From an uncultured Elusimicrobia bacterium (GTDB taxonomy: Bacteria > Elusimicrobiota > Elusimicrobia > UBA1565 > UBA9628), in NCBI GenBank assembly GCA_903830945.1, contig CAIKVT010000024.1, positions 11,804 to 75,803 of the forward strand: 64,000 nt of DNA, given 5' to 3'. Below are positions 1 through 64,000 of the stretch, one piece after another. How positions within the stretch are numbered: the first letter of the stretch is position 1; each line of letters begins with the position of its first letter. The notes beneath the pieces were generated by a model. It saw nothing but the letters and a program-made list of their open reading frames with translations, ran no database searches and was not told the DNA's origin. Made by a program: the position numbers and the translations under genes.

Positions 1-1290
1 CCCGCTCCGGTGAGCCTGCCGGCCGCCTGGATCCAGGTTTCAGATGCGGCCCTGGCCATGGGCCGCATGGCGGACGACTTTTTCTGCCATCCCTCCGGGG
101 CGCTGACCGTCGTAGGCGTGACCGGCACCAACGGAAAAACCACCACGACCTACTTCCTTGAGTCCATCATCAGGGCCGCCGGAGGCAGGCCAGGAGTGGT
201 CGGCACCGTCGACTACCGCCTGGACGGCCGCGCCATCTCCGCCGCCCCCAACACCACGCCGGTGGCCTTGGAACTGCAACGCCTCCTGGCGCGATTCCGC
301 GACGCGGGCGCCACGTTGGCGGCTCTGGAGGTCTCCTCGCACGCACTGGCTCTCAAACGCGTGGAAGAGCTCTCCTTCGACGCGGCCGTCTTCACCAACC
401 TTGCCAGCGACCACCTGGATTTCCACAAGACCCGGGATGGATATCTGGAAGCCAAGCTCCACCTCTTTGAGCTGCTCACCAGGCCCGGCACAGCCAAACC
501 CCGCAGATTCGCGGTCATCAATGCCGACGACCCGGCCGCCCGGGCCGTAATCCGGGCCGCGGCCGGCTCAAAAATAGTGCTCTACGGCCTCCAAGCCGAA
601 GCCCAGGTCCGTGCCGCAGACCTGAAGATGGATGCTCGCGGGACCCATTTCAACATCCTGTGGGAAGGAAGGCGCCTGCCGGCGCGCATCTGCCTAACCG
701 CGCAGCACAACGTCGCCAACGCACTCGCCGCAGCCGCCGCGGCGCTGTCCTTGGGCTTCCCGGAAGAAGCGATCCTCCAGGGCCTCTGCGCCCTGGAGAG
801 CGTTCCCGGCCGGCTGGAGCCTATAGAGGCCGGCCAAGACTTCACGGTCCTGGTGGACTACGCCCACACAGCCAGCGCCGTGGAGACGGTACTGGGCCAC
901 CTCGCCCAAGTCCCGCATCGGCGCCTCATCACGGTTTTCGGCTGCGGGGGGGACCGCGACCGCTCCAAGCGCGGCCCCATGGGGGTCGCGGCTTGCGGCC
1001 GCAGCGACTTCGCTCTGCTGACCAGCGACAACCCCCGCTCCGAAGATCCCCTGGCCATCATCGCCGACATCGAGGCCGGATTGCGGACGGCAGGCCTAAA
1101 AAATTATAAGATTGAACCAGACCGCAGCCGGGCCATCGCTCTGGCCGTGAACATGGCTGGCCCCGAAGATATCGTTCTCATCGCGGGCAAGGGCCATGAA
1201 GCCGTTCAGTTGCTCAAGGACCGCGCCGAGGCCTTCGACGACCGGGAGGCCGCCCGCGAAGCATTGCGCAAGCGAAACTCGAAAAGATGA
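1..1290 (+). CDS. murE: UDP-MurNAc-tripeptide synthetase (meso-DAP type), 5' end outside the window
   Basis: GVTGTNGKTTT P-loop, EVSSH, TNLASDHLDFH, VDYAHT, GCGGDRD, DNPR (DAP specificity), AGKGHE. Frame is open from base 1. Confidence 0.96.
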   Translation, partial: PAPVSLPAAWIQVSDAALAMGRMADDFFCHPSGALTVVGVTGTNGKTTTTYFLESIIRAAGGRPGVVGTVDYRLDGRAISAAPNTTPVALELQRLLARFRDAGATLAALEVSSHALALKRVEELSFDAAVFTNLASDHLDFHKTRDGYLEAKLHLFELLTRPGTAKPRRFAVINADDPAARAVIRAAAGSKIVLYGLQAEAQVRAADLKMDARGTHFNILWEGRRLPARICLTAQHNVANALAAAAAALSLGFPEEAILQGLCALESVPGRLEPIEAGQDFTVLVDYAHTASAVETVLGHLAQVPHRRLITVFGCGGDRDRSKRGPMGVAACGRSDFALLTSDNPRSEDPLAIIADIEAGLRTAGLKNYKIEPDRSRAIALAVNMAGPEDIVLIAGKGHEAVQLLKDRAEAFDDREAAREALRKRNSKR

Positions 1291-2657
1291 AACTAGAGAT
1301 GACGTGGGACGAGCTGGCTCGGGCCGCGGGAGGCAAACTCCTGCGCGGCGATCTGGGCCGGGGTGTTGGTCCCATCTGTACGGACACCCGCACCCTCCAG
1401 GCGGGAGATGTCTTCTGGGCGCTCCAGGGCCCGCGATTCGACGCCCACGATCTGCTCACCAAGGACCTGGCCGCCAAGGCCTCGGGCTGGATCATGGCCC
1501 TGGGCAGGCTGCCGCCGTCCACCGCCGCCCCGGACCACGTCGTAGTCGTCCCGGACACCCTCAAAGCCCTGCAGGCCCTGGCCGCCCATCATCGCCGCCG
1601 CTTCGATATCCCGATAGTCGGCATCACCGGCTCCAACGGCAAGACCACGACCAAGGAAATGCTCCTTTGCATCTGCCGGCGCGTGGGAGCGACTTGCGCC
1701 ACCTTGGGCAACCACAACAACCAGATCGGCGTGCCCCTCTCCGTTCTGGAGCTGACCGAGGAACACCGCTACGGCATATTCGAGCTAGCCGATTCCAAAC
1801 CGGGCGATATCGCCGAGGTGGCGCGCATCGCGCACCCGACACTCGCGGTCATCACCAATCTTGGGCCCGACCACCTGGAGTTCTATGGGACCATGGAAAA
1901 GAACTTCCAGACAAAGGCCGAGCTCATCGAAGCATTAAGAGAAGAAGGCCAAGCAGTCATCAATATCGATGACCCCTGGCTGGCAGGCTTGGAACCCCGC
2001 CTGGGCAGCCGCGCCGTAACCTTCGGCACTAATGCGCGCGCCCGGGTGTCTCTGGCCGGAGAGGGAGAGCTCATCATCGACCGCCACCGCGTCAAAGTGG
2101 CCCTGCACACCTTCGGACTCCTGTCCCGCTACAACGCGGCTGCGGCCGCGGCTGCGGCCTGGGCCCTGGGCATCCCGCGGGAAGCCATCCGGAAAGGCCT
2201 GGAAGACTACCGGCCGGCGCACTGGCGAATGGAGCCCATGCGCCATGCCTCAGGCTGCTCGGTCATCTTCGACGCCTACAACGCCAACCCGGCCTCCATG
2301 CGGGCCGCCATCGAGGCCTTCTGCGAGGAGTTCTCCAAGCAGGCGAAGGTGCTGGTGCTGGGAGACATGCGGGAGCTCGGCCCGGAATCGACCCGGTTCC
2401 ACAAGGAGCTCGGCGAATGGCTAGCGACTTTGCCCTTGAGCGCGGTCTATCTCGCAGGCCCCGAGATCCAGCCCACTTTCCAGGCGCTCTCCGACGCCAA
2501 GCCAGGCTTCCGAGTCCGGCACGGCTCGGCCCCCGAGGCCTGGCTCGCGGACCTGCGCCGCGACTGCGCCAAGGGGACTGCCGTGCTGTTCAAGGCATCC
2601 CGCGCCATGCGCTTCGAGGACGTCGCCGCGGACCTGCAGATGCAAGCGATCTCGTGA
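1287..2657 (+). CDS. murF: UDP-MurNAc-tripeptide--D-Ala-D-Ala ligase
   Basis: GITGSNGKTTTKEM, NNQIGVPL, DAYNANPASM, VLGDMRELG, KASR. ATGA overlap with murE. Confidence 0.96.
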   Translation: MKLEMTWDELARAAGGKLLRGDLGRGVGPICTDTRTLQAGDVFWALQGPRFDAHDLLTKDLAAKASGWIMALGRLPPSTAAPDHVVVVPDTLKALQALAAHHRRRFDIPIVGITGSNGKTTTKEMLLCICRRVGATCATLGNHNNQIGVPLSVLELTEEHRYGIFELADSKPGDIAEVARIAHPTLAVITNLGPDHLEFYGTMEKNFQTKAELIEALREEGQAVINIDDPWLAGLEPRLGSRAVTFGTNARARVSLAGEGELIIDRHRVKVALHTFGLLSRYNAAAAAAAAWALGIPREAIRKGLEDYRPAHWRMEPMRHASGCSVIFDAYNANPASMRAAIEAFCEEFSKQAKVLVLGDMRELGPESTRFHKELGEWLATLPLSAVYLAGPEIQPTFQALSDAKPGFRVRHGSAPEAWLADLRRDCAKGTAVLFKASRAMRFEDVAADLQMQAIS

Positions 2658-2664
2658 ACCAGAG

Positions 2665-3750
2665 ATGCTCCACTATCTAGCCTCCCTGCGGCCCCTCTGG
2701 GGAGCGCTCAACGTCTTCCAGTACATCACCTTCCGGGCCGGAGGCGCGGCGCTGACCTCACTGGCCGCCTCGCTGCTGCTGGGGCCGCGGCTCATCAAGT
2801 CGCTGCGCGCCCGCAAGATCGGACAGGTCCAACGCACGGACGGGCCCCAGAGCCACCTCAGCAAGCACGGCACCCCCACCATGGGCGGCTTGCTCATCTT
2901 CCTCACTTTGGCGGGCTCGGCCCTGCTCTGGATGCGCTGGGACAACCGCTTCACCTGGCTGCTGCTGGGCGTCACCGTCATCCTGGCCGCGGTCGGCTTC
3001 TGGGACGACTACGCCAAGCTCGTCCTCAAGGACCCGCGGGGCATCCCTTCGCGCACCAAGTTCATCGTGCAAGTGGGTCTGGCCCTGGCCGTGGTCCTAT
3101 ATTTGGCGGTATCTCCGCCCAACGCACAGTTCTCCACGACCGTCAACGTCCCCTACGCCAAAGAGCTCTTCTGGGACCTGCGCACCCTCTACTTCGTCCT
3201 GGCCGCGCTCATGATCGTGGGCTCCTCCAACGCCGTCAACCTCACCGACGGCCTCGACGGACTCGCGGCGGGCAGCATCATCTCCTGCGCCATCACCTAC
3301 GGGGCCTTCGCCTACGTGTCCGGCAACGTCAAGTTCGCGGCCTACCTGCGCATCATCCACGTCGAGGGCGCGGGAGAGATCACCGTTCTACTGGCGGCCC
3401 TGGCCGGCGCCTGCCTAGGATTTTTATGGTTCAACTCCTACCCGGCCCAGATGTTCATGGGCGACACCGGCTCGCTCTTCCTGGGCGGCATCATCGCCGT
3501 GGTCTCGCTGTGCGTCAAGCAGGAGCTCCTGCTGCCCGTCGTGGGCGGTGTCTTCGTCGTGGAAACGCTCTCCGTCATCCTGCAGATGAGCTCCTACAAG
3601 CTGCGCAAAGGCAAGCGCATCTTCAAAATGGCCCCGCTGCATCATCATTTCGAGTTGATCGGGGTGGCCGAGCCCAAGGTCACGGTACGGTTCTGGATCG
3701 TGAGCATCGTGCTCATGCTCGCGGCCCTGGCCTCCCTGAAGATCCGATGA
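2665..3750 (+). CDS. mraY: Phospho-MurNAc-pentapeptide transferase
   Basis: KHGTPTMGG, DDYAK, NAVNLTDGLDGLA, FMGDTGS, MAPLHHHFE; multiple TM helices. Confidence 0.97.
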   Translation: MLHYLASLRPLWGALNVFQYITFRAGGAALTSLAASLLLGPRLIKSLRARKIGQVQRTDGPQSHLSKHGTPTMGGLLIFLTLAGSALLWMRWDNRFTWLLLGVTVILAAVGFWDDYAKLVLKDPRGIPSRTKFIVQVGLALAVVLYLAVSPPNAQFSTTVNVPYAKELFWDLRTLYFVLAALMIVGSSNAVNLTDGLDGLAAGSIISCAITYGAFAYVSGNVKFAAYLRIIHVEGAGEITVLLAALAGACLGFLWFNSYPAQMFMGDTGSLFLGGIIAVVSLCVKQELLLPVVGGVFVVETLSVILQMSSYKLRKGKRIFKMAPLHHHFELIGVAEPKVTVRFWIVSIVLMLAALASLKIR

Positions 3751-5111
3751 GCTTCATCCCCAAGGCGTACCGCGGCAAGACAGCGGCCATCCTCGGCCTG
3801 GGGAAATCCGGGCTGGCGGTCGCGCGGCTGCTCCAGGGAAAGGGCTTCAAGGTCTTGGTCAGCGACAAAAGGCCCCGCAAGGATGTCAAAGCCGCGCTCG
3901 GCCGCCTGGCCGCCCGCGTCCACTATGAAGGGGGCGGCCACAGCGCCCACCTGCGCAAGGCCGCCTTCGCGGTGAAGAGCCCGGGCCTGCCCTCCGGCGC
4001 GCCCATCCTGGCGGAGCTGCGCGAGGCTCACGTCCCCGTCTTCAGCGAGCTGGAGACCGCCCTGGCCTTCTGCGCCACATCCGACATCATCGCCATCACG
4101 GGAACCAACGGCAAGACCACGACCACGGCTCTATGCGCCGAGATCTTCCGCGCCGGCCTGCCGCGCGGCCGGCGCGCCCTGATGGCCGGCAACATCGGCA
4201 CGCCGGTCTCCGAAGCGGTCCAGCAGGCCAAAGGCAAGGACGCACTGGTCCTGGAGGTCTCCAGCTACCAGCTCGAGGACAGCCGCTCCTTCCATCCCCG
4301 GGCCGCAGCCTTGCTCAACATCACCACTGACCACGTCGACCACCACGGCAGCATGCAGGCCTACATCGAGGCCAAGGTCAAGGTCTTTAACGAGCAGCGA
4401 GAGGATGATTTCTGCGTGTTCAACGCGGAGGACCCCTTGGTCCGGAAACTCTCGCGGCGCTGCCATTGCCGCCGGCTCTATTTCGGCGGGAAGGGCGCCT
4501 ACAGCCATGCCTGGGTCGAAGGCGGGAAGATCAAGGTCCGGCTGCCCGGAGAAAAACCCGCGGCCTTCGTCCCTCCCTCCCTGCCCGGAGCCCACAATCT
4601 AGAGAACGCCATGGCCGCGGTCCTGCTCGGCCTGGGCTGGGGCCTCAAACCCATGGCCATCCAGAAAGCCCTCAAATCATTCCGGGGCGTGCCGCACCGC
4701 CTGGAAGAGGCGGGCACGGTACGCGGCATCCGCTGCGTCAACGATTCCAAAGCCACCAACGTGGACTCCACCATGGTGGCGCTCAAGACATTCTCTCAGA
4801 AGAGCGTATTGCTGATCCTGGGAGGCCTGCACAAGGGCAGCCCTTACAACCCCCTGCAGTCACTCATTGGATCCGTGGTCAAGGGCATACTGACCATCGG
4901 CAGCGCCGCGGCCAAGGTGGAGGATGACCTGAGCGGCCTGGCGCCCATCTTCCCCTGCGGGGACCTCAAAACCGCCTTCGCAACGGCTCTTGATATCGGG
5001 GCCCCGGGAGATGTGCTCCTGCTTTCGCCGGCCTGCGCTTCCTTCGACCAGTTCCGGGACTTCGAGGACCGCGGCGACCAGTTCAAAGCCCTGGTCAAAG
5101 CCGCCAGGTAA
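3747..5111 (+). CDS. murD: UDP-MurNAc-L-Ala--D-Glu ligase
   Basis: GLGKSG, ITGTNGKTTT, EVSSYQL, NDSKATN, LLSPACASFDQF. Start moved to the ATG at 3747 overlapping the mraY stop. Confidence 0.96.
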   Translation: MSFIPKAYRGKTAAILGLGKSGLAVARLLQGKGFKVLVSDKRPRKDVKAALGRLAARVHYEGGGHSAHLRKAAFAVKSPGLPSGAPILAELREAHVPVFSELETALAFCATSDIIAITGTNGKTTTTALCAEIFRAGLPRGRRALMAGNIGTPVSEAVQQAKGKDALVLEVSSYQLEDSRSFHPRAAALLNITTDHVDHHGSMQAYIEAKVKVFNEQREDDFCVFNAEDPLVRKLSRRCHCRRLYFGGKGAYSHAWVEGGKIKVRLPGEKPAAFVPPSLPGAHNLENAMAAVLLGLGWGLKPMAIQKALKSFRGVPHRLEEAGTVRGIRCVNDSKATNVDSTMVALKTFSQKSVLLILGGLHKGSPYNPLQSLIGSVVKGILTIGSAAAKVEDDLSGLAPIFPCGDLKTAFATALDIGAPGDVLLLSPACASFDQFRDFEDRGDQFKALVKAAR

Positions 5112-5114
5112 CCC

Positions 5115-6290
5115 TTGCGGCGCAAGAACCCGAACGACTACGCGCTTCTGGCCCTCATCCTGGTGCTCCTTCTCGGCGGCCTGATCATGATCTTCTCCGC
5201 CAGCGCCAGTGTGGCTGAGAAAAAGTTTGGAGCGCCGTGGTTCTTCTTCAAGCGCCAGTTGCTCTGGGCGGTTCTGGGCTTAGGCGCCATGAGGTTCTTC
5301 AGCCGCCTCAACTACAACCGGCTCAAAGAGTGGGTCTGGCCGGTCTTCTTCATCACCGCCGTGACCCTCGGGGCGGTGCTGCTGGCCCCAGCCAGGGAAA
5401 ACGTCCACCGTTGGCTGCCCTTGGGACCCTTCACCTTGCAGCCTTCGGAGTTCGCCAAGTACACGGCCGTGCTGTTCTTGGCCTATTACCTGGACCGCAG
5501 GCACTCGCAGGCCGCCTCGCCAGTCCGAGGATTGGTGGTGCCGGGCGTGGTGGTCTCGGTGCTTCTGCTGCTCATCGCGGCGGAACCGGACCTGGGCACC
5601 CCGATTTTGATCTTCAGCGTAACGGTCCTACTGCTCTGGCTGGGCGGAGGCAGGCTCCTCTACCTCCTGGGGGCCGGGGCCCTGGCCGTGCCCGCGGTGG
5701 CGCTCGAAATACTCCGTCATCCCTATCGGCTGGCGCGCGTCGTCCATTATGTCTCCACCCTGCGCGGCGGCTCCGAGGCCAGCTATCAACTGGAACAGGC
5801 CGTCCTGGCAGTGGGCTCTGGAGGCTGGCTGGGCAAGGGCATCGGCGCCTCAGAGCTCAAGCTCGGCTACCTCCCGACTCCGCATACGGATTTCATCTTC
5901 CCGGTGATCTGTGAGGAACTGGGACTCGTGGGAGCTCTGGCGCTCTTAGGGCTCTTCGCGGCGTTTCTAATACGGGGCTTGCGTGTGGCCAGAAGCGCGC
6001 CTAACCTCTTCGGGTCCCTGCTGGCCGCAGGCATCACGCTCACCATCTGTCTGCAGGCCTTCATCAACGCCTGCATGTCCATCGGCCTGCTGCCCACAAA
6101 GGGCATGCCCATGCCCTTCATCTCCTACGGCGGCTCATCGCTTCTCGTGACCTTATGCGCAGCCGGCGTCCTGCTCAACATCTCTCGGCAGTCCTCGCTG
6201 CACTCGCGCTACACGGCGCACGGGCCGCCATCGGTGAGCAAGGACGGGCCGTGGTCAGGCGCCGGGGGCCTGCCTGGGCGGAACCCATGA
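5115..6290 (+). CDS. ftsW: SEDS peptidoglycan glycosyltransferase FtsW
   Basis: RWLPLGPFTLQPSEFAK, EPDLGT, PHTDFIF, EELG, PFISYGGSS; dcw position. Confidence 0.94.
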   Translation: MRRKNPNDYALLALILVLLLGGLIMIFSASASVAEKKFGAPWFFFKRQLLWAVLGLGAMRFFSRLNYNRLKEWVWPVFFITAVTLGAVLLAPARENVHRWLPLGPFTLQPSEFAKYTAVLFLAYYLDRRHSQAASPVRGLVVPGVVVSVLLLLIAAEPDLGTPILIFSVTVLLLWLGGGRLLYLLGAGALAVPAVALEILRHPYRLARVVHYVSTLRGGSEASYQLEQAVLAVGSGGWLGKGIGASELKLGYLPTPHTDFIFPVICEELGLVGALALLGLFAAFLIRGLRVARSAPNLFGSLLAAGITLTICLQAFINACMSIGLLPTKGMPMPFISYGGSSLLVTLCAAGVLLNISRQSSLHSRYTAHGPPSVSKDGPWSGAGGLPGRNP

Positions 6291-7450
6291 GCGAGCGCGT
6301 CGTCTCTTCCGGGAAAGGAGAGAGCCAGCCCTCCAGGGACGATACGCCCAAACGCATCGTCATCGCGGCAGGGGGGACCGGCGGACATTTCTATCCGGGC
6401 CTCGTCCTGGCCCAGACCCTCCGACAGCGCGGCTGGCAGCCGCTGATGCTCGTGCGCGTCGACGACCCGGCCCTGTTTCGACTCGAGGCCGAAGGCATCC
6501 CGGCGGTACCGCTCGATCTCCAAGGTCTCTCCCGCCGTCCCGGGCCCGGTTGGGCCTTGTTCTCCTGGAAACTGGCCCGCTCTCTGCGCCTGGCCGGCCG
6601 CATCCTGCGTGACTTCAAGCCCGACGTCGCAGTCGGCATGGGAGGCTATCTGACCTTCCCGGCCGCATTCGCGGCCCGGCGGCGCGGCGTGCCCTGTGCG
6701 GTGCACGAGTCCAACGCGGTCCTGGGCCTAGCCAATCGCGCCAGCGTCGCCTTGGGCGCGACACTGCTGCGCGGTCTGCCTCCGGCGCCAGGCGAAGCAG
6801 CCGGGCAGCTCACCGGCACCCCAGTGCGTCCCACGCTCTGGTCTCCGGCAGACGCCGCCGCGGCCCGTCGGGACCTGGGGCTGGAACCCGGCCTTCCCAC
6901 AGTCCTGGTCTTCGGCGGCAGCCAAGGCGCCCGCGGCATCAATCAGGCAGCGCCAACGGCGCTGGCCCAGGCCGCGTCCGTCATCGCCGGAGGGATCCAG
7001 GTCCTCCACCTGGCCGGCTTCAAATCGGCCTCTGAGGTGACAGGCCTCTACTCCAAAGCCGGATTCGCGCAAGCGCACGTCAAGGTCCTGCCCTATCTCG
7101 ATTCCATGGAAAAAGGATACGCGGCGGCGGACCTCGTCGTCAGCCGCGCCGGAGCCAGCACGATTGCGGAACTCGCCGGCCTGCGCAAGCCGGCCATACT
7201 CGTTCCTTATCCACACGCCACCAGACGCCATCAAGACGCCAATGCGGCTCTGCTCGCCGCGGCTGGAGCCGCCCGGATCGTGCCCGAGGCCGAGCTGGAC
7301 TCTCGCTTGGCCGTAGAACTGCGCAGCGCATTGGCCTCGCCGGCCGGCCTGCGGGACATGGCCGCCGCCTACGGACGGCTCGGGCTTCCCTGCGGCGCGG
7401 ATGCCGTGCGGCGCCTGGCCGATGCCATAGAGAGGATATCCCTACGATAA
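6287..7450 (+). CDS. murG: Lipid II GlcNAc transferase
   Basis: AGGTGGH, GMGGY, HESNAVLG, GGSQGA, SRAGAST, HQDANA. ATG at 6287 overlaps the ftsW stop. Confidence 0.95.
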   Translation: MSERVVSSGKGESQPSRDDTPKRIVIAAGGTGGHFYPGLVLAQTLRQRGWQPLMLVRVDDPALFRLEAEGIPAVPLDLQGLSRRPGPGWALFSWKLARSLRLAGRILRDFKPDVAVGMGGYLTFPAAFAARRRGVPCAVHESNAVLGLANRASVALGATLLRGLPPAPGEAAGQLTGTPVRPTLWSPADAAAARRDLGLEPGLPTVLVFGGSQGARGINQAAPTALAQAASVIAGGIQVLHLAGFKSASEVTGLYSKAGFAQAHVKVLPYLDSMEKGYAAADLVVSRAGASTIAELAGLRKPAILVPYPHATRRHQDANAALLAAAGAARIVPEAELDSRLAVELRSALASPAGLRDMAAAYGRLGLPCGADAVRRLADAIERISLR

Positions 7451-8196
7451 AAAAACGACTGCGCATACTCGTGACCAACGACGACGGAATACATGGCCCG
7501 GGCCTGCGGCCCCTGATCGCGGCCATGCAAGGCCTGGGAACCGTGGTCGCCGTGGTCCCGGACCAGGAACGCTCCGCGGACAGCCACAGCCTGACCCTGC
7601 ACAAACCCATCCGCGTCTACCGCATCGCCGACGGCATCGTCACGGTCAGCGGCAGCCCGGCGGACTGCGCCCGCTTCGGAGTGCTCAGAGAGATGAAGGG
7701 CTTGGTGGACTTGGTCGTCTCCGGCATCAACCACGGCTACAACCTGGGGGAGGACATCATCTACTCCGGGACCGTAGCCGCGGCCCGGGAAGCGCGCATT
7801 CTCGGGATACCGGCCGTCGCCTTCTCCCAGGACCCGGGCCAGCGCTCCTACGAGGCCGCAGCCGCGTTCGCCCGGGATCTGGCGCGCCAGATCCTCAGCC
7901 GAGGCCTGCCCCCGGGCGTCATCCTCAACGTGAACTTCCCCAAGCCCCGGCGTGAAGGATTCCGGGGCGCCCAAGCCGCGCGCCTAGGCCAACGCATCTA
8001 TTCCAACAGCATCGACCGGCGCTCCGACCCCCGGGGCCGGACCTACTATTGGATGGGCGGCAGCCGGGCGCGCTGGGTAAAACTCCCGGGCACCGACGTG
8101 GCCGCTGTCGCGGCCGGCCGGATCTCGGTGACGCCCCTGCACCTCGACCAGACCGACCGCCCCATGCTCGCGGCCCTCAAGGGATGGCGCTTCTAG
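7447..8196 (+). CDS. surE: 5'/3'-nucleotidase SurE (start probably non-canonical ATA at 7447; first canonical start is GTG at 7471)
   Basis: RILVTNDDG, GSPADC, SGINHGYNLG, YSGTVAAA, ISVTPL. Confidence 0.93.
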   Translation: MKKRLRILVTNDDGIHGPGLRPLIAAMQGLGTVVAVVPDQERSADSHSLTLHKPIRVYRIADGIVTVSGSPADCARFGVLREMKGLVDLVVSGINHGYNLGEDIIYSGTVAAAREARILGIPAVAFSQDPGQRSYEAAAAFARDLARQILSRGLPPGVILNVNFPKPRREGFRGAQAARLGQRIYSNSIDRRSDPRGRTYYWMGGSRARWVKLPGTDVAAVAAGRISVTPLHLDQTDRPMLAALKGWRF

Positions 8197-9227
8197 GACA
8201 CGGCTGCGCGGCCCTCGGCGCGGCGCTCTGGCTCGCCGGCACGGCACAGGCTCAGCAGGCTTCCACGGCCGCCGCCGTCACGGCGTCCAGTGAAGCCGCA
8301 GTCGCCACCCTCACCGCGGTGGGCGACATCCGCCTCGACGGTCCTGTCGGAGAGATCATCCGGCGCGACGGGGCGGCCGCGCCCACGGCGGCCGTGCGGG
8401 ACCGGCTGCAAGCCGACATCGTCTTCGGCAATCTGGAGTGCCCGCTGACCCAAGGCGGTGTCCGAGCGCTGGGCAAGACCTGGACCTTCCGCGCACCGGC
8501 GCGCAGCCTGGAGGCGCTCAAGGCCGCGGGCTTCAACCTCCTCAATATCGCCAACAACCATGTCATGGACTACGGCCCGCAAGGTTTCCGCGACACCTTG
8601 GCGGCGTTGGAGGCTGCGGGCCTGCCTTTCATCGGCGGGGGCAAAGACCGCGCCGAGGCGGAAAGACTCCGCGTGGTCGAGGTCAGGGGTCTGCGGGTGG
8701 GATTGATTGGATTTACGTCCACCTTCCCGGAATCTGCTTGGGCCGGACCGAGCAAGCCAGGCGTGGCCTACAGCGATTATGACCGCGCGGGGGGGCTCAT
8801 CCGGCAAGCGCGAAGCCTCTGCGACGTACTGGTCGTATCCTTCCATGGCGGCACGGAGCTGGCCGTCGAGCCTAACGACGTGCAGAAGGCGTTCGCGCGC
8901 CTGGCCATCGATGCCGGCGCCGACGTATTCCTCGGCCACCATCCGCATGTCATCCAGCCGATGGAGATCTACAAGGGCAAACCGATCATCTATAGCCTGG
9001 GGAACTTCCTTTTCGTCTCGCCACACTCCGAGACGCGCCTGACCGTCGCGGCCCGCATCCGGCTCTCAACCAGCGGAGTCGAGAGCATCGACTTCCTGCC
9101 CCTGGACACGGACTGGGGGCGTCTTATCCCGGCCACCGCGGCCCAGCGCGCGGAGCTCTTGAGCGCCTTGGACCGCACCGGGGCGATCAGCGCGCAGCCG
9201 CAGAAGTTCCGGTTCGTCGAACCATAG
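8184..9227 (+). CDS. CapA/PGA_cap family metallophosphoesterase, secreted
   Basis: Signal peptide ending AQA; VGDI, GNLECPL, ANNHVMDYG, SFHGG, GHHPHV, YSLGNF. Confidence 0.88.
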   Translation: MALLGHGCAALGAALWLAGTAQAQQASTAAAVTASSEAAVATLTAVGDIRLDGPVGEIIRRDGAAAPTAAVRDRLQADIVFGNLECPLTQGGVRALGKTWTFRAPARSLEALKAAGFNLLNIANNHVMDYGPQGFRDTLAALEAAGLPFIGGGKDRAEAERLRVVEVRGLRVGLIGFTSTFPESAWAGPSKPGVAYSDYDRAGGLIRQARSLCDVLVVSFHGGTELAVEPNDVQKAFARLAIDAGADVFLGHHPHVIQPMEIYKGKPIIYSLGNFLFVSPHSETRLTVAARIRLSTSGVESIDFLPLDTDWGRLIPATAAQRAELLSALDRTGAISAQPQKFRFVEP

Positions 9228-9228
9228 G

Positions 9229-10110
9229 CTATTGGCTGGACATGGACATCTGCTGACGGCAGGCGTCCAGCAGGTCATGGGAATGCCCGCGCAGGCAGCG
9301 CACTAGAGACGCGGGGTTGGCCTTCTCCTCGTTGCAGAACATGCCTATCTCTCCGCCGCAGGCCTGCAAGAGGGCCTCCATGTCGGGCTTGTCGGTCTTA
9401 AAACGGCGGGAACCAGCCGCAACCGCGACGCCGCTCTTGACCGTGCAATAGGCCCCGAACGACACGTCCTGCGCGGATGTGTGCAGAGAACCGAGGTGCT
9501 CGAGTTCCCTGCGCAGACGCTGCAGCAAGGCCGCCTCTGGCTGGCCCTGCCGGGCGGCAATCTCGAAGGATGGCGTGACGTCGGGATGCAAGGTCACCTG
9601 CACCGAGACCTGGCAGTCCCGTCCACTGTCGGCCAGCACGGCCTGGGCCTTCTTGAACACCCAGCCCGCGTAGGTACCCAAGGTCTGACTAGGGACGTTT
9701 TTCTCGGCCACGGGAGCCGCGGTAAGCAAGACGACCCGAGCAAGCGCGACCTTCTCGCCGCTGACGGCGCGCGCCTCGCTGAAGGCATGGTCCAAAGCCC
9801 ACTGTGCCCCGAGGCCCGCAGGATCCGCCCCCGCGGGAGCCTTGGACCCATGACCGCCGAACATCCACAGGGCACCTGAGACGATGAGCAAGGTAGCCGA
9901 CGCGGCGCCGACGACGACTACGATCTGACGCCAAGGCAATGAGGGGGACTTCACCGGGATCGGCTGCTGGCGCTCCAAAGTGAGCTTCGGCGCAGGCTGA
10001 GCCGGCGCCGACTCAAGCGCGGCCGATTCGATTTTCAGGAGCACCGAATAACAGCCGAGGCAGCACACCGCGTCATCAGGATTCTCGTTGTTGCATTTCG
10101 AACAGCGCAT
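9229..10110 (-). CDS. Zinc-ribbon membrane protein with a C-terminal cysteine-rich domain
   Basis: N-terminal CSKC..CLGC, one TM helix, C-terminal AC..FC..RCL..AC. SD GGAGGTG and TATAAT upstream on the minus strand. Confidence 0.7.
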   Translation of the reverse strand: MRCSKCNNENPDDAVCCLGCYSVLLKIESAALESAPAQPAPKLTLERQQPIPVKSPSLPWRQIVVVVGAASATLLIVSGALWMFGGHGSKAPAGADPAGLGAQWALDHAFSEARAVSGEKVALARVVLLTAAPVAEKNVPSQTLGTYAGWVFKKAQAVLADSGRDCQVSVQVTLHPDVTPSFEIAARQGQPEAALLQRLRRELEHLGSLHTSAQDVSFGAYCTVKSGVAVAAGSRRFKTDKPDMEALLQACGGEIGMFCNEEKANPASLVRCLRGHSHDLLDACRQQMSMSSQ

Positions 10111-10162
10111 GGCGCACCTCCGCGAAGGCTGCTTTATTATAGCGCTTCTGGAATTCCTCAAG

Positions 10163-10192
10163 TTGACGTCTGACACCGCACTTAGATACCAT
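10163..10192 (+). promoter_or_regulatory. sigma70-type promoter of aspS (leaderless geometry)
   Basis: TTGACG-N18-TACCAT-N6-ATG. Confidence 0.65.
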
Positions 10193-10198
10193 CATCGC

Positions 10199-12034
10199 AT
10201 GGACCTCGAGCTCCTGCGACGCACCTCGGTCTTTAACGCCCCGCCCACGGCCCTGCGCACCCATGGCTGCGGCGGACTCAATGCCGAGCACGCCGGAGAG
10301 ACCGTGCGGCTGGCCGGCTGGGTGAACTCCCGGCGCGATCACGGGGGAGTCTATTTCCTAGACCTGCGCGACCGCTCGGGCGTGGTCCAGGTCGTGGTCA
10401 ACCCCGAGGAAGTCGAAGCCTTCCTGGCCGCGGGCAAGCTCGGCAGCGAACACGTCATCGGCGTGGAGGGGACGGTCCGCTTGCGGCCGGAAGGCATGAA
10501 GAACCCCAAGCTCCCCACCGGCGAGGTCGAAGTCAAAGCCCAGGCTCTCAAGGTCCTCAACACATCCAAGACCCTGCCCTTCGAGGTGGACGAGCGCACC
10601 ACGGCTCTCGAAGAGACACGGCTCAAGTACCGATTCCTCGACCTGCGTCGCCCGCCCATGCTGGAGAGCCTGGTCCTGCGCCACCGCGTCAGCCAGGCCG
10701 TGCGCCGGGCCTTGGATGGCGAAGGCTTCCTGGAGATCGAGACCCCGATCTTGACCAAGGCCACTCCGGAGGGCGCCCGCGACTTCATCGTGCCTGCCCG
10801 TCTGAATCCCGGCAACTTCTACGCCCTGCCCCAGTCGCCCCAGATCTTCAAGCAGATCCTCATGGTGAGCGGAGTGGACCGCTATTTTCAGTTAGCGCGG
10901 GCCTTCCGCGACGAGGACCTGCGCTCGGACCGCCAGCCCGAGCACACGCAGATCGACCTCGAGATGTCCTTTGTCGATGAATCCGACGTGCATTCCCTGA
11001 CGGAGCGGATGCTCAAGACCGTATTCCTGGAGACCATGGGATCGGAACTCGAGACCCCGTTCCCCAGGCTCGAATACGCCGATGCCATGCAGCGCTACGG
11101 CTCAGACAAGCCGGACCTGCGCTACGGCCTTGCCATCGAGGACTGCACCGAGCTCTTCAAGGACTCGGGCTTCAAGGTCTTCGGCGAAGCCGCCCGCAAC
11201 GGCGGAGTGGTGCGCGCGCTCTCCGTGGCCCGCGAGTTCTCTCGGGCCGATATCGACAAGCTCACCGACCTGGTCAAGAAGGGCGGGGCCAAGGGCCTGG
11301 CCTGGCTCAAGTGGGACGGCTCGGCCTTCAGCGCGCCCATCGTCAAGTTCCTGGAGCCGGAAAAGCTTTCGGCCTTGAAGGAGCGCTTTCAACCAAAGCC
11401 CGGGCATCACCTGTTCTTCGCCGCGGACAAGGCGCCGGCCGCGGCCCTGTGCCTGGGCACCCTGCGCAAGGAGCTCATCACGCGCCTCAAGCTGCCACCG
11501 AGCCGGCCCTGGCATTTCTCCTGGGTGACGCGCTTCCCTCTGCTGGAGTGGGCGACCGAGGAGAACCGCTGGACATTCACCCACAATCCGTTCACCTCGC
11601 CCCTGGAAAGCGACCTGCCCAAGCTGGACAGCGACCCGGGCGCCGTCCTTTCGCACCAATACGATCTCGTCTTGAACGGGGTGGAGATCGCCTCCGGCTC
11701 GATGCGCAACCATCGCGCCGAGGTCCAGCGCAAGATCCTGTCGCTGATGGGATTCTCCACGGAGGCGCAGGAGGCGCAGTTCGGGCTCCTGCTCAACGCT
11801 CTCGATTTCGGCGCGCCGCCGCACGGCGGCGTCGCCCTGGGCCTCGATAGGCTGGTGGCGCTCATGCGGGGGGTCGACTCCATCCGCGAAGTCATCGCCT
11901 TCCCCAAGACGGCGAAGGGGACCTGCCTCTTGAGCGACGCGCCCGGTCCGGTGGACGCCAATCTCCTCAAAGAGCTGCACATCAAGCTCGACGTGCCGCC
12001 CACGATGCGCGCTCCGGATCAGACCGCGGCCTAA
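10199..12034 (+). CDS. aspS: Aspartate--tRNA ligase, probably non-discriminating
   Basis: RRDHGG and RPEG (His/Gly signature of ND-AspRS), FYALPQSPQ, FRDEDLR, GAPPHGG, GLDR. Confidence 0.97.
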   Translation: MDLELLRRTSVFNAPPTALRTHGCGGLNAEHAGETVRLAGWVNSRRDHGGVYFLDLRDRSGVVQVVVNPEEVEAFLAAGKLGSEHVIGVEGTVRLRPEGMKNPKLPTGEVEVKAQALKVLNTSKTLPFEVDERTTALEETRLKYRFLDLRRPPMLESLVLRHRVSQAVRRALDGEGFLEIETPILTKATPEGARDFIVPARLNPGNFYALPQSPQIFKQILMVSGVDRYFQLARAFRDEDLRSDRQPEHTQIDLEMSFVDESDVHSLTERMLKTVFLETMGSELETPFPRLEYADAMQRYGSDKPDLRYGLAIEDCTELFKDSGFKVFGEAARNGGVVRALSVAREFSRADIDKLTDLVKKGGAKGLAWLKWDGSAFSAPIVKFLEPEKLSALKERFQPKPGHHLFFAADKAPAAALCLGTLRKELITRLKLPPSRPWHFSWVTRFPLLEWATEENRWTFTHNPFTSPLESDLPKLDSDPGAVLSHQYDLVLNGVEIASGSMRNHRAEVQRKILSLMGFSTEAQEAQFGLLLNALDFGAPPHGGVALGLDRLVALMRGVDSIREVIAFPKTAKGTCLLSDAPGPVDANLLKELHIKLDVPPTMRAPDQTAA

Positions 12035-12038
12035 AGCC

Positions 12039-13463
12039 GTGGCTCGGCCAAAACGATCGGCCATCTGGCTACTATCGGCCCTGCTGGTCCTCGGTCTAGG
12101 CTGGCTGGCGATATGGGGCCGCCGACATCGTGTTCCCGTCGCCCTGAACACCAGCGCAATTCCTGAGGGCGTTCGGAACGCGGCTGCCAAACGCGCCCCC
12201 ATCCCGCCGGCTGGATCGGCGCTGGCCCCCGCAAGGCCGAATATCGCTGCCCGGCCGACGATCCCGCTGCACAAGGAACTCATCCCGAAAGACATCGAGA
12301 TCGTGCGCTGCTACTATGCCCAGACGGTCGTTGCGCCGGGCACGACTTTCGGCTTCGACATCAACGGCTCCGGCTTCACCGAGGAGTTCCAGAAAATGAT
12401 CAAGGTGGAGCTGGAGAACGCCCCTATCCGGGCCAAGAACCTGCGGCTGGTCACCGCCAACCAGATACACGGCGACATGGAAGTCGATTCCGACGCCCCG
12501 ACCGCGCTGGTCTATCCCCGCGTCCTCATCAAGGGTCTGCCGGTATTCACCGCCCCGGACCCTTTCGGGGTCGTGCGCAAAGGCGACGTCCTGACCATCA
12601 TCTTCACCGCCGAGTCGGAGAGCGGCAGCGCCGGCCGCTTCCAAGTCATCACCAATCTCGACGAGGGGCTCTTCCGAGAGTTCCGCATAGAGCCCAGCAC
12701 TCCCGGGCTGCGGATCGTCGATCTCGCGCCGCATCTGCCCTTCATCATCGAAGGGACGCTGCTCATGACGCAGTCCCTGGCGAGCGGCGGCTACGGCCTG
12801 GCGATCAAGATCGGCGCGCGGAAAGTTTTCCAGCGTGACGGCCTGATCCAGATCGTGCAGCCAAACGTGGGTCCCAGCGGCTTCGTGCAGGGGATCCGCG
12901 CGGAGGAGCCGTATCACCGCCCGGGAGACGACATCACGGTCTCCCTGGAGGGCGTCAGCTTGAGCCCCCGGGATGCCGAGCTGATCCAGGCCATCGTAGA
13001 CGGCTTCGACATGGGCCCAAGCTCCATCACCTACATCTCGGGAAACCGCTTGCGGGTGTCGTTCCACTGCCCCCGGACGGCTCCCGAGGGCTCCTACGGC
13101 GTGACGGCCAAGCGCGTCGACGGCCGGATGCTCTATCAGCGCCCGGACGTCTTTTGGATCGTGCCGCCGGACTGGATCGCCGGCGTGCAAGCCGCCTCGG
13201 CCTTGCAACCCGGCGCCAGAGGCGGCTTGCGCATTCTGGGACGGGATTTCTCCGCCGATTTTGAAAAGCTGCTCACGATTGCAGTCGATGAGCCGGGTAT
13301 CGGCATCTCAGGACTCCGGCGGCTCGACGACCGGTCCCTGGCGGCCGACATCTCCATCAGCTCGACAGTGTCCGCCGGGGACTACTGGCTGCACTTGAGC
13401 GCTCGCGGCCGGAAGATCGACCCACCCCACGGAAGCATCATCAAGGTCGAAAAAGAGCCTTAA
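12039..13463 (+). CDS. Membrane-anchored hypothetical protein with about four Ig-like (IPT/TIG-type) repeats
   Basis: N-terminal TM, Pro/Ala linker, repeated units with PG..G.(G/D)F and AP.G.Y motifs. Confidence 0.6.
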   Translation: MARPKRSAIWLLSALLVLGLGWLAIWGRRHRVPVALNTSAIPEGVRNAAAKRAPIPPAGSALAPARPNIAARPTIPLHKELIPKDIEIVRCYYAQTVVAPGTTFGFDINGSGFTEEFQKMIKVELENAPIRAKNLRLVTANQIHGDMEVDSDAPTALVYPRVLIKGLPVFTAPDPFGVVRKGDVLTIIFTAESESGSAGRFQVITNLDEGLFREFRIEPSTPGLRIVDLAPHLPFIIEGTLLMTQSLASGGYGLAIKIGARKVFQRDGLIQIVQPNVGPSGFVQGIRAEEPYHRPGDDITVSLEGVSLSPRDAELIQAIVDGFDMGPSSITYISGNRLRVSFHCPRTAPEGSYGVTAKRVDGRMLYQRPDVFWIVPPDWIAGVQAASALQPGARGGLRILGRDFSADFEKLLTIAVDEPGIGISGLRRLDDRSLAADISISSTVSAGDYWLHLSARGRKIDPPHGSIIKVEKEP

Positions 13464-13472
13464 GGACGACCC

Positions 13473-13499
13473 GCAGATCCGGCAGATCCGGCAGATTCG
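13473..13499. repeat. 9-bp tandem repeat (GCAGATCCG)x3
   Basis: gcagatccg gcagatccg gcagattcg at the left edge of the lower-GC island. Confidence 0.8.
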
Positions 13500-13557
13500 C
13501 TCCAAAGGAATTTTGGTATTATAATCCTTACTAGGCGTAGGACTTAGCTCCGGGGTA

Positions 13558-14862
13558 TTGCTTACGAAAACGACACTGCTACTGATCGCGGCCGCGGCGC
13601 TGCAGCTTGCCTGCAAAGCCGCAGCGCCTCCTCCCATCAAGGTCGGCGTCCTGCATTCCTTCTCCGGCGTCATGGCCGCCAGCGAGAAACCGGTCGCGGA
13701 CGCCGTCCTCCTAGCCGTGGAAGAGATCAACAAAAGCGGCGGGGTTCTGGGAAGACCGATCGAGCCTGTCGTGGCGGATGGCCGCTCCGATCCCAATGTT
13801 TTTCAGAAAGAAGCCGAGCGGCTCATCACGCAGGAGCATGTCGCGGTCATTTTCGGCTGTTGGACCTCGGCCAGCCGCAAGGCAGTCAAACCGATCGTTG
13901 AAAAATACAATTCACTCCTTTTTTATCCCGTCCAGAATGAAGGGCTGGAACAATCTCCGAACATCATCTATATCGGGGCGTCGCCCAATCAGCAGCTGAT
14001 CCCGGCCGTAGTCTGGGCCAAGGACCATCTGGGCAAGAGATTTTTCTTAGTCGGCTCTGATTATGTTTTTCCCAGAGCGGCCAACGCCATCGCCAAGGAC
14101 GTGCTGCGCTACACCGGAGGCCAAGTCGTAGGCGAATACTATGTTCCGCTGGACGGCAAGGATTTCACGAAGATAGCGGAAGCGATCAAAAAATCAAAAT
14201 CGGACGTAGTTTTAAACACCATCAACGGCGACAGCAATATCTATTTTTTTGAGGCTTTGCATGAAGCCAGACTCCCTTCATCGAAAATAGCGATATTCTC
14301 GCTGAGCCTGGATGAAAATGGGATCGACTCGATCCAGAAGCGCTTCCAGGCCCATCATCCCAAAGAAGCCGCGCATTTTTTCAAGGAGCATCTAGCAGGC
14401 ACTTTCGCCTGCTGGAACTATTTCGAAAGAATCGACAATCCGCTGAATGCGGCCTTCGTTGATAAATTTAAGAAAAAGTACGGCAGGAATTACAGGGTCA
14501 GCGATCCCGCAGAGGCCGCTTACATCGGGGTCAAGCTATGGAGCCAGTCCACCGCCGAATACGGAAGCATCGAGAATCCTGATGAGCTCCTGAACCATCT
14601 AACCCACCTCAGCCTGCCGGCTCCCGAAGGCGTGGTCACCATCGACAAGAACAACCATGCGCGCAGGACAATCCGGATCGGCAGGCTCAACGAGACGGGA
14701 AGTTTTGACATCCTCTGGACTTCCAAGTGGCCAATAACCGCCTCCCCGTATCCTATCTTCAGGACAACGGCCTATTGGAACGACTTACTCAACCGACTTT
14801 ATCAGGGATGGAACGGCCAATGGGCCGCGGCGGCGCAAGGCCGTTCCGGGGATGGACGATGA
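13558..14862 (+). CDS. UrtA/FmdD-like urea/amide ABC substrate-binding lipoprotein (orphan)
   Basis: LQLAC lipobox-like, IKVGVLHSFSG.MA.SE, FGCWTSASRKAV, LFYPVQNEGLE, GASPNQQ, VGSDYVFPR, NTINGDSN. TATAAT at 13520-13525. Confidence 0.88.
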   Translation: MLTKTTLLLIAAAALQLACKAAAPPPIKVGVLHSFSGVMAASEKPVADAVLLAVEEINKSGGVLGRPIEPVVADGRSDPNVFQKEAERLITQEHVAVIFGCWTSASRKAVKPIVEKYNSLLFYPVQNEGLEQSPNIIYIGASPNQQLIPAVVWAKDHLGKRFFLVGSDYVFPRAANAIAKDVLRYTGGQVVGEYYVPLDGKDFTKIAEAIKKSKSDVVLNTINGDSNIYFFEALHEARLPSSKIAIFSLSLDENGIDSIQKRFQAHHPKEAAHFFKEHLAGTFACWNYFERIDNPLNAAFVDKFKKKYGRNYRVSDPAEAAYIGVKLWSQSTAEYGSIENPDELLNHLTHLSLPAPEGVVTIDKNNHARRTIRIGRLNETGSFDILWTSKWPITASPYPIFRTTAYWNDLLNRLYQGWNGQWAAAAQGRSGDGR

Positions 14863-16892
14863 CGTCTATCTGGAGATCGCCGATTTTCCGGAGCCTGTTC
14901 GTGCGCTTTCTCTTGGCCGCGATCATGCCCCTGTTCACCCTAAACGCCATCACCGACCATCTTTTGTCCCGCTCTTTACAAACTCACATCCAGAACAAGC
15001 TCATCGCCATAAGCGACGCCAGGTCGGTCTTTATCGACGCGCAGTTGACCTCCATCGCGGAATTCACCACGGCAAGGGCCATGCTGCCGACGACCATCGC
15101 GGCTTTCAGGGAGTTCGACGCCGCCTTTAAGAAAGCAGGCATCCACAGCGAAGACTATCAGGCCCTCGATTCGCGATACCGGGATTATTTTCAGCAGTAT
15201 CTCGACATCCACGGCTACCTGCATGATCTGCTGTTCATCTCGCGGGCGGGAGACATCATCTTTACCGTTAAGCACGAAAATGATTTGGGAGAGAACATCC
15301 ACGGCGCCCTTCTAAAAAACACTTCCCTCTCTGATCTCGTCGACCAGGTCCAGCACACTTTCAGCGCGGAGATCTCGGATTTAAAATTCTATCCCCCTAC
15401 GCATGCCCCCGCCTTGTTCGTCGCCGCCCCTGTCTTCATCGATGAGAGTCTGTCCGGGACACTGGTCACGCAAGTGAAAAATGAGTTCCTTAATGATTTT
15501 TCCAGGGATTATTCAGGTCTGCCAAAAACAGGAGAGTTCACTTTCGCCGCACAGATCGGAAATAATCCGACTTATACCACGCCATCTCGATTGCAGCCCA
15601 CTGCGCCGTTGAGCCGTCAGGTCCATATCGGCGCACCTATCTCCCTGCCCTCGCAGGCGTGCCTGCGCGGAGAAAGCGGCATCGGGTTGACGCGGGATTA
15701 CAGAGGGGTAACCGTCCTGGCCAGATGGCAGCATATCCCGCGGCTGCGCTGGGGCATGGTCGTCAAGGCGGACGTTGATGAGCTTTTCGCCCCATTGAAA
15801 ATATTAAGAATAAGCATGTGGAGCATCTGCTTGCTCATGAGCGTGACCATCACCACAATCGCGCTGCGCGCGGCCAGGAGCATCGCCGAACCTATCAATG
15901 AATTGAAGCGGGGAATCAAGGCCGTGGGCCGCGGGAATCTTGATTACAGGACAAAGCTGCAATTGGACAATGAGCTAGGCGAGCTATCCATGGCTTTTGA
16001 CAAGATGACGGAGGACATACAAACTCAGATAAAAATCCGCATGGCTCTGGAAAAAGATATTGCCGAACGGATGCGGGTTGAAGAAATTTTGACGCTGCGG
16101 AACAAAGAGTCTAAGGAGACCGAGTCCGCCTTGATGAACATCCTTGAAGACCTCGACAAATCTCAATCGACCCTTCAAAAGAACAATATGACTCTTGTAT
16201 CATTGACGGAGAATCTGACAAGATCGAATCAAGAGCTTGAGGATTTCGCCTATATCGTCTCTCATGACTTAAAAGCGCCTTTGCGCGGCATCTCCTCGCT
16301 GTCCACATGGCTCGCGACCGACTATGCGGACAAACTAGACGACGAGGGCCGGCATCATTTACAGCTTTTGCAGCAGCGCGCGATCAAGATGGACCAGCTG
16401 ATCAACGGGATCCTGCAGTATTCCCAAGTGCAAAGGAAACAGGAAACTCACCTGTCCATGGACCTCGACGGCCTCCTCGACGAGGCGCTTGAGTTGGTGG
16501 CGCCGCCCCCGGGCATCCGGATCATCCGGACCAGCCAACTGCCGCGGGTCAGATGCTCACCGACCCGCATCCAGCAAGTCTTCCAAAACCTCGTGGACAA
16601 TGCCATAAAATACATGGGGAAGGAGACTGGGGAGATCAAGATCAGCTGCCTGGACAAAAATGACCATTGGCAATTTTGCGTGGAAGACAACGGCCAGGGC
16701 ATCGCCGAGAAGCATTTTGATAAAATATTCAAGATCTTCCACACCATCGAGACTCCCGGCCAGAAGCAGAGCACGGGCATCGGGCTGGCGTTGGTGCACA
16801 AAGTGGTCACGCTCCATGGAGGAAAGGTGTGGGTGGAATCGCAGTTGGGAGCCGGAAGCAAGTTCTTCTTCACGCTCCCGAAAACGGCGTAG
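14859..16892 (+). CDS. Membrane sensor histidine kinase (Cache-like periplasmic domain, HAMP, HisKA, HATPase)
   Basis: Two TM helices, HAMP (NELGELSMAFDKM), SHDLKAPL H-box, NLVDNAIK, DNGQGI, TGIGLA. ATGA overlap with the binding-protein gene. Confidence 0.93.
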   Translation: MTSIWRSPIFRSLFVRFLLAAIMPLFTLNAITDHLLSRSLQTHIQNKLIAISDARSVFIDAQLTSIAEFTTARAMLPTTIAAFREFDAAFKKAGIHSEDYQALDSRYRDYFQQYLDIHGYLHDLLFISRAGDIIFTVKHENDLGENIHGALLKNTSLSDLVDQVQHTFSAEISDLKFYPPTHAPALFVAAPVFIDESLSGTLVTQVKNEFLNDFSRDYSGLPKTGEFTFAAQIGNNPTYTTPSRLQPTAPLSRQVHIGAPISLPSQACLRGESGIGLTRDYRGVTVLARWQHIPRLRWGMVVKADVDELFAPLKILRISMWSICLLMSVTITTIALRAARSIAEPINELKRGIKAVGRGNLDYRTKLQLDNELGELSMAFDKMTEDIQTQIKIRMALEKDIAERMRVEEILTLRNKESKETESALMNILEDLDKSQSTLQKNNMTLVSLTENLTRSNQELEDFAYIVSHDLKAPLRGISSLSTWLATDYADKLDDEGRHHLQLLQQRAIKMDQLINGILQYSQVQRKQETHLSMDLDGLLDEALELVAPPPGIRIIRTSQLPRVRCSPTRIQQVFQNLVDNAIKYMGKETGEIKISCLDKNDHWQFCVEDNGQGIAEKHFDKIFKIFHTIETPGQKQSTGIGLALVHKVVTLHGGKVWVESQLGAGSKFFFTLPKTA

Positions 16893-16900
16893 GGACGAAC

Positions 16901-17785
16901 ATGCAGAATGAAACCGGTTTTGCCATCGGGAAGCTCCACGAAGCCCTCCTGGAGGCTTCGCTCGACGGGATACTCTTCGTCGCTGCCGACGGCCGCATCG
17001 TCACGTTCAACAAACGCTTCACGGACATGTGGGGCATCTCACCCGACTTGATACAGAGCCGCAGCGACCAGCGCGCCCTGGATTCGGTGCTCGCCAAATT
17101 GGCCGACCCCGACTCCTTCCTGCGGAAAGTCAAGGACCTGTATGCCAATGCCGTCGAAACAAGCCGCGACGAAATCCTATTGAAGGACGGCCGCGTCTTC
17201 GACCGCTACTCAGCGCCGGTCCCTGTCCCGGGCGGCACGACTGCCGGAAGGATATGGTTCTTCCGCGACATCACCGCGAGCAAGAGACTCGAGACGGAAC
17301 TAAAACGCGCTCTTACGGATTGGGATAGAACCTTTGACAGCATGCCGGATATGGTCTTCATCCAGGATATGGATTTCCGCATCATGAAATGCAACAAAGC
17401 CTTTGCCGACGCGGTGAAGATGAGACCCGAAGAAATCATCGGGAGAAAGTGCTACGAATTATTGCATAAACGTGATTCTCCCTGGCCGGAGTGCCCCTTT
17501 GAAAAAACCAGGAAAGACAGCCTGTGCCACACCCAAGAAGTGAATGACCCCGCCATCGGCCTGCCGCTGCTCGTCACCACTTCGCCCATGCTCGATGACC
17601 AGGGCAAGCTCATCGGCTCCGTGCACATTGCCAAGGATATCAGCGGAATAAAAAAAATCTACATGGATCTGGAGCAGAAAGTCCGCGACTTGCAACAATT
17701 CCAAAAGATCACGCTCGGCAGGGAAACAAAGATGATCGAACTAAAAAAAGAGATCGAGGAGCTTAAAAAAAAGACCGGACCTTGA
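16901..17785 (+). CDS. Tandem-PAS protein with a C-terminal coiled coil and no output domain
   Basis: Two PAS units (ending WFFRDIT and HIAKDIS), KCYELLH..CP, C-terminal GRETKMIELKKEIEEL. Confidence 0.85.
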   Translation: MQNETGFAIGKLHEALLEASLDGILFVAADGRIVTFNKRFTDMWGISPDLIQSRSDQRALDSVLAKLADPDSFLRKVKDLYANAVETSRDEILLKDGRVFDRYSAPVPVPGGTTAGRIWFFRDITASKRLETELKRALTDWDRTFDSMPDMVFIQDMDFRIMKCNKAFADAVKMRPEEIIGRKCYELLHKRDSPWPECPFEKTRKDSLCHTQEVNDPAIGLPLLVTTSPMLDDQGKLIGSVHIAKDISGIKKIYMDLEQKVRDLQQFQKITLGRETKMIELKKEIEELKKKTGP

Positions 17786-17812
17786 GAATCCAAAAAGACA
17801 AAGGGGGAATAG

Positions 17813-18220
17813 ATGACTACAACTCACACAATCCTGCTGGTTGACGACGACGAGGTGGACATCATGGCGGTAAGCCGCGCCCTCAAAGAGCTCAACGTGA
17901 CAAACCCGGTCGCCGTCTGCCGCAACGGCAAGGAAGCTCTGCAATGGCTCAAGACCCATCCCAAGCCCGGGCTGGTCCTTCTGGATCTGAGGATGCCCGT
18001 GATGGACGGCTTGGAATTTTTGGCCAATGCTAAAAACGACCTGAACCTCAAGACAATCCCGGTCGTAGCGCTGACGACCTCGAAGGAGGAATCGGACCGG
18101 ATCCAGGCGTTTAATCTGGGGATCGCCGGCTTCATGGTCAAACCCGTGGACCCCAAGCTCTACCTCTCGGTCATAAAGACCATTTCGATCTATTGGCATA
18201 CGAGCGAACTGCCGTATTAA
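17813..18220 (+). CDS. Single-domain response regulator (Rcp1-like)
   Basis: ILLVDDD, LLDLRMP.MDG, LTTS, KP, ending YW...ELP. Confidence 0.92.
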   Translation: MTTTHTILLVDDDEVDIMAVSRALKELNVTNPVAVCRNGKEALQWLKTHPKPGLVLLDLRMPVMDGLEFLANAKNDLNLKTIPVVALTTSKEESDRIQAFNLGIAGFMVKPVDPKLYLSVIKTISIYWHTSELPY

Positions 18221-18249
18221 AAGAGGACAGCAGCCGTAGGGAGCCTATC

Positions 18250-19395
18250 ATGCAACCGAACGCCGCGCCGGAAAAGAATCCCACAAACCGGATCAATGTA
18301 TTGCTCCTCGAAGACGACGAGGTGGACGCGAAATGGGTGCAGCGCGCGCTGAAGGATTCACCGACATTCCGCTTGACCTCCGTCGGCACCGTGGCCGCAG
18401 CGCTCGAATGCCTAAAATCGAGGGACTTTGACGTTATCCTCAGCGACTTGCACCTCCCGGACGGCTCCGGATTGGATATTTTCAACGCTTTGATAAAACA
18501 AAGCCCACAAGCCCCGGTGGTCTTGCTGACCGGAAGCATCCTGAACGAACATCACGCCATGGAAGCCATCCACCAAGGCGCCCAAGACTATCTGATCAAA
18601 GGACAGGTGGATCAACGCGCCCTGATCCAGGCCTTGAATTACGCCATGGAAAGAAACAAACTTATGCTGATGCGGGATCATTTCGTCCACGTCGTCAGCC
18701 ATGAATTGAAGAACCCGCTCAACGCCCTGCAGCTCTCCATCACCATGGTCAAAGACGGCATAATCGTGGATGCCAAAGAGAAGAAGGAAGCCCTCCAAGT
18801 CGCCCTCAACTCCATCGGCCGACTCGTCAGGACGACCCAGACTCTTTTGGATCTGGCCAGCATGGAATCGCGCAAATATTCTTTTCAGCAAGCGAATTTC
18901 AGCCTCAATGCGCTGATCGAAGAGATGAAGCAATTGTTCCACCGAGAGATCGAGGGCAAGGGCCTGTCTTTAAAGACGATCGTGCCTGATCGTGATGTCG
19001 AGATATTCGCGGACCGCGATCAGCTCGCGCGGGTTTTTACGAACCTCATCCACAACGCGCTGAAATTCACCCAAAAAGGGCAGATCAGCATCCGCGCGGA
19101 TGACCAGGAGGATAGCATCCGCTGCAGCGTGGCCGACACCGGGACAGGGATCGCGCCGGAAGATATACCGAAGCTTTTTCGGAGATTCAGCCGAACGGGA
19201 AAAACGAACACCACGCAGGGGACGGGCCTGGGCCTCTCCATTTGCAGGGAGATCCTGGAGGCGCATCAGGGAAGGATCTGGGCGGAAAGCGCACCCGGCG
19301 CAGGGGCGTGCTTTATCTTCACGATCCCCAAAGCCGCGACGCCGGCCGCTGTCCCCGCGGCCTCGGAAGGATCCACACATGCCCGACCAGCATAA
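18250..19395 (+). CDS. Hybrid receiver-histidine kinase
   Basis: N-terminal REC (LLEDD, SDLHLPD, GAQDYLIK), SHELKNPL, NALKF, DTGTGI, GTGLGL. Confidence 0.92.
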   Translation: MQPNAAPEKNPTNRINVLLLEDDEVDAKWVQRALKDSPTFRLTSVGTVAAALECLKSRDFDVILSDLHLPDGSGLDIFNALIKQSPQAPVVLLTGSILNEHHAMEAIHQGAQDYLIKGQVDQRALIQALNYAMERNKLMLMRDHFVHVVSHELKNPLNALQLSITMVKDGIIVDAKEKKEALQVALNSIGRLVRTTQTLLDLASMESRKYSFQQANFSLNALIEEMKQLFHREIEGKGLSLKTIVPDRDVEIFADRDQLARVFTNLIHNALKFTQKGQISIRADDQEDSIRCSVADTGTGIAPEDIPKLFRRFSRTGKTNTTQGTGLGLSICREILEAHQGRIWAESAPGAGACFIFTIPKAATPAAVPAASEGSTHARPA

Positions 19396-21643
19396 GTTTA
19401 TAGACGAATGGCTTCTGCGCGCCGTCCAGGACCTCCCCGGGGTGACTCCCACAGTCGTGGCTGCCGCTCGTTCGACCGGAGAACGATATCTGGCCCAAGC
19501 CCTCATAGCCGCCGGCCTGGCTACCCGCGAATCCGTAGCTCGGGCGCTCCAATCCGCCTATCACATAGCCTGGATAGACCTCGAGGCCGCCGCCGTCGAA
19601 AGGACCGCTCTTCCCTTTATTCCTGAAAAACTCTGCCGCCAGCATACCGTCATCCCCGTTTCCGCGGACAACACGGAGATCATCGTCGCCATGGCCAATC
19701 CCCTCGACCAGGATGCCTGGGCGGACATTCAGGCCGCCGCCGGACGCCGGCCGGTCCCGCAGTACTGTGTTCGGGACCGCATCGAGCGCCTGATCACCGA
19801 ATTCTACTCCCCGGACGCCATCATCAGCGACCTGCTGGATCAGTTCCAAGATGACCAGGCGACCGTTGAGATCCTAGAGGGAATGGATCCCGCGGCCGTG
19901 GAGAGCAACGCCAAGGATATCCGGGCGCCCGTCATCCGCCTGGTCAATACCATCATCGTCAAGGCCGTCAAGATGCTGGCCTCGGATATCCACATCGAAC
20001 ATGAAGAGCGCAACAGCGCGGTCCGATTCCGGATCGATGGAGTCCTGTGCCATATCATGACCCTGCCCAAGTCTATCGCGGCCACGGCCGTGGTCGCGCG
20101 CATCAAGATCATGGCGGACCTTGACATCGCCGACCACCGCACTCCCCAGGACGGCCGGGCCAAGCTGCGCGTCGGCGCCGCGGACATCGGGCTGCGGGTC
20201 TCGACCTTGCCCACGAGCTTCGGCGAGAAAGTCGTCATGCGCATCCTGGACAAGCGTTCCGCGGAGGTCCCTTTCGACCAGCTGGGCTTCAAGCCGGAGC
20301 TGGCCGCCAAGGTACAGGCGCTTCTGCAGACAGACAGGGGCATCTTCCTGGTCACCGGGCCCACCGGCTCCGGGAAAACCACGACCCTCTACTCGATCAT
20401 CAACAACCTGCGCTCCGAGGGCACCAACATCGTCACGGTGGAAGACCCCATCGAATACAAGCTCATCGGCATTAATCAGGTGCAGGTCCACGAGAAGGCG
20501 GGGCTCACTTTCGCAAGCGTGCTGCGCTCGGTCCTGCGTCAAGACCCGGACATCATACTGGTCGGGGAGATCCGCGACCGTGAGACCGCGGACATCGCTT
20601 GTCAAGCGGCCCTCACCGGCCACCTGGTCCTGAGCACCCTGCACACCAACGACACCCTTTCAACGATCACGAGGCTCGCGGACATCGGCTTAGAGCGCTT
20701 CAAGATCGCGCCTGGGCTCATCGCCATCACCGCGCAGAGGCTTGTCCGGAAACTCTGCCCCGCTTGCCGCGTGCCGGACCGGAGACCACACCATCCGAAA
20801 GCGAGCGAGCTCCTCAGGAGTCAAGGGCTAACCGACACCTATTTTGCGCCCAAAGGCTGCGCAGCCTGCGGAAATTCCGGTTTCAAAGGACGGATCGCTA
20901 TCCTAGAACTCCTTACGGTGGATGCCGCGCTCAAGGATTTAATCACCTCCGGAGCCGGGGATGCCGCCCTGCGCCAGGCCGCGCTGACCTCGGGATCCCT
21001 CTATCCCTTAGCCGCGGATGCGGCATGGCACCTCTTTAACGGGGACGTATCGTTCGATGAGATATTGCCTTATCTTTCCCTTCCAGAAGTCCAGCCCGCC
21101 GCATCTGCCGTAATCGACCAGGATTTTCCAGCGGCGCCCGCAGCCCTCCCCACCCCGCCGACTCCGATAAAGGTCAAGCCGCGCATCCTAGTGGCCGATG
21201 ACGAGAACGGCCTGCGCATGCTCACCCGCAAGGTCCTCGAATCGAACGGCTGTGAAGTGGAAGAGGCCGCGGACGGCCAGGAAGCCATGGCGCGTCTCAA
21301 GTCGCAGACCCCGGACCTGCTGCTCCTGGACCTCCACATGCCCCGTCTTGACGGCTATGGCGTCCTACGCGCGCTGCGCCAGACTATCGGTCTGACCGGG
21401 CTGCCGGTCATCATTTTATCGAGCATGTCCAACGCGAGCAGCCAGGAAGAAGCCTTTACTTGCGGGGCTGACGATTACATCATCAAGCCTTTCGATCCGG
21501 TCCTGCTGATGGCCCGCATCCATGCCGTCCTGCGACGCCAAGAACTGACCGCGCCCCAGATTGCTGCGAGGTCTAAAGTGGTGGACGTGACAGGGATCGA
21601 ACCTGCGACCTCTTCCTTGCGAAGGAAGCGCTCTCCCAGCTGA
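19379..21643 (+). CDS. PilB/GspE-family assembly ATPase fused to a C-terminal receiver domain
   Basis: Degenerate MshEN-like N-terminus, ASDIHIE, GPTGSGKT, VEDPIEY, LRQDPD..GEIRD, TGHLVLSTLHTND, CPAC/CAAC Zn motif, then REC (ILVADD, LLDLHMP, DDYIIKPF). Confidence 0.92.
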   Translation: MPDQHKFIDEWLLRAVQDLPGVTPTVVAAARSTGERYLAQALIAAGLATRESVARALQSAYHIAWIDLEAAAVERTALPFIPEKLCRQHTVIPVSADNTEIIVAMANPLDQDAWADIQAAAGRRPVPQYCVRDRIERLITEFYSPDAIISDLLDQFQDDQATVEILEGMDPAAVESNAKDIRAPVIRLVNTIIVKAVKMLASDIHIEHEERNSAVRFRIDGVLCHIMTLPKSIAATAVVARIKIMADLDIADHRTPQDGRAKLRVGAADIGLRVSTLPTSFGEKVVMRILDKRSAEVPFDQLGFKPELAAKVQALLQTDRGIFLVTGPTGSGKTTTLYSIINNLRSEGTNIVTVEDPIEYKLIGINQVQVHEKAGLTFASVLRSVLRQDPDIILVGEIRDRETADIACQAALTGHLVLSTLHTNDTLSTITRLADIGLERFKIAPGLIAITAQRLVRKLCPACRVPDRRPHHPKASELLRSQGLTDTYFAPKGCAACGNSGFKGRIAILELLTVDAALKDLITSGAGDAALRQAALTSGSLYPLAADAAWHLFNGDVSFDEILPYLSLPEVQPAASAVIDQDFPAAPAALPTPPTPIKVKPRILVADDENGLRMLTRKVLESNGCEVEEAADGQEAMARLKSQTPDLLLLDLHMPRLDGYGVLRALRQTIGLTGLPVIILSSMSNASSQEEAFTCGADDYIIKPFDPVLLMARIHAVLRRQELTAPQIAARSKVVDVTGIEPATSSLRRKRSPS

Positions 21644-21654
21644 GCTACACGCCC
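21579..21654 (-). tRNA. tRNA-Ala (anticodon CGC), CCA encoded
   Basis: Reverse complement GGGCGTGTAGCTCAGCTGGGAGAGCGCTTCCTT-CGC-AAGGAAGAGGTCGCAGGTTCGATCCCTGTCACGTCCACCA; 76 nt; G3:U70 Ala identity pair. Confidence 0.97.
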
Positions 21655-21708
21655 GGATATCGGCAACGCCGCGCCCGACCGACCGGCACCCGCTGCTGCG
21701 ATGATGTG

Positions 21709-21737
21709 ATTATACTACAATCTAAGACTTGCCTGAA
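21709..21737 (-). promoter_or_regulatory. Putative tRNA-Ala promoter
   Basis: Minus strand TTCAGG-N17-TATAAT about 55 nt upstream of the tRNA. Confidence 0.55.
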
Positions 21738-22729
21738 CGCAGTCTCTTCTTCTCCTCCCGCAGACCACGCTTATAGGCCAGCTTAGCCTTAAGGTGCTCC
21801 TCCTGCGTGAGAAAGAATTTGTGTCCGCCGGTCAAATCAGCCACAAAAAACAGCGCGTCGCTCAAAGCGGGACGCAGGACCGCGCGGAAGGCGCCCAGGC
21901 CCGGGTTGCAGATGGGGCCAGGAGGCAGCCCGTAATGCACGTAGGTGTTGTAAGGGGAAGGGTTCTGCAAGTCCTCCGAGGTCAGACCCTTCTTCCAATA
22001 GCCCAGGGCGTACTGGACCGTGGGATCGGCTTGCAGGCGCATACGGATGCGCATGCGATTGAGATAGACCGCGGCGACCATGGGCTGCTCGCTGGGCAGC
22101 ACCGCCTCGCGTTCCACAATAGAGGCCAAGGTCACGGCCTGATGCAAAGTCAGGCGCGGTTTAGACTCGGCGCGCGTAAACTCCTGGGCCAGCCGCCGGT
22201 CGAATTCAACGTGCATGCGCTGCGCCACGCGAGAGGAATCCGTGCCAGGCTCAAAAGAATAAGTGGTGGGAAAGAGATAACCTTCCAGACGGTCGTTGGC
22301 GGCGATGCGCAAAAAGTCAGCGGCCGAACCTAACCCCGTTTTCTCCAGACGCTCGGCGATCTGCCGCGCGGTCCAGCCCTCGGGGATCACGACCTTGACG
22401 CCGCCCGAACCCGCCGCCAAAGCCGACAGCAGGCGTCCAGGGAGCATCCGGCGCCTGAGACGATAGGCGCCGGGCTTGAGCCGTCGCCCCAGGCCGTAAG
22501 CCCGCGCCACGACGCGAAACATCAGAGCGCTGCGCACCACCCCTTTATCCTTGAGCACGGCCGCGGTCTGGCGCGCCGACTGCCCCACCGGGATGACCAC
22601 CTCGACTTCCTCTCCCGGCCAGAACAACCAGCCCATGCCCAGAACCGTCGCGACCAAAAGCAGCGCCAGCGTCCTGAGCGCGGCGGAGCGATGGCCCTGA
22701 GAGCCCTCAGGAAATGCTTTGGCTGTCAT
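21722..22729 (-). CDS. mltG: Endolytic transglycosylase MltG
   Basis: N-terminal TM, IPEG, LEGYLFPTTY, LASIVERE, LQADPTVQY, SPYNTY..GLPPGPI.NPG. Confidence 0.95.
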   Translation of the reverse strand: MTAKAFPEGSQGHRSAALRTLALLLVATVLGMGWLFWPGEEVEVVIPVGQSARQTAAVLKDKGVVRSALMFRVVARAYGLGRRLKPGAYRLRRRMLPGRLLSALAAGSGGVKVVIPEGWTARQIAERLEKTGLGSAADFLRIAANDRLEGYLFPTTYSFEPGTDSSRVAQRMHVEFDRRLAQEFTRAESKPRLTLHQAVTLASIVEREAVLPSEQPMVAAVYLNRMRIRMRLQADPTVQYALGYWKKGLTSEDLQNPSPYNTYVHYGLPPGPICNPGLGAFRAVLRPALSDALFFVADLTGGHKFFLTQEEHLKAKLAYKRGLREEKKRLRSGKS

Positions 22730-22756
22730 GGGCTGACTGGCGTGGTGATGGACAAA

Positions 22757-23641
22757 TCAGCTCCCCGGATGGCGCAGCTTTTCCCGGATGGCCCTCTTGC
22801 GTCTCTCCATCTTCTCCTGATCCGGCCGCAGGCCCATCCCCCGATTGCCATTTCTCCCATGCCTCGTCTGCTGCTCCTGCCTCTGCATCTTCTGGAATCT
22901 CTGCGCGCGCGCCAGCTTCAGCCTCTGCAACATCTCGCGGCGCCGAGCGCTGCGCTGCTCGAAACCCAGGGCGCGCCAATCCCTACGCACGGCCTGTACC
23001 CGCTTGCGCAAAGCCCTCATGAACTGACGCTGGCGCGCAAAACGCCTGAGCTGATAGGCCGACATGGGCCGCCCCCCACGCAGCACGCTCGTCTCCTGGT
23101 TCGCCTTGAGCAGTTCCGGCTGGCCCGTCTGACCCGAGACCGCCACCCGACCCTCATCGAAGACGCCCACGTGCGTCTGGTCAGGATGCGCGACGTCCAC
23201 CTCGACACCGAACTCGGTACCGCGCACCGCGGCCACGGCCGCCGGCGTAACGATCCGGAAGTCGCCGCCGGTCATCAAAGTCTGGACCTTGGCCAGAAGG
23301 CTCCCAAGGGCCAGCGTCAGCACGCAGCCGCTCCGCTTGACCGAAGTGATGGTGAATTCGGAGTCAGCGCGCAGGCAGACGCAATGCTCGCCGGAGAGGG
23401 TGACCTCGGCGCTGGCGTCGGCGGCGGTCTTTATCCGGTCGCCCGCGACCAGAGGCATGTCCTTGTCACCCGGCACTCCGTCGGGCTCCTCAACTGTAAA
23501 TACCGTGACCTCGCCTTTGACCTCGGTGAGCCGGGCCTCGTATTCCCCATCGGCCGGTTCGTGCGCCTGAACCGGGATCCAGGACCAGGCGCCGACCAAC
23601 AAAGCCGTGAAAATGAAAATCTGCGATACCCTAGTGATCAT
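22757..23641 (-). CDS. Secreted FecR-domain protein with a basic, charged C-terminal tail
   Basis: Signal peptide, GDRIKT, TPAAVAAVRGTEFGV, GRVAV. Start at 23641 lies 7 nt after TATAAT. Confidence 0.82.
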   Translation of the reverse strand: MITRVSQIFIFTALLVGAWSWIPVQAHEPADGEYEARLTEVKGEVTVFTVEEPDGVPGDKDMPLVAGDRIKTAADASAEVTLSGEHCVCLRADSEFTITSVKRSGCVLTLALGSLLAKVQTLMTGGDFRIVTPAAVAAVRGTEFGVEVDVAHPDQTHVGVFDEGRVAVSGQTGQPELLKANQETSVLRGGRPMSAYQLRRFARQRQFMRALRKRVQAVRRDWRALGFEQRSARRREMLQRLKLARAQRFQKMQRQEQQTRHGRNGNRGMGLRPDQEKMERRKRAIREKLRHPGS

Positions 23642-23674
23642 CCGCATCATTATAATAACTTTACGAAAGAGATT

Positions 23675-25699
23675 TCAGAACAAGTCGTACGGGTCCACAT
23701 TGACCTGCAGCCGCAAAGACTTTGGGCACGACCACTCCTGCACGCGGGCCAGCACGGCATCGAGAGCGCGTTCGGGGTCGGCCACCTTCACCAAGGCATG
23801 ATAGCGGAATCGTCCCCCGGCCTTGGGCAGGACCGCGGCGGCCGGGCCCACCACCTCATGGCCGCAGGGGGAGAGCGCCTCGCGCAGCGTCTCTACGGCG
23901 CTCGTCGCCGCGGCCGCCAGAGCCGCCTCGTCCTTGCCGGACCAGACCAGCCGCACCAGACCGCTAAAAGGCGGATAGCCCAACTCGCGGCGCAGCACCA
24001 GTTCTTGCTCAGCGAACGCCGCGTAATCTCCCTGAAGCGCGCCACGCACCGCGATATGCTCAGGCTGCAAGGTCTGCAGGACCACCTCGCCGGCCTTGTC
24101 CGCCCGGCCCGAGCGCCCCGCGACCTGGGCCAGGATCTGCATGGTCCGCTCCGAGGATCGGAAATCCGGCATATGCAGCATGGTGTCCGCGTCCACCACG
24201 CCTACCAGCGTCACCTGCGGGAAGTGGAAGCTCTTGGCCACGAGCTTGGTCCCCACGAGAATGTCGGCCTCGCCGCGGCGAAACGTGTCGTAGAGTGTGC
24301 GGTCGCCATCGCGCGCGGATAAAGTATCACGATCCATGCGCAGCACGCGGGCAGCCGGGACGAACCGGCGCAGTTCGGCCACCACCTTTTGCGTCCCCGT
24401 GCCCATCACGCGCAGGCTGGGGTTGGCGCATCGCGGGCAGTGCGCGGGCAATGGGCTCTGACGAGTACAGTGGTGGCAGCGCAGCACGAAGCCGGCGGGC
24501 ATGGGCCCGCCGTCCCCGGAGGGGACTGGGAGTTCGTGCTGGATCTTAGCCACTCCGCAGGACGCGCAGCGGTCCACCCAGCCGCACTTGCAGCACATCA
24601 CCACGGTCGCATAGCCCCGCCGGTTGACCAGGAGGATGGTCTGCTCGCGACGGGCGAGCCGGTCTTGGATCTTGGCCAAGAGCTCCGGGGCAATAGCTCG
24701 GCCCGAGGGCAGCGGCAGGAGCGTGACCACGGGCTTGGCCGCGTTGGAGACGCGCTGCGGCATATCCACGAGCTGGACCTCTCCCCGCTTGACCGCCTGC
24801 CAGCTCTCCAAGGACGGCGTAGCCGAACCCAGGACGGTCACCGCGCCGCAAGCGCGCGCCCGGTGCAGCGCCACGTCGCGCGCGTGGTAGAGGGGGGACT
24901 GCCCCTCCTGCTTGAAGGACTCGTCCTGCTCCTCGTCGAGGACCGCCAGGCGCAGGTCGCAGAAAGGCAGCAGCGCCGCCGAACGCGCGCCCACCACCAC
25001 GCGCACGACCCCGCGCCGGATAGCGAGCCAGGAGTGCCGGCGCTCCCGGTCCTTGAGCCGGCTGTGCCAAAGCACCACCGGGACCTTGAGCGAATCGCAG
25101 AATTCGCCGAAGAAGGGGCCGGTCAAAGAGATCTCCGGAACCAGGAAGAGCGCCTGGCCTCCAGCGTCGACCACCTGGCGGATAAGACGCAGGTAGACCT
25201 CGGTCTTGCCCGAGGCCGGCACGCCGTAGAGAAGGAATGCAGCCGGATGTCGCTGCCTGAGAGCCTGGGAGATGGTGTCCAGCGCCTGAGCCTGCCCCGA
25301 AGTGAGTTCCCACGGCGGGCAAGGGCCCGCCGTCCCCGAAGGACAGGCGTTCTCCTTTCCCGGAGGAGGGGCAGGGATGGGTTCCTCGGAGGATTTCAGG
25401 AAGGCAGGCAGCACGGCCTTGACGCATTCGCCGATAGGAGCGCCGTAGCGTCGAGACATCCAAATGGCGCAGTCCAGAAGCTCCTCTGAAAGGACCGGTT
25501 CCCGATCCAGGACGCCAGCGACGGGTTTGAGCTTGTACGGAGAATCCCCGTCGAAGACGGAGAGCACGGTCCCGGTGCGCAGCCAGGCGCCGAACTCCAC
25601 GCGGACACGCATCCCCGGCCGCACGTCCAGGCCGGAGGGCACCTGGTAATGGAAGCCCTTGCGAAGCGGCACGGGGAAGGCGACGTCGGCGATACGCAT
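23675..25699 (-). CDS. priA: Primosomal protein N'
   Basis: GVPASGKTEVY, LVPEISL, GARSA, DEEQD.SFKQ, GSATPS, NRRGY, two Zn fingers, QVAGRSGR. Confidence 0.95.
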   Translation of the reverse strand: MRIADVAFPVPLRKGFHYQVPSGLDVRPGMRVRVEFGAWLRTGTVLSVFDGDSPYKLKPVAGVLDREPVLSEELLDCAIWMSRRYGAPIGECVKAVLPAFLKSSEEPIPAPPPGKENACPSGTAGPCPPWELTSGQAQALDTISQALRQRHPAAFLLYGVPASGKTEVYLRLIRQVVDAGGQALFLVPEISLTGPFFGEFCDSLKVPVVLWHSRLKDRERRHSWLAIRRGVVRVVVGARSAALLPFCDLRLAVLDEEQDESFKQEGQSPLYHARDVALHRARACGAVTVLGSATPSLESWQAVKRGEVQLVDMPQRVSNAAKPVVTLLPLPSGRAIAPELLAKIQDRLARREQTILLVNRRGYATVVMCCKCGWVDRCASCGVAKIQHELPVPSGDGGPMPAGFVLRCHHCTRQSPLPAHCPRCANPSLRVMGTGTQKVVAELRRFVPAARVLRMDRDTLSARDGDRTLYDTFRRGEADILVGTKLVAKSFHFPQVTLVGVVDADTMLHMPDFRSSERTMQILAQVAGRSGRADKAGEVVLQTLQPEHIAVRGALQGDYAAFAEQELVLRRELGYPPFSGLVRLVWSGKDEAALAAAATSAVETLREALSPCGHEVVGPAAAVLPKAGGRFRYHALVKVADPERALDAVLARVQEWSCPKSLRLQVNVDPYDLF

Positions 25700-25700
25700 C

Positions 25701-26429
25701 TCAGGCGCGGGGTCCGCCCTCCAACTCATCCCTGAGAGCCTTCATGTCCTGCCAGACGAGCTTCTTGAGCTCGGGATCTCGCAGGAGGGCGGCCGGATGA
25801 TAGGTAGGCATCACCTGGACCGCCAGGTCCCCGTCGCGGTACTCGCCCCACAGGCCGCGCAGCCGGCCGATGGGCGCCTCGCTGCCCAGCAAGGTGCGAG
25901 CGGCCGCCTCTCCCAAGGCCACGATACAACGGGGGGCGAGTATGCGAATCTGCTCGACGAGGTATGGCCGGCAGGCCGACATCTCCTCGGAAGTAGGCAG
26001 CCGGTCGTTGCCGTGCGCCTCGGGCTGGTCAGGGTCCCCCATGGGACGGCACTTGACGATGTCGGCAATGAAGACCGCGCGGCGGGAGAGCCCGATGGCG
26101 GCGAGGATACGGTCAAGAAGCTCCCCGGCCGGACCCACGATAGGCTCGCCGCAGCGGTCATCTTCGAATCCCGGCCACTCTCCCACGAAGAGCACCCCAG
26201 CCTCGGGCGAGCCCGCCCCGGGGACCGCCCGCATCCGCGCGCAGCCCAAAGGGCAGCGCCGGCAAGAGCGCACGGCCTTGGCGACAGCTTCCAGGCGGGA
26301 CTGAGCGTCGGCCGCCCCCGGCGAAGCGATAGCGACACCCTCCCGCGGGCGCAGGCCCCAACAGCAACGGGGAGACTGCTCGACGCGCCGGCGCAACCGC
26401 CGGGTCAGTCCCAACAGTTCGTCAGCCAA
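25701..26429 (-). CDS. Family-4 uracil-DNA glycosylase-like Fe-S protein with atypical active-site residues
   Basis: CRRCPL, VGEWPG, VKCRP, ACRPYL, TYHPAALLR. Confidence 0.88.
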   Translation of the reverse strand: MADELLGLTRRLRRRVEQSPRCCWGLRPREGVAIASPGAADAQSRLEAVAKAVRSCRRCPLGCARMRAVPGAGSPEAGVLFVGEWPGFEDDRCGEPIVGPAGELLDRILAAIGLSRRAVFIADIVKCRPMGDPDQPEAHGNDRLPTSEEMSACRPYLVEQIRILAPRCIVALGEAAARTLLGSEAPIGRLRGLWGEYRDGDLAVQVMPTYHPAALLRDPELKKLVWQDMKALRDELEGGPRA

Positions 26430-26453
26430 GGCCCCTCGGCGCGGCAGCCCGTA

Positions 26454-26759
26454 CTAGGCCTTGGACTTCTTAGGACTGCCTTCCACGGCTGACGGTCCCG
26501 CGTCGGCGACAGCCGCAGGCAGCGCGGCGACAGCCTTACGCGCGTTCTTCCAGTCCACGACGCCGCTGAGCACGTCGTGCAGGGCCTTCTCCAGGACCTC
26601 CATGGCGGTCAGGTGGCGGTTCTCCTCCCGGCGGTGCAGCTCCTTGGCCCAGAACGCCGCCAAGGGGATGGCCGAGTACTTGTCCAACTTATAATCGAGG
26701 ATCAACTCCTCGACGGACTTATCCGCTTGCGGCTGGGACTTGGGCTCCTTCTTCGTCAT
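26454..26759 (-). CDS. rpoZ: RNA polymerase omega subunit (divergent)
   Basis: Directly after gmk; DKYSAIPLAAFWAKEL and KALHDVLSG match the omega pattern; SD AGGAGG. Confidence 0.7.
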   Translation of the reverse strand: MTKKEPKSQPQADKSVEELILDYKLDKYSAIPLAAFWAKELHRREENRHLTAMEVLEKALHDVLSGVVDWKNARKAVAALPAAVADAGPSAVEGSPKKSKA

Positions 26760-26768
26760 CAAACCCTC

Positions 26769-27359
26769 CTAGGGCAATCCAAAAAACTCGCGTCGCGAAG
26801 TCTTGATGCTCTCCGCCGTGATGATGCATTCGATCTGACCGACCGCGGCCTCCAGATCATCGTTGACCACGATGTAGTCGTAGCGCTTGGCGGCTTCCAG
26901 CTCCACGTGAGCGTTGGCCAGCCGAGTCGCCGCGGACTGCGCATCCTCGTGCCGGCCGGCTAGGCGTTCTTTGAGCGCCTCCCAAGACGGAGGGAGCAGG
27001 AACACCATGACCGACTCGGGCAGCTTGCGTCGGATAGCGGCCGCGCCCTGCACGTCGATGGCCAGCAGCACCCACCGCCCCTCCTGGATCGAACTCTCGA
27101 TGAAGTGCCGCGGCGTGCCGTAATAGTGGCCGTGCACCATGGCCCACTCCAGGAATTCGTGACTCCGGATACGGCGTTTGAAGTCCTCCTCTCCGAGAAA
27201 CTGGTAGTGCCGGCCCTGCTTCTCCCCAGGCCGGGGCGCCCGCGTGGTGCAGGAGACGGAATAGCGCAGTTCCTTGCGGCGCTGCAGGAGCTTGCGGCAG
27301 ACCGTAGACTTCCCCGTGCCTGAGGGTGCGGAGATGATGACCAAAGCGCCCTTGGGCAT
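26769..27359 (-). CDS. gmk: Guanylate kinase
   Basis: SAPSGTGKST, SCTTRAPRPGE, YYGTP, IDVQGA, VNDDL. Confidence 0.97.
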   Translation of the reverse strand: MPKGALVIISAPSGTGKSTVCRKLLQRRKELRYSVSCTTRAPRPGEKQGRHYQFLGEEDFKRRIRSHEFLEWAMVHGHYYGTPRHFIESSIQEGRWVLLAIDVQGAAAIRRKLPESVMVFLLPPSWEALKERLAGRHEDAQSAATRLANAHVELEAAKRYDYIVVNDDLEAAVGQIECIITAESIKTSRREFFGLP

Positions 27360-27508
27360 GAGCAGAGGATGTTATCACTTTTCCGCACGCGCGTGCAACC
27401 AAAATGGTTTCTCAATGTGTCGGCACATGACGTGCAACGGATTCCCAGATGCCGCCACGCCATCGCGCTCAAGGATATTTTCGGCGCGAAAATGCTAAAC
27501 TGGGCCTC

Positions 27509-27814
27509 ATGGAACAGGAATCCAAACCGGGACAACTCCAAGTGGACATCGACGACGCGACCGCGCGCGGCGTGTACGCCAATCTCGCGCTCATCACCCA
27601 CAGCGAGACCGAGTTCATCCTTGATTTCATCTTCCTCCAGCCACACTCGCCCAAAGCCAAGGTACTCACGCGCCTGGTCTCCTCGCCGGTACACGCCAAA
27701 CGGCTCCTATGGGCGCTCAAGGACAACATCGAAAAGTACGAGGCGAGCTTCGGGGTCATCCCGGCCGGCGAGACCCCGGAGACCGCGCCGCCGCCCTCTG
27801 GAGTCTACCAATAA
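27509..27814 (+). CDS. DUF3467-like small protein
   Basis: GVYANLALITHSETEFILDF, SPVHAKRL..AL..NI..YE..FG.I; preceded by TGcTAAACT-N7-ATG. Confidence 0.82.
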   Translation: MEQESKPGQLQVDIDDATARGVYANLALITHSETEFILDFIFLQPHSPKAKVLTRLVSSPVHAKRLLWALKDNIEKYEASFGVIPAGETPETAPPPSGVYQ

Positions 27815-27830
27815 GGTGAGGCATCGAGCC

Positions 27831-29105
27831 TTGAGTCGCTCGCAGCGGCCCGTCATTGAGCTCATCTGCGTCGGCACCGAGCTCCTCGACGGCCATGCCG
27901 ATTCGCATCGCGCCGCGCTGGCCCTGCGCCTGGGCGCGGCGGGCCTGCGCCTCTCCCGCGAGGCCATCCTACTCGACGATGCCGACGCCCTGGCCGGCGT
28001 GGTGCGCGCGGCGCTGCGGCGCTGCGACGCGCTGATCGTGTGCGGAGGACTCGGCCCGACCTTCGATGACCTGACCCGCGAGGCCGTGGCCCGAGCCCTA
28101 GGCCGCGACCTCGTCTTCTCGCCCCGACTCTACGCCGACATCCGCCGCAAGTTCGCCCGATGGGGGACGAGGCGACCCCGGGAGAACCGGCGCCAGGCCT
28201 TCCTCGTGCGCGGAGCCGCGGCACTGGCCAACCGAGTCGGCTCGGCCCCCGGACAGATCATCGTCCTACCGCGTCCCAATGATTCGCCGCAGACCGTGGC
28301 GTTGCTGCCAGGCCCGCCCCGCGAGATGGTCCCCTTGCTGGAATCCGAGGTCATGCCGCGCCTGCGGCGGGCCTACGGGCGTGGGCTGCACGCCGCGACC
28401 CTCGACCTCCACCTCTGCGGCCTGCCCGAATCCGCCGCGGACGAACGCCTCAAGCCCCTCACGAGACAGGCCGGGCCCGAGCTCGATTTCACCATCCTCG
28501 CCCACCCCGGCCAAGTGGATTTTCACGCCTTCGCGCGCTGCGCCAGCGCGCGCCGGGCGCGCGAACTCATCGCGCGCTGCAGGCGCCAAGCCTTGCGCCT
28601 GCTCGCCGGCCACGTCGTAGGCGATGGCTCCATGACCCTGGAATCTGCCGTGGGCAGACTCCTGCGACGCCGCCGGTTGACCTTGGCCGCGGCAGAATCA
28701 TGCACCGCGGGACTGCTCTGTGGCCGCCTGACCTCGGTGCCCGGAAGTTCCTCCTATTTCCGGGGCGGAGTCTTGGCCTATCACGACGCGGTCAAGCGCG
28801 GCCTACTCGGCGTCAAAGCCGAGACCTTGGCCCGACCAGGCGCGGTCTCGGCCGCCTGCGCCCGGGAAATGGCGGAGCGCGCCCGCCGCCTCATCGGCGC
28901 AGACGTCGGTGTCTCGATCACGGGCCTCGCCGGCCCCGGAGGAGGCACCGCCCGCAAGCCCGCAGGACTGGTTTTCACCGCCGTCGCCGGGCCGGGCGCC
29001 ATGGTCGCGGTGCGCCGCTGGCAATTCCCAGGAGACCGGGAGGCCGTACGACAGAAGGCCGTGGCTGCGGCCCTGTGCCTGCTCTGGACCAGACTGCGCC
29101 CATGA
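27831..29105 (+). CDS. cinA: CinA-family protein (molybdopterin-binding-like domain plus NMN deamidase PncC domain)
   Basis: VGTELL.G, GGLGPTFDDLT, GSAPG, LPGPP.EM, AESCTAG, SITGLAGPGG. TTG start with SD AAGGTGAGG. Confidence 0.92.
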   Translation: MSRSQRPVIELICVGTELLDGHADSHRAALALRLGAAGLRLSREAILLDDADALAGVVRAALRRCDALIVCGGLGPTFDDLTREAVARALGRDLVFSPRLYADIRRKFARWGTRRPRENRRQAFLVRGAAALANRVGSAPGQIIVLPRPNDSPQTVALLPGPPREMVPLLESEVMPRLRRAYGRGLHAATLDLHLCGLPESAADERLKPLTRQAGPELDFTILAHPGQVDFHAFARCASARRARELIARCRRQALRLLAGHVVGDGSMTLESAVGRLLRRRRLTLAAAESCTAGLLCGRLTSVPGSSSYFRGGVLAYHDAVKRGLLGVKAETLARPGAVSAACAREMAERARRLIGADVGVSITGLAGPGGGTARKPAGLVFTAVAGPGAMVAVRRWQFPGDREAVRQKAVAAALCLLWTRLRP

Positions 29106-31504
29106 AAACCAAACCCAAGGCGAAGAAGTCCTCCGCAAATCCGTCAGGACGGCGTCGCATCCGCGCCGCCGCAACCCCGACGTTGGAGACTTTCGAATCG
29201 TTCATCTCGCAAGCGCCGCTCATCATCTTCGGCCTCGACGCGCAAGGGCGCTTCACTTTCTCCACGGGCCGCGGGCTCGTCGCACTGGGCCTGTCGCCTG
29301 GTGAAGTGATCGGTCGCTCGGCCCTGGAGATGTACCAGAAGGCGCCCGACGTGCTGGCGGACCTGCGCCGGGCCCTGAAAGGGGAGGACTTCTCATCAGT
29401 AGTGCCGGTCGGCCAGCTCTGGTTCGAGACCTTCTACCGCCCCGTCTTCAACGCGGCCGGCAAGCTCAAGGCGGTCATGGGCCTAGCCCTGGATGTCACG
29501 GCGCGCCAGCGCTCAGGAAAGAAAGCGGCAGAAGAAGTACGCGCCTCACAGGAGATGCTGAGACTCGTCCTGGACAACATCCCCCAGCGGGTCTTCTGGA
29601 AGGACCGGCGCTCGGTCTACGTCGGCTGCAACAAGGCTTTCGCCAGGGACACCGGCTACAACGACCCCAAAGAACTCATCGGCAAGGATGATTTCTCGAT
29701 GGCTTCGGCCGCCACCGCCGACCGAGATCGCGCCGAGGACTCACAGGTGATGGAGACGGGCCTGCCCAAACTCAATTTCGAAGAGCCTCACATCCGCCAG
29801 GACGGCAGCCAGAGAGTCCTGCGGACCCACAAGATCCCGCTGCGCGACAAAGACGGCCAAGTGATCGGCGTGCTGGGCACCTACGACGACATCACGGAGC
29901 TTAAGAACGCGGAGCGCGCCCTGCGCCTGATGCATTTCGCCATGGAGCACGCCACGGATGCGGTCTTGTGGGCCGGCGAGGGCGCCCGCATCCGCTACGC
30001 CAATCCCGCCGCTTGCCGCCATCTGGGCTACAGCGGGGAGGAGCTGCTCAAGCTGACTATGCCGGACATCGATCCGGATATCTCGCTGGAACAATGGCAG
30101 GCACAGTGGCAGAGACTGCAAAAAGAAGGCTCCCTCCATTTGGAGTCCCGGCATCGCGCCAAGGACGGCCGCCTCATGCCCGTGGAGATAACCATCAACC
30201 ACATCCGGTTCGAGGGCGAGGAGATCGACGTCTCCTATAGCCGCGACATCTCCGAACGCAAGCGCGCCGATGTGGAGCGCGCCCGCCTGCTCGAATTAGA
30301 GCAGACGGGCCGCGTCAACGCCGAGACCGCCAGTCGGGCCAAGGACGAGTTCCTGGCCATCGTATCCCACGAGCTGCGCACGCCCATGACCGCGATCCTG
30401 GGCTGGACCTGGTTGCTGCGCTCGGAAGACCTGAGCCCGCGCGAGCGCCAGCACGCCCTGGAAGTCATCGAGCACAACATGCAGCTCCAGAAGCAGATCA
30501 TCGAGGATCTCCTCGACATCTCCAGCCTGGTGCGCAAACGACTGACCCTGCACAAGCAGATCGTGGACCTCGGCGGAATCGTGACGGAAGCGGCGTCCGG
30601 ATGCCAAGCCACAGCCCAGGCAAAGTCCCTGCGCTTGGTCTGCGAGCCGCAGATGGGGCTCTCAGTCGACGCCGACCCACAGAGGCTGCGGCAGATCTTC
30701 TGGAACCTCATCTCCAACGCCGTCAAGTTCACCCCGAAAGATGGAACGGTGACGGTGCTGCTCCGCCAGGAGGCGCAACAGGCTCTGGTCTCGATCGAGG
30801 ACATGGGCCCCGGCATCAACCCGGATTTCTATCCCTACCTCTTTAAATTATTCCGGCAGCAGGAGGAATCCCTGACCCGGATGCATCGGGGCCTAGGGCT
30901 GGGGCTGGCCATCACTAAGCATCTGGTCGAACTCCACGGCGGGACGATTTCAGTCGAGCCGCCCGCTCCGGGTCGCGGATCGAAATTCTCCGTCACCCTG
31001 CCGCTAGCCGTACCGCAAGGCGAGAGTGCCGCCGCTCTCGCGAGTGCGGCGGAGGCCGCGCTCGATTTTCCCCGGCTCCTACATGGCGTGCGCATCCTGG
31101 TCGTAGACGACGACCAAGAAACCCTCGACATGCTGATCTCGGCGCTGTCCCACTGCGGCGCCAAGGCCCGGGGCGCCGCCACAGCCGCGGAGGGCTTCGC
31201 GCTCTTCACACAGGACCAGCCCGACGTGCTCATCTCCGACATCGCCATGCCCGACGAAGACGGCTATAGCCTGATCCGCCGCATCCGAGCCCTGAGACCC
31301 GACCAAGGAGGACAGGTCCCGGCCGCGGCCTTGACGGCCTATGCCTCCTCCGAGGACCGCACCAAAGCCCTGCGCGCCGGGTTCCATATATACCTCCCCA
31401 AGCCGGTGGATCCGGCCGAGCTGATCACGGTCGTGCACACCTTGACAAAAATCCCCGGCACCTCGGCCAAACCGCGCCGCGGCAAACCCGACCGGGACAC
31501 TTGA
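29102..31504 (+). CDS. Cytoplasmic hybrid kinase (3x PAS-HisKA-HATPase-REC)
   Basis: Three PAS/PAC units, AKDEFLAIVSHELRTPM, NAVKFT, GLGLGLAI, ILVVDD, SDIAMP, KP. ATGA overlap with cinA. Confidence 0.93.
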   Translation: MKTKPKAKKSSANPSGRRRIRAAATPTLETFESFISQAPLIIFGLDAQGRFTFSTGRGLVALGLSPGEVIGRSALEMYQKAPDVLADLRRALKGEDFSSVVPVGQLWFETFYRPVFNAAGKLKAVMGLALDVTARQRSGKKAAEEVRASQEMLRLVLDNIPQRVFWKDRRSVYVGCNKAFARDTGYNDPKELIGKDDFSMASAATADRDRAEDSQVMETGLPKLNFEEPHIRQDGSQRVLRTHKIPLRDKDGQVIGVLGTYDDITELKNAERALRLMHFAMEHATDAVLWAGEGARIRYANPAACRHLGYSGEELLKLTMPDIDPDISLEQWQAQWQRLQKEGSLHLESRHRAKDGRLMPVEITINHIRFEGEEIDVSYSRDISERKRADVERARLLELEQTGRVNAETASRAKDEFLAIVSHELRTPMTAILGWTWLLRSEDLSPRERQHALEVIEHNMQLQKQIIEDLLDISSLVRKRLTLHKQIVDLGGIVTEAASGCQATAQAKSLRLVCEPQMGLSVDADPQRLRQIFWNLISNAVKFTPKDGTVTVLLRQEAQQALVSIEDMGPGINPDFYPYLFKLFRQQEESLTRMHRGLGLGLAITKHLVELHGGTISVEPPAPGRGSKFSVTLPLAVPQGESAAALASAAEAALDFPRLLHGVRILVVDDDQETLDMLISALSHCGAKARGAATAAEGFALFTQDQPDVLISDIAMPDEDGYSLIRRIRALRPDQGGQVPAAALTAYASSEDRTKALRAGFHIYLPKPVDPAELITVVHTLTKIPGTSAKPRRGKPDRDT

Positions 31505-31529
31505 CAGGAGCCGGGCCCGAAGCCACAAT
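31501..31529 (+). promoter_or_regulatory. sigma70-type promoter (leaderless geometry)
   Basis: TTGACA-N17-CACAAT-N6-ATG(31536). Confidence 0.65.
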
Positions 31530-31535
31530 ATCCCC

Positions 31536-33170
31536 ATGAGGGCCCCCACGCTCATGACCCGCCCTTGGCTGACCCTTCTCCCGCTGCTCCTCTGCCTCCC
31601 GGCCGGGGCGACACAGAGCTCCGGCGCTCCGGCGTCGGATGCGACTCGGCAGCAATTCCTGAGCCATCGGCCGGGAGAACCGCTGCTCGACGCGGCCGCC
31701 TTCCCGCTGGCTCGACAAGTCGAAGAGGGCTGCGAGCTTCCGTGTGCGTCTCCGGCCGAGACCATCGCCTACCTCAAGAAAGTTATGGACGCGGCAACGG
31801 AGCTGAGCCTATCCGCGGCCGAATCGACCGCCGCCACGGTGCACTATGCGCCGCAAGGCGTCCCGCGCAAGAAGAGCTCGGCCGAAGCGGGGACGACGAG
31901 CTTGGCTGGGGCCAAGCTGCGGCCGGACCTGAGCACTCGCCTTGACGCCAGAGCCTGGGACATAGCGACGGGCCTGGGGCTGGCGCGCTTCACTGCGGCC
32001 GAGGGAAGTATCGTGGGAGAGGACAACCGCTCTCCACTTCCAAAAGGGGCGGCCGCCCTCGACGTTCCGGTCCTCCGGGCCGCGCGTAAGGAAAGCGCCA
32101 TCACGCGGTCTTCGCCCCCTGCCTTACAAGCAGGGGCCACTCCTATCGACCCAGCCACGATCGACAGCAGATTGGGGAAGAGCTTCAATGCCGATATAGC
32201 CAAATACCCCACGGGAGCCGCTGTCCTGCGCGCCGTAGGCCAGCCGCCAGAACTCGTGATCAAAAAGATGGCCTCCCACGGCACCACCGCGGTTCACAGC
32301 GGCAAGGGCTCCCACGAGCAGATTGCGATCAACGCCGACCTCGTCGCGGACATCGTCAGGCGCCTCGATCCTGGCGCCGCCAAAGTGAGCGACCTCGCCA
32401 ATCCCGCCGAGCTGCGCCGCTACTTGGCCGCGCATCCGGCGCTGCTGCCGAAAGTGGCCGACGCCATGGACGCGTCCTACGTCCACGAGATGACCCACGC
32501 GGCCCAATACCGCCGCAACGGCACCGGCTGGCTCAACGACTGGAAGAGCGGCTGGGTGGATATCTTCAACCGCGGCAAATACCCCGTTGAGATGGAATGG
32601 GATGCCTTCGGCACGCAGAACCGATTCTTTCATGAGAAGGCCAAAGCCGATCCCTCCGTACTGCGCCTGAACGGACCTTTCCCCGACGACGTGATGGAGT
32701 ACACCGACTACATCGACAACCTCACCAAATACCGTCGGGACAAGATCGCCCTCTACCAGGGAGAAGTCGACACGCTCGACAAGCTGCGCCTGCACAGCCG
32801 GGAAGAGAAGGGCTATTATCAGGCCGCGCTGGCCCGGGAGCAGAAGCAGTGGCCCAGACGCAGCGTCGAGGGCTTCACCCTCATGGCCCGCGGCTATAAC
32901 AGTCAGAACCTCCCGACCATGGGCCTGCCAAGTCTGCGGGCCGCCATCGACCGGGCCGCGCAGGGAAAGTTCCTGGAAGATATGCGCCCGGACCTGACCG
33001 CGGCATTCAAGGAGGCGCTCTCCGGCATCGAGGCGCGCCTGGCCAAGGCCGAAGCGGACCAAAAGCCCTGGACCATCGGAGGATTGAGCATCACGCTCAT
33101 CAAGTCCCTGAGCGCTGATCTCAAGGCCCCATTGCCGCCCCGCGTAGCGAAAGCCGTGAGCAAAAGATGA
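31536..33170 (+). CDS. Secreted hypothetical protein with an HExxH zinc-metallopeptidase motif
   Basis: Signal peptide; YVHEMTHAAQ followed by EMEWDAF (candidate third ligand). Confidence 0.7.
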   Translation: MRAPTLMTRPWLTLLPLLLCLPAGATQSSGAPASDATRQQFLSHRPGEPLLDAAAFPLARQVEEGCELPCASPAETIAYLKKVMDAATELSLSAAESTAATVHYAPQGVPRKKSSAEAGTTSLAGAKLRPDLSTRLDARAWDIATGLGLARFTAAEGSIVGEDNRSPLPKGAAALDVPVLRAARKESAITRSSPPALQAGATPIDPATIDSRLGKSFNADIAKYPTGAAVLRAVGQPPELVIKKMASHGTTAVHSGKGSHEQIAINADLVADIVRRLDPGAAKVSDLANPAELRRYLAAHPALLPKVADAMDASYVHEMTHAAQYRRNGTGWLNDWKSGWVDIFNRGKYPVEMEWDAFGTQNRFFHEKAKADPSVLRLNGPFPDDVMEYTDYIDNLTKYRRDKIALYQGEVDTLDKLRLHSREEKGYYQAALAREQKQWPRRSVEGFTLMARGYNSQNLPTMGLPSLRAAIDRAAQGKFLEDMRPDLTAAFKEALSGIEARLAKAEADQKPWTIGGLSITLIKSLSADLKAPLPPRVAKAVSKR

Positions 33171-33706
33171 ACCGGGTCCTGCCTGCGTCGCTGCTGGCCG
33201 CAATCCTTGCAGGGTGCGCCATGAAGACCGAAAAATTCGTCGCCTACACCTACGCCCCGGCCCGCTTCACGGCCGAGGTCCCTTCGGATTGGACGGTCAT
33301 ACCTAACCCGGCCGGCGACACACCCGGCACGCAGTTCCTCTCGCCAAAACCCAGCGGAGCCAGGGCCGTGCGTCCCTACATCTCGGTCGACTTCTACACG
33401 ACCGACAACGCGCGCTACGCATCTCTCGCCGCCTGCCTCGTCGAAGGCACCCGGGAGCAGCCCGGCCGATCGCACGGCCCGATCGCGGCTATCCAGGTCG
33501 GCTCCTTGACGGGCCAAGAGTATACGCTGATTAGACCCCTGCCGCAAACCCCGCAATCCGCGCCCAAAGGCCGCCTCTCCGAACGCACCGTCCTGCTTTC
33601 GGTTGAGGACGGTTTTTATGAGCTCTGTTTTACGGCCCCAGAAGAGAGCACTGCCGCGCATGCGGAAGCCTTCAATCGTTTCCTGGAAACCTTCCGCCGC
33701 CAGTAG
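33167..33706 (+). CDS. Lipoprotein, possible PsbP/DcrB-like fold
   Basis: LAGC lipobox, FTAEVPSDW, YELCFTAP..F..FL.TF. ATGA overlap with the upstream gene. Confidence 0.65.
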   Translation: MNRVLPASLLAAILAGCAMKTEKFVAYTYAPARFTAEVPSDWTVIPNPAGDTPGTQFLSPKPSGARAVRPYISVDFYTTDNARYASLAACLVEGTREQPGRSHGPIAAIQVGSLTGQEYTLIRPLPQTPQSAPKGRLSERTVLLSVEDGFYELCFTAPEESTAAHAEAFNRFLETFRRQ

Positions 33707-33721
33707 CCTCCGCCCGTTTCA

Positions 33722-33751
33722 TTGACACCCTCGACGAATAACTCCTATAAT
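33722..33751 (+). promoter_or_regulatory. Consensus promoter of rpsO-pnp (leaderless geometry)
   Basis: TTGACA-N18-TATAAT-N6-ATG(33758). Confidence 0.8.
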
Positions 33752-33757
33752 TCTCAC

Positions 33758-34024
33758 ATGATAACGAAAGAGAATAAAATTGATATCGTGAAGAAATACT
33801 CCAAAAAGAGTGGCGACACGGGCAGCCCCCAGGTCCAGGTGGCATTACTGACCGAGCGCATCAAGAGCATCTCTTCCCACCTTAAAGAGAACAAGAAGGA
33901 TTACGCCACCCAAACCGGCCTCCTGAATTTGGTTGGACAGCGCCGCCGGCTTCTCGACTACCTTAAAAAGAAGGACTTGACCGCCTACGGCACCTTAGTC
34001 AAGCAGCTCGACCTGAGGAAATAG
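33758..34024 (+). CDS. rpsO: 30S ribosomal protein S15
   Basis: DTGSPQVQVALLTERI, GQRRRLLDYL, LDLRK. Confidence 0.98.
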   Translation: MITKENKIDIVKKYSKKSGDTGSPQVQVALLTERIKSISSHLKENKKDYATQTGLLNLVGQRRRLLDYLKKKDLTAYGTLVKQLDLRK

Positions 34025-34026
34025 CC

Positions 34027-36246
34027 ATGAGCGACTCCATCCAGAAGATCAGCCTGCAGGAGACTGTAGGCGGAAAGACCATCACGCTGCAGACCGGGAC
34101 CATCGCCAAGCAGGCGGGCGGCTCCGTGACCGCGCACCTGGGCGACACAGTCACCCTTTCGGCGGCAACGGCCGCCTGGACCGCGAAGACCGGGGACTTT
34201 GTCCCGCTGACCTCCGAGTACAGGGAGCGAACCTACGCCGCGGGCCGCATCCCCGGCGGCTTCTTCAAGCGCGAGACCCGGCCCCGCGAAAAAGAGACCT
34301 TGACCGCGCGCCAGATCGACCGGCCCATCCGGCCGCTCTTCCCCAAGTCCTGGCGCTTCGAAACCATGGTGCACACCTTGGTCCTTTCCACGGACCTCCA
34401 GAACGACGCCGACGTGGTGGCCATCAACGGCGCCTCGGCGGCGCTCATGCTCTCCGACATCCCTTGGGCCGGGCCGGTCGCCGCCGTGCGCATCGCCCGG
34501 ATCAACGGCGAGCTGGTGCTCTTCCCGACATTCGAGGAACGCGACACCGCGGAGATGGAACTCGTAGTGGCGGGCAAAAAAGGCGCGCTGCTGATGGTCG
34601 AAGGCAGCGCCAAAGAGGTCCCCGAAGAAGTCTTCACACAAGCCCTGGAAACGGCTTCCGCCGCCATCGAGAAGCTCTGCGACCTCCAGCTCAAGCTGGT
34701 CGCGGCCAGCGAAGCCGCCGGGCGCAAGATCGTCAAGCGCGAGATCGTCAAGGTGGAGCGGCCGGCCGCCGTGGTCGAATTCGTCACCAGGAAGATCCAT
34801 GACGGGATCGTCGCGGTTTTGCATGCCAAGCATCCCACCAAGGAGACCTTCTCCGCCGCCGTCGATGCGGTCTGGGAGCCCGTGGTCGCAGAACTTCAAG
34901 CCATCACAGACCCGGCCTCGCCTCTCTTCGCAGGCCAGGCCCACGTCTCGGCCATCGCCGATGACATCCTGCACAAAGAAGGCCGCCGCGTCATCGTAGA
35001 GGAAGGCCTGCGGCCCGACGGCCGCAAGTTCGACGAGATCCGGCAGATCACCATCGACATGGGCGTCTTGCCGCGCGTGCACGGCTCGGTGCTCTTCACC
35101 CGCGGCCAGACCCAGGCTTTGGTCACCGCGACCTTAGGCACCCCGGGCGACATGCAGGTCATGGACGAGTTGGAAGGCGAATACAAGGAGCGCTTCCTGC
35201 TGCATTATAACTTCCCAGGCTTCTCGGTCGGAGAATGCAAACCCGAACGCGGCCCAGGACGCCGCGAGATCGGCCACGGCGCGTTGGCCCGCCGGTCGCT
35301 CGCGGTCCTGCTGCCCGATGCGGAGCAGTTCTCCTACACCATCCGCCTGGTCTCGGAGATCCTGGAATCAAACGGCTCCTCCTCCATGGCCTCGGTCTGC
35401 GGCGGATCCTTGGCGCTCTTTGACGCAGGCGTGCCCATGAAGGCCGCCTGCGCCGGCATCGCCATGGGCCTGGTGCTCGAAGGCGAGAAGTACGCCATCC
35501 TGACCGATATCGCTGGCCTCGAAGACCACAACGGCGACCTCGACTTCAAGGTGGCCGGCACGACCAAGGGAATCACGGGCTTTCAAATGGACATGAAAGT
35601 CGAGGGCCTTAAGCTCTCCATCCTCAAGGAAGCCCTGGAGCAGGCCCGCCGCGGCCGACTCTTCATCCTCGACAAGATGAACGCCGCCCTCGCCGAGCCG
35701 CGCAAAGAACTCTCCGTCTACGCCCCGAGGCTGCTGCGCTTGCAGATTCCGGTGTCCAAGATCGGGGCGCTCATCGGCCCCGGCGGCAAGAACATCCGCC
35801 GCATGATCGAGACCTACGGGGTCGAGATCGACGTTGAGGACGACGGCTCGGTCTTCATCGGAGGCGTGGAAGCTGACGGCTGCGCCAAGGCCCAGGCCGA
35901 AGTCGAGGCCTTGACCCTGGAGGCCGAGGTGGGCAAGATCTACAAGGGACGCGTGGTCTCCATCAAGGAGTTCGGCGCCTTCGTGGAGATCTTCCCGGGC
36001 AAAGAAGGGCTCCTGCACATCTCCCAGATCGACGTCAAACGCGTCGCCCGCGTGGAAGACGCGCTCCATGAGGGCGATGAGGTCGAGGTCAAGTGCCTCG
36101 AGGTCGACAGCGACGGCAAGATCCGGCTCTCGCGCAAGGCCGTGATCTCGCCGGGATCCGAAGGGACCTTGGAGCCGCGTCCGCCGCGCCGCGACGGCCC
36201 CGGCGGCCGACCGCGGCAGCGTGAAGGCGGCGGGAGGCGGCGCTAA
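34027..36246 (+). CDS. pnp: Polyribonucleotide nucleotidyltransferase
   Basis: IPGGFFKRE, RREIGHG, ESNGSSSMAS, TDI.G.ED..GD.DFKVAG, KH and S1 domains. Confidence 0.98.
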   Translation: MSDSIQKISLQETVGGKTITLQTGTIAKQAGGSVTAHLGDTVTLSAATAAWTAKTGDFVPLTSEYRERTYAAGRIPGGFFKRETRPREKETLTARQIDRPIRPLFPKSWRFETMVHTLVLSTDLQNDADVVAINGASAALMLSDIPWAGPVAAVRIARINGELVLFPTFEERDTAEMELVVAGKKGALLMVEGSAKEVPEEVFTQALETASAAIEKLCDLQLKLVAASEAAGRKIVKREIVKVERPAAVVEFVTRKIHDGIVAVLHAKHPTKETFSAAVDAVWEPVVAELQAITDPASPLFAGQAHVSAIADDILHKEGRRVIVEEGLRPDGRKFDEIRQITIDMGVLPRVHGSVLFTRGQTQALVTATLGTPGDMQVMDELEGEYKERFLLHYNFPGFSVGECKPERGPGRREIGHGALARRSLAVLLPDAEQFSYTIRLVSEILESNGSSSMASVCGGSLALFDAGVPMKAACAGIAMGLVLEGEKYAILTDIAGLEDHNGDLDFKVAGTTKGITGFQMDMKVEGLKLSILKEALEQARRGRLFILDKMNAALAEPRKELSVYAPRLLRLQIPVSKIGALIGPGGKNIRRMIETYGVEIDVEDDGSVFIGGVEADGCAKAQAEVEALTLEAEVGKIYKGRVVSIKEFGAFVEIFPGKEGLLHISQIDVKRVARVEDALHEGDEVEVKCLEVDSDGKIRLSRKAVISPGSEGTLEPRPPRRDGPGGRPRQREGGGRRR

Positions 36247-36251
36247 GTCCC

Positions 36252-36821
36252 ATGGAAGCCAAGGACACCGGCCGTCAGGAAATCCGTCCGGCCGGTGCCT
36301 GCGGAACTTCCAATACCGCAGGCACCACTGCCAAGAATGACCCCCACGACGGAGTCCTGCCCAAGCTCAAGGAGGTCTACGGCTTCATGACCGAGCACAA
36401 CCTCGAGACGATCGAGGTGGAGGAGCCGGGATTGAAGCTCCGTCTGGTGCGGCGCGCGGCCCCGGCTCCGGCGCAGGTGCCTGTGCCCATATTCGTAGGA
36501 GGAGCGGCGCAACTCCAGGCCCCTTCCGGCGAGGGGAGGGCGACAAGCGCCTCCGGAGGCGACGGACCCATGCCCGTCGGCTGCGTGGCGGTCAAATCCA
36601 GCATGATGGGTATCTTCTACCGGGCCCCCACTCCGTCGAGCCCGCCCTTTGCCAAGGACGGCGACAGCGTCAAACCCGGCCAAGTTTTATGCATCATCGA
36701 GGCCATGAAGGTGTTCAACGAACTCAAGGCGGAGTTCGCCGGCACCGTGGTCAAGGCCCTGGCGGAGAACGGCAAGCCGGTCAAGGCCGGCCAGGACATC
36801 TTCTGGATCCAGCGGACGTGA
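36252..36821 (+). CDS. accB: Biotin carboxyl carrier protein
   Basis: GIFYRAPTP, CIIEAMKVFNE biotinylation motif. Confidence 0.92.
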   Translation: MEAKDTGRQEIRPAGACGTSNTAGTTAKNDPHDGVLPKLKEVYGFMTEHNLETIEVEEPGLKLRLVRRAAPAPAQVPVPIFVGGAAQLQAPSGEGRATSASGGDGPMPVGCVAVKSSMMGIFYRAPTPSSPPFAKDGDSVKPGQVLCIIEAMKVFNELKAEFAGTVVKALAENGKPVKAGQDIFWIQRT

Positions 36822-36822
36822 C

Positions 36823-36862
36823 GCACATGACGGCCAAGGCAAATCCTTATGGCCGTCAGTGC
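36823..36862 (+). other. Strong intergenic hairpin without a U-tract
   Basis: GCAC-a-TGACGGCCA-AGG-caaat-CCT-ta-TGGCCGTCA-GTGC. Confidence 0.6.
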
Positions 36863-36900
36863 CATCGCGCTATCGCGCTCAGGCTCATGCCGGCGTCTCC

Positions 36901-39114
36901 ATGAGCCAACCCGTCTACCGCTACTACGCCAGGAACTCCCGCTCCTCCAAGAGCCGTCGTGCGCTGTGGGCGGCCCTGCGCTGGAGCTTGGCGTCGGGGG
37001 TCGCGCTCTACCTCTGCTGGCTGATTCTTTTCCCGACGCTTTCCGGAAAAATAGGACAGTGGGCCAACGAGCGATGTTTCCTGCTGCTCGGCAAAGCGGC
37101 CTTCCTCGTCCCGGTCCTCATCGGCAGCGGGATATACCGATACTTCAAAGAGGGCCGCCCTGTGGGGCTCATCGTCACGGGCGCCGCCTCTGTGACCTGT
37201 CTGTCCGCGGCCGCCGGCGTCCTGGCCGTCTCAGCGCATGTCTTCGCCAGCGCGCCGATGATCGCGGGGGGGGTACTGGGCAGCGGCCTGGGCGAAGGGC
37301 TTGCCAACGCGCTAGGAGGGTTCGGAGCCTTCCTGGCTTGTACGTCCATATTTTTCCTCACCCTGCAGGCGATCCTGGGCCTGCGGCTCTCTGTCGCGGC
37401 GGCGTGGATCGCGGCCATGGTCATGGATGATTTTCAAAAATGGCGGCGGTCGCGCCAGGAACTCAACAGTCGCCTGGAACGCGCCCCCAAGGGCGATGGA
37501 GCGGTGAAAGACTCAGCCGCCGCACCTCGGCCTGCCCCGCCGGCCGAGCCGGTCAATGTCGTTGAGAACAAGCCGGCCCCACAGACACGAGAAGCAGGCG
37601 GGACGACAAAGCCCCGGAGACCGGCCAAAGCCGGCCAGTTCCAGGTCCCGCCACTGGATCTGCTCAGGCCACGCCCAGCCGAGGCCAACACGGGGAAACC
37701 TCTTGAAAGCGAGATCAAGTCCGCCGTCCTCGCCCTGGAGCAGACCTTCAAGGATTTTAAAATCGAGGCCCGTGTCACGGGCTTCGCGCCCGGGCCCGTC
37801 ATCACCCGCTACGAAGTGACTCCGGCACCCGGAGTCAAGGTCAGCGCTTTCGTCGCTCTCGCAAAGGATATCGCCCGAGCGCTCAAGGCCAAGGGCATCC
37901 GCATCATCGCGCCCATCCCAGGCAAGGACGCGGTCGGCATCGAGATCCCCAACGCCAGGCCGGCCTTAGTGGTCCTGCGCGAGGTCTTGGAGAGTTCGGC
38001 CATGCCACCGGGCGCGCCGCTGCTGACCTTCGCCGTCGGCCTCTCAGCCTCGGGCGAACCGCTCTCAGCTGACCTGCAGAAGATGCCGCATCTGCTGGTC
38101 GCCGGAGCGACCAATTCCGGGAAATCGGTCTTCGTCCATTCCCTGATCCTATCCATACTGTACCGGGCGCGGCCAGACGAGGTCAAGTTCCTGCTCATCG
38201 ACCCGAAGCGCCTGGAACTGACTTTCTATGAGGGCGTCCCGCATCTCTTCGACCCCATCGTGCCGGCGGACAAGGTGACGGTGGTCACCAACCCGAAGGA
38301 AGCCGCCAATTCCCTGGCCAACCTGGTCAAGATCATGGAGAGCCGCTATCAGCGCTTCCAGCTCTACGGCGTACGCAATATCGACGGCTATAACAAGGAA
38401 GCCGACAAGCGGGGCGAACCAAGAGAGTATTTCATCGTAGTGGTCATCGACGAGCTCGCCGACCTCATGCTCGTGGCCGGCGGCAAGGTCGAAGACAACA
38501 TCCAGCGCTTGGCCCAGATGGCCCGGGCCGTGGGCATCCACATGGTGCTGGCCACCCAGCGCCCCTCCGTGGACATCATCACCGGCGTCATCAAGGCCAA
38601 CCTGCCCTGCCGCGTGGCCATGCAGGTCATCTCAGGCGTGGATTCCAAGGTCATCCTGGACATCATGGGCGCCGAGACCCTGCAGGGCCGCGGCGACATG
38701 CTCTACCGCAACGCGGGCTCGCAGGTTCCGGAACGCTGCCAAGGCGCCTACGTCACCGAGGAGGAGATCAACCAGGTCGTGGCCCATCTGCGCGGCCAAG
38801 GAAAACCCGATTATCCGGAGCTCGAGACCATGCCCCGGCCGGGCGAGGCGGACCTCGCCTCCTTCGGCGTGACGGCGCTGGAGTTCTCGCAAGCCTTGAA
38901 GCTGGTGCTGGAGCGCCGCCGTGTGTCCCAAGACTTGCTCAAAAGCCAATTCGGCTCCTCAGCCCGGGCCACCAACATACTCAGCCTCCTGGAGGTCAAA
39001 GGCCTCATCCATAAGCCCGATGGCTCCAACCGCTGGGAAATCCATTTCGACGAGATCGAAGCCTGCCTGCGCGCCGATTTCCCGCAGGTCCCCATCAGCG
39101 AGGGGAAGCGTTGA
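36901..39114 (+). CDS. ftsK: DNA translocase FtsK
   Basis: N-terminal TMs, GPVITRYE, GIEIPN, MPHLLVAGATNSGKS, IDPKRLE, IDELADLM, LATQRPSVD, divergent gamma domain. Confidence 0.95.
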   Translation: MSQPVYRYYARNSRSSKSRRALWAALRWSLASGVALYLCWLILFPTLSGKIGQWANERCFLLLGKAAFLVPVLIGSGIYRYFKEGRPVGLIVTGAASVTCLSAAAGVLAVSAHVFASAPMIAGGVLGSGLGEGLANALGGFGAFLACTSIFFLTLQAILGLRLSVAAAWIAAMVMDDFQKWRRSRQELNSRLERAPKGDGAVKDSAAAPRPAPPAEPVNVVENKPAPQTREAGGTTKPRRPAKAGQFQVPPLDLLRPRPAEANTGKPLESEIKSAVLALEQTFKDFKIEARVTGFAPGPVITRYEVTPAPGVKVSAFVALAKDIARALKAKGIRIIAPIPGKDAVGIEIPNARPALVVLREVLESSAMPPGAPLLTFAVGLSASGEPLSADLQKMPHLLVAGATNSGKSVFVHSLILSILYRARPDEVKFLLIDPKRLELTFYEGVPHLFDPIVPADKVTVVTNPKEAANSLANLVKIMESRYQRFQLYGVRNIDGYNKEADKRGEPREYFIVVVIDELADLMLVAGGKVEDNIQRLAQMARAVGIHMVLATQRPSVDIITGVIKANLPCRVAMQVISGVDSKVILDIMGAETLQGRGDMLYRNAGSQVPERCQGAYVTEEEINQVVAHLRGQGKPDYPELETMPRPGEADLASFGVTALEFSQALKLVLERRRVSQDLLKSQFGSSARATNILSLLEVKGLIHKPDGSNRWEIHFDEIEACLRADFPQVPISEGKR

Positions 39115-39911
39115 CGGCCATGAAGAGGTCCCGGATGAACCTGGCTGCGCTCGTCGCCCTGGCTCTAGCGCTTTCGGCCGCGGCCGCGCCAGAGTCCATG
39201 GCGGCCAGCGCACGTCCGGATGGCCGTCAGCTCGGCGTCGCATCCGCGCCGCCGACCTCGCTGCCCCTCTATCCCGCCACCACCGAGACGCTCACGGTGC
39301 CTCTCATTCTGGAACGCTTCGAACGGTTCGACCGCGACCTACGCACGCTTTCCGCGGCCTTCCGTCAAACCGTGCACTCGGAAGACACCGGCCAGACCCA
39401 AGCCGTGGCCGGGACTCTAGCCTACGGCAAGAAAGACCACCTGCGCATCGAACACCGGACCCCGGAGGCCCAGACTCTGGTCTGCGACGGCTCCCGGGTC
39501 TGGGTCTGGCGTCAGGCCAACGGCCAAGTCATCCGCACCAAGCTCGCAGAATGGAAGAGGTCCCAGCCCCTGGCTCAAGGTCTCCTGGATTTCGGCAACT
39601 ACGCAGAACTCCTGAAGCGCTACGCCGTGACGTTATCCACGGTCTCGGCCGCGTCGGCCGACGGCCACCGCAGCCTCACCCTTCTGCTCAAGCCCCGCCC
39701 GGCCGCAAGCCCGGAGGGGGACTTTCTCCTGACCCTGCGCCTCTCCACGCGCGATTTCTTCCCGTTCGACTCCGAACTGCGCATGGGTTCCGTCTCGGCA
39801 CGCACCGTCTTCACCGATGTCCTCTTCAATCCGGAATTGGCACAGACCCAATTCCAATTCACACCGCCTGCGGGGGCGGACATCCTGGACTTCCCGGCCG
39901 CGCCGCGCTGA
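39111..39911 (+). CDS. lolA: LolA-family lipoprotein carrier
   Basis: Signal peptide, LSAAFRQ, QTLVCDG..VW, FQFTPP.GAD; ftsK-lolA synteny. Confidence 0.8.
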   Translation: MTAMKRSRMNLAALVALALALSAAAAPESMAASARPDGRQLGVASAPPTSLPLYPATTETLTVPLILERFERFDRDLRTLSAAFRQTVHSEDTGQTQAVAGTLAYGKKDHLRIEHRTPEAQTLVCDGSRVWVWRQANGQVIRTKLAEWKRSQPLAQGLLDFGNYAELLKRYAVTLSTVSAASADGHRSLTLLLKPRPAASPEGDFLLTLRLSTRDFFPFDSELRMGSVSARTVFTDVLFNPELAQTQFQFTPPAGADILDFPAAPR

Positions 39912-39914
39912 CTT

Positions 39915-40733
39915 ATGGACCAAGATCGACCTGCCGACCAGACTCCGATCCCTGCATCGGCATCGGCGCCCGCGCAGGAGGTCGGCACTGGCCTCAAGGA
40001 GACCCGCATCTCCCGCGGCTACACCCTGGAGTCGGTCTGCCAACGCACCCGCATCCCGCGCAAGTTTCTGGAAGCCCTAGAAGCCGGCCGCTTCGATGAC
40101 CTCCCGGCGCCGGTGTATCTGCGCAGTTTCCTGGCGGGCTACTGCGAGTACCTCGAACTCGACTTCCAGCCGCTCTGGGACAGGCTCCACCCCGCCCCGA
40201 TCGTCAACGACTCCCCCGCGGGCGCCGATGCCGCGCCGTCCACCAGCGCGCTTCCTCATGATATCCCCGCGACAGCCGACGCATCCCCTGATGGCGTCCG
40301 TGCCGCCGGCGCTCCCGCGGCGTCACCCCTGGAAGCCTCGCCCCACTTCAACGCCCTCCTCTCCGCGCTGGGTGGCATCGTCCTCAGCCTCGCCTTAGCC
40401 CTGGCCCTGGTTTGGTGGGCCGCGCGCGGGCAAGTGGCCAAACTGCCAACCGAGGAAAGCCTTCAGCCGCAGGCGCTGCAGCCCATGCACCCCCTGATCG
40501 GGCCGAAACTTGTCCTCATGTGCCGAGACGAGACCTGGGTCAGCGTCAAAGCCGACGGCGTCATCCTCTTCGCCGGCCGCCTCCCGATGAGCTCGCGGCA
40601 GGAATTCCAGGCCCGCAAACTCATCGTGCTGCGCACCCCGGTCCCCGCGAACCTAGCCCTCACCCTCAACGGCTCCCCCTACAGGCTTCCGCGGCCCGAA
40701 GAGACCGGGGAGTATCGGATAGTGTCCCCATGA
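39915..40733 (+). CDS. rodZ: RodZ-like HTH membrane protein
   Basis: LKETRISRG.TL..V...TRI...LEALE, VYLRSFL, TM helix, C-terminal TWVSVKADG (DUF4115-like). Confidence 0.82.
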   Translation: MDQDRPADQTPIPASASAPAQEVGTGLKETRISRGYTLESVCQRTRIPRKFLEALEAGRFDDLPAPVYLRSFLAGYCEYLELDFQPLWDRLHPAPIVNDSPAGADAAPSTSALPHDIPATADASPDGVRAAGAPAASPLEASPHFNALLSALGGIVLSLALALALVWWAARGQVAKLPTEESLQPQALQPMHPLIGPKLVLMCRDETWVSVKADGVILFAGRLPMSSRQEFQARKLIVLRTPVPANLALTLNGSPYRLPRPEETGEYRIVSP

Positions 40734-41299
40734 ACCTCGCCAACCAGCTGACCATGGCCCGCATCCTCATGGCCCTGGCCATGGTCCTCGCGCTCATGCA
40801 TGCCAACACGGGCTGGCACATCGCCGCCCTGGGACTCTACGCGGCCGCGCTCGTCACGGACTGGGTAGACGGCTATGTGGCGCGCCTGACAAACACCATC
40901 AGCACCTTCGGCAAGATCGCCGACCCGATCGCGGATAAGATCCTCGTCCTGGGCGCCCTCATCGCCCTCATTGAAAAGCGGGCGCTCGACATCCCGCCGT
41001 GGGGGGTGTTCCTGATTGTAGCGCGAGACCTCTTGATCGGCGGGGTACGCACCCTCGCCGCGGTCCAAGGCAAGGTCATGGCCGCTGAGAAGTGGGGCAA
41101 ATGGAAGATGGGCGTCCAGAGCGGCGCGGTGCTGCTCATGCTGGCCATCCTCGTCGTCATTGAAAACGTCGCAGACGCTCCGGCCTGGCTGGAGCGTCTG
41201 CCATACCCTCTTACCGTCCTCTGCGTCTTGCTCACCTGGATCAGCGCTTACTTCTATTACCGCCAAAGCCGCCGCATGATCGAGAATTCATGGGGCTGA
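40730..41299 (+). CDS. pgsA: CDP-diacylglycerol--glycerol-3-phosphate phosphatidyltransferase
   Basis: ANQLTMARI, TDWVDGYVAR, FGKIADPIADK, GKWKM..Q. Confidence 0.95.
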   Translation: MNLANQLTMARILMALAMVLALMHANTGWHIAALGLYAAALVTDWVDGYVARLTNTISTFGKIADPIADKILVLGALIALIEKRALDIPPWGVFLIVARDLLIGGVRTLAAVQGKVMAAEKWGKWKMGVQSGAVLLMLAILVVIENVADAPAWLERLPYPLTVLCVLLTWISAYFYYRQSRRMIENSWG

Positions 41300-41889
41300 A
41301 CCGCGGCGACCGCGCGGCGTCGAGCCCGGCAGAGCTGCCGTGCCGCACGCCCTCAAACAATGCCTTGGCGGACGGCGCGGCGGTCTGGCTTGCCACCGGA
41401 CTCTATTTAAGCTATATTCCATCGACGTTATTGGACGCCATTCCCAGGGCGAAGTTCTTTGAGTGGACGCGTGGGCGCCGCTGGACCGGAGCGGGGCTGA
41501 TGGGGACCGTCGAAGGCCTGATCCTGGCGCCGCTGTTGCCGGCGGCTCCTTTGCGGTTCTGCGCCTTCTGGGCCTGCGCCGTAGCGGTGGCTTGCTGGCT
41601 GTGCGACCGGGCGGAAAAAGCCTTCGGCGTACACGACGACCCGCGCATCGTGCTCGACGAGGTCGTCGGATTTTGGACGGCGATCGCCTTCCTTCCGCCG
41701 CGGCTGCCGGTCTGGATGGCCGCCTTCGTGCTGTTCCGGGTGCTGGACTCGTGGAAGTTGCCGCCTTGGAGTTGGCTGGAACGGCTGCCGGGCGGCTTGG
41801 GAGTGGTGGCCGACGACGTAGGCGCAGGCGTCGCGGCCAATATCGGCCTGCGCATCCTGCTCTGGTTCGTGCCTTGGTTCGGCCTGTGA
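41290..41889 (+). CDS. pgpA: Phosphatidylglycerophosphatase A
   Basis: HDDPRIVLDEVVG, FRVLD.WK, GGLGVVADDV.AG. Confidence 0.9.
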   Translation: MGLNRGDRAASSPAELPCRTPSNNALADGAAVWLATGLYLSYIPSTLLDAIPRAKFFEWTRGRRWTGAGLMGTVEGLILAPLLPAAPLRFCAFWACAVAVACWLCDRAEKAFGVHDDPRIVLDEVVGFWTAIAFLPPRLPVWMAAFVLFRVLDSWKLPPWSWLERLPGGLGVVADDVGAGVAANIGLRILLWFVPWFGL

Positions 41890-43121
41890 AAAAGACGATC
41901 ACGGCGGTCATTGTCCTGCTCGGCCTGGGCGTCTCGGAGGCCCGAGCGCAAGTCGTGGGCATCTCCACGCAGCCGGTCGCCTTCGGGACCTCGACATCGA
42001 CCGTGGCCAACATGACGGCCTATCTAGGTAGCCGGATAGCCCGGGAACGCGGTCCGTGGGTGCTGGGCGAAGTCCTCTTCTTCTCCAAGGACCGCTTGGT
42101 CAGCGACTACTCCTGGCGCGAGGCCGTGCGCGGGCAGCGCGGGTCGCTCTACACCAACGCGGACATCGACTCCGACATCGAACGCCTCCTAGCACTCAAG
42201 AAATTCGACAAAGTGGAGGCCGAACTCTACACGATCCCGGGCGTTCCCGTACCGCCGGAATTCCAAGGCGTGGCGATCTCGACCTCCGAGGTGCGCTTGG
42301 TCTTCTCCATGACCGAGAAATTCGTGGTGGGCGCTTCGACCAAGGTGGTACGACCGCTGGCGCCCGCGGCCGTCTCCGGAGTCGTGCTCACCCCGACGGC
42401 CTACCGGGGCGCGGGCCGCTACGCCACGCCGGGCATGGGCCTCGACATCAACGCGGCCTACTACATCGGCCGCCTCTACGGGGTCAACAACTATCCGCAC
42501 ACCTCGGCCAAGACCAACTACATCGACCGCCTGGGAGTCTGGCTGCTGACCGCAGACGGCAAGATGCAGGTCCAATCCGAGACCTCGCTGCGGCCGGCCA
42601 TGGCCGTGGGCGTACAAGCCACCGCCCTGCTGCGCGACTCCCCGCAGCCGCAGATCAACCAGACCGCCACTCTCACGGTCAAGGCCTCCAACGGGAGTAC
42701 CCAGATCCTCAGCGACGCCTACCTGGTGCTGAGCAAGAAATTCGGGCCGGCGCGCACGAGCGTGGGCGTCATGCAGGGAAACATCGGCAACCTGCCCGGA
42801 AACCTCTCCGAGTTCCTCACGCCTGAAGCCCTGAAATACTACCGAAACGGTCCCGGCGGGCTCCAGGGAGACCACAGCGGCACGGTCGTCAAGAGCCAGA
42901 CCGTGCCCTTCGCCAGCTTCCTATTCATCCCCAAGCCCGCCTATCCGCTGGGAGTCGAGGTCATGAAGTTCAACGGCGCACCCCTGAACCCCTGGCTCAT
43001 CAACTTCAAGGTGGGCTACTTCATCAAGCTCAACTTCGACGTGGCCTACCTCAAGTACGACGGGGGCTACGACGTGCTGGGCGTCCTGCAGTTCCGCTAC
43101 AACTACTTCCCGCAGCGCTGA
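41886..43121 (+). CDS. Putative outer-membrane protein (POTRA-like N-domain plus beta-rich C-domain)
   Basis: GTG start overlapping the pgpA stop, signal peptide ending ARA, DSDIERLLALKKFDKVE, alternating beta pattern ending FRYNYF. Confidence 0.6.
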   Translation: MKKTITAVIVLLGLGVSEARAQVVGISTQPVAFGTSTSTVANMTAYLGSRIARERGPWVLGEVLFFSKDRLVSDYSWREAVRGQRGSLYTNADIDSDIERLLALKKFDKVEAELYTIPGVPVPPEFQGVAISTSEVRLVFSMTEKFVVGASTKVVRPLAPAAVSGVVLTPTAYRGAGRYATPGMGLDINAAYYIGRLYGVNNYPHTSAKTNYIDRLGVWLLTADGKMQVQSETSLRPAMAVGVQATALLRDSPQPQINQTATLTVKASNGSTQILSDAYLVLSKKFGPARTSVGVMQGNIGNLPGNLSEFLTPEALKYYRNGPGGLQGDHSGTVVKSQTVPFASFLFIPKPAYPLGVEVMKFNGAPLNPWLINFKVGYFIKLNFDVAYLKYDGGYDVLGVLQFRYNYFPQR

Positions 43122-43129
43122 GCGGCCCC

Positions 43130-45379
43130 CTAAGGGTACCCCCGCCAACGCCGAGCCGCCCATTCGCAGAGCAGCAGAGCCAAGGCCGCAGCCAGCCACA
43201 AGGGCGAGGCCCAAGGACGACGACGCCGGGTGATCTCTGACTGGCGCCGGAGGGGGGAGAGCTTCTCCAGCAAGGCTGCGGCGTCGCAAGCGGAGAGTTC
43301 GGTGAAGGTCCCGCCCGTGGCCTCGGCCACGCTGCGCAGCCACTTGCGGTCCATGGGGGCCTCGGGCGGCGCCTTGGCCCAATCAAAGCGAACCTCGTCT
43401 TCGCCCCAAGCTTTTCCCTGATAGCGCGCCGAAGCCTTGAGCCTGTGCGCGCCCGGCAAGAGCCCCGTCAACTCCACGGCATAGGTCCCCGGCCCGGTCT
43501 CCCGAGGCAGGACCTGGCGCGACTTGCCGTCCGGGCCCGTCCAGACGACCGTGATCTCGGTGGCGACCGCGGCCGCGGGAGCAAAACCCTCGTCAAAGAC
43601 TCGCAGAGCGACCACGGCCGGCTCCCGTGAGGGCAGGCGATCCGGCAGCGGCGCGAACTTGACCTTGGAAAGCTCCAGGCTGCCGGTCAGGTACTGCACG
43701 GCCCGGGTCCAGAACCGGCCATAAAATCCCGCGGTCCTCCAATCCAGGGCGCCGCCCAAGCGCCAGCGCCAGGTGGAATCCGAACTGACCAGCATGACCT
43801 TGCCGCGTCCATAGTCGCGGATCGCGAACAGCGGCGCCGGCTCACCAGACTCCATACGCGCCTGGGGATGCGCGGCCAGCACCGTGGCCCCCGGCCGCGC
43901 GGCGACGAACTGTCCGTAGCCGTCGAGCTCCGGAAGAGCCTCCCAGGCCGCGCGGGACTGCTCGGGAGTATCGTAAAGCTGCACGAGCGGATGGTTCAGC
44001 GCCACGGGCTTGGCCCGGAACAGGCCGCCGATGAAATCCGGGACCCGGTTGGAAAGCTTGACCGGCAGGACCTCCTCCAGAGGCGTGCCGCGATAGCCGC
44101 CAAGACTGAAGGCATTCTCGCCGCCGATGACCAGCAGGGCACCGCCTTCGGCCACGAAGTTCCTAAGCGATTCAAGGTAGACCAGGGGAATCTGGCCGCG
44201 AAAGCGCTCGTAGGAGAAATTCTCCAGGATAAAAAGGTCGAACTGGCCGATGGTCTGGACGAAGATCTCCGAGGCCGGGAAAGGGATCAGCGAAAGCTCA
44301 TTGTCGGCCACGAGCGTGGGATTCTCGGGATTGCGCAGGATGACGAAGGAGACCAGCTCGTGATTGGGATCAGCCTTGAGGAACTCGCGCAGGTTCGCGT
44401 ACTCGGGACTGGGACGGCCGGCGAGGTACATGATCCGGTACTTCTGCCGGATGACCTCCATCCGGAAGTCACGACGAGCTTGGGCCGGAGCAACCCGGGC
44501 CTCCACGCGGTAGCTCTCGGAGCCCAAAGACTCGGCGGTGGCCGTGAATGTGGCGACCGTCGTCTCAAGGTCCGAGCGCAGCCGGAACTCCCGATGCTCC
44601 ACCGTCTCCCAGCGCTCCCGGTCCGTCCGGCTCCTCTTGAGGAGGTCGAGTCCCAAGACCCGCCCACCCAGGTCCGAGGCCTCGACTGCGGCCTCTACGC
44701 TGACGCGGCCGTGCAGGAATGCGAAATCCGGGGTCTTAAGATCCACGAAAGAGACGCCGCGCTCCCGCTGGGCGGGGCCCACGCCCACGACGTCCACCGG
44801 CATGCGCAGCTCGGCTAAAGCTCGCTCGAGCTCCGGGTCCGACTCGGCGTTGCCGTCGCTGAAGAGCCAGGCCCGCTCCGGCCGCGACGGCTCAGCGCCG
44901 AGGGCAGGTCCTTGGTCGTCCATGACGTCGCGCAGAGCCGACGCCGGCCGCAGGCTGGCCGCCGAGACGGACAGGCCGGCCAGCTCGCTCCAGCCCGCCA
45001 GCCTGCGGCCGCGGTCGCAGAGCGCGTAGAACTGCGGCTCACAGCGCGCCTCCAGCGACCGGCGCCGGCTCTGCAGCCAGTCCAGGGCCGCCCGCAGGCG
45101 GCTGACCGAGCGCAGAAGCCCGCCGTTGCGTGAAGGCGCGGCCATCGGATGGCCGTCGTCGATGAGGACCAGCAGCCGCGGCTTGAAACTCTGCGGCTCG
45201 CTGATGGCCACGGTCGGCTGCAACGCCGCCAGAGCCAAGGCCGCGGCGGCCAGGACCCGCAGCGCCAGCAAGCCGCCGCGCGCCGGCGTACGGCGGCCAT
45301 GCCAGAACACCGCGCCGGCCAGAACCAGCGCCGCCAGGGCTGCCGACCAACCGCCGCCCCACTCCAAGGAGAAGCTCAA
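43130..45379 (-). CDS. MoxR-associated membrane protein with degenerate vWA and GATase1-like domains
   Basis: LVLIDD, FSDGN, SFVILR, LSLIPFP, GGALLVIGG, TWRW, C-terminal EWAARRWRG. Confidence 0.82.
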   Translation of the reverse strand: MSFSLEWGGGWSAALAALVLAGAVFWHGRRTPARGGLLALRVLAAAALALAALQPTVAISEPQSFKPRLLVLIDDGHPMAAPSRNGGLLRSVSRLRAALDWLQSRRRSLEARCEPQFYALCDRGRRLAGWSELAGLSVSAASLRPASALRDVMDDQGPALGAEPSRPERAWLFSDGNAESDPELERALAELRMPVDVVGVGPAQRERGVSFVDLKTPDFAFLHGRVSVEAAVEASDLGGRVLGLDLLKRSRTDRERWETVEHREFRLRSDLETTVATFTATAESLGSESYRVEARVAPAQARRDFRMEVIRQKYRIMYLAGRPSPEYANLREFLKADPNHELVSFVILRNPENPTLVADNELSLIPFPASEIFVQTIGQFDLFILENFSYERFRGQIPLVYLESLRNFVAEGGALLVIGGENAFSLGGYRGTPLEEVLPVKLSNRVPDFIGGLFRAKPVALNHPLVQLYDTPEQSRAAWEALPELDGYGQFVAARPGATVLAAHPQARMESGEPAPLFAIRDYGRGKVMLVSSDSTWRWRLGGALDWRTAGFYGRFWTRAVQYLTGSLELSKVKFAPLPDRLPSREPAVVALRVFDEGFAPAAAVATEITVVWTGPDGKSRQVLPRETGPGTYAVELTGLLPGAHRLKASARYQGKAWGEDEVRFDWAKAPPEAPMDRKWLRSVAEATGGTFTELSACDAAALLEKLSPLRRQSEITRRRRPWASPLWLAAALALLLCEWAARRWRGYP

Positions 45380-48183
45380 GGGATCCCCATACGCATCTTC
45401 TGAAGCAGATAAGGCTGATGCACGGCATCCGACTTATAGCTGCCGGTCAGCGAATACATCAGGATGTCGAGGGTGAGCTTGCGCGCGTTATGACGCTGGG
45501 CCTCGCCACCGGGAAGGCAGGGCAGCAGCGGCCGGCCCAGGGCGTCCTTGACCCAGGCGCCCAGAAGGTCGTCGCGGGAATAGATTACGGCCGTGCGCTC
45601 ACCCCAGGAGACCCCTTCCAGGGTCCCGCGCACCATGACCCGGCCCGCAGCCCCGCGCAGAAGGAAGAAGGTCTTGAAGACCACATGCTCACCCGGCAGC
45701 GGCTGGAGTTCGGACTCGGCCAGCACGTCCTTGAGCGTGCCGCGCACCCAGCGGTCGAAGGAGCTCATCGCCAGCCCCGAGGTATCCTCGATCCACAGCA
45801 TCCCGCCCGCGGTCAGATAGGCGCGCAGGCGCCGCACGTCCTCGGCGTCGAGCGCCGGCGGGGCCTCGCGCCCCGCCAGGATGACCAGAGGGGAAGTGAA
45901 TAGAGCCGGGTCCTTGAGCATGATGACGCGCCGCTCCGGCTCCACCAGGACGCTGGTCACCGTGCCCAGAAGCTGCAGCACCTCCGCGGGCGCGTCCGGA
46001 TAGGGATCCCACGTCGAGCCGAGCTTCAGCTGGGTCCACACGAACCGGTCTCCCTGCTGAGCCGCGGCGGGCAGGCTCAGGCCCGCCAGCAAGAGCACGA
46101 GAAAGAAAACGCGCGGCAGGCACATAAGCATCTCGACGACCAGGCAGGCGATCGCGGCCGCCAGAGCCATGCCGCGCGCTTCGCGGCCGCGCACCTTGGT
46201 CCAGAACTCATCCCGCAGCCGCTCCACGCTCAATTCCCGCCAGGGGGCAAACGCAGCCGGCGCCGGATCGCTTTCGCCGGCGCCGCGGTCGAGGTTGACG
46301 GCGTAGACCCTGCCGCCGGTCTCATCCTCCATGACATAGAGTCCGGGCCTCGCCGTCTCGAAGTATTCCACCCGCCGGTCCTTGACCCAAAGCGTGGCGA
46401 CGCGCCCCTCGGGAGAACGCACTCTCACCCGAGCCGGGGCCGCCTCCTGGCGCGTCCAGGTCCTGACGATAGGCTCTCCCACCTTGACGCTGAAACTCTC
46501 GATGGCTCCCGCGGGCTCGCGCAAAAGCGAAAGGACGGCGGACACCAAGGCGGTGAAAACCGGCTTGACCGGCAGGTTGCCGGAGACGGCGTCAAACCCG
46601 GCTCCCCAGACCGCCACACGGCCGGCGCCATAGACGGCCGAAACCAAGAGCGGCGCGCCGGATGCAGTCCGCATCCAAACCTGGCCCCCCGGGCGCGGTG
46701 TCACGTCCAGGCGGCGCGTCAGCGCGACCTTGTCGAGTTCGAAGTCCCGCCAAGCCGAGGCTAGTGCGCCCGGCTCCAGACGCAGACCCCGCGCCGACTC
46801 CGGCTCGGCGGCGGCGATCCGGACCGGGAGCCACGGCGACAAGCCGCCCAGGACGAGGGCCCCTTCGCGGCTGCCCGGAAACAGCCACAGCCCGCCGCCC
46901 CGGCGGACATACGCCTCCAGGGCCGCGGCCGCGGCGGCGGGAAGCGCCTGGATATCGGCCAACGCCACGGCATCGTAATCCGCCAGCCGCACCCCGGAAG
47001 AGCCGAGCCGGCCCGACTCCGCGAAATCCGCGTCCCATTCCAGGAGCCGCTTACCGGGCCCGGCGAAAAGGTCCTGCAGGAAATACCCGGCATGGGGCGA
47101 GCGCAAAAAAGCGGGGTCGCCGTAGAGGACCAGCAGCCGGCCGCGGCGCGGCTGCCGGAAGGAATAGTAATAGGCATCGTCGGCCGGCAGGGCGTCGGGG
47201 CGCAGCTCCACGTGGCCGGACCACGTCGGCGCCAAAGCGCCGACGCCCCGAGCGTCATCAGGAGATGCGTTGACGATCGCGGGAGCCGGCGCAGGCGCCG
47301 GCCGGCCCGCGGGCAAGGGCACAGACGAGACGGCCTCGCCCCGGCCCCGCAACGCCACGGCGCTGGCCCCCAGGCGCGTGCGCTCCTGCCACAGGTCCAA
47401 AGACGAGTCCGCCGGGGCCGAAGCCCATAGCGCGACGCGCAAGGCCGGCTGGTCGGAGGAGCCGGCGCGCTCCGGACGGGCGGAGAGCACCGTCGCGTTG
47501 AACGGAGGGGACGGCCAGGAGATGCAGTAAAGGCCGATCCCAGGCTCCGGCGGGGGCAAGACCCCGCGCAGCCCATGAGCCGCGCCATCGCTCAAGAGCA
47601 AGACGGCGCGAGCCCTACGAGAGCGCCCCAAAAAGGCGTAGGCCGCGCGCAGAGCGGGAGCGTAATCGGTGCCGCGCGAGCCCGGGAGGGAATGGTCGAT
47701 GAGCTCCTGACAGGCACGCGGGCTCATCCAATCGAGCCCCGCGCCCTCCACGCGGTCGTTGAAAGCGGCGCAGGCCACGCGGTCGGAGGGCCGCAGGCTG
47801 CGCAGCAGCACATCCGCCGCCGCGCACGCCGCGGCCCAACGCGCGCGGCCCTGGCTCACCGCTCCCATCGAATAGGAGTCGTCCCAGAGCAGCACGAGGT
47901 CCACCCCGTCGCCGGCCGCGGCCCCGGGAGCCCCGCCGCCGCGCTGCTCCAGGACCGGTCCGGCATAGGCGGCGATCAGAGCCAGGACGACGGCGCAGCG
48001 GACCGCAGCAAGAAGCCATTGGCGCAGCCGGGTGCGCGGCAAGGCCTGGGCCTGGACCCGGCGCAGCAGGGTCAGATCCGAGAACTCCACCTTCCGGGCG
48101 CGGCGCCGGGACAACAGATGCAGGAGCAGAGGAACGCCCCCCAAGGGCAGGGCCCAAAGCACGGCCGGATTGGTGAAGGTCAC
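45376..48183 (-). CDS. BatA/vWA-domain protein fused to a DUF4159-like domain
   Basis: MTFTNP..L..L..P.LLHL (BatA), DDSYSM MIDAS, LLSDG, C-terminal YL..GG.L..ED..HVVFKTFF..YSLTGSYKSDAVH. Confidence 0.85.
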   Translation of the reverse strand: MTFTNPAVLWALPLGGVPLLLHLLSRRRARKVEFSDLTLLRRVQAQALPRTRLRQWLLAAVRCAVVLALIAAYAGPVLEQRGGGAPGAAAGDGVDLVLLWDDSYSMGAVSQGRARWAAACAAADVLLRSLRPSDRVACAAFNDRVEGAGLDWMSPRACQELIDHSLPGSRGTDYAPALRAAYAFLGRSRRARAVLLLSDGAAHGLRGVLPPPEPGIGLYCISWPSPPFNATVLSARPERAGSSDQPALRVALWASAPADSSLDLWQERTRLGASAVALRGRGEAVSSVPLPAGRPAPAPAPAIVNASPDDARGVGALAPTWSGHVELRPDALPADDAYYYSFRQPRRGRLLVLYGDPAFLRSPHAGYFLQDLFAGPGKRLLEWDADFAESGRLGSSGVRLADYDAVALADIQALPAAAAAALEAYVRRGGGLWLFPGSREGALVLGGLSPWLPVRIAAAEPESARGLRLEPGALASAWRDFELDKVALTRRLDVTPRPGGQVWMRTASGAPLLVSAVYGAGRVAVWGAGFDAVSGNLPVKPVFTALVSAVLSLLREPAGAIESFSVKVGEPIVRTWTRQEAAPARVRVRSPEGRVATLWVKDRRVEYFETARPGLYVMEDETGGRVYAVNLDRGAGESDPAPAAFAPWRELSVERLRDEFWTKVRGREARGMALAAAIACLVVEMLMCLPRVFFLVLLLAGLSLPAAAQQGDRFVWTQLKLGSTWDPYPDAPAEVLQLLGTVTSVLVEPERRVIMLKDPALFTSPLVILAGREAPPALDAEDVRRLRAYLTAGGMLWIEDTSGLAMSSFDRWVRGTLKDVLAESELQPLPGEHVVFKTFFLLRGAAGRVMVRGTLEGVSWGERTAVIYSRDDLLGAWVKDALGRPLLPCLPGGEAQRHNARKLTLDILMYSLTGSYKSDAVHQPYLLQKMRMGIP

Positions 48184-49061
48184 GGCATCCTACGGCCCAG
48201 GAAGCGCGCCAAGTCCTCGTCCCAAGGGCGGTCGTTGTAGAAACTCATGTAGGATATGGCGGCACCGTGGAAGCCCGCCTCATAGAGCTTCTGCTGGCGC
48301 TGGAAGGCCGCCCGATAGGCGTCTTGAAGGGAGGACGCGTCGCAGTAAAGCTCCTGCCGGTCCTCCAGGCCCCGGAACAGAGTGGGCCCCGCGAAGCCGA
48401 AGTCCCTCTCGGCCGGATCGAGCACCTGCAAGACCATGAGCTCATGGCGACGCGCTTGCAGGGCCTTGACCACCTTAAGGATGGCGTCACAGTCTCCGAG
48501 GAGGTCCGAGATCAAAACGACCAAGGAACGACGGCGGATGCGGACGGCGGCGGCCTCCAGAGCCGCGGCCAGGTCGGTCTCGCCGCCGGCTTGGCTGCGC
48601 CCCAGCAGGCCGTCGAGGACCTCGAGCTGTCCGAAGCTGGTGCGGGGGGGGATGAACTCGCGGGGCTGCGTGTCGAAGGTCGCCAGGCCGACGGCGTCGC
48701 CCTCGGCGAGGACGAGGAAAGCGGCAGCCATGGCCAAGCGGCAGGCATTCTCCCACTTGGCCGGACGGCCGCCCGCGGCATAGGCCATGGATCCGGAAAC
48801 GTCGAGAAGAACCATGCCGGTGAGGATGTTCTCGGATTGGTACTGGCGCACGTAGAAGCGCTCCTGGCGGGCGAAGACCTTCCAATCGAGAGCCTTGATC
48901 TCGTCGCCGGGGACATAGGCGCGATGGTGGGCGAACTCATGCGAAATACCTCGGGCCGAGCTGCGATGACGGCCGGTCAGGTGGCCTTCGGCAGTTATGC
49001 GGCGCAGGTTGAGGCTGAGGTTGCGCAACTTGGCCAGGGCGACGGGGTCAAGATAGCGCAT
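48180..49061 (-). CDS. DUF58 family protein
   Basis: G.HRS...G...EFAHHRAY.PGD....DWK..AR, LDVSGSM, ISDL. Preceded by TAGAAT-N6-ATG. Confidence 0.92.
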   Translation of the reverse strand: MRYLDPVALAKLRNLSLNLRRITAEGHLTGRHRSSARGISHEFAHHRAYVPGDEIKALDWKVFARQERFYVRQYQSENILTGMVLLDVSGSMAYAAGGRPAKWENACRLAMAAAFLVLAEGDAVGLATFDTQPREFIPPRTSFGQLEVLDGLLGRSQAGGETDLAAALEAAAVRIRRRSLVVLISDLLGDCDAILKVVKALQARRHELMVLQVLDPAERDFGFAGPTLFRGLEDRQELYCDASSLQDAYRAAFQRQQKLYEAGFHGAAISYMSFYNDRPWDEDLARFLGRRMP

Positions 49062-49137
49062 GAGGGAATTCTACTAATATGAGCGTACGGGGCGCTTGCT
49101 GCGGCAGGAGGCTACCCTATATCATCTTTATGCGCTG

Positions 49138-49698
49138 CTATCGATCGACTTCCAGAGGTATTAAAAGCGGCGTCGAACTTTCATTGCTCTCGATGAGGGC
49201 CAGAATCCTCACAGGGCCGCCGCCCTGCGTTAGACCAGCCAGCTCGCGGGCGGCGGGATCGGTCCAGGAAATTTTCTTGGCAGCGTCTTGGCCGCAATAG
49301 AAGGCCCCTTCCGGCCCGCGGGCGATTTCCCACAGCACGGGCTTGCCGGCCCATACCAAGGGATCGGCGGCGACCTCTTCATAGCTCAGCGGATGCTGCG
49401 CCACCCAGGCACGATAGGGAGCGCATGCTACGAATTGCTGCCGCCGATCCAAAAAGGCCTCGACCGACTCCACCCATTTTCCGACGTCGAGATAATACGC
49501 CGAGAGCGCCAACAGCAGGGATACCCACAGCAAAGGGCTACCCCGGGACCGCTTAATTTCCGCGGGCGCGACGGGGCCGGAAGTATCCTGCTGCAGTCTT
49601 AAACCCTGGTCCGTGCACACATAGATCCGCGGCGGCGGGTCCGGCGGGCGGTTTTCAGAAGCAGGTCGTTCATGTTGATGATCCAGATTCGGACTCAT
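49138..49698 (-). CDS. Hypothetical single-TM protein
   Basis: TM LLWVSLLLALSAYYL; preceded by TACGAT-N6-ATG. Confidence 0.55.
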   Translation of the reverse strand: MSPNLDHQHERPASENRPPDPPPRIYVCTDQGLRLQQDTSGPVAPAEIKRSRGSPLLWVSLLLALSAYYLDVGKWVESVEAFLDRRQQFVACAPYRAWVAQHPLSYEEVAADPLVWAGKPVLWEIARGPEGAFYCGQDAAKKISWTDPAARELAGLTQGGGPVRILALIESNESSTPLLIPLEVDR

Positions 49699-49771
49699 AC
49701 GGCAATCGTAACTTACCAGACGGCACTGAAGCCAGGAGTTTCACAAGCATAAAATCGCTATACTTGATTCC

Positions 49772-52696
49772 GTGAAGACTACCAAGACCTTCTTGATTTT
49801 CTTGCTGCTGCTGCCGAGCCTGCTCTTAGCCGCTCCCCAGCCGGCTTTAGCCGGGGATTGGATGCCCAAAGCGCCGGAGCCTCTCGATAGGCCCTTGCCC
49901 TCGGACATGATGCAGACGACCATCCATCGCCTGCCCAATGGTCTGACCGTGTACCTCAGCCCCAACCATGAGGTGCCGCGCATAGCGGCCTGGATCGCGG
50001 TGCGCGCGGGCAGCGCGATGGACCCCGCCGACTCCACGGGCCTGGCGCATTACCTGGAGCACATGAATTTCAAGGGAACCACGTCCATCGGGACGCTGGA
50101 CTACGCGAAGGAAAAGCCGCATCTGGACCGCATCACCCAACTCTATGAAGAGCATTTCCGCGCCCAGACTCCCGCGGAGCGCGAGCGCATCTATAAAGAG
50201 ATCGACCGGGAGAACATCGAAGCCGAGAAATACGAGATCCCCAACGAGATGGATAAGATTTACCAGCGCCTGGGATTCCAGGGCTTGAACGCCTTCACCT
50301 CCGACGAAGAGACCGTCTACCACGTGGATCTGCCGTCCAACCGCGCCGAGGCCTGGGCAAAACTCGAGTCCGAGCGCTTCGCGCACCCGGTCTTCCGCCT
50401 CTTCCAGAACGAGCTCGAAGTGGTCTACGAGGAGAAAAACCGCAGCCTGGACAACAGGGAGCGGCTCATTTCCGAGGCCCTCAACAAGCAGCTCTACAAG
50501 CTCCATCCCTACGGCACGCAGACCACCATCGGGACCATCGAGCATCTCAAGAACCCCTCGCTGGCCCACATGTACGGCTTCTTCGACAGCTATTACCACC
50601 CCAACAACATGGCGCTCGTGCTGGCCGGCGACTTCGACCGCCAGAAGATGCTCGATCTGCTCTCCAAGTACTTCGGGACCTGGCAGCCGCAAGCCAGGCC
50701 CGAGCCCCGGACTTGGCCCTTGCCCAAGCCGAAGGGCCGGGAGCTCGTGGAGGTCAAGTACGAGGCCGAGGAAAAGGCCATCATCGCCTGGCCCACGGTC
50801 CCGCGCGGGCACGCCGACGCCGACGCGCTCACGGTGCTGGACATGCTCATGGACAACTCCGCAGCCGGCCTCATCAACCTCGACCTCGTGCAGGCCCAGA
50901 AGGTCAAGGCCGCCGGTTCCGGTCCCAGCTTCTACAACGAGGCGGGCGACTGGAGCATGTGGGCGGTGACCAAGAAGGGGCAGACGCTGGAGGAGGCGGA
51001 GGCCCTGCTGATGGCCGAGGTGGCCAAGCTCAAAGCCGGGGCATTCCGCGAGGAAGACATCAAAGCCGTGATCACCAGCTTCGAGGTGTCCGAGAAATCC
51101 AAGCTCGAATCCAACGAGGCCCGCGCCGCCGAGATGGCCGACTCCTTCGTGCATCTCGAGTCCTGGCCGGCCACGGCCGGGCGGCTCGACCGCCTGCGCC
51201 AGGTGACCAAGGCCGACGTCCTGCGGGTCGCCGATCTCTACCTGGGAGCGGACCGCGTGGTGGCCTTCCGGCGCAACGCCAAGCCCGAGATCCCCAACAT
51301 CGCCAAGCCTGGATTCGCCAAGGTGGACATCGATCCCGCGCGCGAATCGTCTTTCGCCAAGGAGATCTATGCCCTGCCGGCCCGGCTTTTACAGCCGCGC
51401 TGGCTCGCGGCGGGCCGCGACTACACGATCACGCCTCTGCCCTCCGGCAAGCTCTACGCCGCGAGGAACCCGTTCAACGACCTCTTCCAGCTCACCTGGG
51501 TCTTCGACCGGGGCCGGCGCCAGGAGCGTAGCCTCTGCGCCGCCCTGGACCTCCTGGAGCTTTCCGGCACGGGAGACATGAGCGCCGACGAGTTCAAGAA
51601 GAAGCTCTTCAGCCTGGGCACGAGCCTCAGCTACGGCTGCGGCGAATGGGATTCGAGCATTTCTTTGGCCGGGCTCGACTCCAACCTTTGGACCTCGCTG
51701 CGCCTGATGAACCAGCGTTTCGAGTCGCCTTACATCGCGCCGGACATGCTCCAGCGCATGGTCGATGTGAAGATCGGCGCCCACGCGGATGCCAAGAAGG
51801 ATCCCGGCGCCGTTTACAACGCCTTGGGCAGCTTCGCCTTCCGCGGCCCAGACAGCGCGGTGCTCAACGAGCTCTCGAACCAGGAACTGCTGGCGCTGAA
51901 GTCCGATGGCCTGCGCCGCCTGATGCATGGGTTCATGGGCTTCCAGCGCCGCACCGCTTACGTTGGCAATCGCGAGCCCTCGGAGCTGGCCAAGCTCCTG
52001 GAAGATCCTGGCCGCAGCTATGAGGCTGCGCCGGCTCATACGCCGCTGCGCTATCAGAAGCCGGCCCAGCCCGTCGTCTACTTCACGCACCGCGACATGG
52101 TGCAGTCGAAAGTCGGCGTGTTCGCGGCCGACGACATACTCGACCCGGAGCGCGCCGTCGATTATTCATTCTTCAACGACTACCTGGACGGCGGCATGAA
52201 TTCCGTCATCTTCCAGGAGATCCGCGAGGCGCGCTCGCTGGCCTACTCGGCCTGGGGCGGCTATGCCCCGGCCTGGCACAAAGGCGACGACAACAGGATC
52301 ATGGGCGCCCTGGGCTGCCAGGCCGACAAGACCGTCGAGGCGGCGACCCTGCTGCGCGACCTGATCACGTCCCCGCCTTGGTCGCAGCAGCGCTTCACGG
52401 ACGCGGCGCGAGCCATCGAGGAGGACTACCGCACCAATCCAATCCCCTTTCGCGCCATCCCCGGCGCCCTGCTCGGCTGGGAAGACCAGGGGATCACGGG
52501 CGGCGACCCGCGGCCGCGGCGCTTCGAGAAGGCGCTCCAATACCGGCTCGCCGACCTCGAGGCGTTCGCCCAGCATCTCAAAGACAAAGTCATGACGATC
52601 TATGTGCTGGGCAGCCGCGACCGCCTGGGCCTCGACGGACTCAAGAAGCTGGGAGACCTCCAGGAGAAAAAGCTCGATCAGATCTTCCCGTATTAG
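49772..52696 (+). CDS. Secreted M16 (insulinase-like) zinc peptidase
   Basis: Signal peptide, LPNGLTV, GLAHYLEH (HxxEH), NAFTS, VVYEE, EIREARSLAYS. Confidence 0.93.
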   Translation: MKTTKTFLIFLLLLPSLLLAAPQPALAGDWMPKAPEPLDRPLPSDMMQTTIHRLPNGLTVYLSPNHEVPRIAAWIAVRAGSAMDPADSTGLAHYLEHMNFKGTTSIGTLDYAKEKPHLDRITQLYEEHFRAQTPAERERIYKEIDRENIEAEKYEIPNEMDKIYQRLGFQGLNAFTSDEETVYHVDLPSNRAEAWAKLESERFAHPVFRLFQNELEVVYEEKNRSLDNRERLISEALNKQLYKLHPYGTQTTIGTIEHLKNPSLAHMYGFFDSYYHPNNMALVLAGDFDRQKMLDLLSKYFGTWQPQARPEPRTWPLPKPKGRELVEVKYEAEEKAIIAWPTVPRGHADADALTVLDMLMDNSAAGLINLDLVQAQKVKAAGSGPSFYNEAGDWSMWAVTKKGQTLEEAEALLMAEVAKLKAGAFREEDIKAVITSFEVSEKSKLESNEARAAEMADSFVHLESWPATAGRLDRLRQVTKADVLRVADLYLGADRVVAFRRNAKPEIPNIAKPGFAKVDIDPARESSFAKEIYALPARLLQPRWLAAGRDYTITPLPSGKLYAARNPFNDLFQLTWVFDRGRRQERSLCAALDLLELSGTGDMSADEFKKKLFSLGTSLSYGCGEWDSSISLAGLDSNLWTSLRLMNQRFESPYIAPDMLQRMVDVKIGAHADAKKDPGAVYNALGSFAFRGPDSAVLNELSNQELLALKSDGLRRLMHGFMGFQRRTAYVGNREPSELAKLLEDPGRSYEAAPAHTPLRYQKPAQPVVYFTHRDMVQSKVGVFAADDILDPERAVDYSFFNDYLDGGMNSVIFQEIREARSLAYSAWGGYAPAWHKGDDNRIMGALGCQADKTVEAATLLRDLITSPPWSQQRFTDAARAIEEDYRTNPIPFRAIPGALLGWEDQGITGGDPRPRRFEKALQYRLADLEAFAQHLKDKVMTIYVLGSRDRLGLDGLKKLGDLQEKKLDQIFPY

Positions 52697-52751
52697 ACGG
52701 CCGAGGCACATTTAATACAATCGCGGCTGACGACGCAGGGGGGGGGGCGAT

Positions 52752-53123
52752 ATGACCTTCAAGTTTGCGCACAACAATCTCAATGTGCTGGACCTCCAGA
52801 AGAGCCTGGATTTCTATGACCAGGCCCTGGGCCTCAAGGAGACCCGGCGTATCAATTCACCAGACAAAAGCTTCACTCTGGTCTTTTTGAGCGACGGCGT
52901 CACGCCGCACAAGCTGGAATTGACCTATCTGCGGGACCGCAAGGAAAAATACAAGCTCGGCGACAACGAGTTCCATCTGGCCTTCACCGCATCCGACTAT
53001 GCCGGAGCCCACGCACAGCACAAGGCGATGGACTGCATCTGCTACGAAAACGAGAAGATGGGGATCTATTTCATCGAGGACCCGGACGGCTACTGGCTCG
53101 AGATCCTTCCCAATAAGCGCTGA
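52752..53123 (+). CDS. Lactoylglutathione lyase / VOC family
   Basis: HNNLNV.DL..S..FY...LG, LELT, HLAF, FIEDPDGYWLE. Confidence 0.88.
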   Translation: MTFKFAHNNLNVLDLQKSLDFYDQALGLKETRRINSPDKSFTLVFLSDGVTPHKLELTYLRDRKEKYKLGDNEFHLAFTASDYAGAHAQHKAMDCICYENEKMGIYFIEDPDGYWLEILPNKR

Positions 53124-53158
53124 CCGGTGACAGTCTTGGACTGTCTTAACTTCGCAGG

Positions 53159-54151
53159 CTAGTCCTGGAGCAGCCGCTCGATCAGAGCATCGGGTTTTAC
53201 GCCCTCTGCCTCGGCCTGGAAATTAAGCACCAGGCGATGGCGCAAGACCGGCTTGGCCAGGGCCCTGATATCGTCAAGGCACACCGCGAAGCGGCCGGAG
53301 AGAAGAGCCCGGGCCTTGGCGCCCACCACCAAGGCCTGGCTGGCGCGCGGCCCCGCGCCCCAGGCCACCCACTTCTTGACATCCTCGCGGACCCCAGCCT
53401 CGCTGGGCCGAGTCATGCGGGCTAAGCGCACCGCGTAGTCCACGACGGAATCCGGCGCCGGAACCCGCCGCACCAGGTCCTGGAAGGCCAACACCTCGGC
53501 GCCGGTCAACACCGGTGCCAGCTTCACATCCTTGGCGCCCGTGGTCTCGGTCACGATGCGCCGCTCCTCATCGGCGGTAGGATAACCCACCGCGATCTGC
53601 AGAAAAAAACGGTCCAACTGCGCCTCGGGCAGGGGGTAGGTCCCTTCCTGCTCGATCGGGTTCTGCGTGGCCATCACAAAGAAGGGCCGCGGCAAAGGCC
53701 GGGTCGCGCCCGCGGAAGTGACCTGCCACTCCTGCATGGCCTCCAGAACCGCGGACTGCGTCTTCGGCGGAGTGCGGTTGATCTCATCGGCCAGGATCAT
53801 ATTGGCGAAGACCGGGCCGGGCAGGAAGCGAAAAGAACGCTGACGGGTTTCAGGGTCCTCATGCAGGACCTCGGTGCCGGTCACGTCGGAAGGCATCAGG
53901 TCCGGGGTGAACTGGATACGGGAGAACTTCAAGTCCAGAAGTCTGGAAAGGCTTGAGATCATCAGAGTCTTGGCCAAGCCCGGCACGCCCTCGAGCAAGC
54001 AGTGTCCCCGCGAGAACAAGGCGATTAAGAGCTCCTCGATGACATGGTCCTGACCGATGATCACCGAATGGATGCCGCGCAGGACGGCATCCTTGGCCTT
54101 AAGCAGGCTCTCAGCGGCTTTCACGTCGTCGGCAAGCGCCATCTTACCCAT
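53159..54151 (-). CDS. MoxR-family AAA+ ATPase
   Basis: LLEGVPGLAKT, RIQFTPDLMPSD, ADEINR.PPKTQ, ATQNPIEQEGTYPLPEAQLDRF. SD GAGGAG. Confidence 0.95.
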   Translation of the reverse strand: MGKMALADDVKAAESLLKAKDAVLRGIHSVIIGQDHVIEELLIALFSRGHCLLEGVPGLAKTLMISSLSRLLDLKFSRIQFTPDLMPSDVTGTEVLHEDPETRQRSFRFLPGPVFANMILADEINRTPPKTQSAVLEAMQEWQVTSAGATRPLPRPFFVMATQNPIEQEGTYPLPEAQLDRFFLQIAVGYPTADEERRIVTETTGAKDVKLAPVLTGAEVLAFQDLVRRVPAPDSVVDYAVRLARMTRPSEAGVREDVKKWVAWGAGPRASQALVVGAKARALLSGRFAVCLDDIRALAKPVLRHRLVLNFQAEAEGVKPDALIERLLQD

Positions 54152-54189
54152 GTCGAGACTCCTCGTCGCATCTAAACTCCTCACCGTGC

Positions 54190-55290
54190 TCAAGAGCCAT
54201 GATTGCGCCACCAGAACCAGAGCACGGCGGCCAACAGCAAAATAAGGACCAGCGTGCTCGTCCAGGGCGAGAGCACTGCCAATCGGCGCGCCACAGGCAG
54301 CCTGGGGGAGGCCGCCACGAGCTTGGGCACGGCCGACGGGCCCAAAGACAAGGAGCCCAACATCGCCTTGGCCAATTCCGGGGCCTTGCCCCCCTTGGCC
54401 AGGATGGAGTACCCCCAGTAAGCCCAGGGCATATAGCCGGCCAAGAACGCCCCCTCGCCCGCCGCATCGGCGACCCGCGCCGAGGCGTAAATGAAATCGG
54501 GCCCGGCCGAGGTCATAAGGTACTGCACGGAAGTCAAAGTCTTTGGCTCGACCCCCGGGGCCGCAAGCACCGTTGCCTTGACGATCTCAGGCCGGTCCTT
54601 GACCAGAGTCCCGTCGTCGGCCAACTTCAGGACCAACAGCTCGGCGCCGGAACCCTCGAAAGCGCCCACAAATCCCATCTGCCGCTCGCGCGAGGTCAGC
54701 GCCCGGGCGCGCAGCCCCGGCGGCAGGTTAAAACGCAGCTGTCCATCGACGCTCTCAGCGACCGCGGCGGCTCCCGCGACCGGGGTCCCGGTTCCTTTAA
54801 GTGAGCCCAGGATGGAAGGCAGCAAGGTCTCGGGCACGGCGCTGACCAGCGTGCCGAGCAGGTAGGCCCCGTCGACTTCCATGACCGCCAGAGTCATGCG
54901 CGGCTTGTCGTCAAGGTCAGCCCGCAGGCAGGTCGCCGTCACGCCGTTGGCGTAGGAGGCAGTCTCGACGTTCGCGGCCGCTTTGAACTTGAGGTGCGTG
55001 CGCGCGCTGATGCCGTAAACCACGTTCGAAAGAAAAGTGCGCACGGCCGCGCGGTTCTCCAGGCTGACCGGGTTGATTCGGGCCAGGACGAAGGAGCTCT
55101 TCTCCGGCCCCTTGAGCAGGAGAAGCAGGCTGGGATTATCTCCGGACAGGGGCGCCAGAGACCAGCCGGCCGGAGGTTCGATGGTGAAGGGGGGAGGGGG
55201 AGATGCGACGTCACCTTGAGCCGCGCGCAGGGGCACGCCAGCTGCGGCCAGGAACAAGCCGATCGCAAAGGCTGTCATGTGCCGATTCAT
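54190..55290 (-). CDS. Hypothetical exported protein with a C-terminal membrane anchor
   Basis: Signal peptide; two similar halves (F.IEPPAGW / FNLPPGL); C-terminal TM followed by WWRN. Confidence 0.6.
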   Translation of the reverse strand: MNRHMTAFAIGLFLAAAGVPLRAAQGDVASPPPPFTIEPPAGWSLAPLSGDNPSLLLLLKGPEKSSFVLARINPVSLENRAAVRTFLSNVVYGISARTHLKFKAAANVETASYANGVTATCLRADLDDKPRMTLAVMEVDGAYLLGTLVSAVPETLLPSILGSLKGTGTPVAGAAAVAESVDGQLRFNLPPGLRARALTSRERQMGFVGAFEGSGAELLVLKLADDGTLVKDRPEIVKATVLAAPGVEPKTLTSVQYLMTSAGPDFIYASARVADAAGEGAFLAGYMPWAYWGYSILAKGGKAPELAKAMLGSLSLGPSAVPKLVAASPRLPVARRLAVLSPWTSTLVLILLLAAVLWFWWRNHGS

Positions 55291-55396
55291 CAGACAGGTA
55301 GTTTATCAGCCTAGGACAGCCCACGCAAGCCTAATTGAATGTCCGAAGTCCCGCGCCCACTTCCTTATGAGCGGGAGGATTTGACATAATCTCACC

Positions 55397-56023
55397 ATGA
55401 GCTTTAACGTCAACATCAAAGATATCCTGCTCGCCGGAGGAGCAACCCTTTGGTTGCTCATCGGCCTTTCCGTATACTCCATCGCGCTCATATGGCAGCG
55501 CTGGTGTTTTATGCGAAGCGCCACCGATGGCAAGCAAGCCTTGCTAAGCAAACTGCGCTCGCTCATCGCCTCGGGGAACCTATCGGATGCCGTCAAGCTC
55601 TGCCAAGCCCATAAAGGGCTCGCCGGCCCCATCCTCATAGCCAGCCTCGCCGGCTCGCCCAACCGCGACGAGCGCAAACGCGCCGTCGAACGCGAAGTCG
55701 AACGGGCGGTATCCGCCATCCAAAAGGGAACCACGCTGCTGGGCACGGTCGCGACCGTCGCCCCATTCATCGGTCTCTTCGGAACGGTCGTGGGCGTCAT
55801 GCGCGCCTTCCGAGATCTGGCCAGCGCCACGGGCGCCGGTCCCGGAGTAGTCGCCATCGGCATCTCCGAGGCGCTGGTCTGCACCGCCGCGGGCCTCTTC
55901 GTGGCCATCCCAGCCGTCGCCGCCTACAACTACATCAACCACCGCGCGGCCCGTTTCGCAGAGGACCTGAGCTGGGCCTGCGACGAGGTGCTGGACAGTC
56001 TCTCGGAGAAGGCCCGGTCGTGA
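55397..56023 (+). CDS. MotA/TolQ/ExbB proton channel
   Basis: LGTVATVAPFIGLFGTVVG, GISEALVCTAAGL.VAIPA. Preceded by TGaCATAAT-N6-ATG. Confidence 0.94.
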   Translation: MSFNVNIKDILLAGGATLWLLIGLSVYSIALIWQRWCFMRSATDGKQALLSKLRSLIASGNLSDAVKLCQAHKGLAGPILIASLAGSPNRDERKRAVEREVERAVSAIQKGTTLLGTVATVAPFIGLFGTVVGVMRAFRDLASATGAGPGVVAIGISEALVCTAAGLFVAIPAVAAYNYINHRAARFAEDLSWACDEVLDSLSEKARS

Positions 56024-56439
56024 AGATCGCCCCCGGACGCCGGACCTTCGCGGAGATGAACCTCATCCCTCTCATCGACATCTCGCTGATCCTGGTCATC
56101 ATCTTCATGGTGCTCACGCCGATACTGGTGCAATCCCAACTCACGGTCAAACTTCCCAAGGCGCAGTCCGGCGCCCCGGCCGCCGCCGAGACCACGGTCA
56201 ACGTCCAGATCAGCCGCGGCGGTGCCGTTCTCGTCGAAGGCCAACCCGTGCGCTGGGACAAGCTCGAGCGCGAACTGACCCTGCGACTGCCCAAGTCCGC
56301 CCAGAAGACCCTGCTGGTCCAAGCGGACCGCAGCGTCCCCGTCGAAAAGGTAGTCACGGTCCTCGACGTGGCCAAGCGCCTGGGAGTAGGCAAGCTCGGC
56401 ATCGGGGTCTCCCCGGAGGCCGGCGAGTCCAGGCCGTGA
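56020..56439 (+). CDS. ExbD/TolR protein
   Basis: EMNLIPLIDISLILVIIFMV, VKLPKA, QADRSV. Confidence 0.94.
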   Translation: MKIAPGRRTFAEMNLIPLIDISLILVIIFMVLTPILVQSQLTVKLPKAQSGAPAAAETTVNVQISRGGAVLVEGQPVRWDKLERELTLRLPKSAQKTLLVQADRSVPVEKVVTVLDVAKRLGVGKLGIGVSPEAGESRP

Positions 56440-57128
56440 GCGCCGCTGCTGGCGACCTCAAGCCGTACCTGAGCTATTCCCTGGCCGTCCATATCGGGGC
56501 GGCCGCCCTGGCTCTGGCGCTCTACAACGCCGCCAGAATCAGTTCGACGTCCGTCTACATGATCGACTTCGTGGGACCCACCGCCACCATCCTCAGCCCG
56601 CAAACCGAGACTGCAGCCGCGACCATTGGCCCGGCGCCCGCGCTGCAGCCCCAAACCGAAGCAGACGAGTTCTCCTCGCGACGACACAAGCGCGCTCCCC
56701 TGCCCAGGCCCAGCCTCCTGCGCGGCTGGAGCGAGCCGATCGCCGAGGAAAAGCCCGTCGCCTCGGTCCCAACGGCTACGCCGCAGCCCGCAGCGGCGGG
56801 CGAACCTGCCAGAGGGGCCCCCGGGCAGGCGGGCATCGCCACGGACATGCCCAATTTCCCTTATCCTTGGTACATCAGCCAGATCCGTCAGATCCTTTGG
56901 GAGCAATGGTCCAGCCGCATGCCCAAGTGGGCAGGCGAGTGCGTCGTGGTCTTCTCCCTGCTGCCCAACGGACGATTCGCGGATCTGCGCACCGAAGAGA
57001 GTTCCGGGGACCGAGCTTTCGATCTGACCGCCTTGAGCGCGGTCCAGGACGGGGCCCCCTACCCGCCATTGCCCCGGGGCTTCAAGGAGCCTTTCTTAAA
57101 GATACATCTCACCTTAAAAAGCCTCTGA
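56436..57128 (+). CDS. TonB/TolA-like energy transducer
   Basis: TM with SxxxH (SLAVH), Pro/Ala linker, C-terminal SSGD..FD..A..AV....PYPPLP. Confidence 0.85.
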   Translation: MSAAAGDLKPYLSYSLAVHIGAAALALALYNAARISSTSVYMIDFVGPTATILSPQTETAAATIGPAPALQPQTEADEFSSRRHKRAPLPRPSLLRGWSEPIAEEKPVASVPTATPQPAAAGEPARGAPGQAGIATDMPNFPYPWYISQIRQILWEQWSSRMPKWAGECVVVFSLLPNGRFADLRTEESSGDRAFDLTALSAVQDGAPYPPLPRGFKEPFLKIHLTLKSL

Positions 57129-57259
57129 GGGCTCTAGCCGACACCCTCCATCCGCCGACTTTTACCATATTTTTAACAAGACTTTTCTGTTTTTTTAAAA
57201 ACTTGAAATAAAGAATATGGATTTTCTGATACACTATAAGCAGCTAGAGCGATGCCCAG

Positions 57260-58909
57260 ATGAAGGAACGACCGGACGAAGAAAAGAAGCAGGAAAAACA
57301 CGACGCGCCAGCGCCGGATATCCCCGACCTTAAGAAGAGGGAAAAGGAACGCAAGAAGGCGGGGGCGGCCTGGGGCGGTGGGCGGCCTTTGGGAGGGCCA
57401 TTCGCGGGAGCGACCGGCGGTGCGGGAACCGCCGGCATCGAGGCCGTCGTGGGCGAAGGCCGGATCGCGGCCGCAGCGGCGCAGAGCGGCGTAGGCGCGG
57501 CCGAGTCAGAAGCCGTGGCCAGAGCCGGGGCGGCTGCGGTAGCAGGCACGGCCGCAGTGCTGCCCGCGGGCCTCGGCTGGCTGGGCCAGGCGAGCGCAAG
57601 CTACCTGGGCAAGATATTGATCGGAATCGGCTTGGCCTCGGTGCTGGCCGGCGTCGGGCTCTACACCTACATGCGTCTTCACGAAAAGCCGGCCCTCCCT
57701 CCGGGCGAACTGGCCCCGATATCCGACTCCATCCAGATGCGCCATGGACAGAACGACGCTCGTCTGCGCATGGCCGCCCAGGCCGGCCATGGGCAGTTCA
57801 AGTTCGATGACAAGACCCCGCCCGCGGCCGAGACGCCCGCCGCGGCAGAAAAATCCCAGACGCAGGCGCCGGAGACGCCGGCAGAAAATCCCTGGGGCGA
57901 CATCCTCTCCGCGACCCAGGGCCCTCGCGACTCCGGCCAGCCTTGGGGATCGGCCCCGAACTCCGGCGGCCAAAACCTCCTTTCCATGCAGACAGGATCC
58001 GGGACTCATAATTCCGCCGGCCGCATCCCGCGCTATCCCGGCCAGAAGGGCCGCCTATCCAAGGCCTTGGAGCACGGCGCGAGTCACTCAAACCAGACGT
58101 CACCCATGCGCACCCGCAACATCCGCTCGGGGCGGGCCTTCGCCCAACTCCGCTATGCGCGAGGCATGTCCGTGCTGGCGGCGCGCGGGTCCAGCGAGCA
58201 AGGCATGAGGATGACTGCGCTGACAGCCTTCGAGCAGGCCGACACGCAGGGCGGGCAGATCTCGCCGATCGACTCAGCGGTCCCAGTGAACCCGTCCGCC
58301 AGCGGAGGCGAATATGGAGGAACGGCGCCGCTTCTCGGCGATCCTAACGCCCTACCTGACGAGCAGCCCTCACCTCCCGGCGCCGTGGATCCCGCACAAG
58401 CGCAGAACTATCAAAACCCGATGAACGGCATCAAGGGCCTCGGCGCTTCGGCCGGCATGCTCAAATTGCTCGCCGTTCTACTTATCGCCATCGGGATCAT
58501 CCTCATCATCATAGGAGCCTGTCTCATCGCGATCGGCTCGGCGATGTTCCTCGGCACAGGCATACCACTCATCATTGCCGGCATCGCCCTCATCATCATG
58601 GGCGCCATGCTGATCGCCATGGCCATCATGATGCTCATGGCGGCCCAGAAGATGGCGGCCCAGGCCAAGGCCGCGGCCGCCGCGCTCGAATCGGCCTATG
58701 GCCAGGATTACGAGAAGCAGAACGTCGATTCCTGCGTCCAGCAAGCCGTCGACAACGGGACAAGCCCCGATGCGTGCCAGTCCCCCAACCCGACCCCCCA
58801 CTACACCGACAGCGCGACCGACGCGAGCAATGTCCAGAAGTCCGTCAAGGACGAACGGGGCGCCAACGCCGAATATGACGACGGCACGCCGGTGTTCCAA
58901 AAAAAGTAG
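57260..58909 (+). CDS. Hypothetical membrane protein with a long heptad-periodic hydrophobic hairpin
   Basis: Charged N-terminus, Gly/Ala-rich region, one TM, Pro-rich linker, about 60-residue hydrophobic block, C-terminal Cys pair. Confidence 0.75.
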   Translation: MKERPDEEKKQEKHDAPAPDIPDLKKREKERKKAGAAWGGGRPLGGPFAGATGGAGTAGIEAVVGEGRIAAAAAQSGVGAAESEAVARAGAAAVAGTAAVLPAGLGWLGQASASYLGKILIGIGLASVLAGVGLYTYMRLHEKPALPPGELAPISDSIQMRHGQNDARLRMAAQAGHGQFKFDDKTPPAAETPAAAEKSQTQAPETPAENPWGDILSATQGPRDSGQPWGSAPNSGGQNLLSMQTGSGTHNSAGRIPRYPGQKGRLSKALEHGASHSNQTSPMRTRNIRSGRAFAQLRYARGMSVLAARGSSEQGMRMTALTAFEQADTQGGQISPIDSAVPVNPSASGGEYGGTAPLLGDPNALPDEQPSPPGAVDPAQAQNYQNPMNGIKGLGASAGMLKLLAVLLIAIGIILIIIGACLIAIGSAMFLGTGIPLIIAGIALIIMGAMLIAMAIMMLMAAQKMAAQAKAAAAALESAYGQDYEKQNVDSCVQQAVDNGTSPDACQSPNPTPHYTDSATDASNVQKSVKDERGANAEYDDGTPVFQKK

Positions 58910-58915
58910 CGGCGC

Positions 58916-58944
58916 TTGAAACTGGGAATCGCCTAGGCTATACT
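58916..58944 (+). promoter_or_regulatory. sigma70-type promoter (leaderless geometry)
   Basis: TTGAAA-N17-TATACT-N7-ATG(58952). Confidence 0.65.
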
Positions 58945-58951
58945 CATGGTG

Positions 58952-59800
58952 ATGCGCTATTGGCTCCGGGTCGATCGGGATATCCAAGGACCATACACCA
59001 TCGAAGAGCTGTCCGCCCAAGGCGCCCAGGACTCAACGCTGGTCTGCCCGGAGGGCCTCCCCCGCGACCGACACGAGAACTGGCTGCCTTTACGCAAGGC
59101 CAAGGAGCCGCCAAGATTCTACGTGCGCGTCGACTCCCAGGTCCACGGTCCCCTGACCGGCGCCGAACTGGACCGCCTCGGCGGATTCTGCGGCGACACA
59201 TTGGTCTGCCCGGAGCGGCGCGACCACCGGGAGCGCTGGAACTGGGCTGCGGCCAAGACCTTCGCCGCTCTGGCTCCGGGCGAGGTCGCAGCCTCTGTCG
59301 CGCCGGCGTCCCGCGCTGCCGTCGCCACACCCAAAGGGATCCTTCTGAGGGAATTCGTCGCCGCGGCACAATGCTTCTGGAACAATCCTATAGTGCCCGT
59401 GGCCGCGGGCATGGCGGCGCTGATCCTAGGTCTTCTGCTCTGGCTGCAGTTCTCCTTCCGGCCGCGCGTCCAACAGACCTATCTGCGAGTCCACACGAGC
59501 TTGGACCTCGCGTCTTTAGCCGTCCTCCAGGCCCGCCACCATCGGCAGACCGGCGTCTATGCCGACGATCTCGAGTCCTTGATCCGCGACTCGGGCGATC
59601 CCGGACTGCCCGCCAAAATGGCCAAGGACCTCGACATGTCGACTTTGCTCGTCCGTGGCAACGCCAGCCGTTTCGTGCTGGAGGCCAACTCCCTCGATGA
59701 AAACCGCACGCTGATACGCTTCGAAGTCCCGGCCCCTATTGCGAGGATGGAGAAAACGACTGCGGTCTCCCAGCACAAAGCCTCTGCCGGGACGCCGTGA
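58952..59800 (+). CDS. Tandem GYF_2(DUF4339)-like domains, TM helix and pilin-like C-terminal domain
   Basis: Two repeats Y/F..VD....GP(Y/L)T..EL......TLVCPE......W; TM; LASLAVLQARHHRQTGVYADDLESL resembles a PilE-type pilin helix. Confidence 0.7.
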   Translation: MRYWLRVDRDIQGPYTIEELSAQGAQDSTLVCPEGLPRDRHENWLPLRKAKEPPRFYVRVDSQVHGPLTGAELDRLGGFCGDTLVCPERRDHRERWNWAAAKTFAALAPGEVAASVAPASRAAVATPKGILLREFVAAAQCFWNNPIVPVAAGMAALILGLLLWLQFSFRPRVQQTYLRVHTSLDLASLAVLQARHHRQTGVYADDLESLIRDSGDPGLPAKMAKDLDMSTLLVRGNASRFVLEANSLDENRTLIRFEVPAPIARMEKTTAVSQHKASAGTP

Positions 59801-59821
59801 CATGGCCAAGGGACTGCGACC

Positions 59822-60142
59822 ATGGACGTGATGATCTTCGACGACGACCCCTACGCGGCGGAGCTCATCGCCACGATCGTCGGCGACGAAGAGCGCAACG
59901 TCGAGAAGCATCTCGACAAGATCGACGCCCTGGAAAAGATCCGCCGCGGACGTCCCCGCCTGGTGGTGGCGGACATCATGATGCCGGGGATGGACGGCAT
60001 CTCCCTGTGCCGGGCCGTGAGGTCCGACCCCGCCCTGACCTCCGTTCAGGTCGTGATCTGCTCGGCCAAGCAGTTCGACGAGGACCGGCAGAACGCTCAG
60101 GCCGCAGGCGCGGCCGAGGCCGGACAAGTCCTCGAATCCTGA
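59822..60142 (+). CDS. Truncated/atypical receiver protein (lacks the beta5 KP motif), possible pseudogene
   Basis: IFDDD, VADIMMPGMDG, ICSAK, then ends AGAAEAGQVLES. SD AAGGGA. Confidence 0.7.
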   Translation: MDVMIFDDDPYAAELIATIVGDEERNVEKHLDKIDALEKIRRGRPRLVVADIMMPGMDGISLCRAVRSDPALTSVQVVICSAKQFDEDRQNAQAAGAAEAGQVLES

Positions 60143-60159
60143 CGCAGGAAGAAACAGCC

Positions 60160-61563
60160 ATGTTTCCACGCAGGCGCAGAGTGCCAAGACTCGACGTCCT
60201 TCTGGTGGATGACGAGGATTATTACCAAAGATCGCTCCATCCCATTCTCAGCGCCATCACCAAGAAGATCACGAATTTCATGCTGGCGTGGTCTTTTGAA
60301 CCGCCCCGACTCGCGCTGCCGCTTCTGTCGGCCTACCTCCAGAAGGCCGGGATGAGCGTCGCCTGCGTGTATCATTATTCCAACGGGATCTTCAAGAAAT
60401 GGACCTTCACAAGATTGCTGCGGAAAAAGCCTCTCATCGTCGGGATATCGACCACCGCCATCGGCAGGACACGGACCCTGGAGAACATCGTCGCCCGAGT
60501 CCGGCGCGAAAGCCCCCGGTCCCGGATCGTTCTGGGCGGCTTCGGCGCCCAATACCGGACCGCGATGCGCCGGTTGGGCGACGTGGTGGTCTCGGATTTC
60601 GGTGAGCTGGCGCTGGTGAAACTGGTCGAATCGCTCAAGCGCGATCCGAACCTGGACTCGGTGGCAGGCATCACCAAAGGCCCGGATCAGGTGCGGGTGC
60701 TCCCGGGCCGCACGGGGTTTTATCCGGATGAGACAATGCTCCATCCGGACCTGAGCGTAATCGATGCCTATTTCAGGTCCATCCCCATCGAGGCCTCGCG
60801 GGGCTGCCGCTACAACTGCAGTTACTGCGTCGTGCCCGGCAAAAGGCGGCACGTGTTCAGAAAGCCCGCCGACGTGATCGAGGAGATCAAGGAACAAGTC
60901 CGGAAATACAAGAAAAATCATCTCTACTTTGTGGACCCCAATCTGACCTCGGATTCGGACTTCATCCTCGAGCTCATGGGACTGCTCAAAAAGGCAGAAC
61001 CAGAAGTGCGCTGGTACTGCATGGGGAGAGTCGACGATTTCGCCCGGCAACCCGCTTTGGCCGCAGCCATGGTCGCCGCCGGCTGCTACAAGGTCATGCT
61101 CGGCATCGAGTCCATCCATGACCACATCCTGGCCAAGATGCGCAAGGGCTATACCCGCAGCGTCGTGGAGGCCGGCCTCCAGTCGATCACGGCGGCGCGC
61201 TTGCCGATGTGCGCCAGCTTCATGGTCGGCTTCCCCGGGGAAACGGTCCAGACGACGGAGGCCACCGTGGATTTCATACTCAAGGCTAATCTGGACGCCG
61301 TCGGCTTGTTCACGCTGATGGTGTCGAAGGAACTTTTCGAGGAAGCCCGCGCCGATCCGGGATCATACCGCCATCTGCGGGGGGATTCACCCACGCGCTG
61401 GATCCACGACACCATGGATTACCAACAGGCGGAGCATTTGACGCAGCGGATGGTCTCCCGCATCAACCGTCACTCCCTGCTGCCGGTCGCGAATTCGCTC
61501 AAATTCTGGATCTGGGAACGGGACCGAGACGTCGCGGCGGCGGTCCCACCGGATAAAAAATAG
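60160..61563 (+). CDS. Cobalamin-binding radical SAM enzyme (paralog 1)
   Basis: PPRLAL..LSAYL, VGISTT, IVLGG, GE, EASRGCRYNCSYC, FVDPN, GIES, MRKG, MVGFPGET. Confidence 0.92.
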   Translation: MFPRRRRVPRLDVLLVDDEDYYQRSLHPILSAITKKITNFMLAWSFEPPRLALPLLSAYLQKAGMSVACVYHYSNGIFKKWTFTRLLRKKPLIVGISTTAIGRTRTLENIVARVRRESPRSRIVLGGFGAQYRTAMRRLGDVVVSDFGELALVKLVESLKRDPNLDSVAGITKGPDQVRVLPGRTGFYPDETMLHPDLSVIDAYFRSIPIEASRGCRYNCSYCVVPGKRRHVFRKPADVIEEIKEQVRKYKKNHLYFVDPNLTSDSDFILELMGLLKKAEPEVRWYCMGRVDDFARQPALAAAMVAAGCYKVMLGIESIHDHILAKMRKGYTRSVVEAGLQSITAARLPMCASFMVGFPGETVQTTEATVDFILKANLDAVGLFTLMVSKELFEEARADPGSYRHLRGDSPTRWIHDTMDYQQAEHLTQRMVSRINRHSLLPVANSLKFWIWERDRDVAAAVPPDKK

Positions 61564-61577
61564 AGACCAGTCAAAAA

Positions 61578-62987
61578 ATGACCATGTTCCAACGAGAACG
61601 GAAAGCGCGCGGACTCGACGTCCTTCTGGTGGAAGACGAAGATTATTACCGCCGGGTGTTCCATCCTTTCCTCAGCTCCATCATCAAGAGGATCGTAAAT
61701 CTCATGCTGGCGCTGACTTTGGAACCGCCCCGGCTCGCGCTTCCCATGCTGTCAGCCTACCTCAAAGATGCCGGGATGAACGTCGCCTGCGTGTATCATT
61801 ACTCCAACGGGATCTTTAAAAAATGGACCTTCACGAGATTACTGCGGAGAAAGCCCCTCATCGTCGGGATATCGACCACCGCCATCGATCAGACCCGAAC
61901 CCTGGAAAACATCGTCGCTCGAGTCCGGCTCGAGAGCCCCCAGTCCCTGATCGTACTGGGCGGATACGGCGCCCAATACAGCGCCGAGATGCGCCGATTG
62001 GGCGACGTGGTGGTCACGGATTGCGGGGAGCTGGCGCTGGTGAAACTGGTCGAATCGCTCAAGCGCGACCTCGACCTGGACTCGGTGGCAGGCATCACCC
62101 GGGATTCGGACCAGGTGCGGATGCTCCCGGGCCGCACGGGGTTTTATCCGGATGAGACGATGCTCCATCCGGACCTGAGCGCGATCGACACCTATTTCCG
62201 GTGCATGCCCGTCGAAGCCTCGCGAGGCTGCCGCTACAACTGCAGCTACTGCGCCGTGCCCGGCAAAAGGCGGCACATGTTCAGGAAGCCCGCCGACGTG
62301 ATCGAGGAGATCAAGGAACAAGTCCGGAAATACAGGAAAAAGAATCTATACTTCGTGGACCCCAATCTGACCTCGAACCCGGACTTCATCTTCGAACTCA
62401 TGGAACGGCTCAAGAAGGCGCAGCTTGGCGTGCGCTGGCACTGCATGGGACGAGTCGACGATTTTGCCCGGCAGCCCGCCTTGGCCGGGGCCATGGTCGC
62501 CGCCGGCTGCTACAGGGTTATGCTCGGCATCGAGTCCATCCATGACCACATCCTGGCCAGGATGCGCAAAGGCTATACCCGCAGCGTCGTGGAGGCCGGC
62601 CTCCAATCGATCGCTGCGGCGCATCTGCCGGTATGCGCCAGCTTCATGATCGGCTTCCCCGGGGAAACGGTCCAGACGACGGAGGCCACCGTGGATTTCA
62701 TACTCAAGGCCGGCTTCAACATCATCTCATTGGCGCCGCTGATGGTGTCAAAGGAGCTTTTCGAGGAAGCCCGCGCCAAGCCGGAATTCCACCATCATCT
62801 CCGGGGGGATTCGCCCAGACATTGGATCCATGACACCATGGATTATAATCAGGCGGAAGATTTGACGCAGAAAATGGTGGCCCGCATCAACCGCAATTCC
62901 CTGTTCCCGGTCGCGCTGGCGCTCAGATTCTGGGATCGGGAACGAGACAAAGACATTGCGGCCTCTTTCCCAACAAACCCGGAGTAA
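61578..62987 (+). CDS. Cobalamin-binding radical SAM enzyme (paralog 2)
   Basis: Same motifs as paralog 1; colinear tandem duplicate. Confidence 0.92.
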   Translation: MTMFQRERKARGLDVLLVEDEDYYRRVFHPFLSSIIKRIVNLMLALTLEPPRLALPMLSAYLKDAGMNVACVYHYSNGIFKKWTFTRLLRRKPLIVGISTTAIDQTRTLENIVARVRLESPQSLIVLGGYGAQYSAEMRRLGDVVVTDCGELALVKLVESLKRDLDLDSVAGITRDSDQVRMLPGRTGFYPDETMLHPDLSAIDTYFRCMPVEASRGCRYNCSYCAVPGKRRHMFRKPADVIEEIKEQVRKYRKKNLYFVDPNLTSNPDFIFELMERLKKAQLGVRWHCMGRVDDFARQPALAGAMVAAGCYRVMLGIESIHDHILARMRKGYTRSVVEAGLQSIAAAHLPVCASFMIGFPGETVQTTEATVDFILKAGFNIISLAPLMVSKELFEEARAKPEFHHHLRGDSPRHWIHDTMDYNQAEDLTQKMVARINRNSLFPVALALRFWDRERDKDIAASFPTNPE

Positions 62988-62990
62988 GAC

Positions 62991-63467
62991 TTAGGCGCGC
63001 TCCAGCATCTCTCTCAGACGCGCCGCGATGTCATCGACACAACGCTTGAGACGCGAGTGCGGGAAGAAGAACAAGGTGACCAGGTTCCCGAAGTAGCGGT
63101 GCGTGAAATTGAACTCCAGGCGCAGGTCGACCCGGGTGGTCAAAGAATCCTGCGGCGCGGTCTCGACGGAGAAGAAGGCTTCCGAGCAATACCAGTGGCG
63201 GGCCGCGGACTGCGTGTGCACCGCGAAGAGGCGGGGGGCCTCCCAACGCTCGATCGTCCCTTCATGGAACACGTCGCCCCCGATGCTGATCCGGCACCGG
63301 GCACCGGCGCCGGAGCCGGCGCCATCGACGAGCTCGACACCGGCCTTTTTGTTCGCGAATATACGCTGCGCGGCGGTCAGCTCATCCCAGTTCTTGAGCT
63401 CCGAGACGATCGACCATACCTTGAACTGGGGAGCCGGCACGACGAAGGACTTCTCCACGATGGCCAC
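62991..63467 (-). CDS. SRPBCC/START (polyketide cyclase-like) protein
   Basis: VPAP..KVW..V....NW, GAGARC, WEAP; GTG start after TTGACA-N17-TATATA-N6. Confidence 0.72.
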   Translation of the reverse strand: MAIVEKSFVVPAPQFKVWSIVSELKNWDELTAAQRIFANKKAGVELVDGAGSGAGARCRISIGGDVFHEGTIERWEAPRLFAVHTQSAARHWYCSEAFFSVETAPQDSLTTRVDLRLEFNFTHRYFGNLVTLFFFPHSRLKRCVDDIAARLREMLERA

Positions 63468-63541
63468 AGTCAATATATAACAGCTTTTCCAATGAGTGTC
63501 AAGCGAAGCGTCGCCGTGATCCCGGCCCTCTTCAAAAACCG

Positions 63542-64000
63542 CTACCGGGAAGACTTCGTGGTCCGGCCCCGCTGTTCCTTCGTGAAGGCCAGCCACGGCG
63601 CCACCATTTGAAAGGCGACAGAAACCGTCGTCGCCACCGCCGCGATCAAGAGCGCCGTCGCGATGGGGATATCCGTCAGCACGAAACCGTAGAGGAATGT
63701 CGAAACGATGGCGGCGAGTATCCCCAGGAACGACTCCGCAGCCAGTATCTTATTGCCCTGGGACCCGGAATAAGTGCCCATCTTCTTCTGATTCACGCCA
63801 GAGACGACCATCCCCACGAAGCCGCCAAGGAAGGCCTGCAACCCGTATAGTGGCAGGACCAGCCACATGGAGGGCACGGAGATCATCAGCCAGAACAACG
63901 GTATCGACAAGCCGGCAAGAGCGTAAAGAGGGACAGTCATGGACTCCTCGCTCTTGAAGCCGAGCGTCCCGAGAAACTTGCGCATGGGCCCCATGAGCAT
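63542..64000 (-). CDS. C-terminal part of an MFS-like polytopic membrane protein (5' end outside the window)
   Basis: Four consecutive hydrophobic helices; frame open to the window edge. Confidence 0.6.
   Translation of the reverse strand: MLMGPMRKFLGTLGFKSEESMTVPLYALAGLSIPLFWLMISVPSMWLVLPLYGLQAFLGGFVGMVVSGVNQKKMGTYSGSQGNKILAAESFLGILAAIVSTFLYGFVLTDIPIATALLIAAVATTVSVAFQMVAPWLAFTKEQRGRTTKSSR

Follow-up and report, generated by a model that had tools for sequence, protein, structure and literature searches.

The 64,000-nt stretch of DNA that was analysed (the window) holds a run of genes in which a urea-type periplasmic binding protein, two kinases and a receiver-fused PilB/GspE-like ATPase are encoded side by side. 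This arrangement raises the question of whether the products form one pathway, in which a periplasmic signal would reach an assembly motor without a transcription factor. A preliminary description of the locus had proposed such a pathway, a dedicated system relaying a small-amide signal to a pilus motor.

Gene layout and signalling proteins

Six co-oriented genes were located on the plus strand at positions 13558-21643. Neighbouring genes either overlapped or lay no more than 29 nt apart. The stop codon of the binding protein gene and the start of the first kinase gene shared an ATGA overlap, and the REC-kinase gene overlapped the ATPase gene, starting at 19379, by 17 nt, suggesting co-translation. 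All six ORFs were present with the domains named previously (Pfam), confirming the tight packing and the domain content. The absence of a DNA-binding regulator was likewise confirmed, as Pfam found no DNA-binding domain in the six proteins. The AT-rich 94-nt gap 5' of the first gene (13464..13557, plus strand) is a possible promoter region with a TATAAT hexamer at 13520-13525. A consensus promoter scan revealed no full promoter in this gap, and promoter-like sites showed no excess over background. Terminator-like sites were also at background level, with 13 found versus 9.7 +/- 3.1 expected. The window contained no gene for a permease, an ABC ATPase, a urease or a pilus component.

Kinase 1 (14859..16892, plus strand) is a membrane sensor kinase with the order TM, dCache-like periplasmic domain, TM, HAMP, coiled coil, HisKA and HATPase_c. 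It was followed by a stand-alone PAS-PAS protein with two PAS stretches and a terminal coiled coil (16901..17785, plus strand), a single-domain receiver of 135 aa with intact acid pocket, Asp, Thr and Lys (17813..18220, plus strand) and a REC-HisKA-HATPase_c kinase of 381 aa from its likely ATG (18250..19395, plus strand). The probable starts were 14859 for kinase 1, 16901 for the PAS-PAS protein and 18250 for the REC-kinase. The Cache-HAMP kinase, PAS-PAS protein, single receiver and REC-kinase of the preliminary description were all recovered, the Cache domain as a probable one. The dCache_1 match (PF02743) was weak in kinase 1 itself (23.6 bits, cut-off 45), and full-length homologues scored above the cut-off with 55.5 and 57.7 bits, the alignment spanning the whole sensor region. 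The PAS-PAS protein held no output domain and could be a truncated sensor.

Both kinases carried HisKA with the phospho-accepting His, read from the H-boxes, and HATPase_c (Pfam). All three REC domains of the cluster matched PF00072 and kept the acid pocket, the phospho-acceptor Asp, the Thr/Ser and the Lys. Across the cluster, all phospho-acceptor and ATPase motifs were intact. The genome contained many orphan kinases and receivers, and another run of HK, REC and REC-HK was found on its contig C55. Cascades of kinase, single receiver and REC-kinase are known from phytochrome operons of the Cph1/Rcp1 type. The locus shared with them this gene order and an H-box of the SHDLKAPL type in kinase 1, but its input was a pair of dCache domain and binding protein instead of a phytochrome, and its end point was an ATPase.

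Conservation and origin of the segment

The six genes and an unknown 474-aa ORF made up a strain-specific variable segment between AspRS and tRNA-Ala (12002..21560). DNA homology to the closest relative, genome G002, ended at 12001 and restarted at 21561, leaving a segment of about 9.5 kb missing from G002, which held 1.37 kb at the same tRNA-Ala site. The right edge was formed by tRNA-Ala(CGC) on the minus strand (21579..21654). GC content was 0.49-0.57 over 13500-19000, compared with approximately 0.65 in the flanks. Absence from a close relative, deviant composition and an adjoining tRNA gene are the marks of a tRNA-associated island, and the segment had all three. A domain search found no integrase domain in the six genes or the 64-kb window, and the segment showed no direct repeat of the tRNA end that resembled an att site.

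Parts of the cluster recurred separately. The input cassette of binding protein, dCache kinase, REC and REC-kinase was present on contig C55 of G002, which belongs to the same genus, at 76, 53, 81 and 72% identity, respectively. There, the PAS-PAS protein was absent, and downstream of the REC-kinase came genes for an EF-hand protein and a glycyl-radical enzyme instead of an ATPase gene. Four further genomes of the phylum had the order dCache kinase, REC and REC-kinase but no binding protein gene with it. At the ATPase end, a kinase adjoined the ATPase-REC gene at 8 of 11 informative homologous loci, and in four of these 8 a REC-kinase or hybrid kinase was directly upstream. An adjacent kinase was missing or only distant for two ATPase-REC paralogues of the same genome and two loci in relatives.

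A second instance of the complete six-gene set was not found in 40 relatives or the 401-genome phylum samples, the latter including the genome itself. Two scans with the binding protein used exact short peptide patterns, which closer relatives may have escaped. The scan of the genome collection did not find the six-gene set among 80 listed loci, and only locus L022 among them carried the sensor kinase. The metagenome scan returned at least 447 relatives with a best full-length identity of 39% among the matches listed, and no sensor-domain homologue lay next to the relative at any of the 80 loci kept. A further metagenome scan with an alignment of two sensor domains gave 343 pattern matches, none of which was confirmed. 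The six-gene combination therefore appears to be restricted to this locus among the collections searched, with its parts recurring elsewhere, and the idea of a conserved dedicated system was not upheld by the co-occurrence search. Judged from gene content and context, the cluster has been put together from modules on a strain-specific segment and is not a fixed conserved system.

A modular assembly may also be a chance mosaic that placed an acquired sensor cassette next to an ATPase-REC gene of a separate pathway. The urea-type input would then feed another response regulator, and the ATPase would be served by a different kinase or by the REC-kinase only. The GC content near 0.54 in the sensor part (13500-19000) against 0.62 in the ATPase gene is consistent with this reading, as are the G002 cassette without an ATPase directly downstream, the wealth of orphan kinases and receivers in the genome and the very common occurrence of REC-HisKA-HATPase proteins, which were detected in 131 of 401 genomes at E <= 1e-40. 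However, the 17-nt overlap suggests that REC-kinase and ATPase are co-translated, and a REC-kinase immediately upstream of an ATPase-REC gene recurred in G014, at two loci, and in G031. In addition, G002 held a different REC-bearing T2SSE ATPase two genes upstream of its cassette, and in G155 the kinase-receiver cascade abutted pilM/N-pilB. A chance mosaic is thus considered unlikely.

The receiver-fused ATPase

The last gene (19379..21643, plus strand) encodes a 754-aa protein with MshEN and T2SSE domains, a Pro/Ala-rich linker and a C-terminal REC. ATG 19379 was the most likely start, since homologues start at the same residues and the database holds the 754-aa form. An alternative start at 19100 was rejected because the 93 upstream codons overlap the kinase gene in another frame and homologues begin at 19379. 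The REC domain comprised residues 696-807 of the 847-aa ORF. Beyond the ends of the homologues, the ORF continued for 28 codons, antisense into the tRNA-Ala(CGC) gene, and the codons after approximately 21556 represent a junction-derived tail. This tail lay beyond the complete REC domain. The match to T2SSE (PF00437) was strong with E 1.1e-129. In an alignment of eight ATPase-REC sequences, Walker A and B, the Asp box, the His box and the tetracysteine motif (four Cys) formed invariant columns, and D608, D651 and K703 of the REC were also invariant. The previously noted pilus/T2SS-type ATPase with its own intact REC, overlapping the upstream gene, was hence borne out, with the REC at the C-terminus and the overlap amounting to 17 nt from start 19379.

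The MshEN domain was matched by Pfam with 58.3 bits. According to the available part of PMC12943098, the c-di-GMP motif of MshEN consists of two 24-residue copies of RLGxxL(L/V/I)xxG(L/V/I/F)(L/V/I)xxxxLxxxLxxQ. Read by eye against the motif as given there, the best copy in the ATPase lacked the R, the first G and the final Q. Control of the ATPase by c-di-GMP via MshEN was rejected on account of this degenerate motif, as far as the available part of that source defines it, so the REC is left as the obvious point of regulation.

ATPase-REC fusions are common. A C-terminal receiver was present in 113 of the best 150 cluster representatives (50% identity) of the ATPase. No such fusion was seen in the plasmid collection, where 845 records matched but none reached 80% coverage of the ATPase-REC protein. 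A literature search found no description of the fusion.

Compared with PilB, GspE and MshE, the protein shared the T2SSE core, the Walker, Asp and His boxes, the tetracysteine motif and the N-terminal MshEN/GSPII domain. It differed in the receiver fused in cis at the C-terminus, in the MshEN motif, degenerate by the partial source cited above, in being encoded by an orphan gene and in scoring below the PilB, GspE and TfpB cut-offs. Against the equivalog profiles, it reached 529.3 of the required 675.65 for PilB (TIGR02538) and 541.5 of 630.25 for GspE (TIGR02533). The genome encoded seven ATPases of the PilB/GspE class versus only three platform genes, on contigs C58, C60 and C29.

At none of the 11 informative loci were pilus, platform, pilin, secretin or other secretion genes found beside the ATPase-REC gene, so that the term pilus motor in the preliminary description is unproven. 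Instead, the protein could serve the cascade as a phosphate sink, or it could be an ATPase that is gated by the signal and acts on another client. The sub-threshold PilB and GspE scores fit such a function, and so does a tree in which 11 ATPases with a C-terminal REC formed a group separate from the canonical ATPases, moderately supported (80/90). Every catalytic and zinc motif of extension ATPases was nevertheless kept, the T2SSE match was strong and the best NCBIfam matches, although all below cut-off, were all GspE, PilB and TfpB. Moreover, the accessible part of the literature reports TfpB as an accessory second extension motor on one pilus machine in Acinetobacter baylyi. A role outside pilus assembly and secretion is therefore regarded as rather improbable.

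The binding protein and the proposed cascade

The first gene (13558..14862, plus strand) encodes a UrtA-like periplasmic binding protein of 434 aa with a TTG start, a signal peptide with Cys19 and a Peripla_BP_5 match at E 1.3e-133. It had been described as a UrtA-like lipoprotein with no permease, ATPase or urease genes nearby. The UrtA-like fold and the lack of these genes in the window were confirmed; lipoprotein status is only possible, since the lipobox was non-canonical with Q at -3. The protein shared the Peripla_BP_5 fold family with UrtA of the UrtABCDE importer (8HIC, 7S6E, 7S6F; E 2.4e-81 to 1.2e-77) and with the acetamide sensor AmiC (1PEA; E 1.8e-58), with which it would also share a role in sensing rather than transport. 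It differed from UrtA in lacking a UrtBCDE partner, in scoring 413.8 bits against the UrtA profile TIGR03407 (cut-off 492.75) and in a 15-aa insertion common to sensor-coupled relatives. AmiC is cytoplasmic and has AmiR as partner, whereas the protein here has a signal peptide and is coupled to a membrane kinase. The urea contacts of Prochlorococcus marinus UrtA, according to the available part of PMC10392092, are Trp120, Ser122, Tyr141, Gln144, Glu146, Tyr190, Asn246 and Ser274. In the alignment to 8hic_A, all eight were kept in the binding protein, as W, S, Y, Q, E, Y, N and S, respectively. The small-amide signal proposed earlier can accordingly be narrowed to urea as the best guess from these residues.

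The genome, which was 99.3% complete, held only one strong Peripla_BP_5 match. No UrtB was found above the cut-off of 250.3 bits (best 123.5 bits). Urease alpha and formamidase (FmdA/AmdA) were not found genome-wide, and no urea carboxylase scored above cut-off. A dCache sensor protein gene directly followed the binding protein gene in all three closest relatives among the matches listed, namely G002 contig C55 (76% identity), G002 contig C72 (66%) and a Parachlamydiaceae MAG (50%). The partner was a kinase with a periplasmic sensor in G002 C55 and the Parachlamydiaceae MAG, and a sensor without kinase in G002 C72. Relatives at 45% identity or less were located beside ABC transporter genes, beside AmiR or alone. 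The earlier view of an orphan receptor was thereby strengthened, and the binding protein is a supported candidate for a transporter-less receptor. Two branched-chain-type permease pairs on contigs C8 and C40, together with the transporter role of more distant family members, would allow the protein to serve mainly an ABC importer of the Liv type whose genes lie elsewhere, the kinase being no more than a co-sensor. This is very unlikely, as both permease loci had their own binding protein genes, neither permease reached the UrtB cut-off, the searches for enzymes that could use an imported substrate (urease, formamidase, urea carboxylase) found none and the three closest relatives among the matches listed were paired with sensor proteins, not permeases.

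Sensor kinases that depend on binding proteins are known in LuxP/LuxQ, TorT/TorS and ChvE/VirA. The locus resembled them in a binding protein gene that is adjacent to, and likely co-translated with, the gene for a kinase with a periplasmic domain of the PAS/Cache type, and in the lack of a dedicated transporter. It differed in the binding protein family and the presumed ligand, urea, and docking is predicted here. A literature search found no paper on a urea-type binding protein paired with a kinase.

The proposed mechanism is a multi-step two-component cascade with an ATPase instead of a transcription factor as output, giving post-translational control of an orphan PilB-like motor by urea; we regard it as the likeliest of the readings considered, at slightly less than even likelihood. 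From the ligand and the contact of its receptor with the kinase, through the phosphotransfer order, to the response of the ATPase and the machine that it drives, the following steps are inferred. The transporter-less binding protein would dock on the dCache domain of kinase 1 and set its activity. Phosphate from kinase 1 would go to the single receiver, the REC domain of the REC-kinase or both, and the REC-kinase would phosphorylate the C-terminal receiver of the ATPase. Via the flexible linker, this receiver may alter the activity of the ATPase hexamer or the way it docks on a shared platform for pili or secretion whose genes lie elsewhere. The PAS-PAS protein may provide a second, cytoplasmic input. 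As a counterpoint to the cascade, the 28-aa foreign tail of the ATPase and the possibly truncated PAS-PAS protein make some decay possible. A further reading, in which the cluster was inserted recently and is already partly being lost, could draw on the read-through tail in place of a native ATPase stop, the PAS-PAS protein without output domain and without counterpart in the G002 cassette and the absence of the segment from the closest relative, but is highly improbable given six open frames, intact key residues and a tail that follows a complete REC domain.

Pilus extension ATPases are known to be controlled by c-di-GMP or by separate motor-binding proteins. Response regulators acting on PilB are reported in the accessible part of the cyanobacterial literature, with PATAN-REC regulators binding PilB1 in Synechocystis. 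More tentatively than the cascade itself, receiver-fused PilB/GspE-like ATPases may constitute a large undescribed class of response regulators with a filament or secretion motor as output and cognate kinases usually alongside; for the member here, periplasmic urea would be the direct switch, with no transcriptional step, via a transporter-less receptor of the UrtA type that docks on a dCache kinase. With the receiver built into the motor itself, no shorter route could lead from a two-component signal to filament assembly or secretion. Since no urease was found in the organism, urea would be a cue rather than a nutrient. A urea-type binding protein acting with a kinase would add a new ligand class to the binding-protein-dependent kinases, and a urea receptor docked on a dCache kinase would, if true, give sensor kinases a new pairing of ligand and receptor.

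Composition and gene boundaries of the cluster

The six-gene cluster is an input cassette (binding protein, dCache kinase, single receiver and REC-kinase) joined to an output pair (REC-kinase and ATPase-REC), with the REC-kinase common to both. Six ORFs in the same orientation occupied 13558-21643, and the domains named in the preliminary description were recovered with Pfam. The encoded proteins were a binding protein (Peripla_BP_5, E 1.3e-133), a membrane kinase, kinase 1, with HAMP, HisKA and HATPase_c domains (dCache_1 matched weakly, at 23.6 bits against a cut-off of 45), a PAS-PAS protein, a single receiver (REC), a REC-HisKA-HATPase_c kinase and an MshEN-T2SSE ATPase with a C-terminal receiver. 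The DNA-binding regulator reported as missing was indeed missing, with no Pfam DNA-binding domain in any of the six proteins. Genes for transporters, urease, pili or secretion were not present in the 64-kb window, which agrees with the earlier statement that no permease/ATPase or urease genes lie nearby. The remaining genes of the window were housekeeping genes (mur/dcw, SurE, AspRS, MltG, PriA, Gmk, PNPase and FtsK). A PAS-PAS-HisKA-HATPase-REC hybrid kinase (28700-31504, + strand) and a BatA/VWA/DUF58/MoxR cluster (43130-55290) were unrelated to the six genes.

Kinase 1 most likely starts at 14859, forming an ATGA overlap with the binding-protein stop. Probable starts were 16901 for the PAS-PAS protein and 18250 for the REC-kinase. 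The most likely ATPase start was ATG 19379, as homologues have the same first residues and a 754-aa form is present in the database; with this start, the ATPase gene shares 17 nt with the end of the REC-kinase gene. Adjacent genes either overlapped or were separated by no more than 29 nt. Counts of terminator-like sites were not above background (13 seen, 9.7 +/- 3.1 expected). The second PAS domain of the PAS-PAS protein (17400-17560) carried a Cys/His-rich stretch, C..LLH....PW.ECP......C.H, which might bind a metal or cofactor. Between HAMP and H-box (15960-16110), kinase 1 had about 50 more coiled-coil residues than its orthologue on contig C55 of G002, the closest relative and a member of the same genus. 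The periplasmic domain of kinase 1 covered about residues 34-315.

A variable segment beside tRNA-Ala

The proteins flanking the cluster showed 87-90% identity to those of G002. DNA homology with this genome ended at 12001, the end of AspRS, and restarted at 21561, just before tRNA-Ala(CGC) (21579-21654, - strand); at the same site, G002 held 1.37 kb between the homology ends. A 474-aa ORF and the six genes therefore constitute a 9.5-kb variable segment. The 474-aa ORF (12039-13463, + strand) matched no Pfam or NCBIfam model, and tblastn against the fetched loci of the same genus, the G002 site among them, gave nothing at E <= 1e-10. GC content was about 0.65 in the flanks, 0.49-0.57 in 13500-19000 and 0.61-0.63 in the ATPase gene. 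In the region 21557-21654, the ATPase ORF ran 28 codons beyond the shared end of all seven aligned homologues, and this tail was antisense to tRNA-Ala(CGC). The right junction of the segment coincided with the expected native ATPase stop. Domain and repeat searches found neither an integrase nor an att-like repeat at the segment.

At least four genomes of the genus (G002, G001, G004 and G006; locus L102, G002:C14, 1776-2899, and loci L103-L105) had a receiver gene upstream of MltG, preceded in three of them by a kinase. The window held a FecR-like gene and PriA at this position; within the genus, the tRNA-Ala/MltG site is therefore variable on either side.

Input cassette and candidate urea receptor

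The binding protein scored 413.8 bits against the UrtA model, below the cut-off of 492.75. Its best solved relatives were 8tg1 (E 2.7e-110), three UrtA structures and AmiC. In Prochlorococcus UrtA, eight conserved residues surround urea, according to PMC10392092; all eight were identical in the window protein (alignment to 8hic_A, offset 23). The protein had been described as a lipoprotein; a signal peptide with a Cys was present, but the lipobox was non-canonical. A 15-residue insertion at residues ~259-275 (14330-14380) was absent from solved and transporter-type relatives, common to both G002 relatives and partial in a Parachlamydiaceae relative. The insertion is a feature of the sensor-coupled binding proteins and may be where they touch the kinase.

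The window's own genome was 99.3% complete and was searched as a whole for urea genes. No UrtB or urea carboxylase scored above cut-off, urease alpha was absent from the search results, FmdA/AmdA was not found and no further strong Peripla_BP_5 protein was present. A genome-collection scan with the binding protein, from which 80 loci were kept, gave top identities of 50% (a Parachlamydiaceae MAG), 45%, 42% and 41% among the matches listed. Among these matches, only the 50% relative preceded a dCache-HAMP kinase with homology in the sensor region. Other sampled relatives had ABC transporter genes or AmiR as partners, or had no partner. Two metagenome scans yielded no closer relative among the matches listed. 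Known kinases that depend on a binding protein include LuxP/LuxQ, TorT/TorS and ChvE/VirA; a search of literature outside subscription journals found no such pairing for a binding protein of the urea type. The order of kinase, single receiver and REC-kinase is that of cascades such as the phytochrome Cph1/Rcp1 operons.

Sensor-domain matches at E <= 1e-6 occurred in 29 of the 401 phylum genomes searched, the window's own among them. G002 held two strong copies (48%). One belonged to a cassette on contig C55, in which binding protein, dCache-HAMP kinase, REC and REC-kinase showed 76, 53, 81 and 72% identity and the PAS-PAS gene was lacking; its GC content was 0.56-0.60 against 0.68-0.70 in the flanks. 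The locus on contig C72 (L199, 10620-13389, - strand) comprised a P-II-like gene, a binding protein (66%) in which three of the eight residues around urea were altered, and a kinase-less dCache protein that stops just past the second membrane helix. Four genomes from other families (G155, G075, G205 and G085) had the order dCache-kinase, REC, REC-(GAF)-kinase but no binding protein with it, and the window's own genome had paralogues in the order kinase, single REC, REC-kinase on its contig C55 (1756-3992). On contig C79 of that genome, a kinase was followed by a single REC (8372-9507). The observation behind the proposed "new system" was real, but its six genes were not a unit conserved together: the cluster brings recurrent modules into a combination specific to this strain.

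The ATPase-REC family and a possible signalling route

The receiver of the ATPase was intact, as previously reported: D608, D651 and K703 were common to eight aligned members, as were Walker A, the Asp and His boxes and four Cys. The protein scored below the PilB, GspE and TfpB cut-offs, and the MshEN c-di-GMP motif, as given in PMC12943098, was not kept. Two more full-length paralogues (59% and 53%) were present in the same genome, and 10 of 40 relatives gave a whole-protein match. Among the best 150 matches in a representative library of 1.84 billion proteins, 113 had the ATPase followed by a REC, 4 the reverse order, 17 the ATPase alone and 14 a split ATPase match with no REC detected; one had three C-terminal RECs and one had RECs on both sides. 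The closest homologue, P0005 (73% identical), came from a 23-kb contig. In a tree of the ATPase core, 11 C-terminal-REC proteins grouped with moderate support (80/90), separate from five canonical PilB/GspE-like proteins (93/90). The window copy was sister to the paralogue on contig C1 of its own genome. No description of a PilB or GspE with a fused receiver was found in literature outside subscription journals. Related published cases are PATAN regulators reported to act on PilB in Synechocystis and a second extension motor reported in Acinetobacter.

Thirteen ATPase-REC loci were compared, of which two on too-short contigs were set aside. A kinase was adjacent in 8 of the 11 informative loci: a REC-kinase directly upstream (the window, G014:C47, G031 and G014:C25), a hybrid kinase upstream (G018), a divergent hybrid kinase (G039), a CheB-CheR-PAS kinase with a LuxR regulator (G002:C31) and a HATPase_c protein downstream (contig C81 of the window's own genome). 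A convergent REC-kinase in G029 was seen by tblastn only. Pilus or secretion genes were beside none of the ATPase-REC loci examined. The window's own genome encoded seven PilB/GspE-class ATPases, three platform genes and three secretins, with none of the platform genes and secretins on the window's contig; its PilC/PilM-like and GspF-like proteins were encoded on contigs C58 and C60. At two other loci, the cascade was near a T2SSE ATPase. In G155 it abutted pilM/N-pilB, and in G002 a 1078-aa protein (L200, contig C55, 14278-17514, - strand) with three REC matches, Hpt, MshEN and T2SSE was encoded two genes upstream of the cassette. This protein combines phosphorelay and ATPase in one chain and is very divergent, with a long tree branch.

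What is directly observed is the order of the genes, their motifs and the repeated occurrence of the modules. The most probable mechanism is a His-Asp cascade through which periplasmic urea would determine how far an orphan PilB-like ATPase is phosphorylated; the machine served by this ATPase would be encoded elsewhere. Ligand, protein contacts, order of phosphotransfer and ATPase client are inferred parts of this route. Post-translational control, as initially suggested, is plausible. Because the receiver resembles those of the OmpR/PhoB type, one may speculate that receivers on neighbouring subunits could pair upon phosphorylation and thereby tune the hexamer. The main interest of the cluster lies in the large, uncharacterised ATPase-REC family and in the pairing of a urea-type receptor with a kinase.
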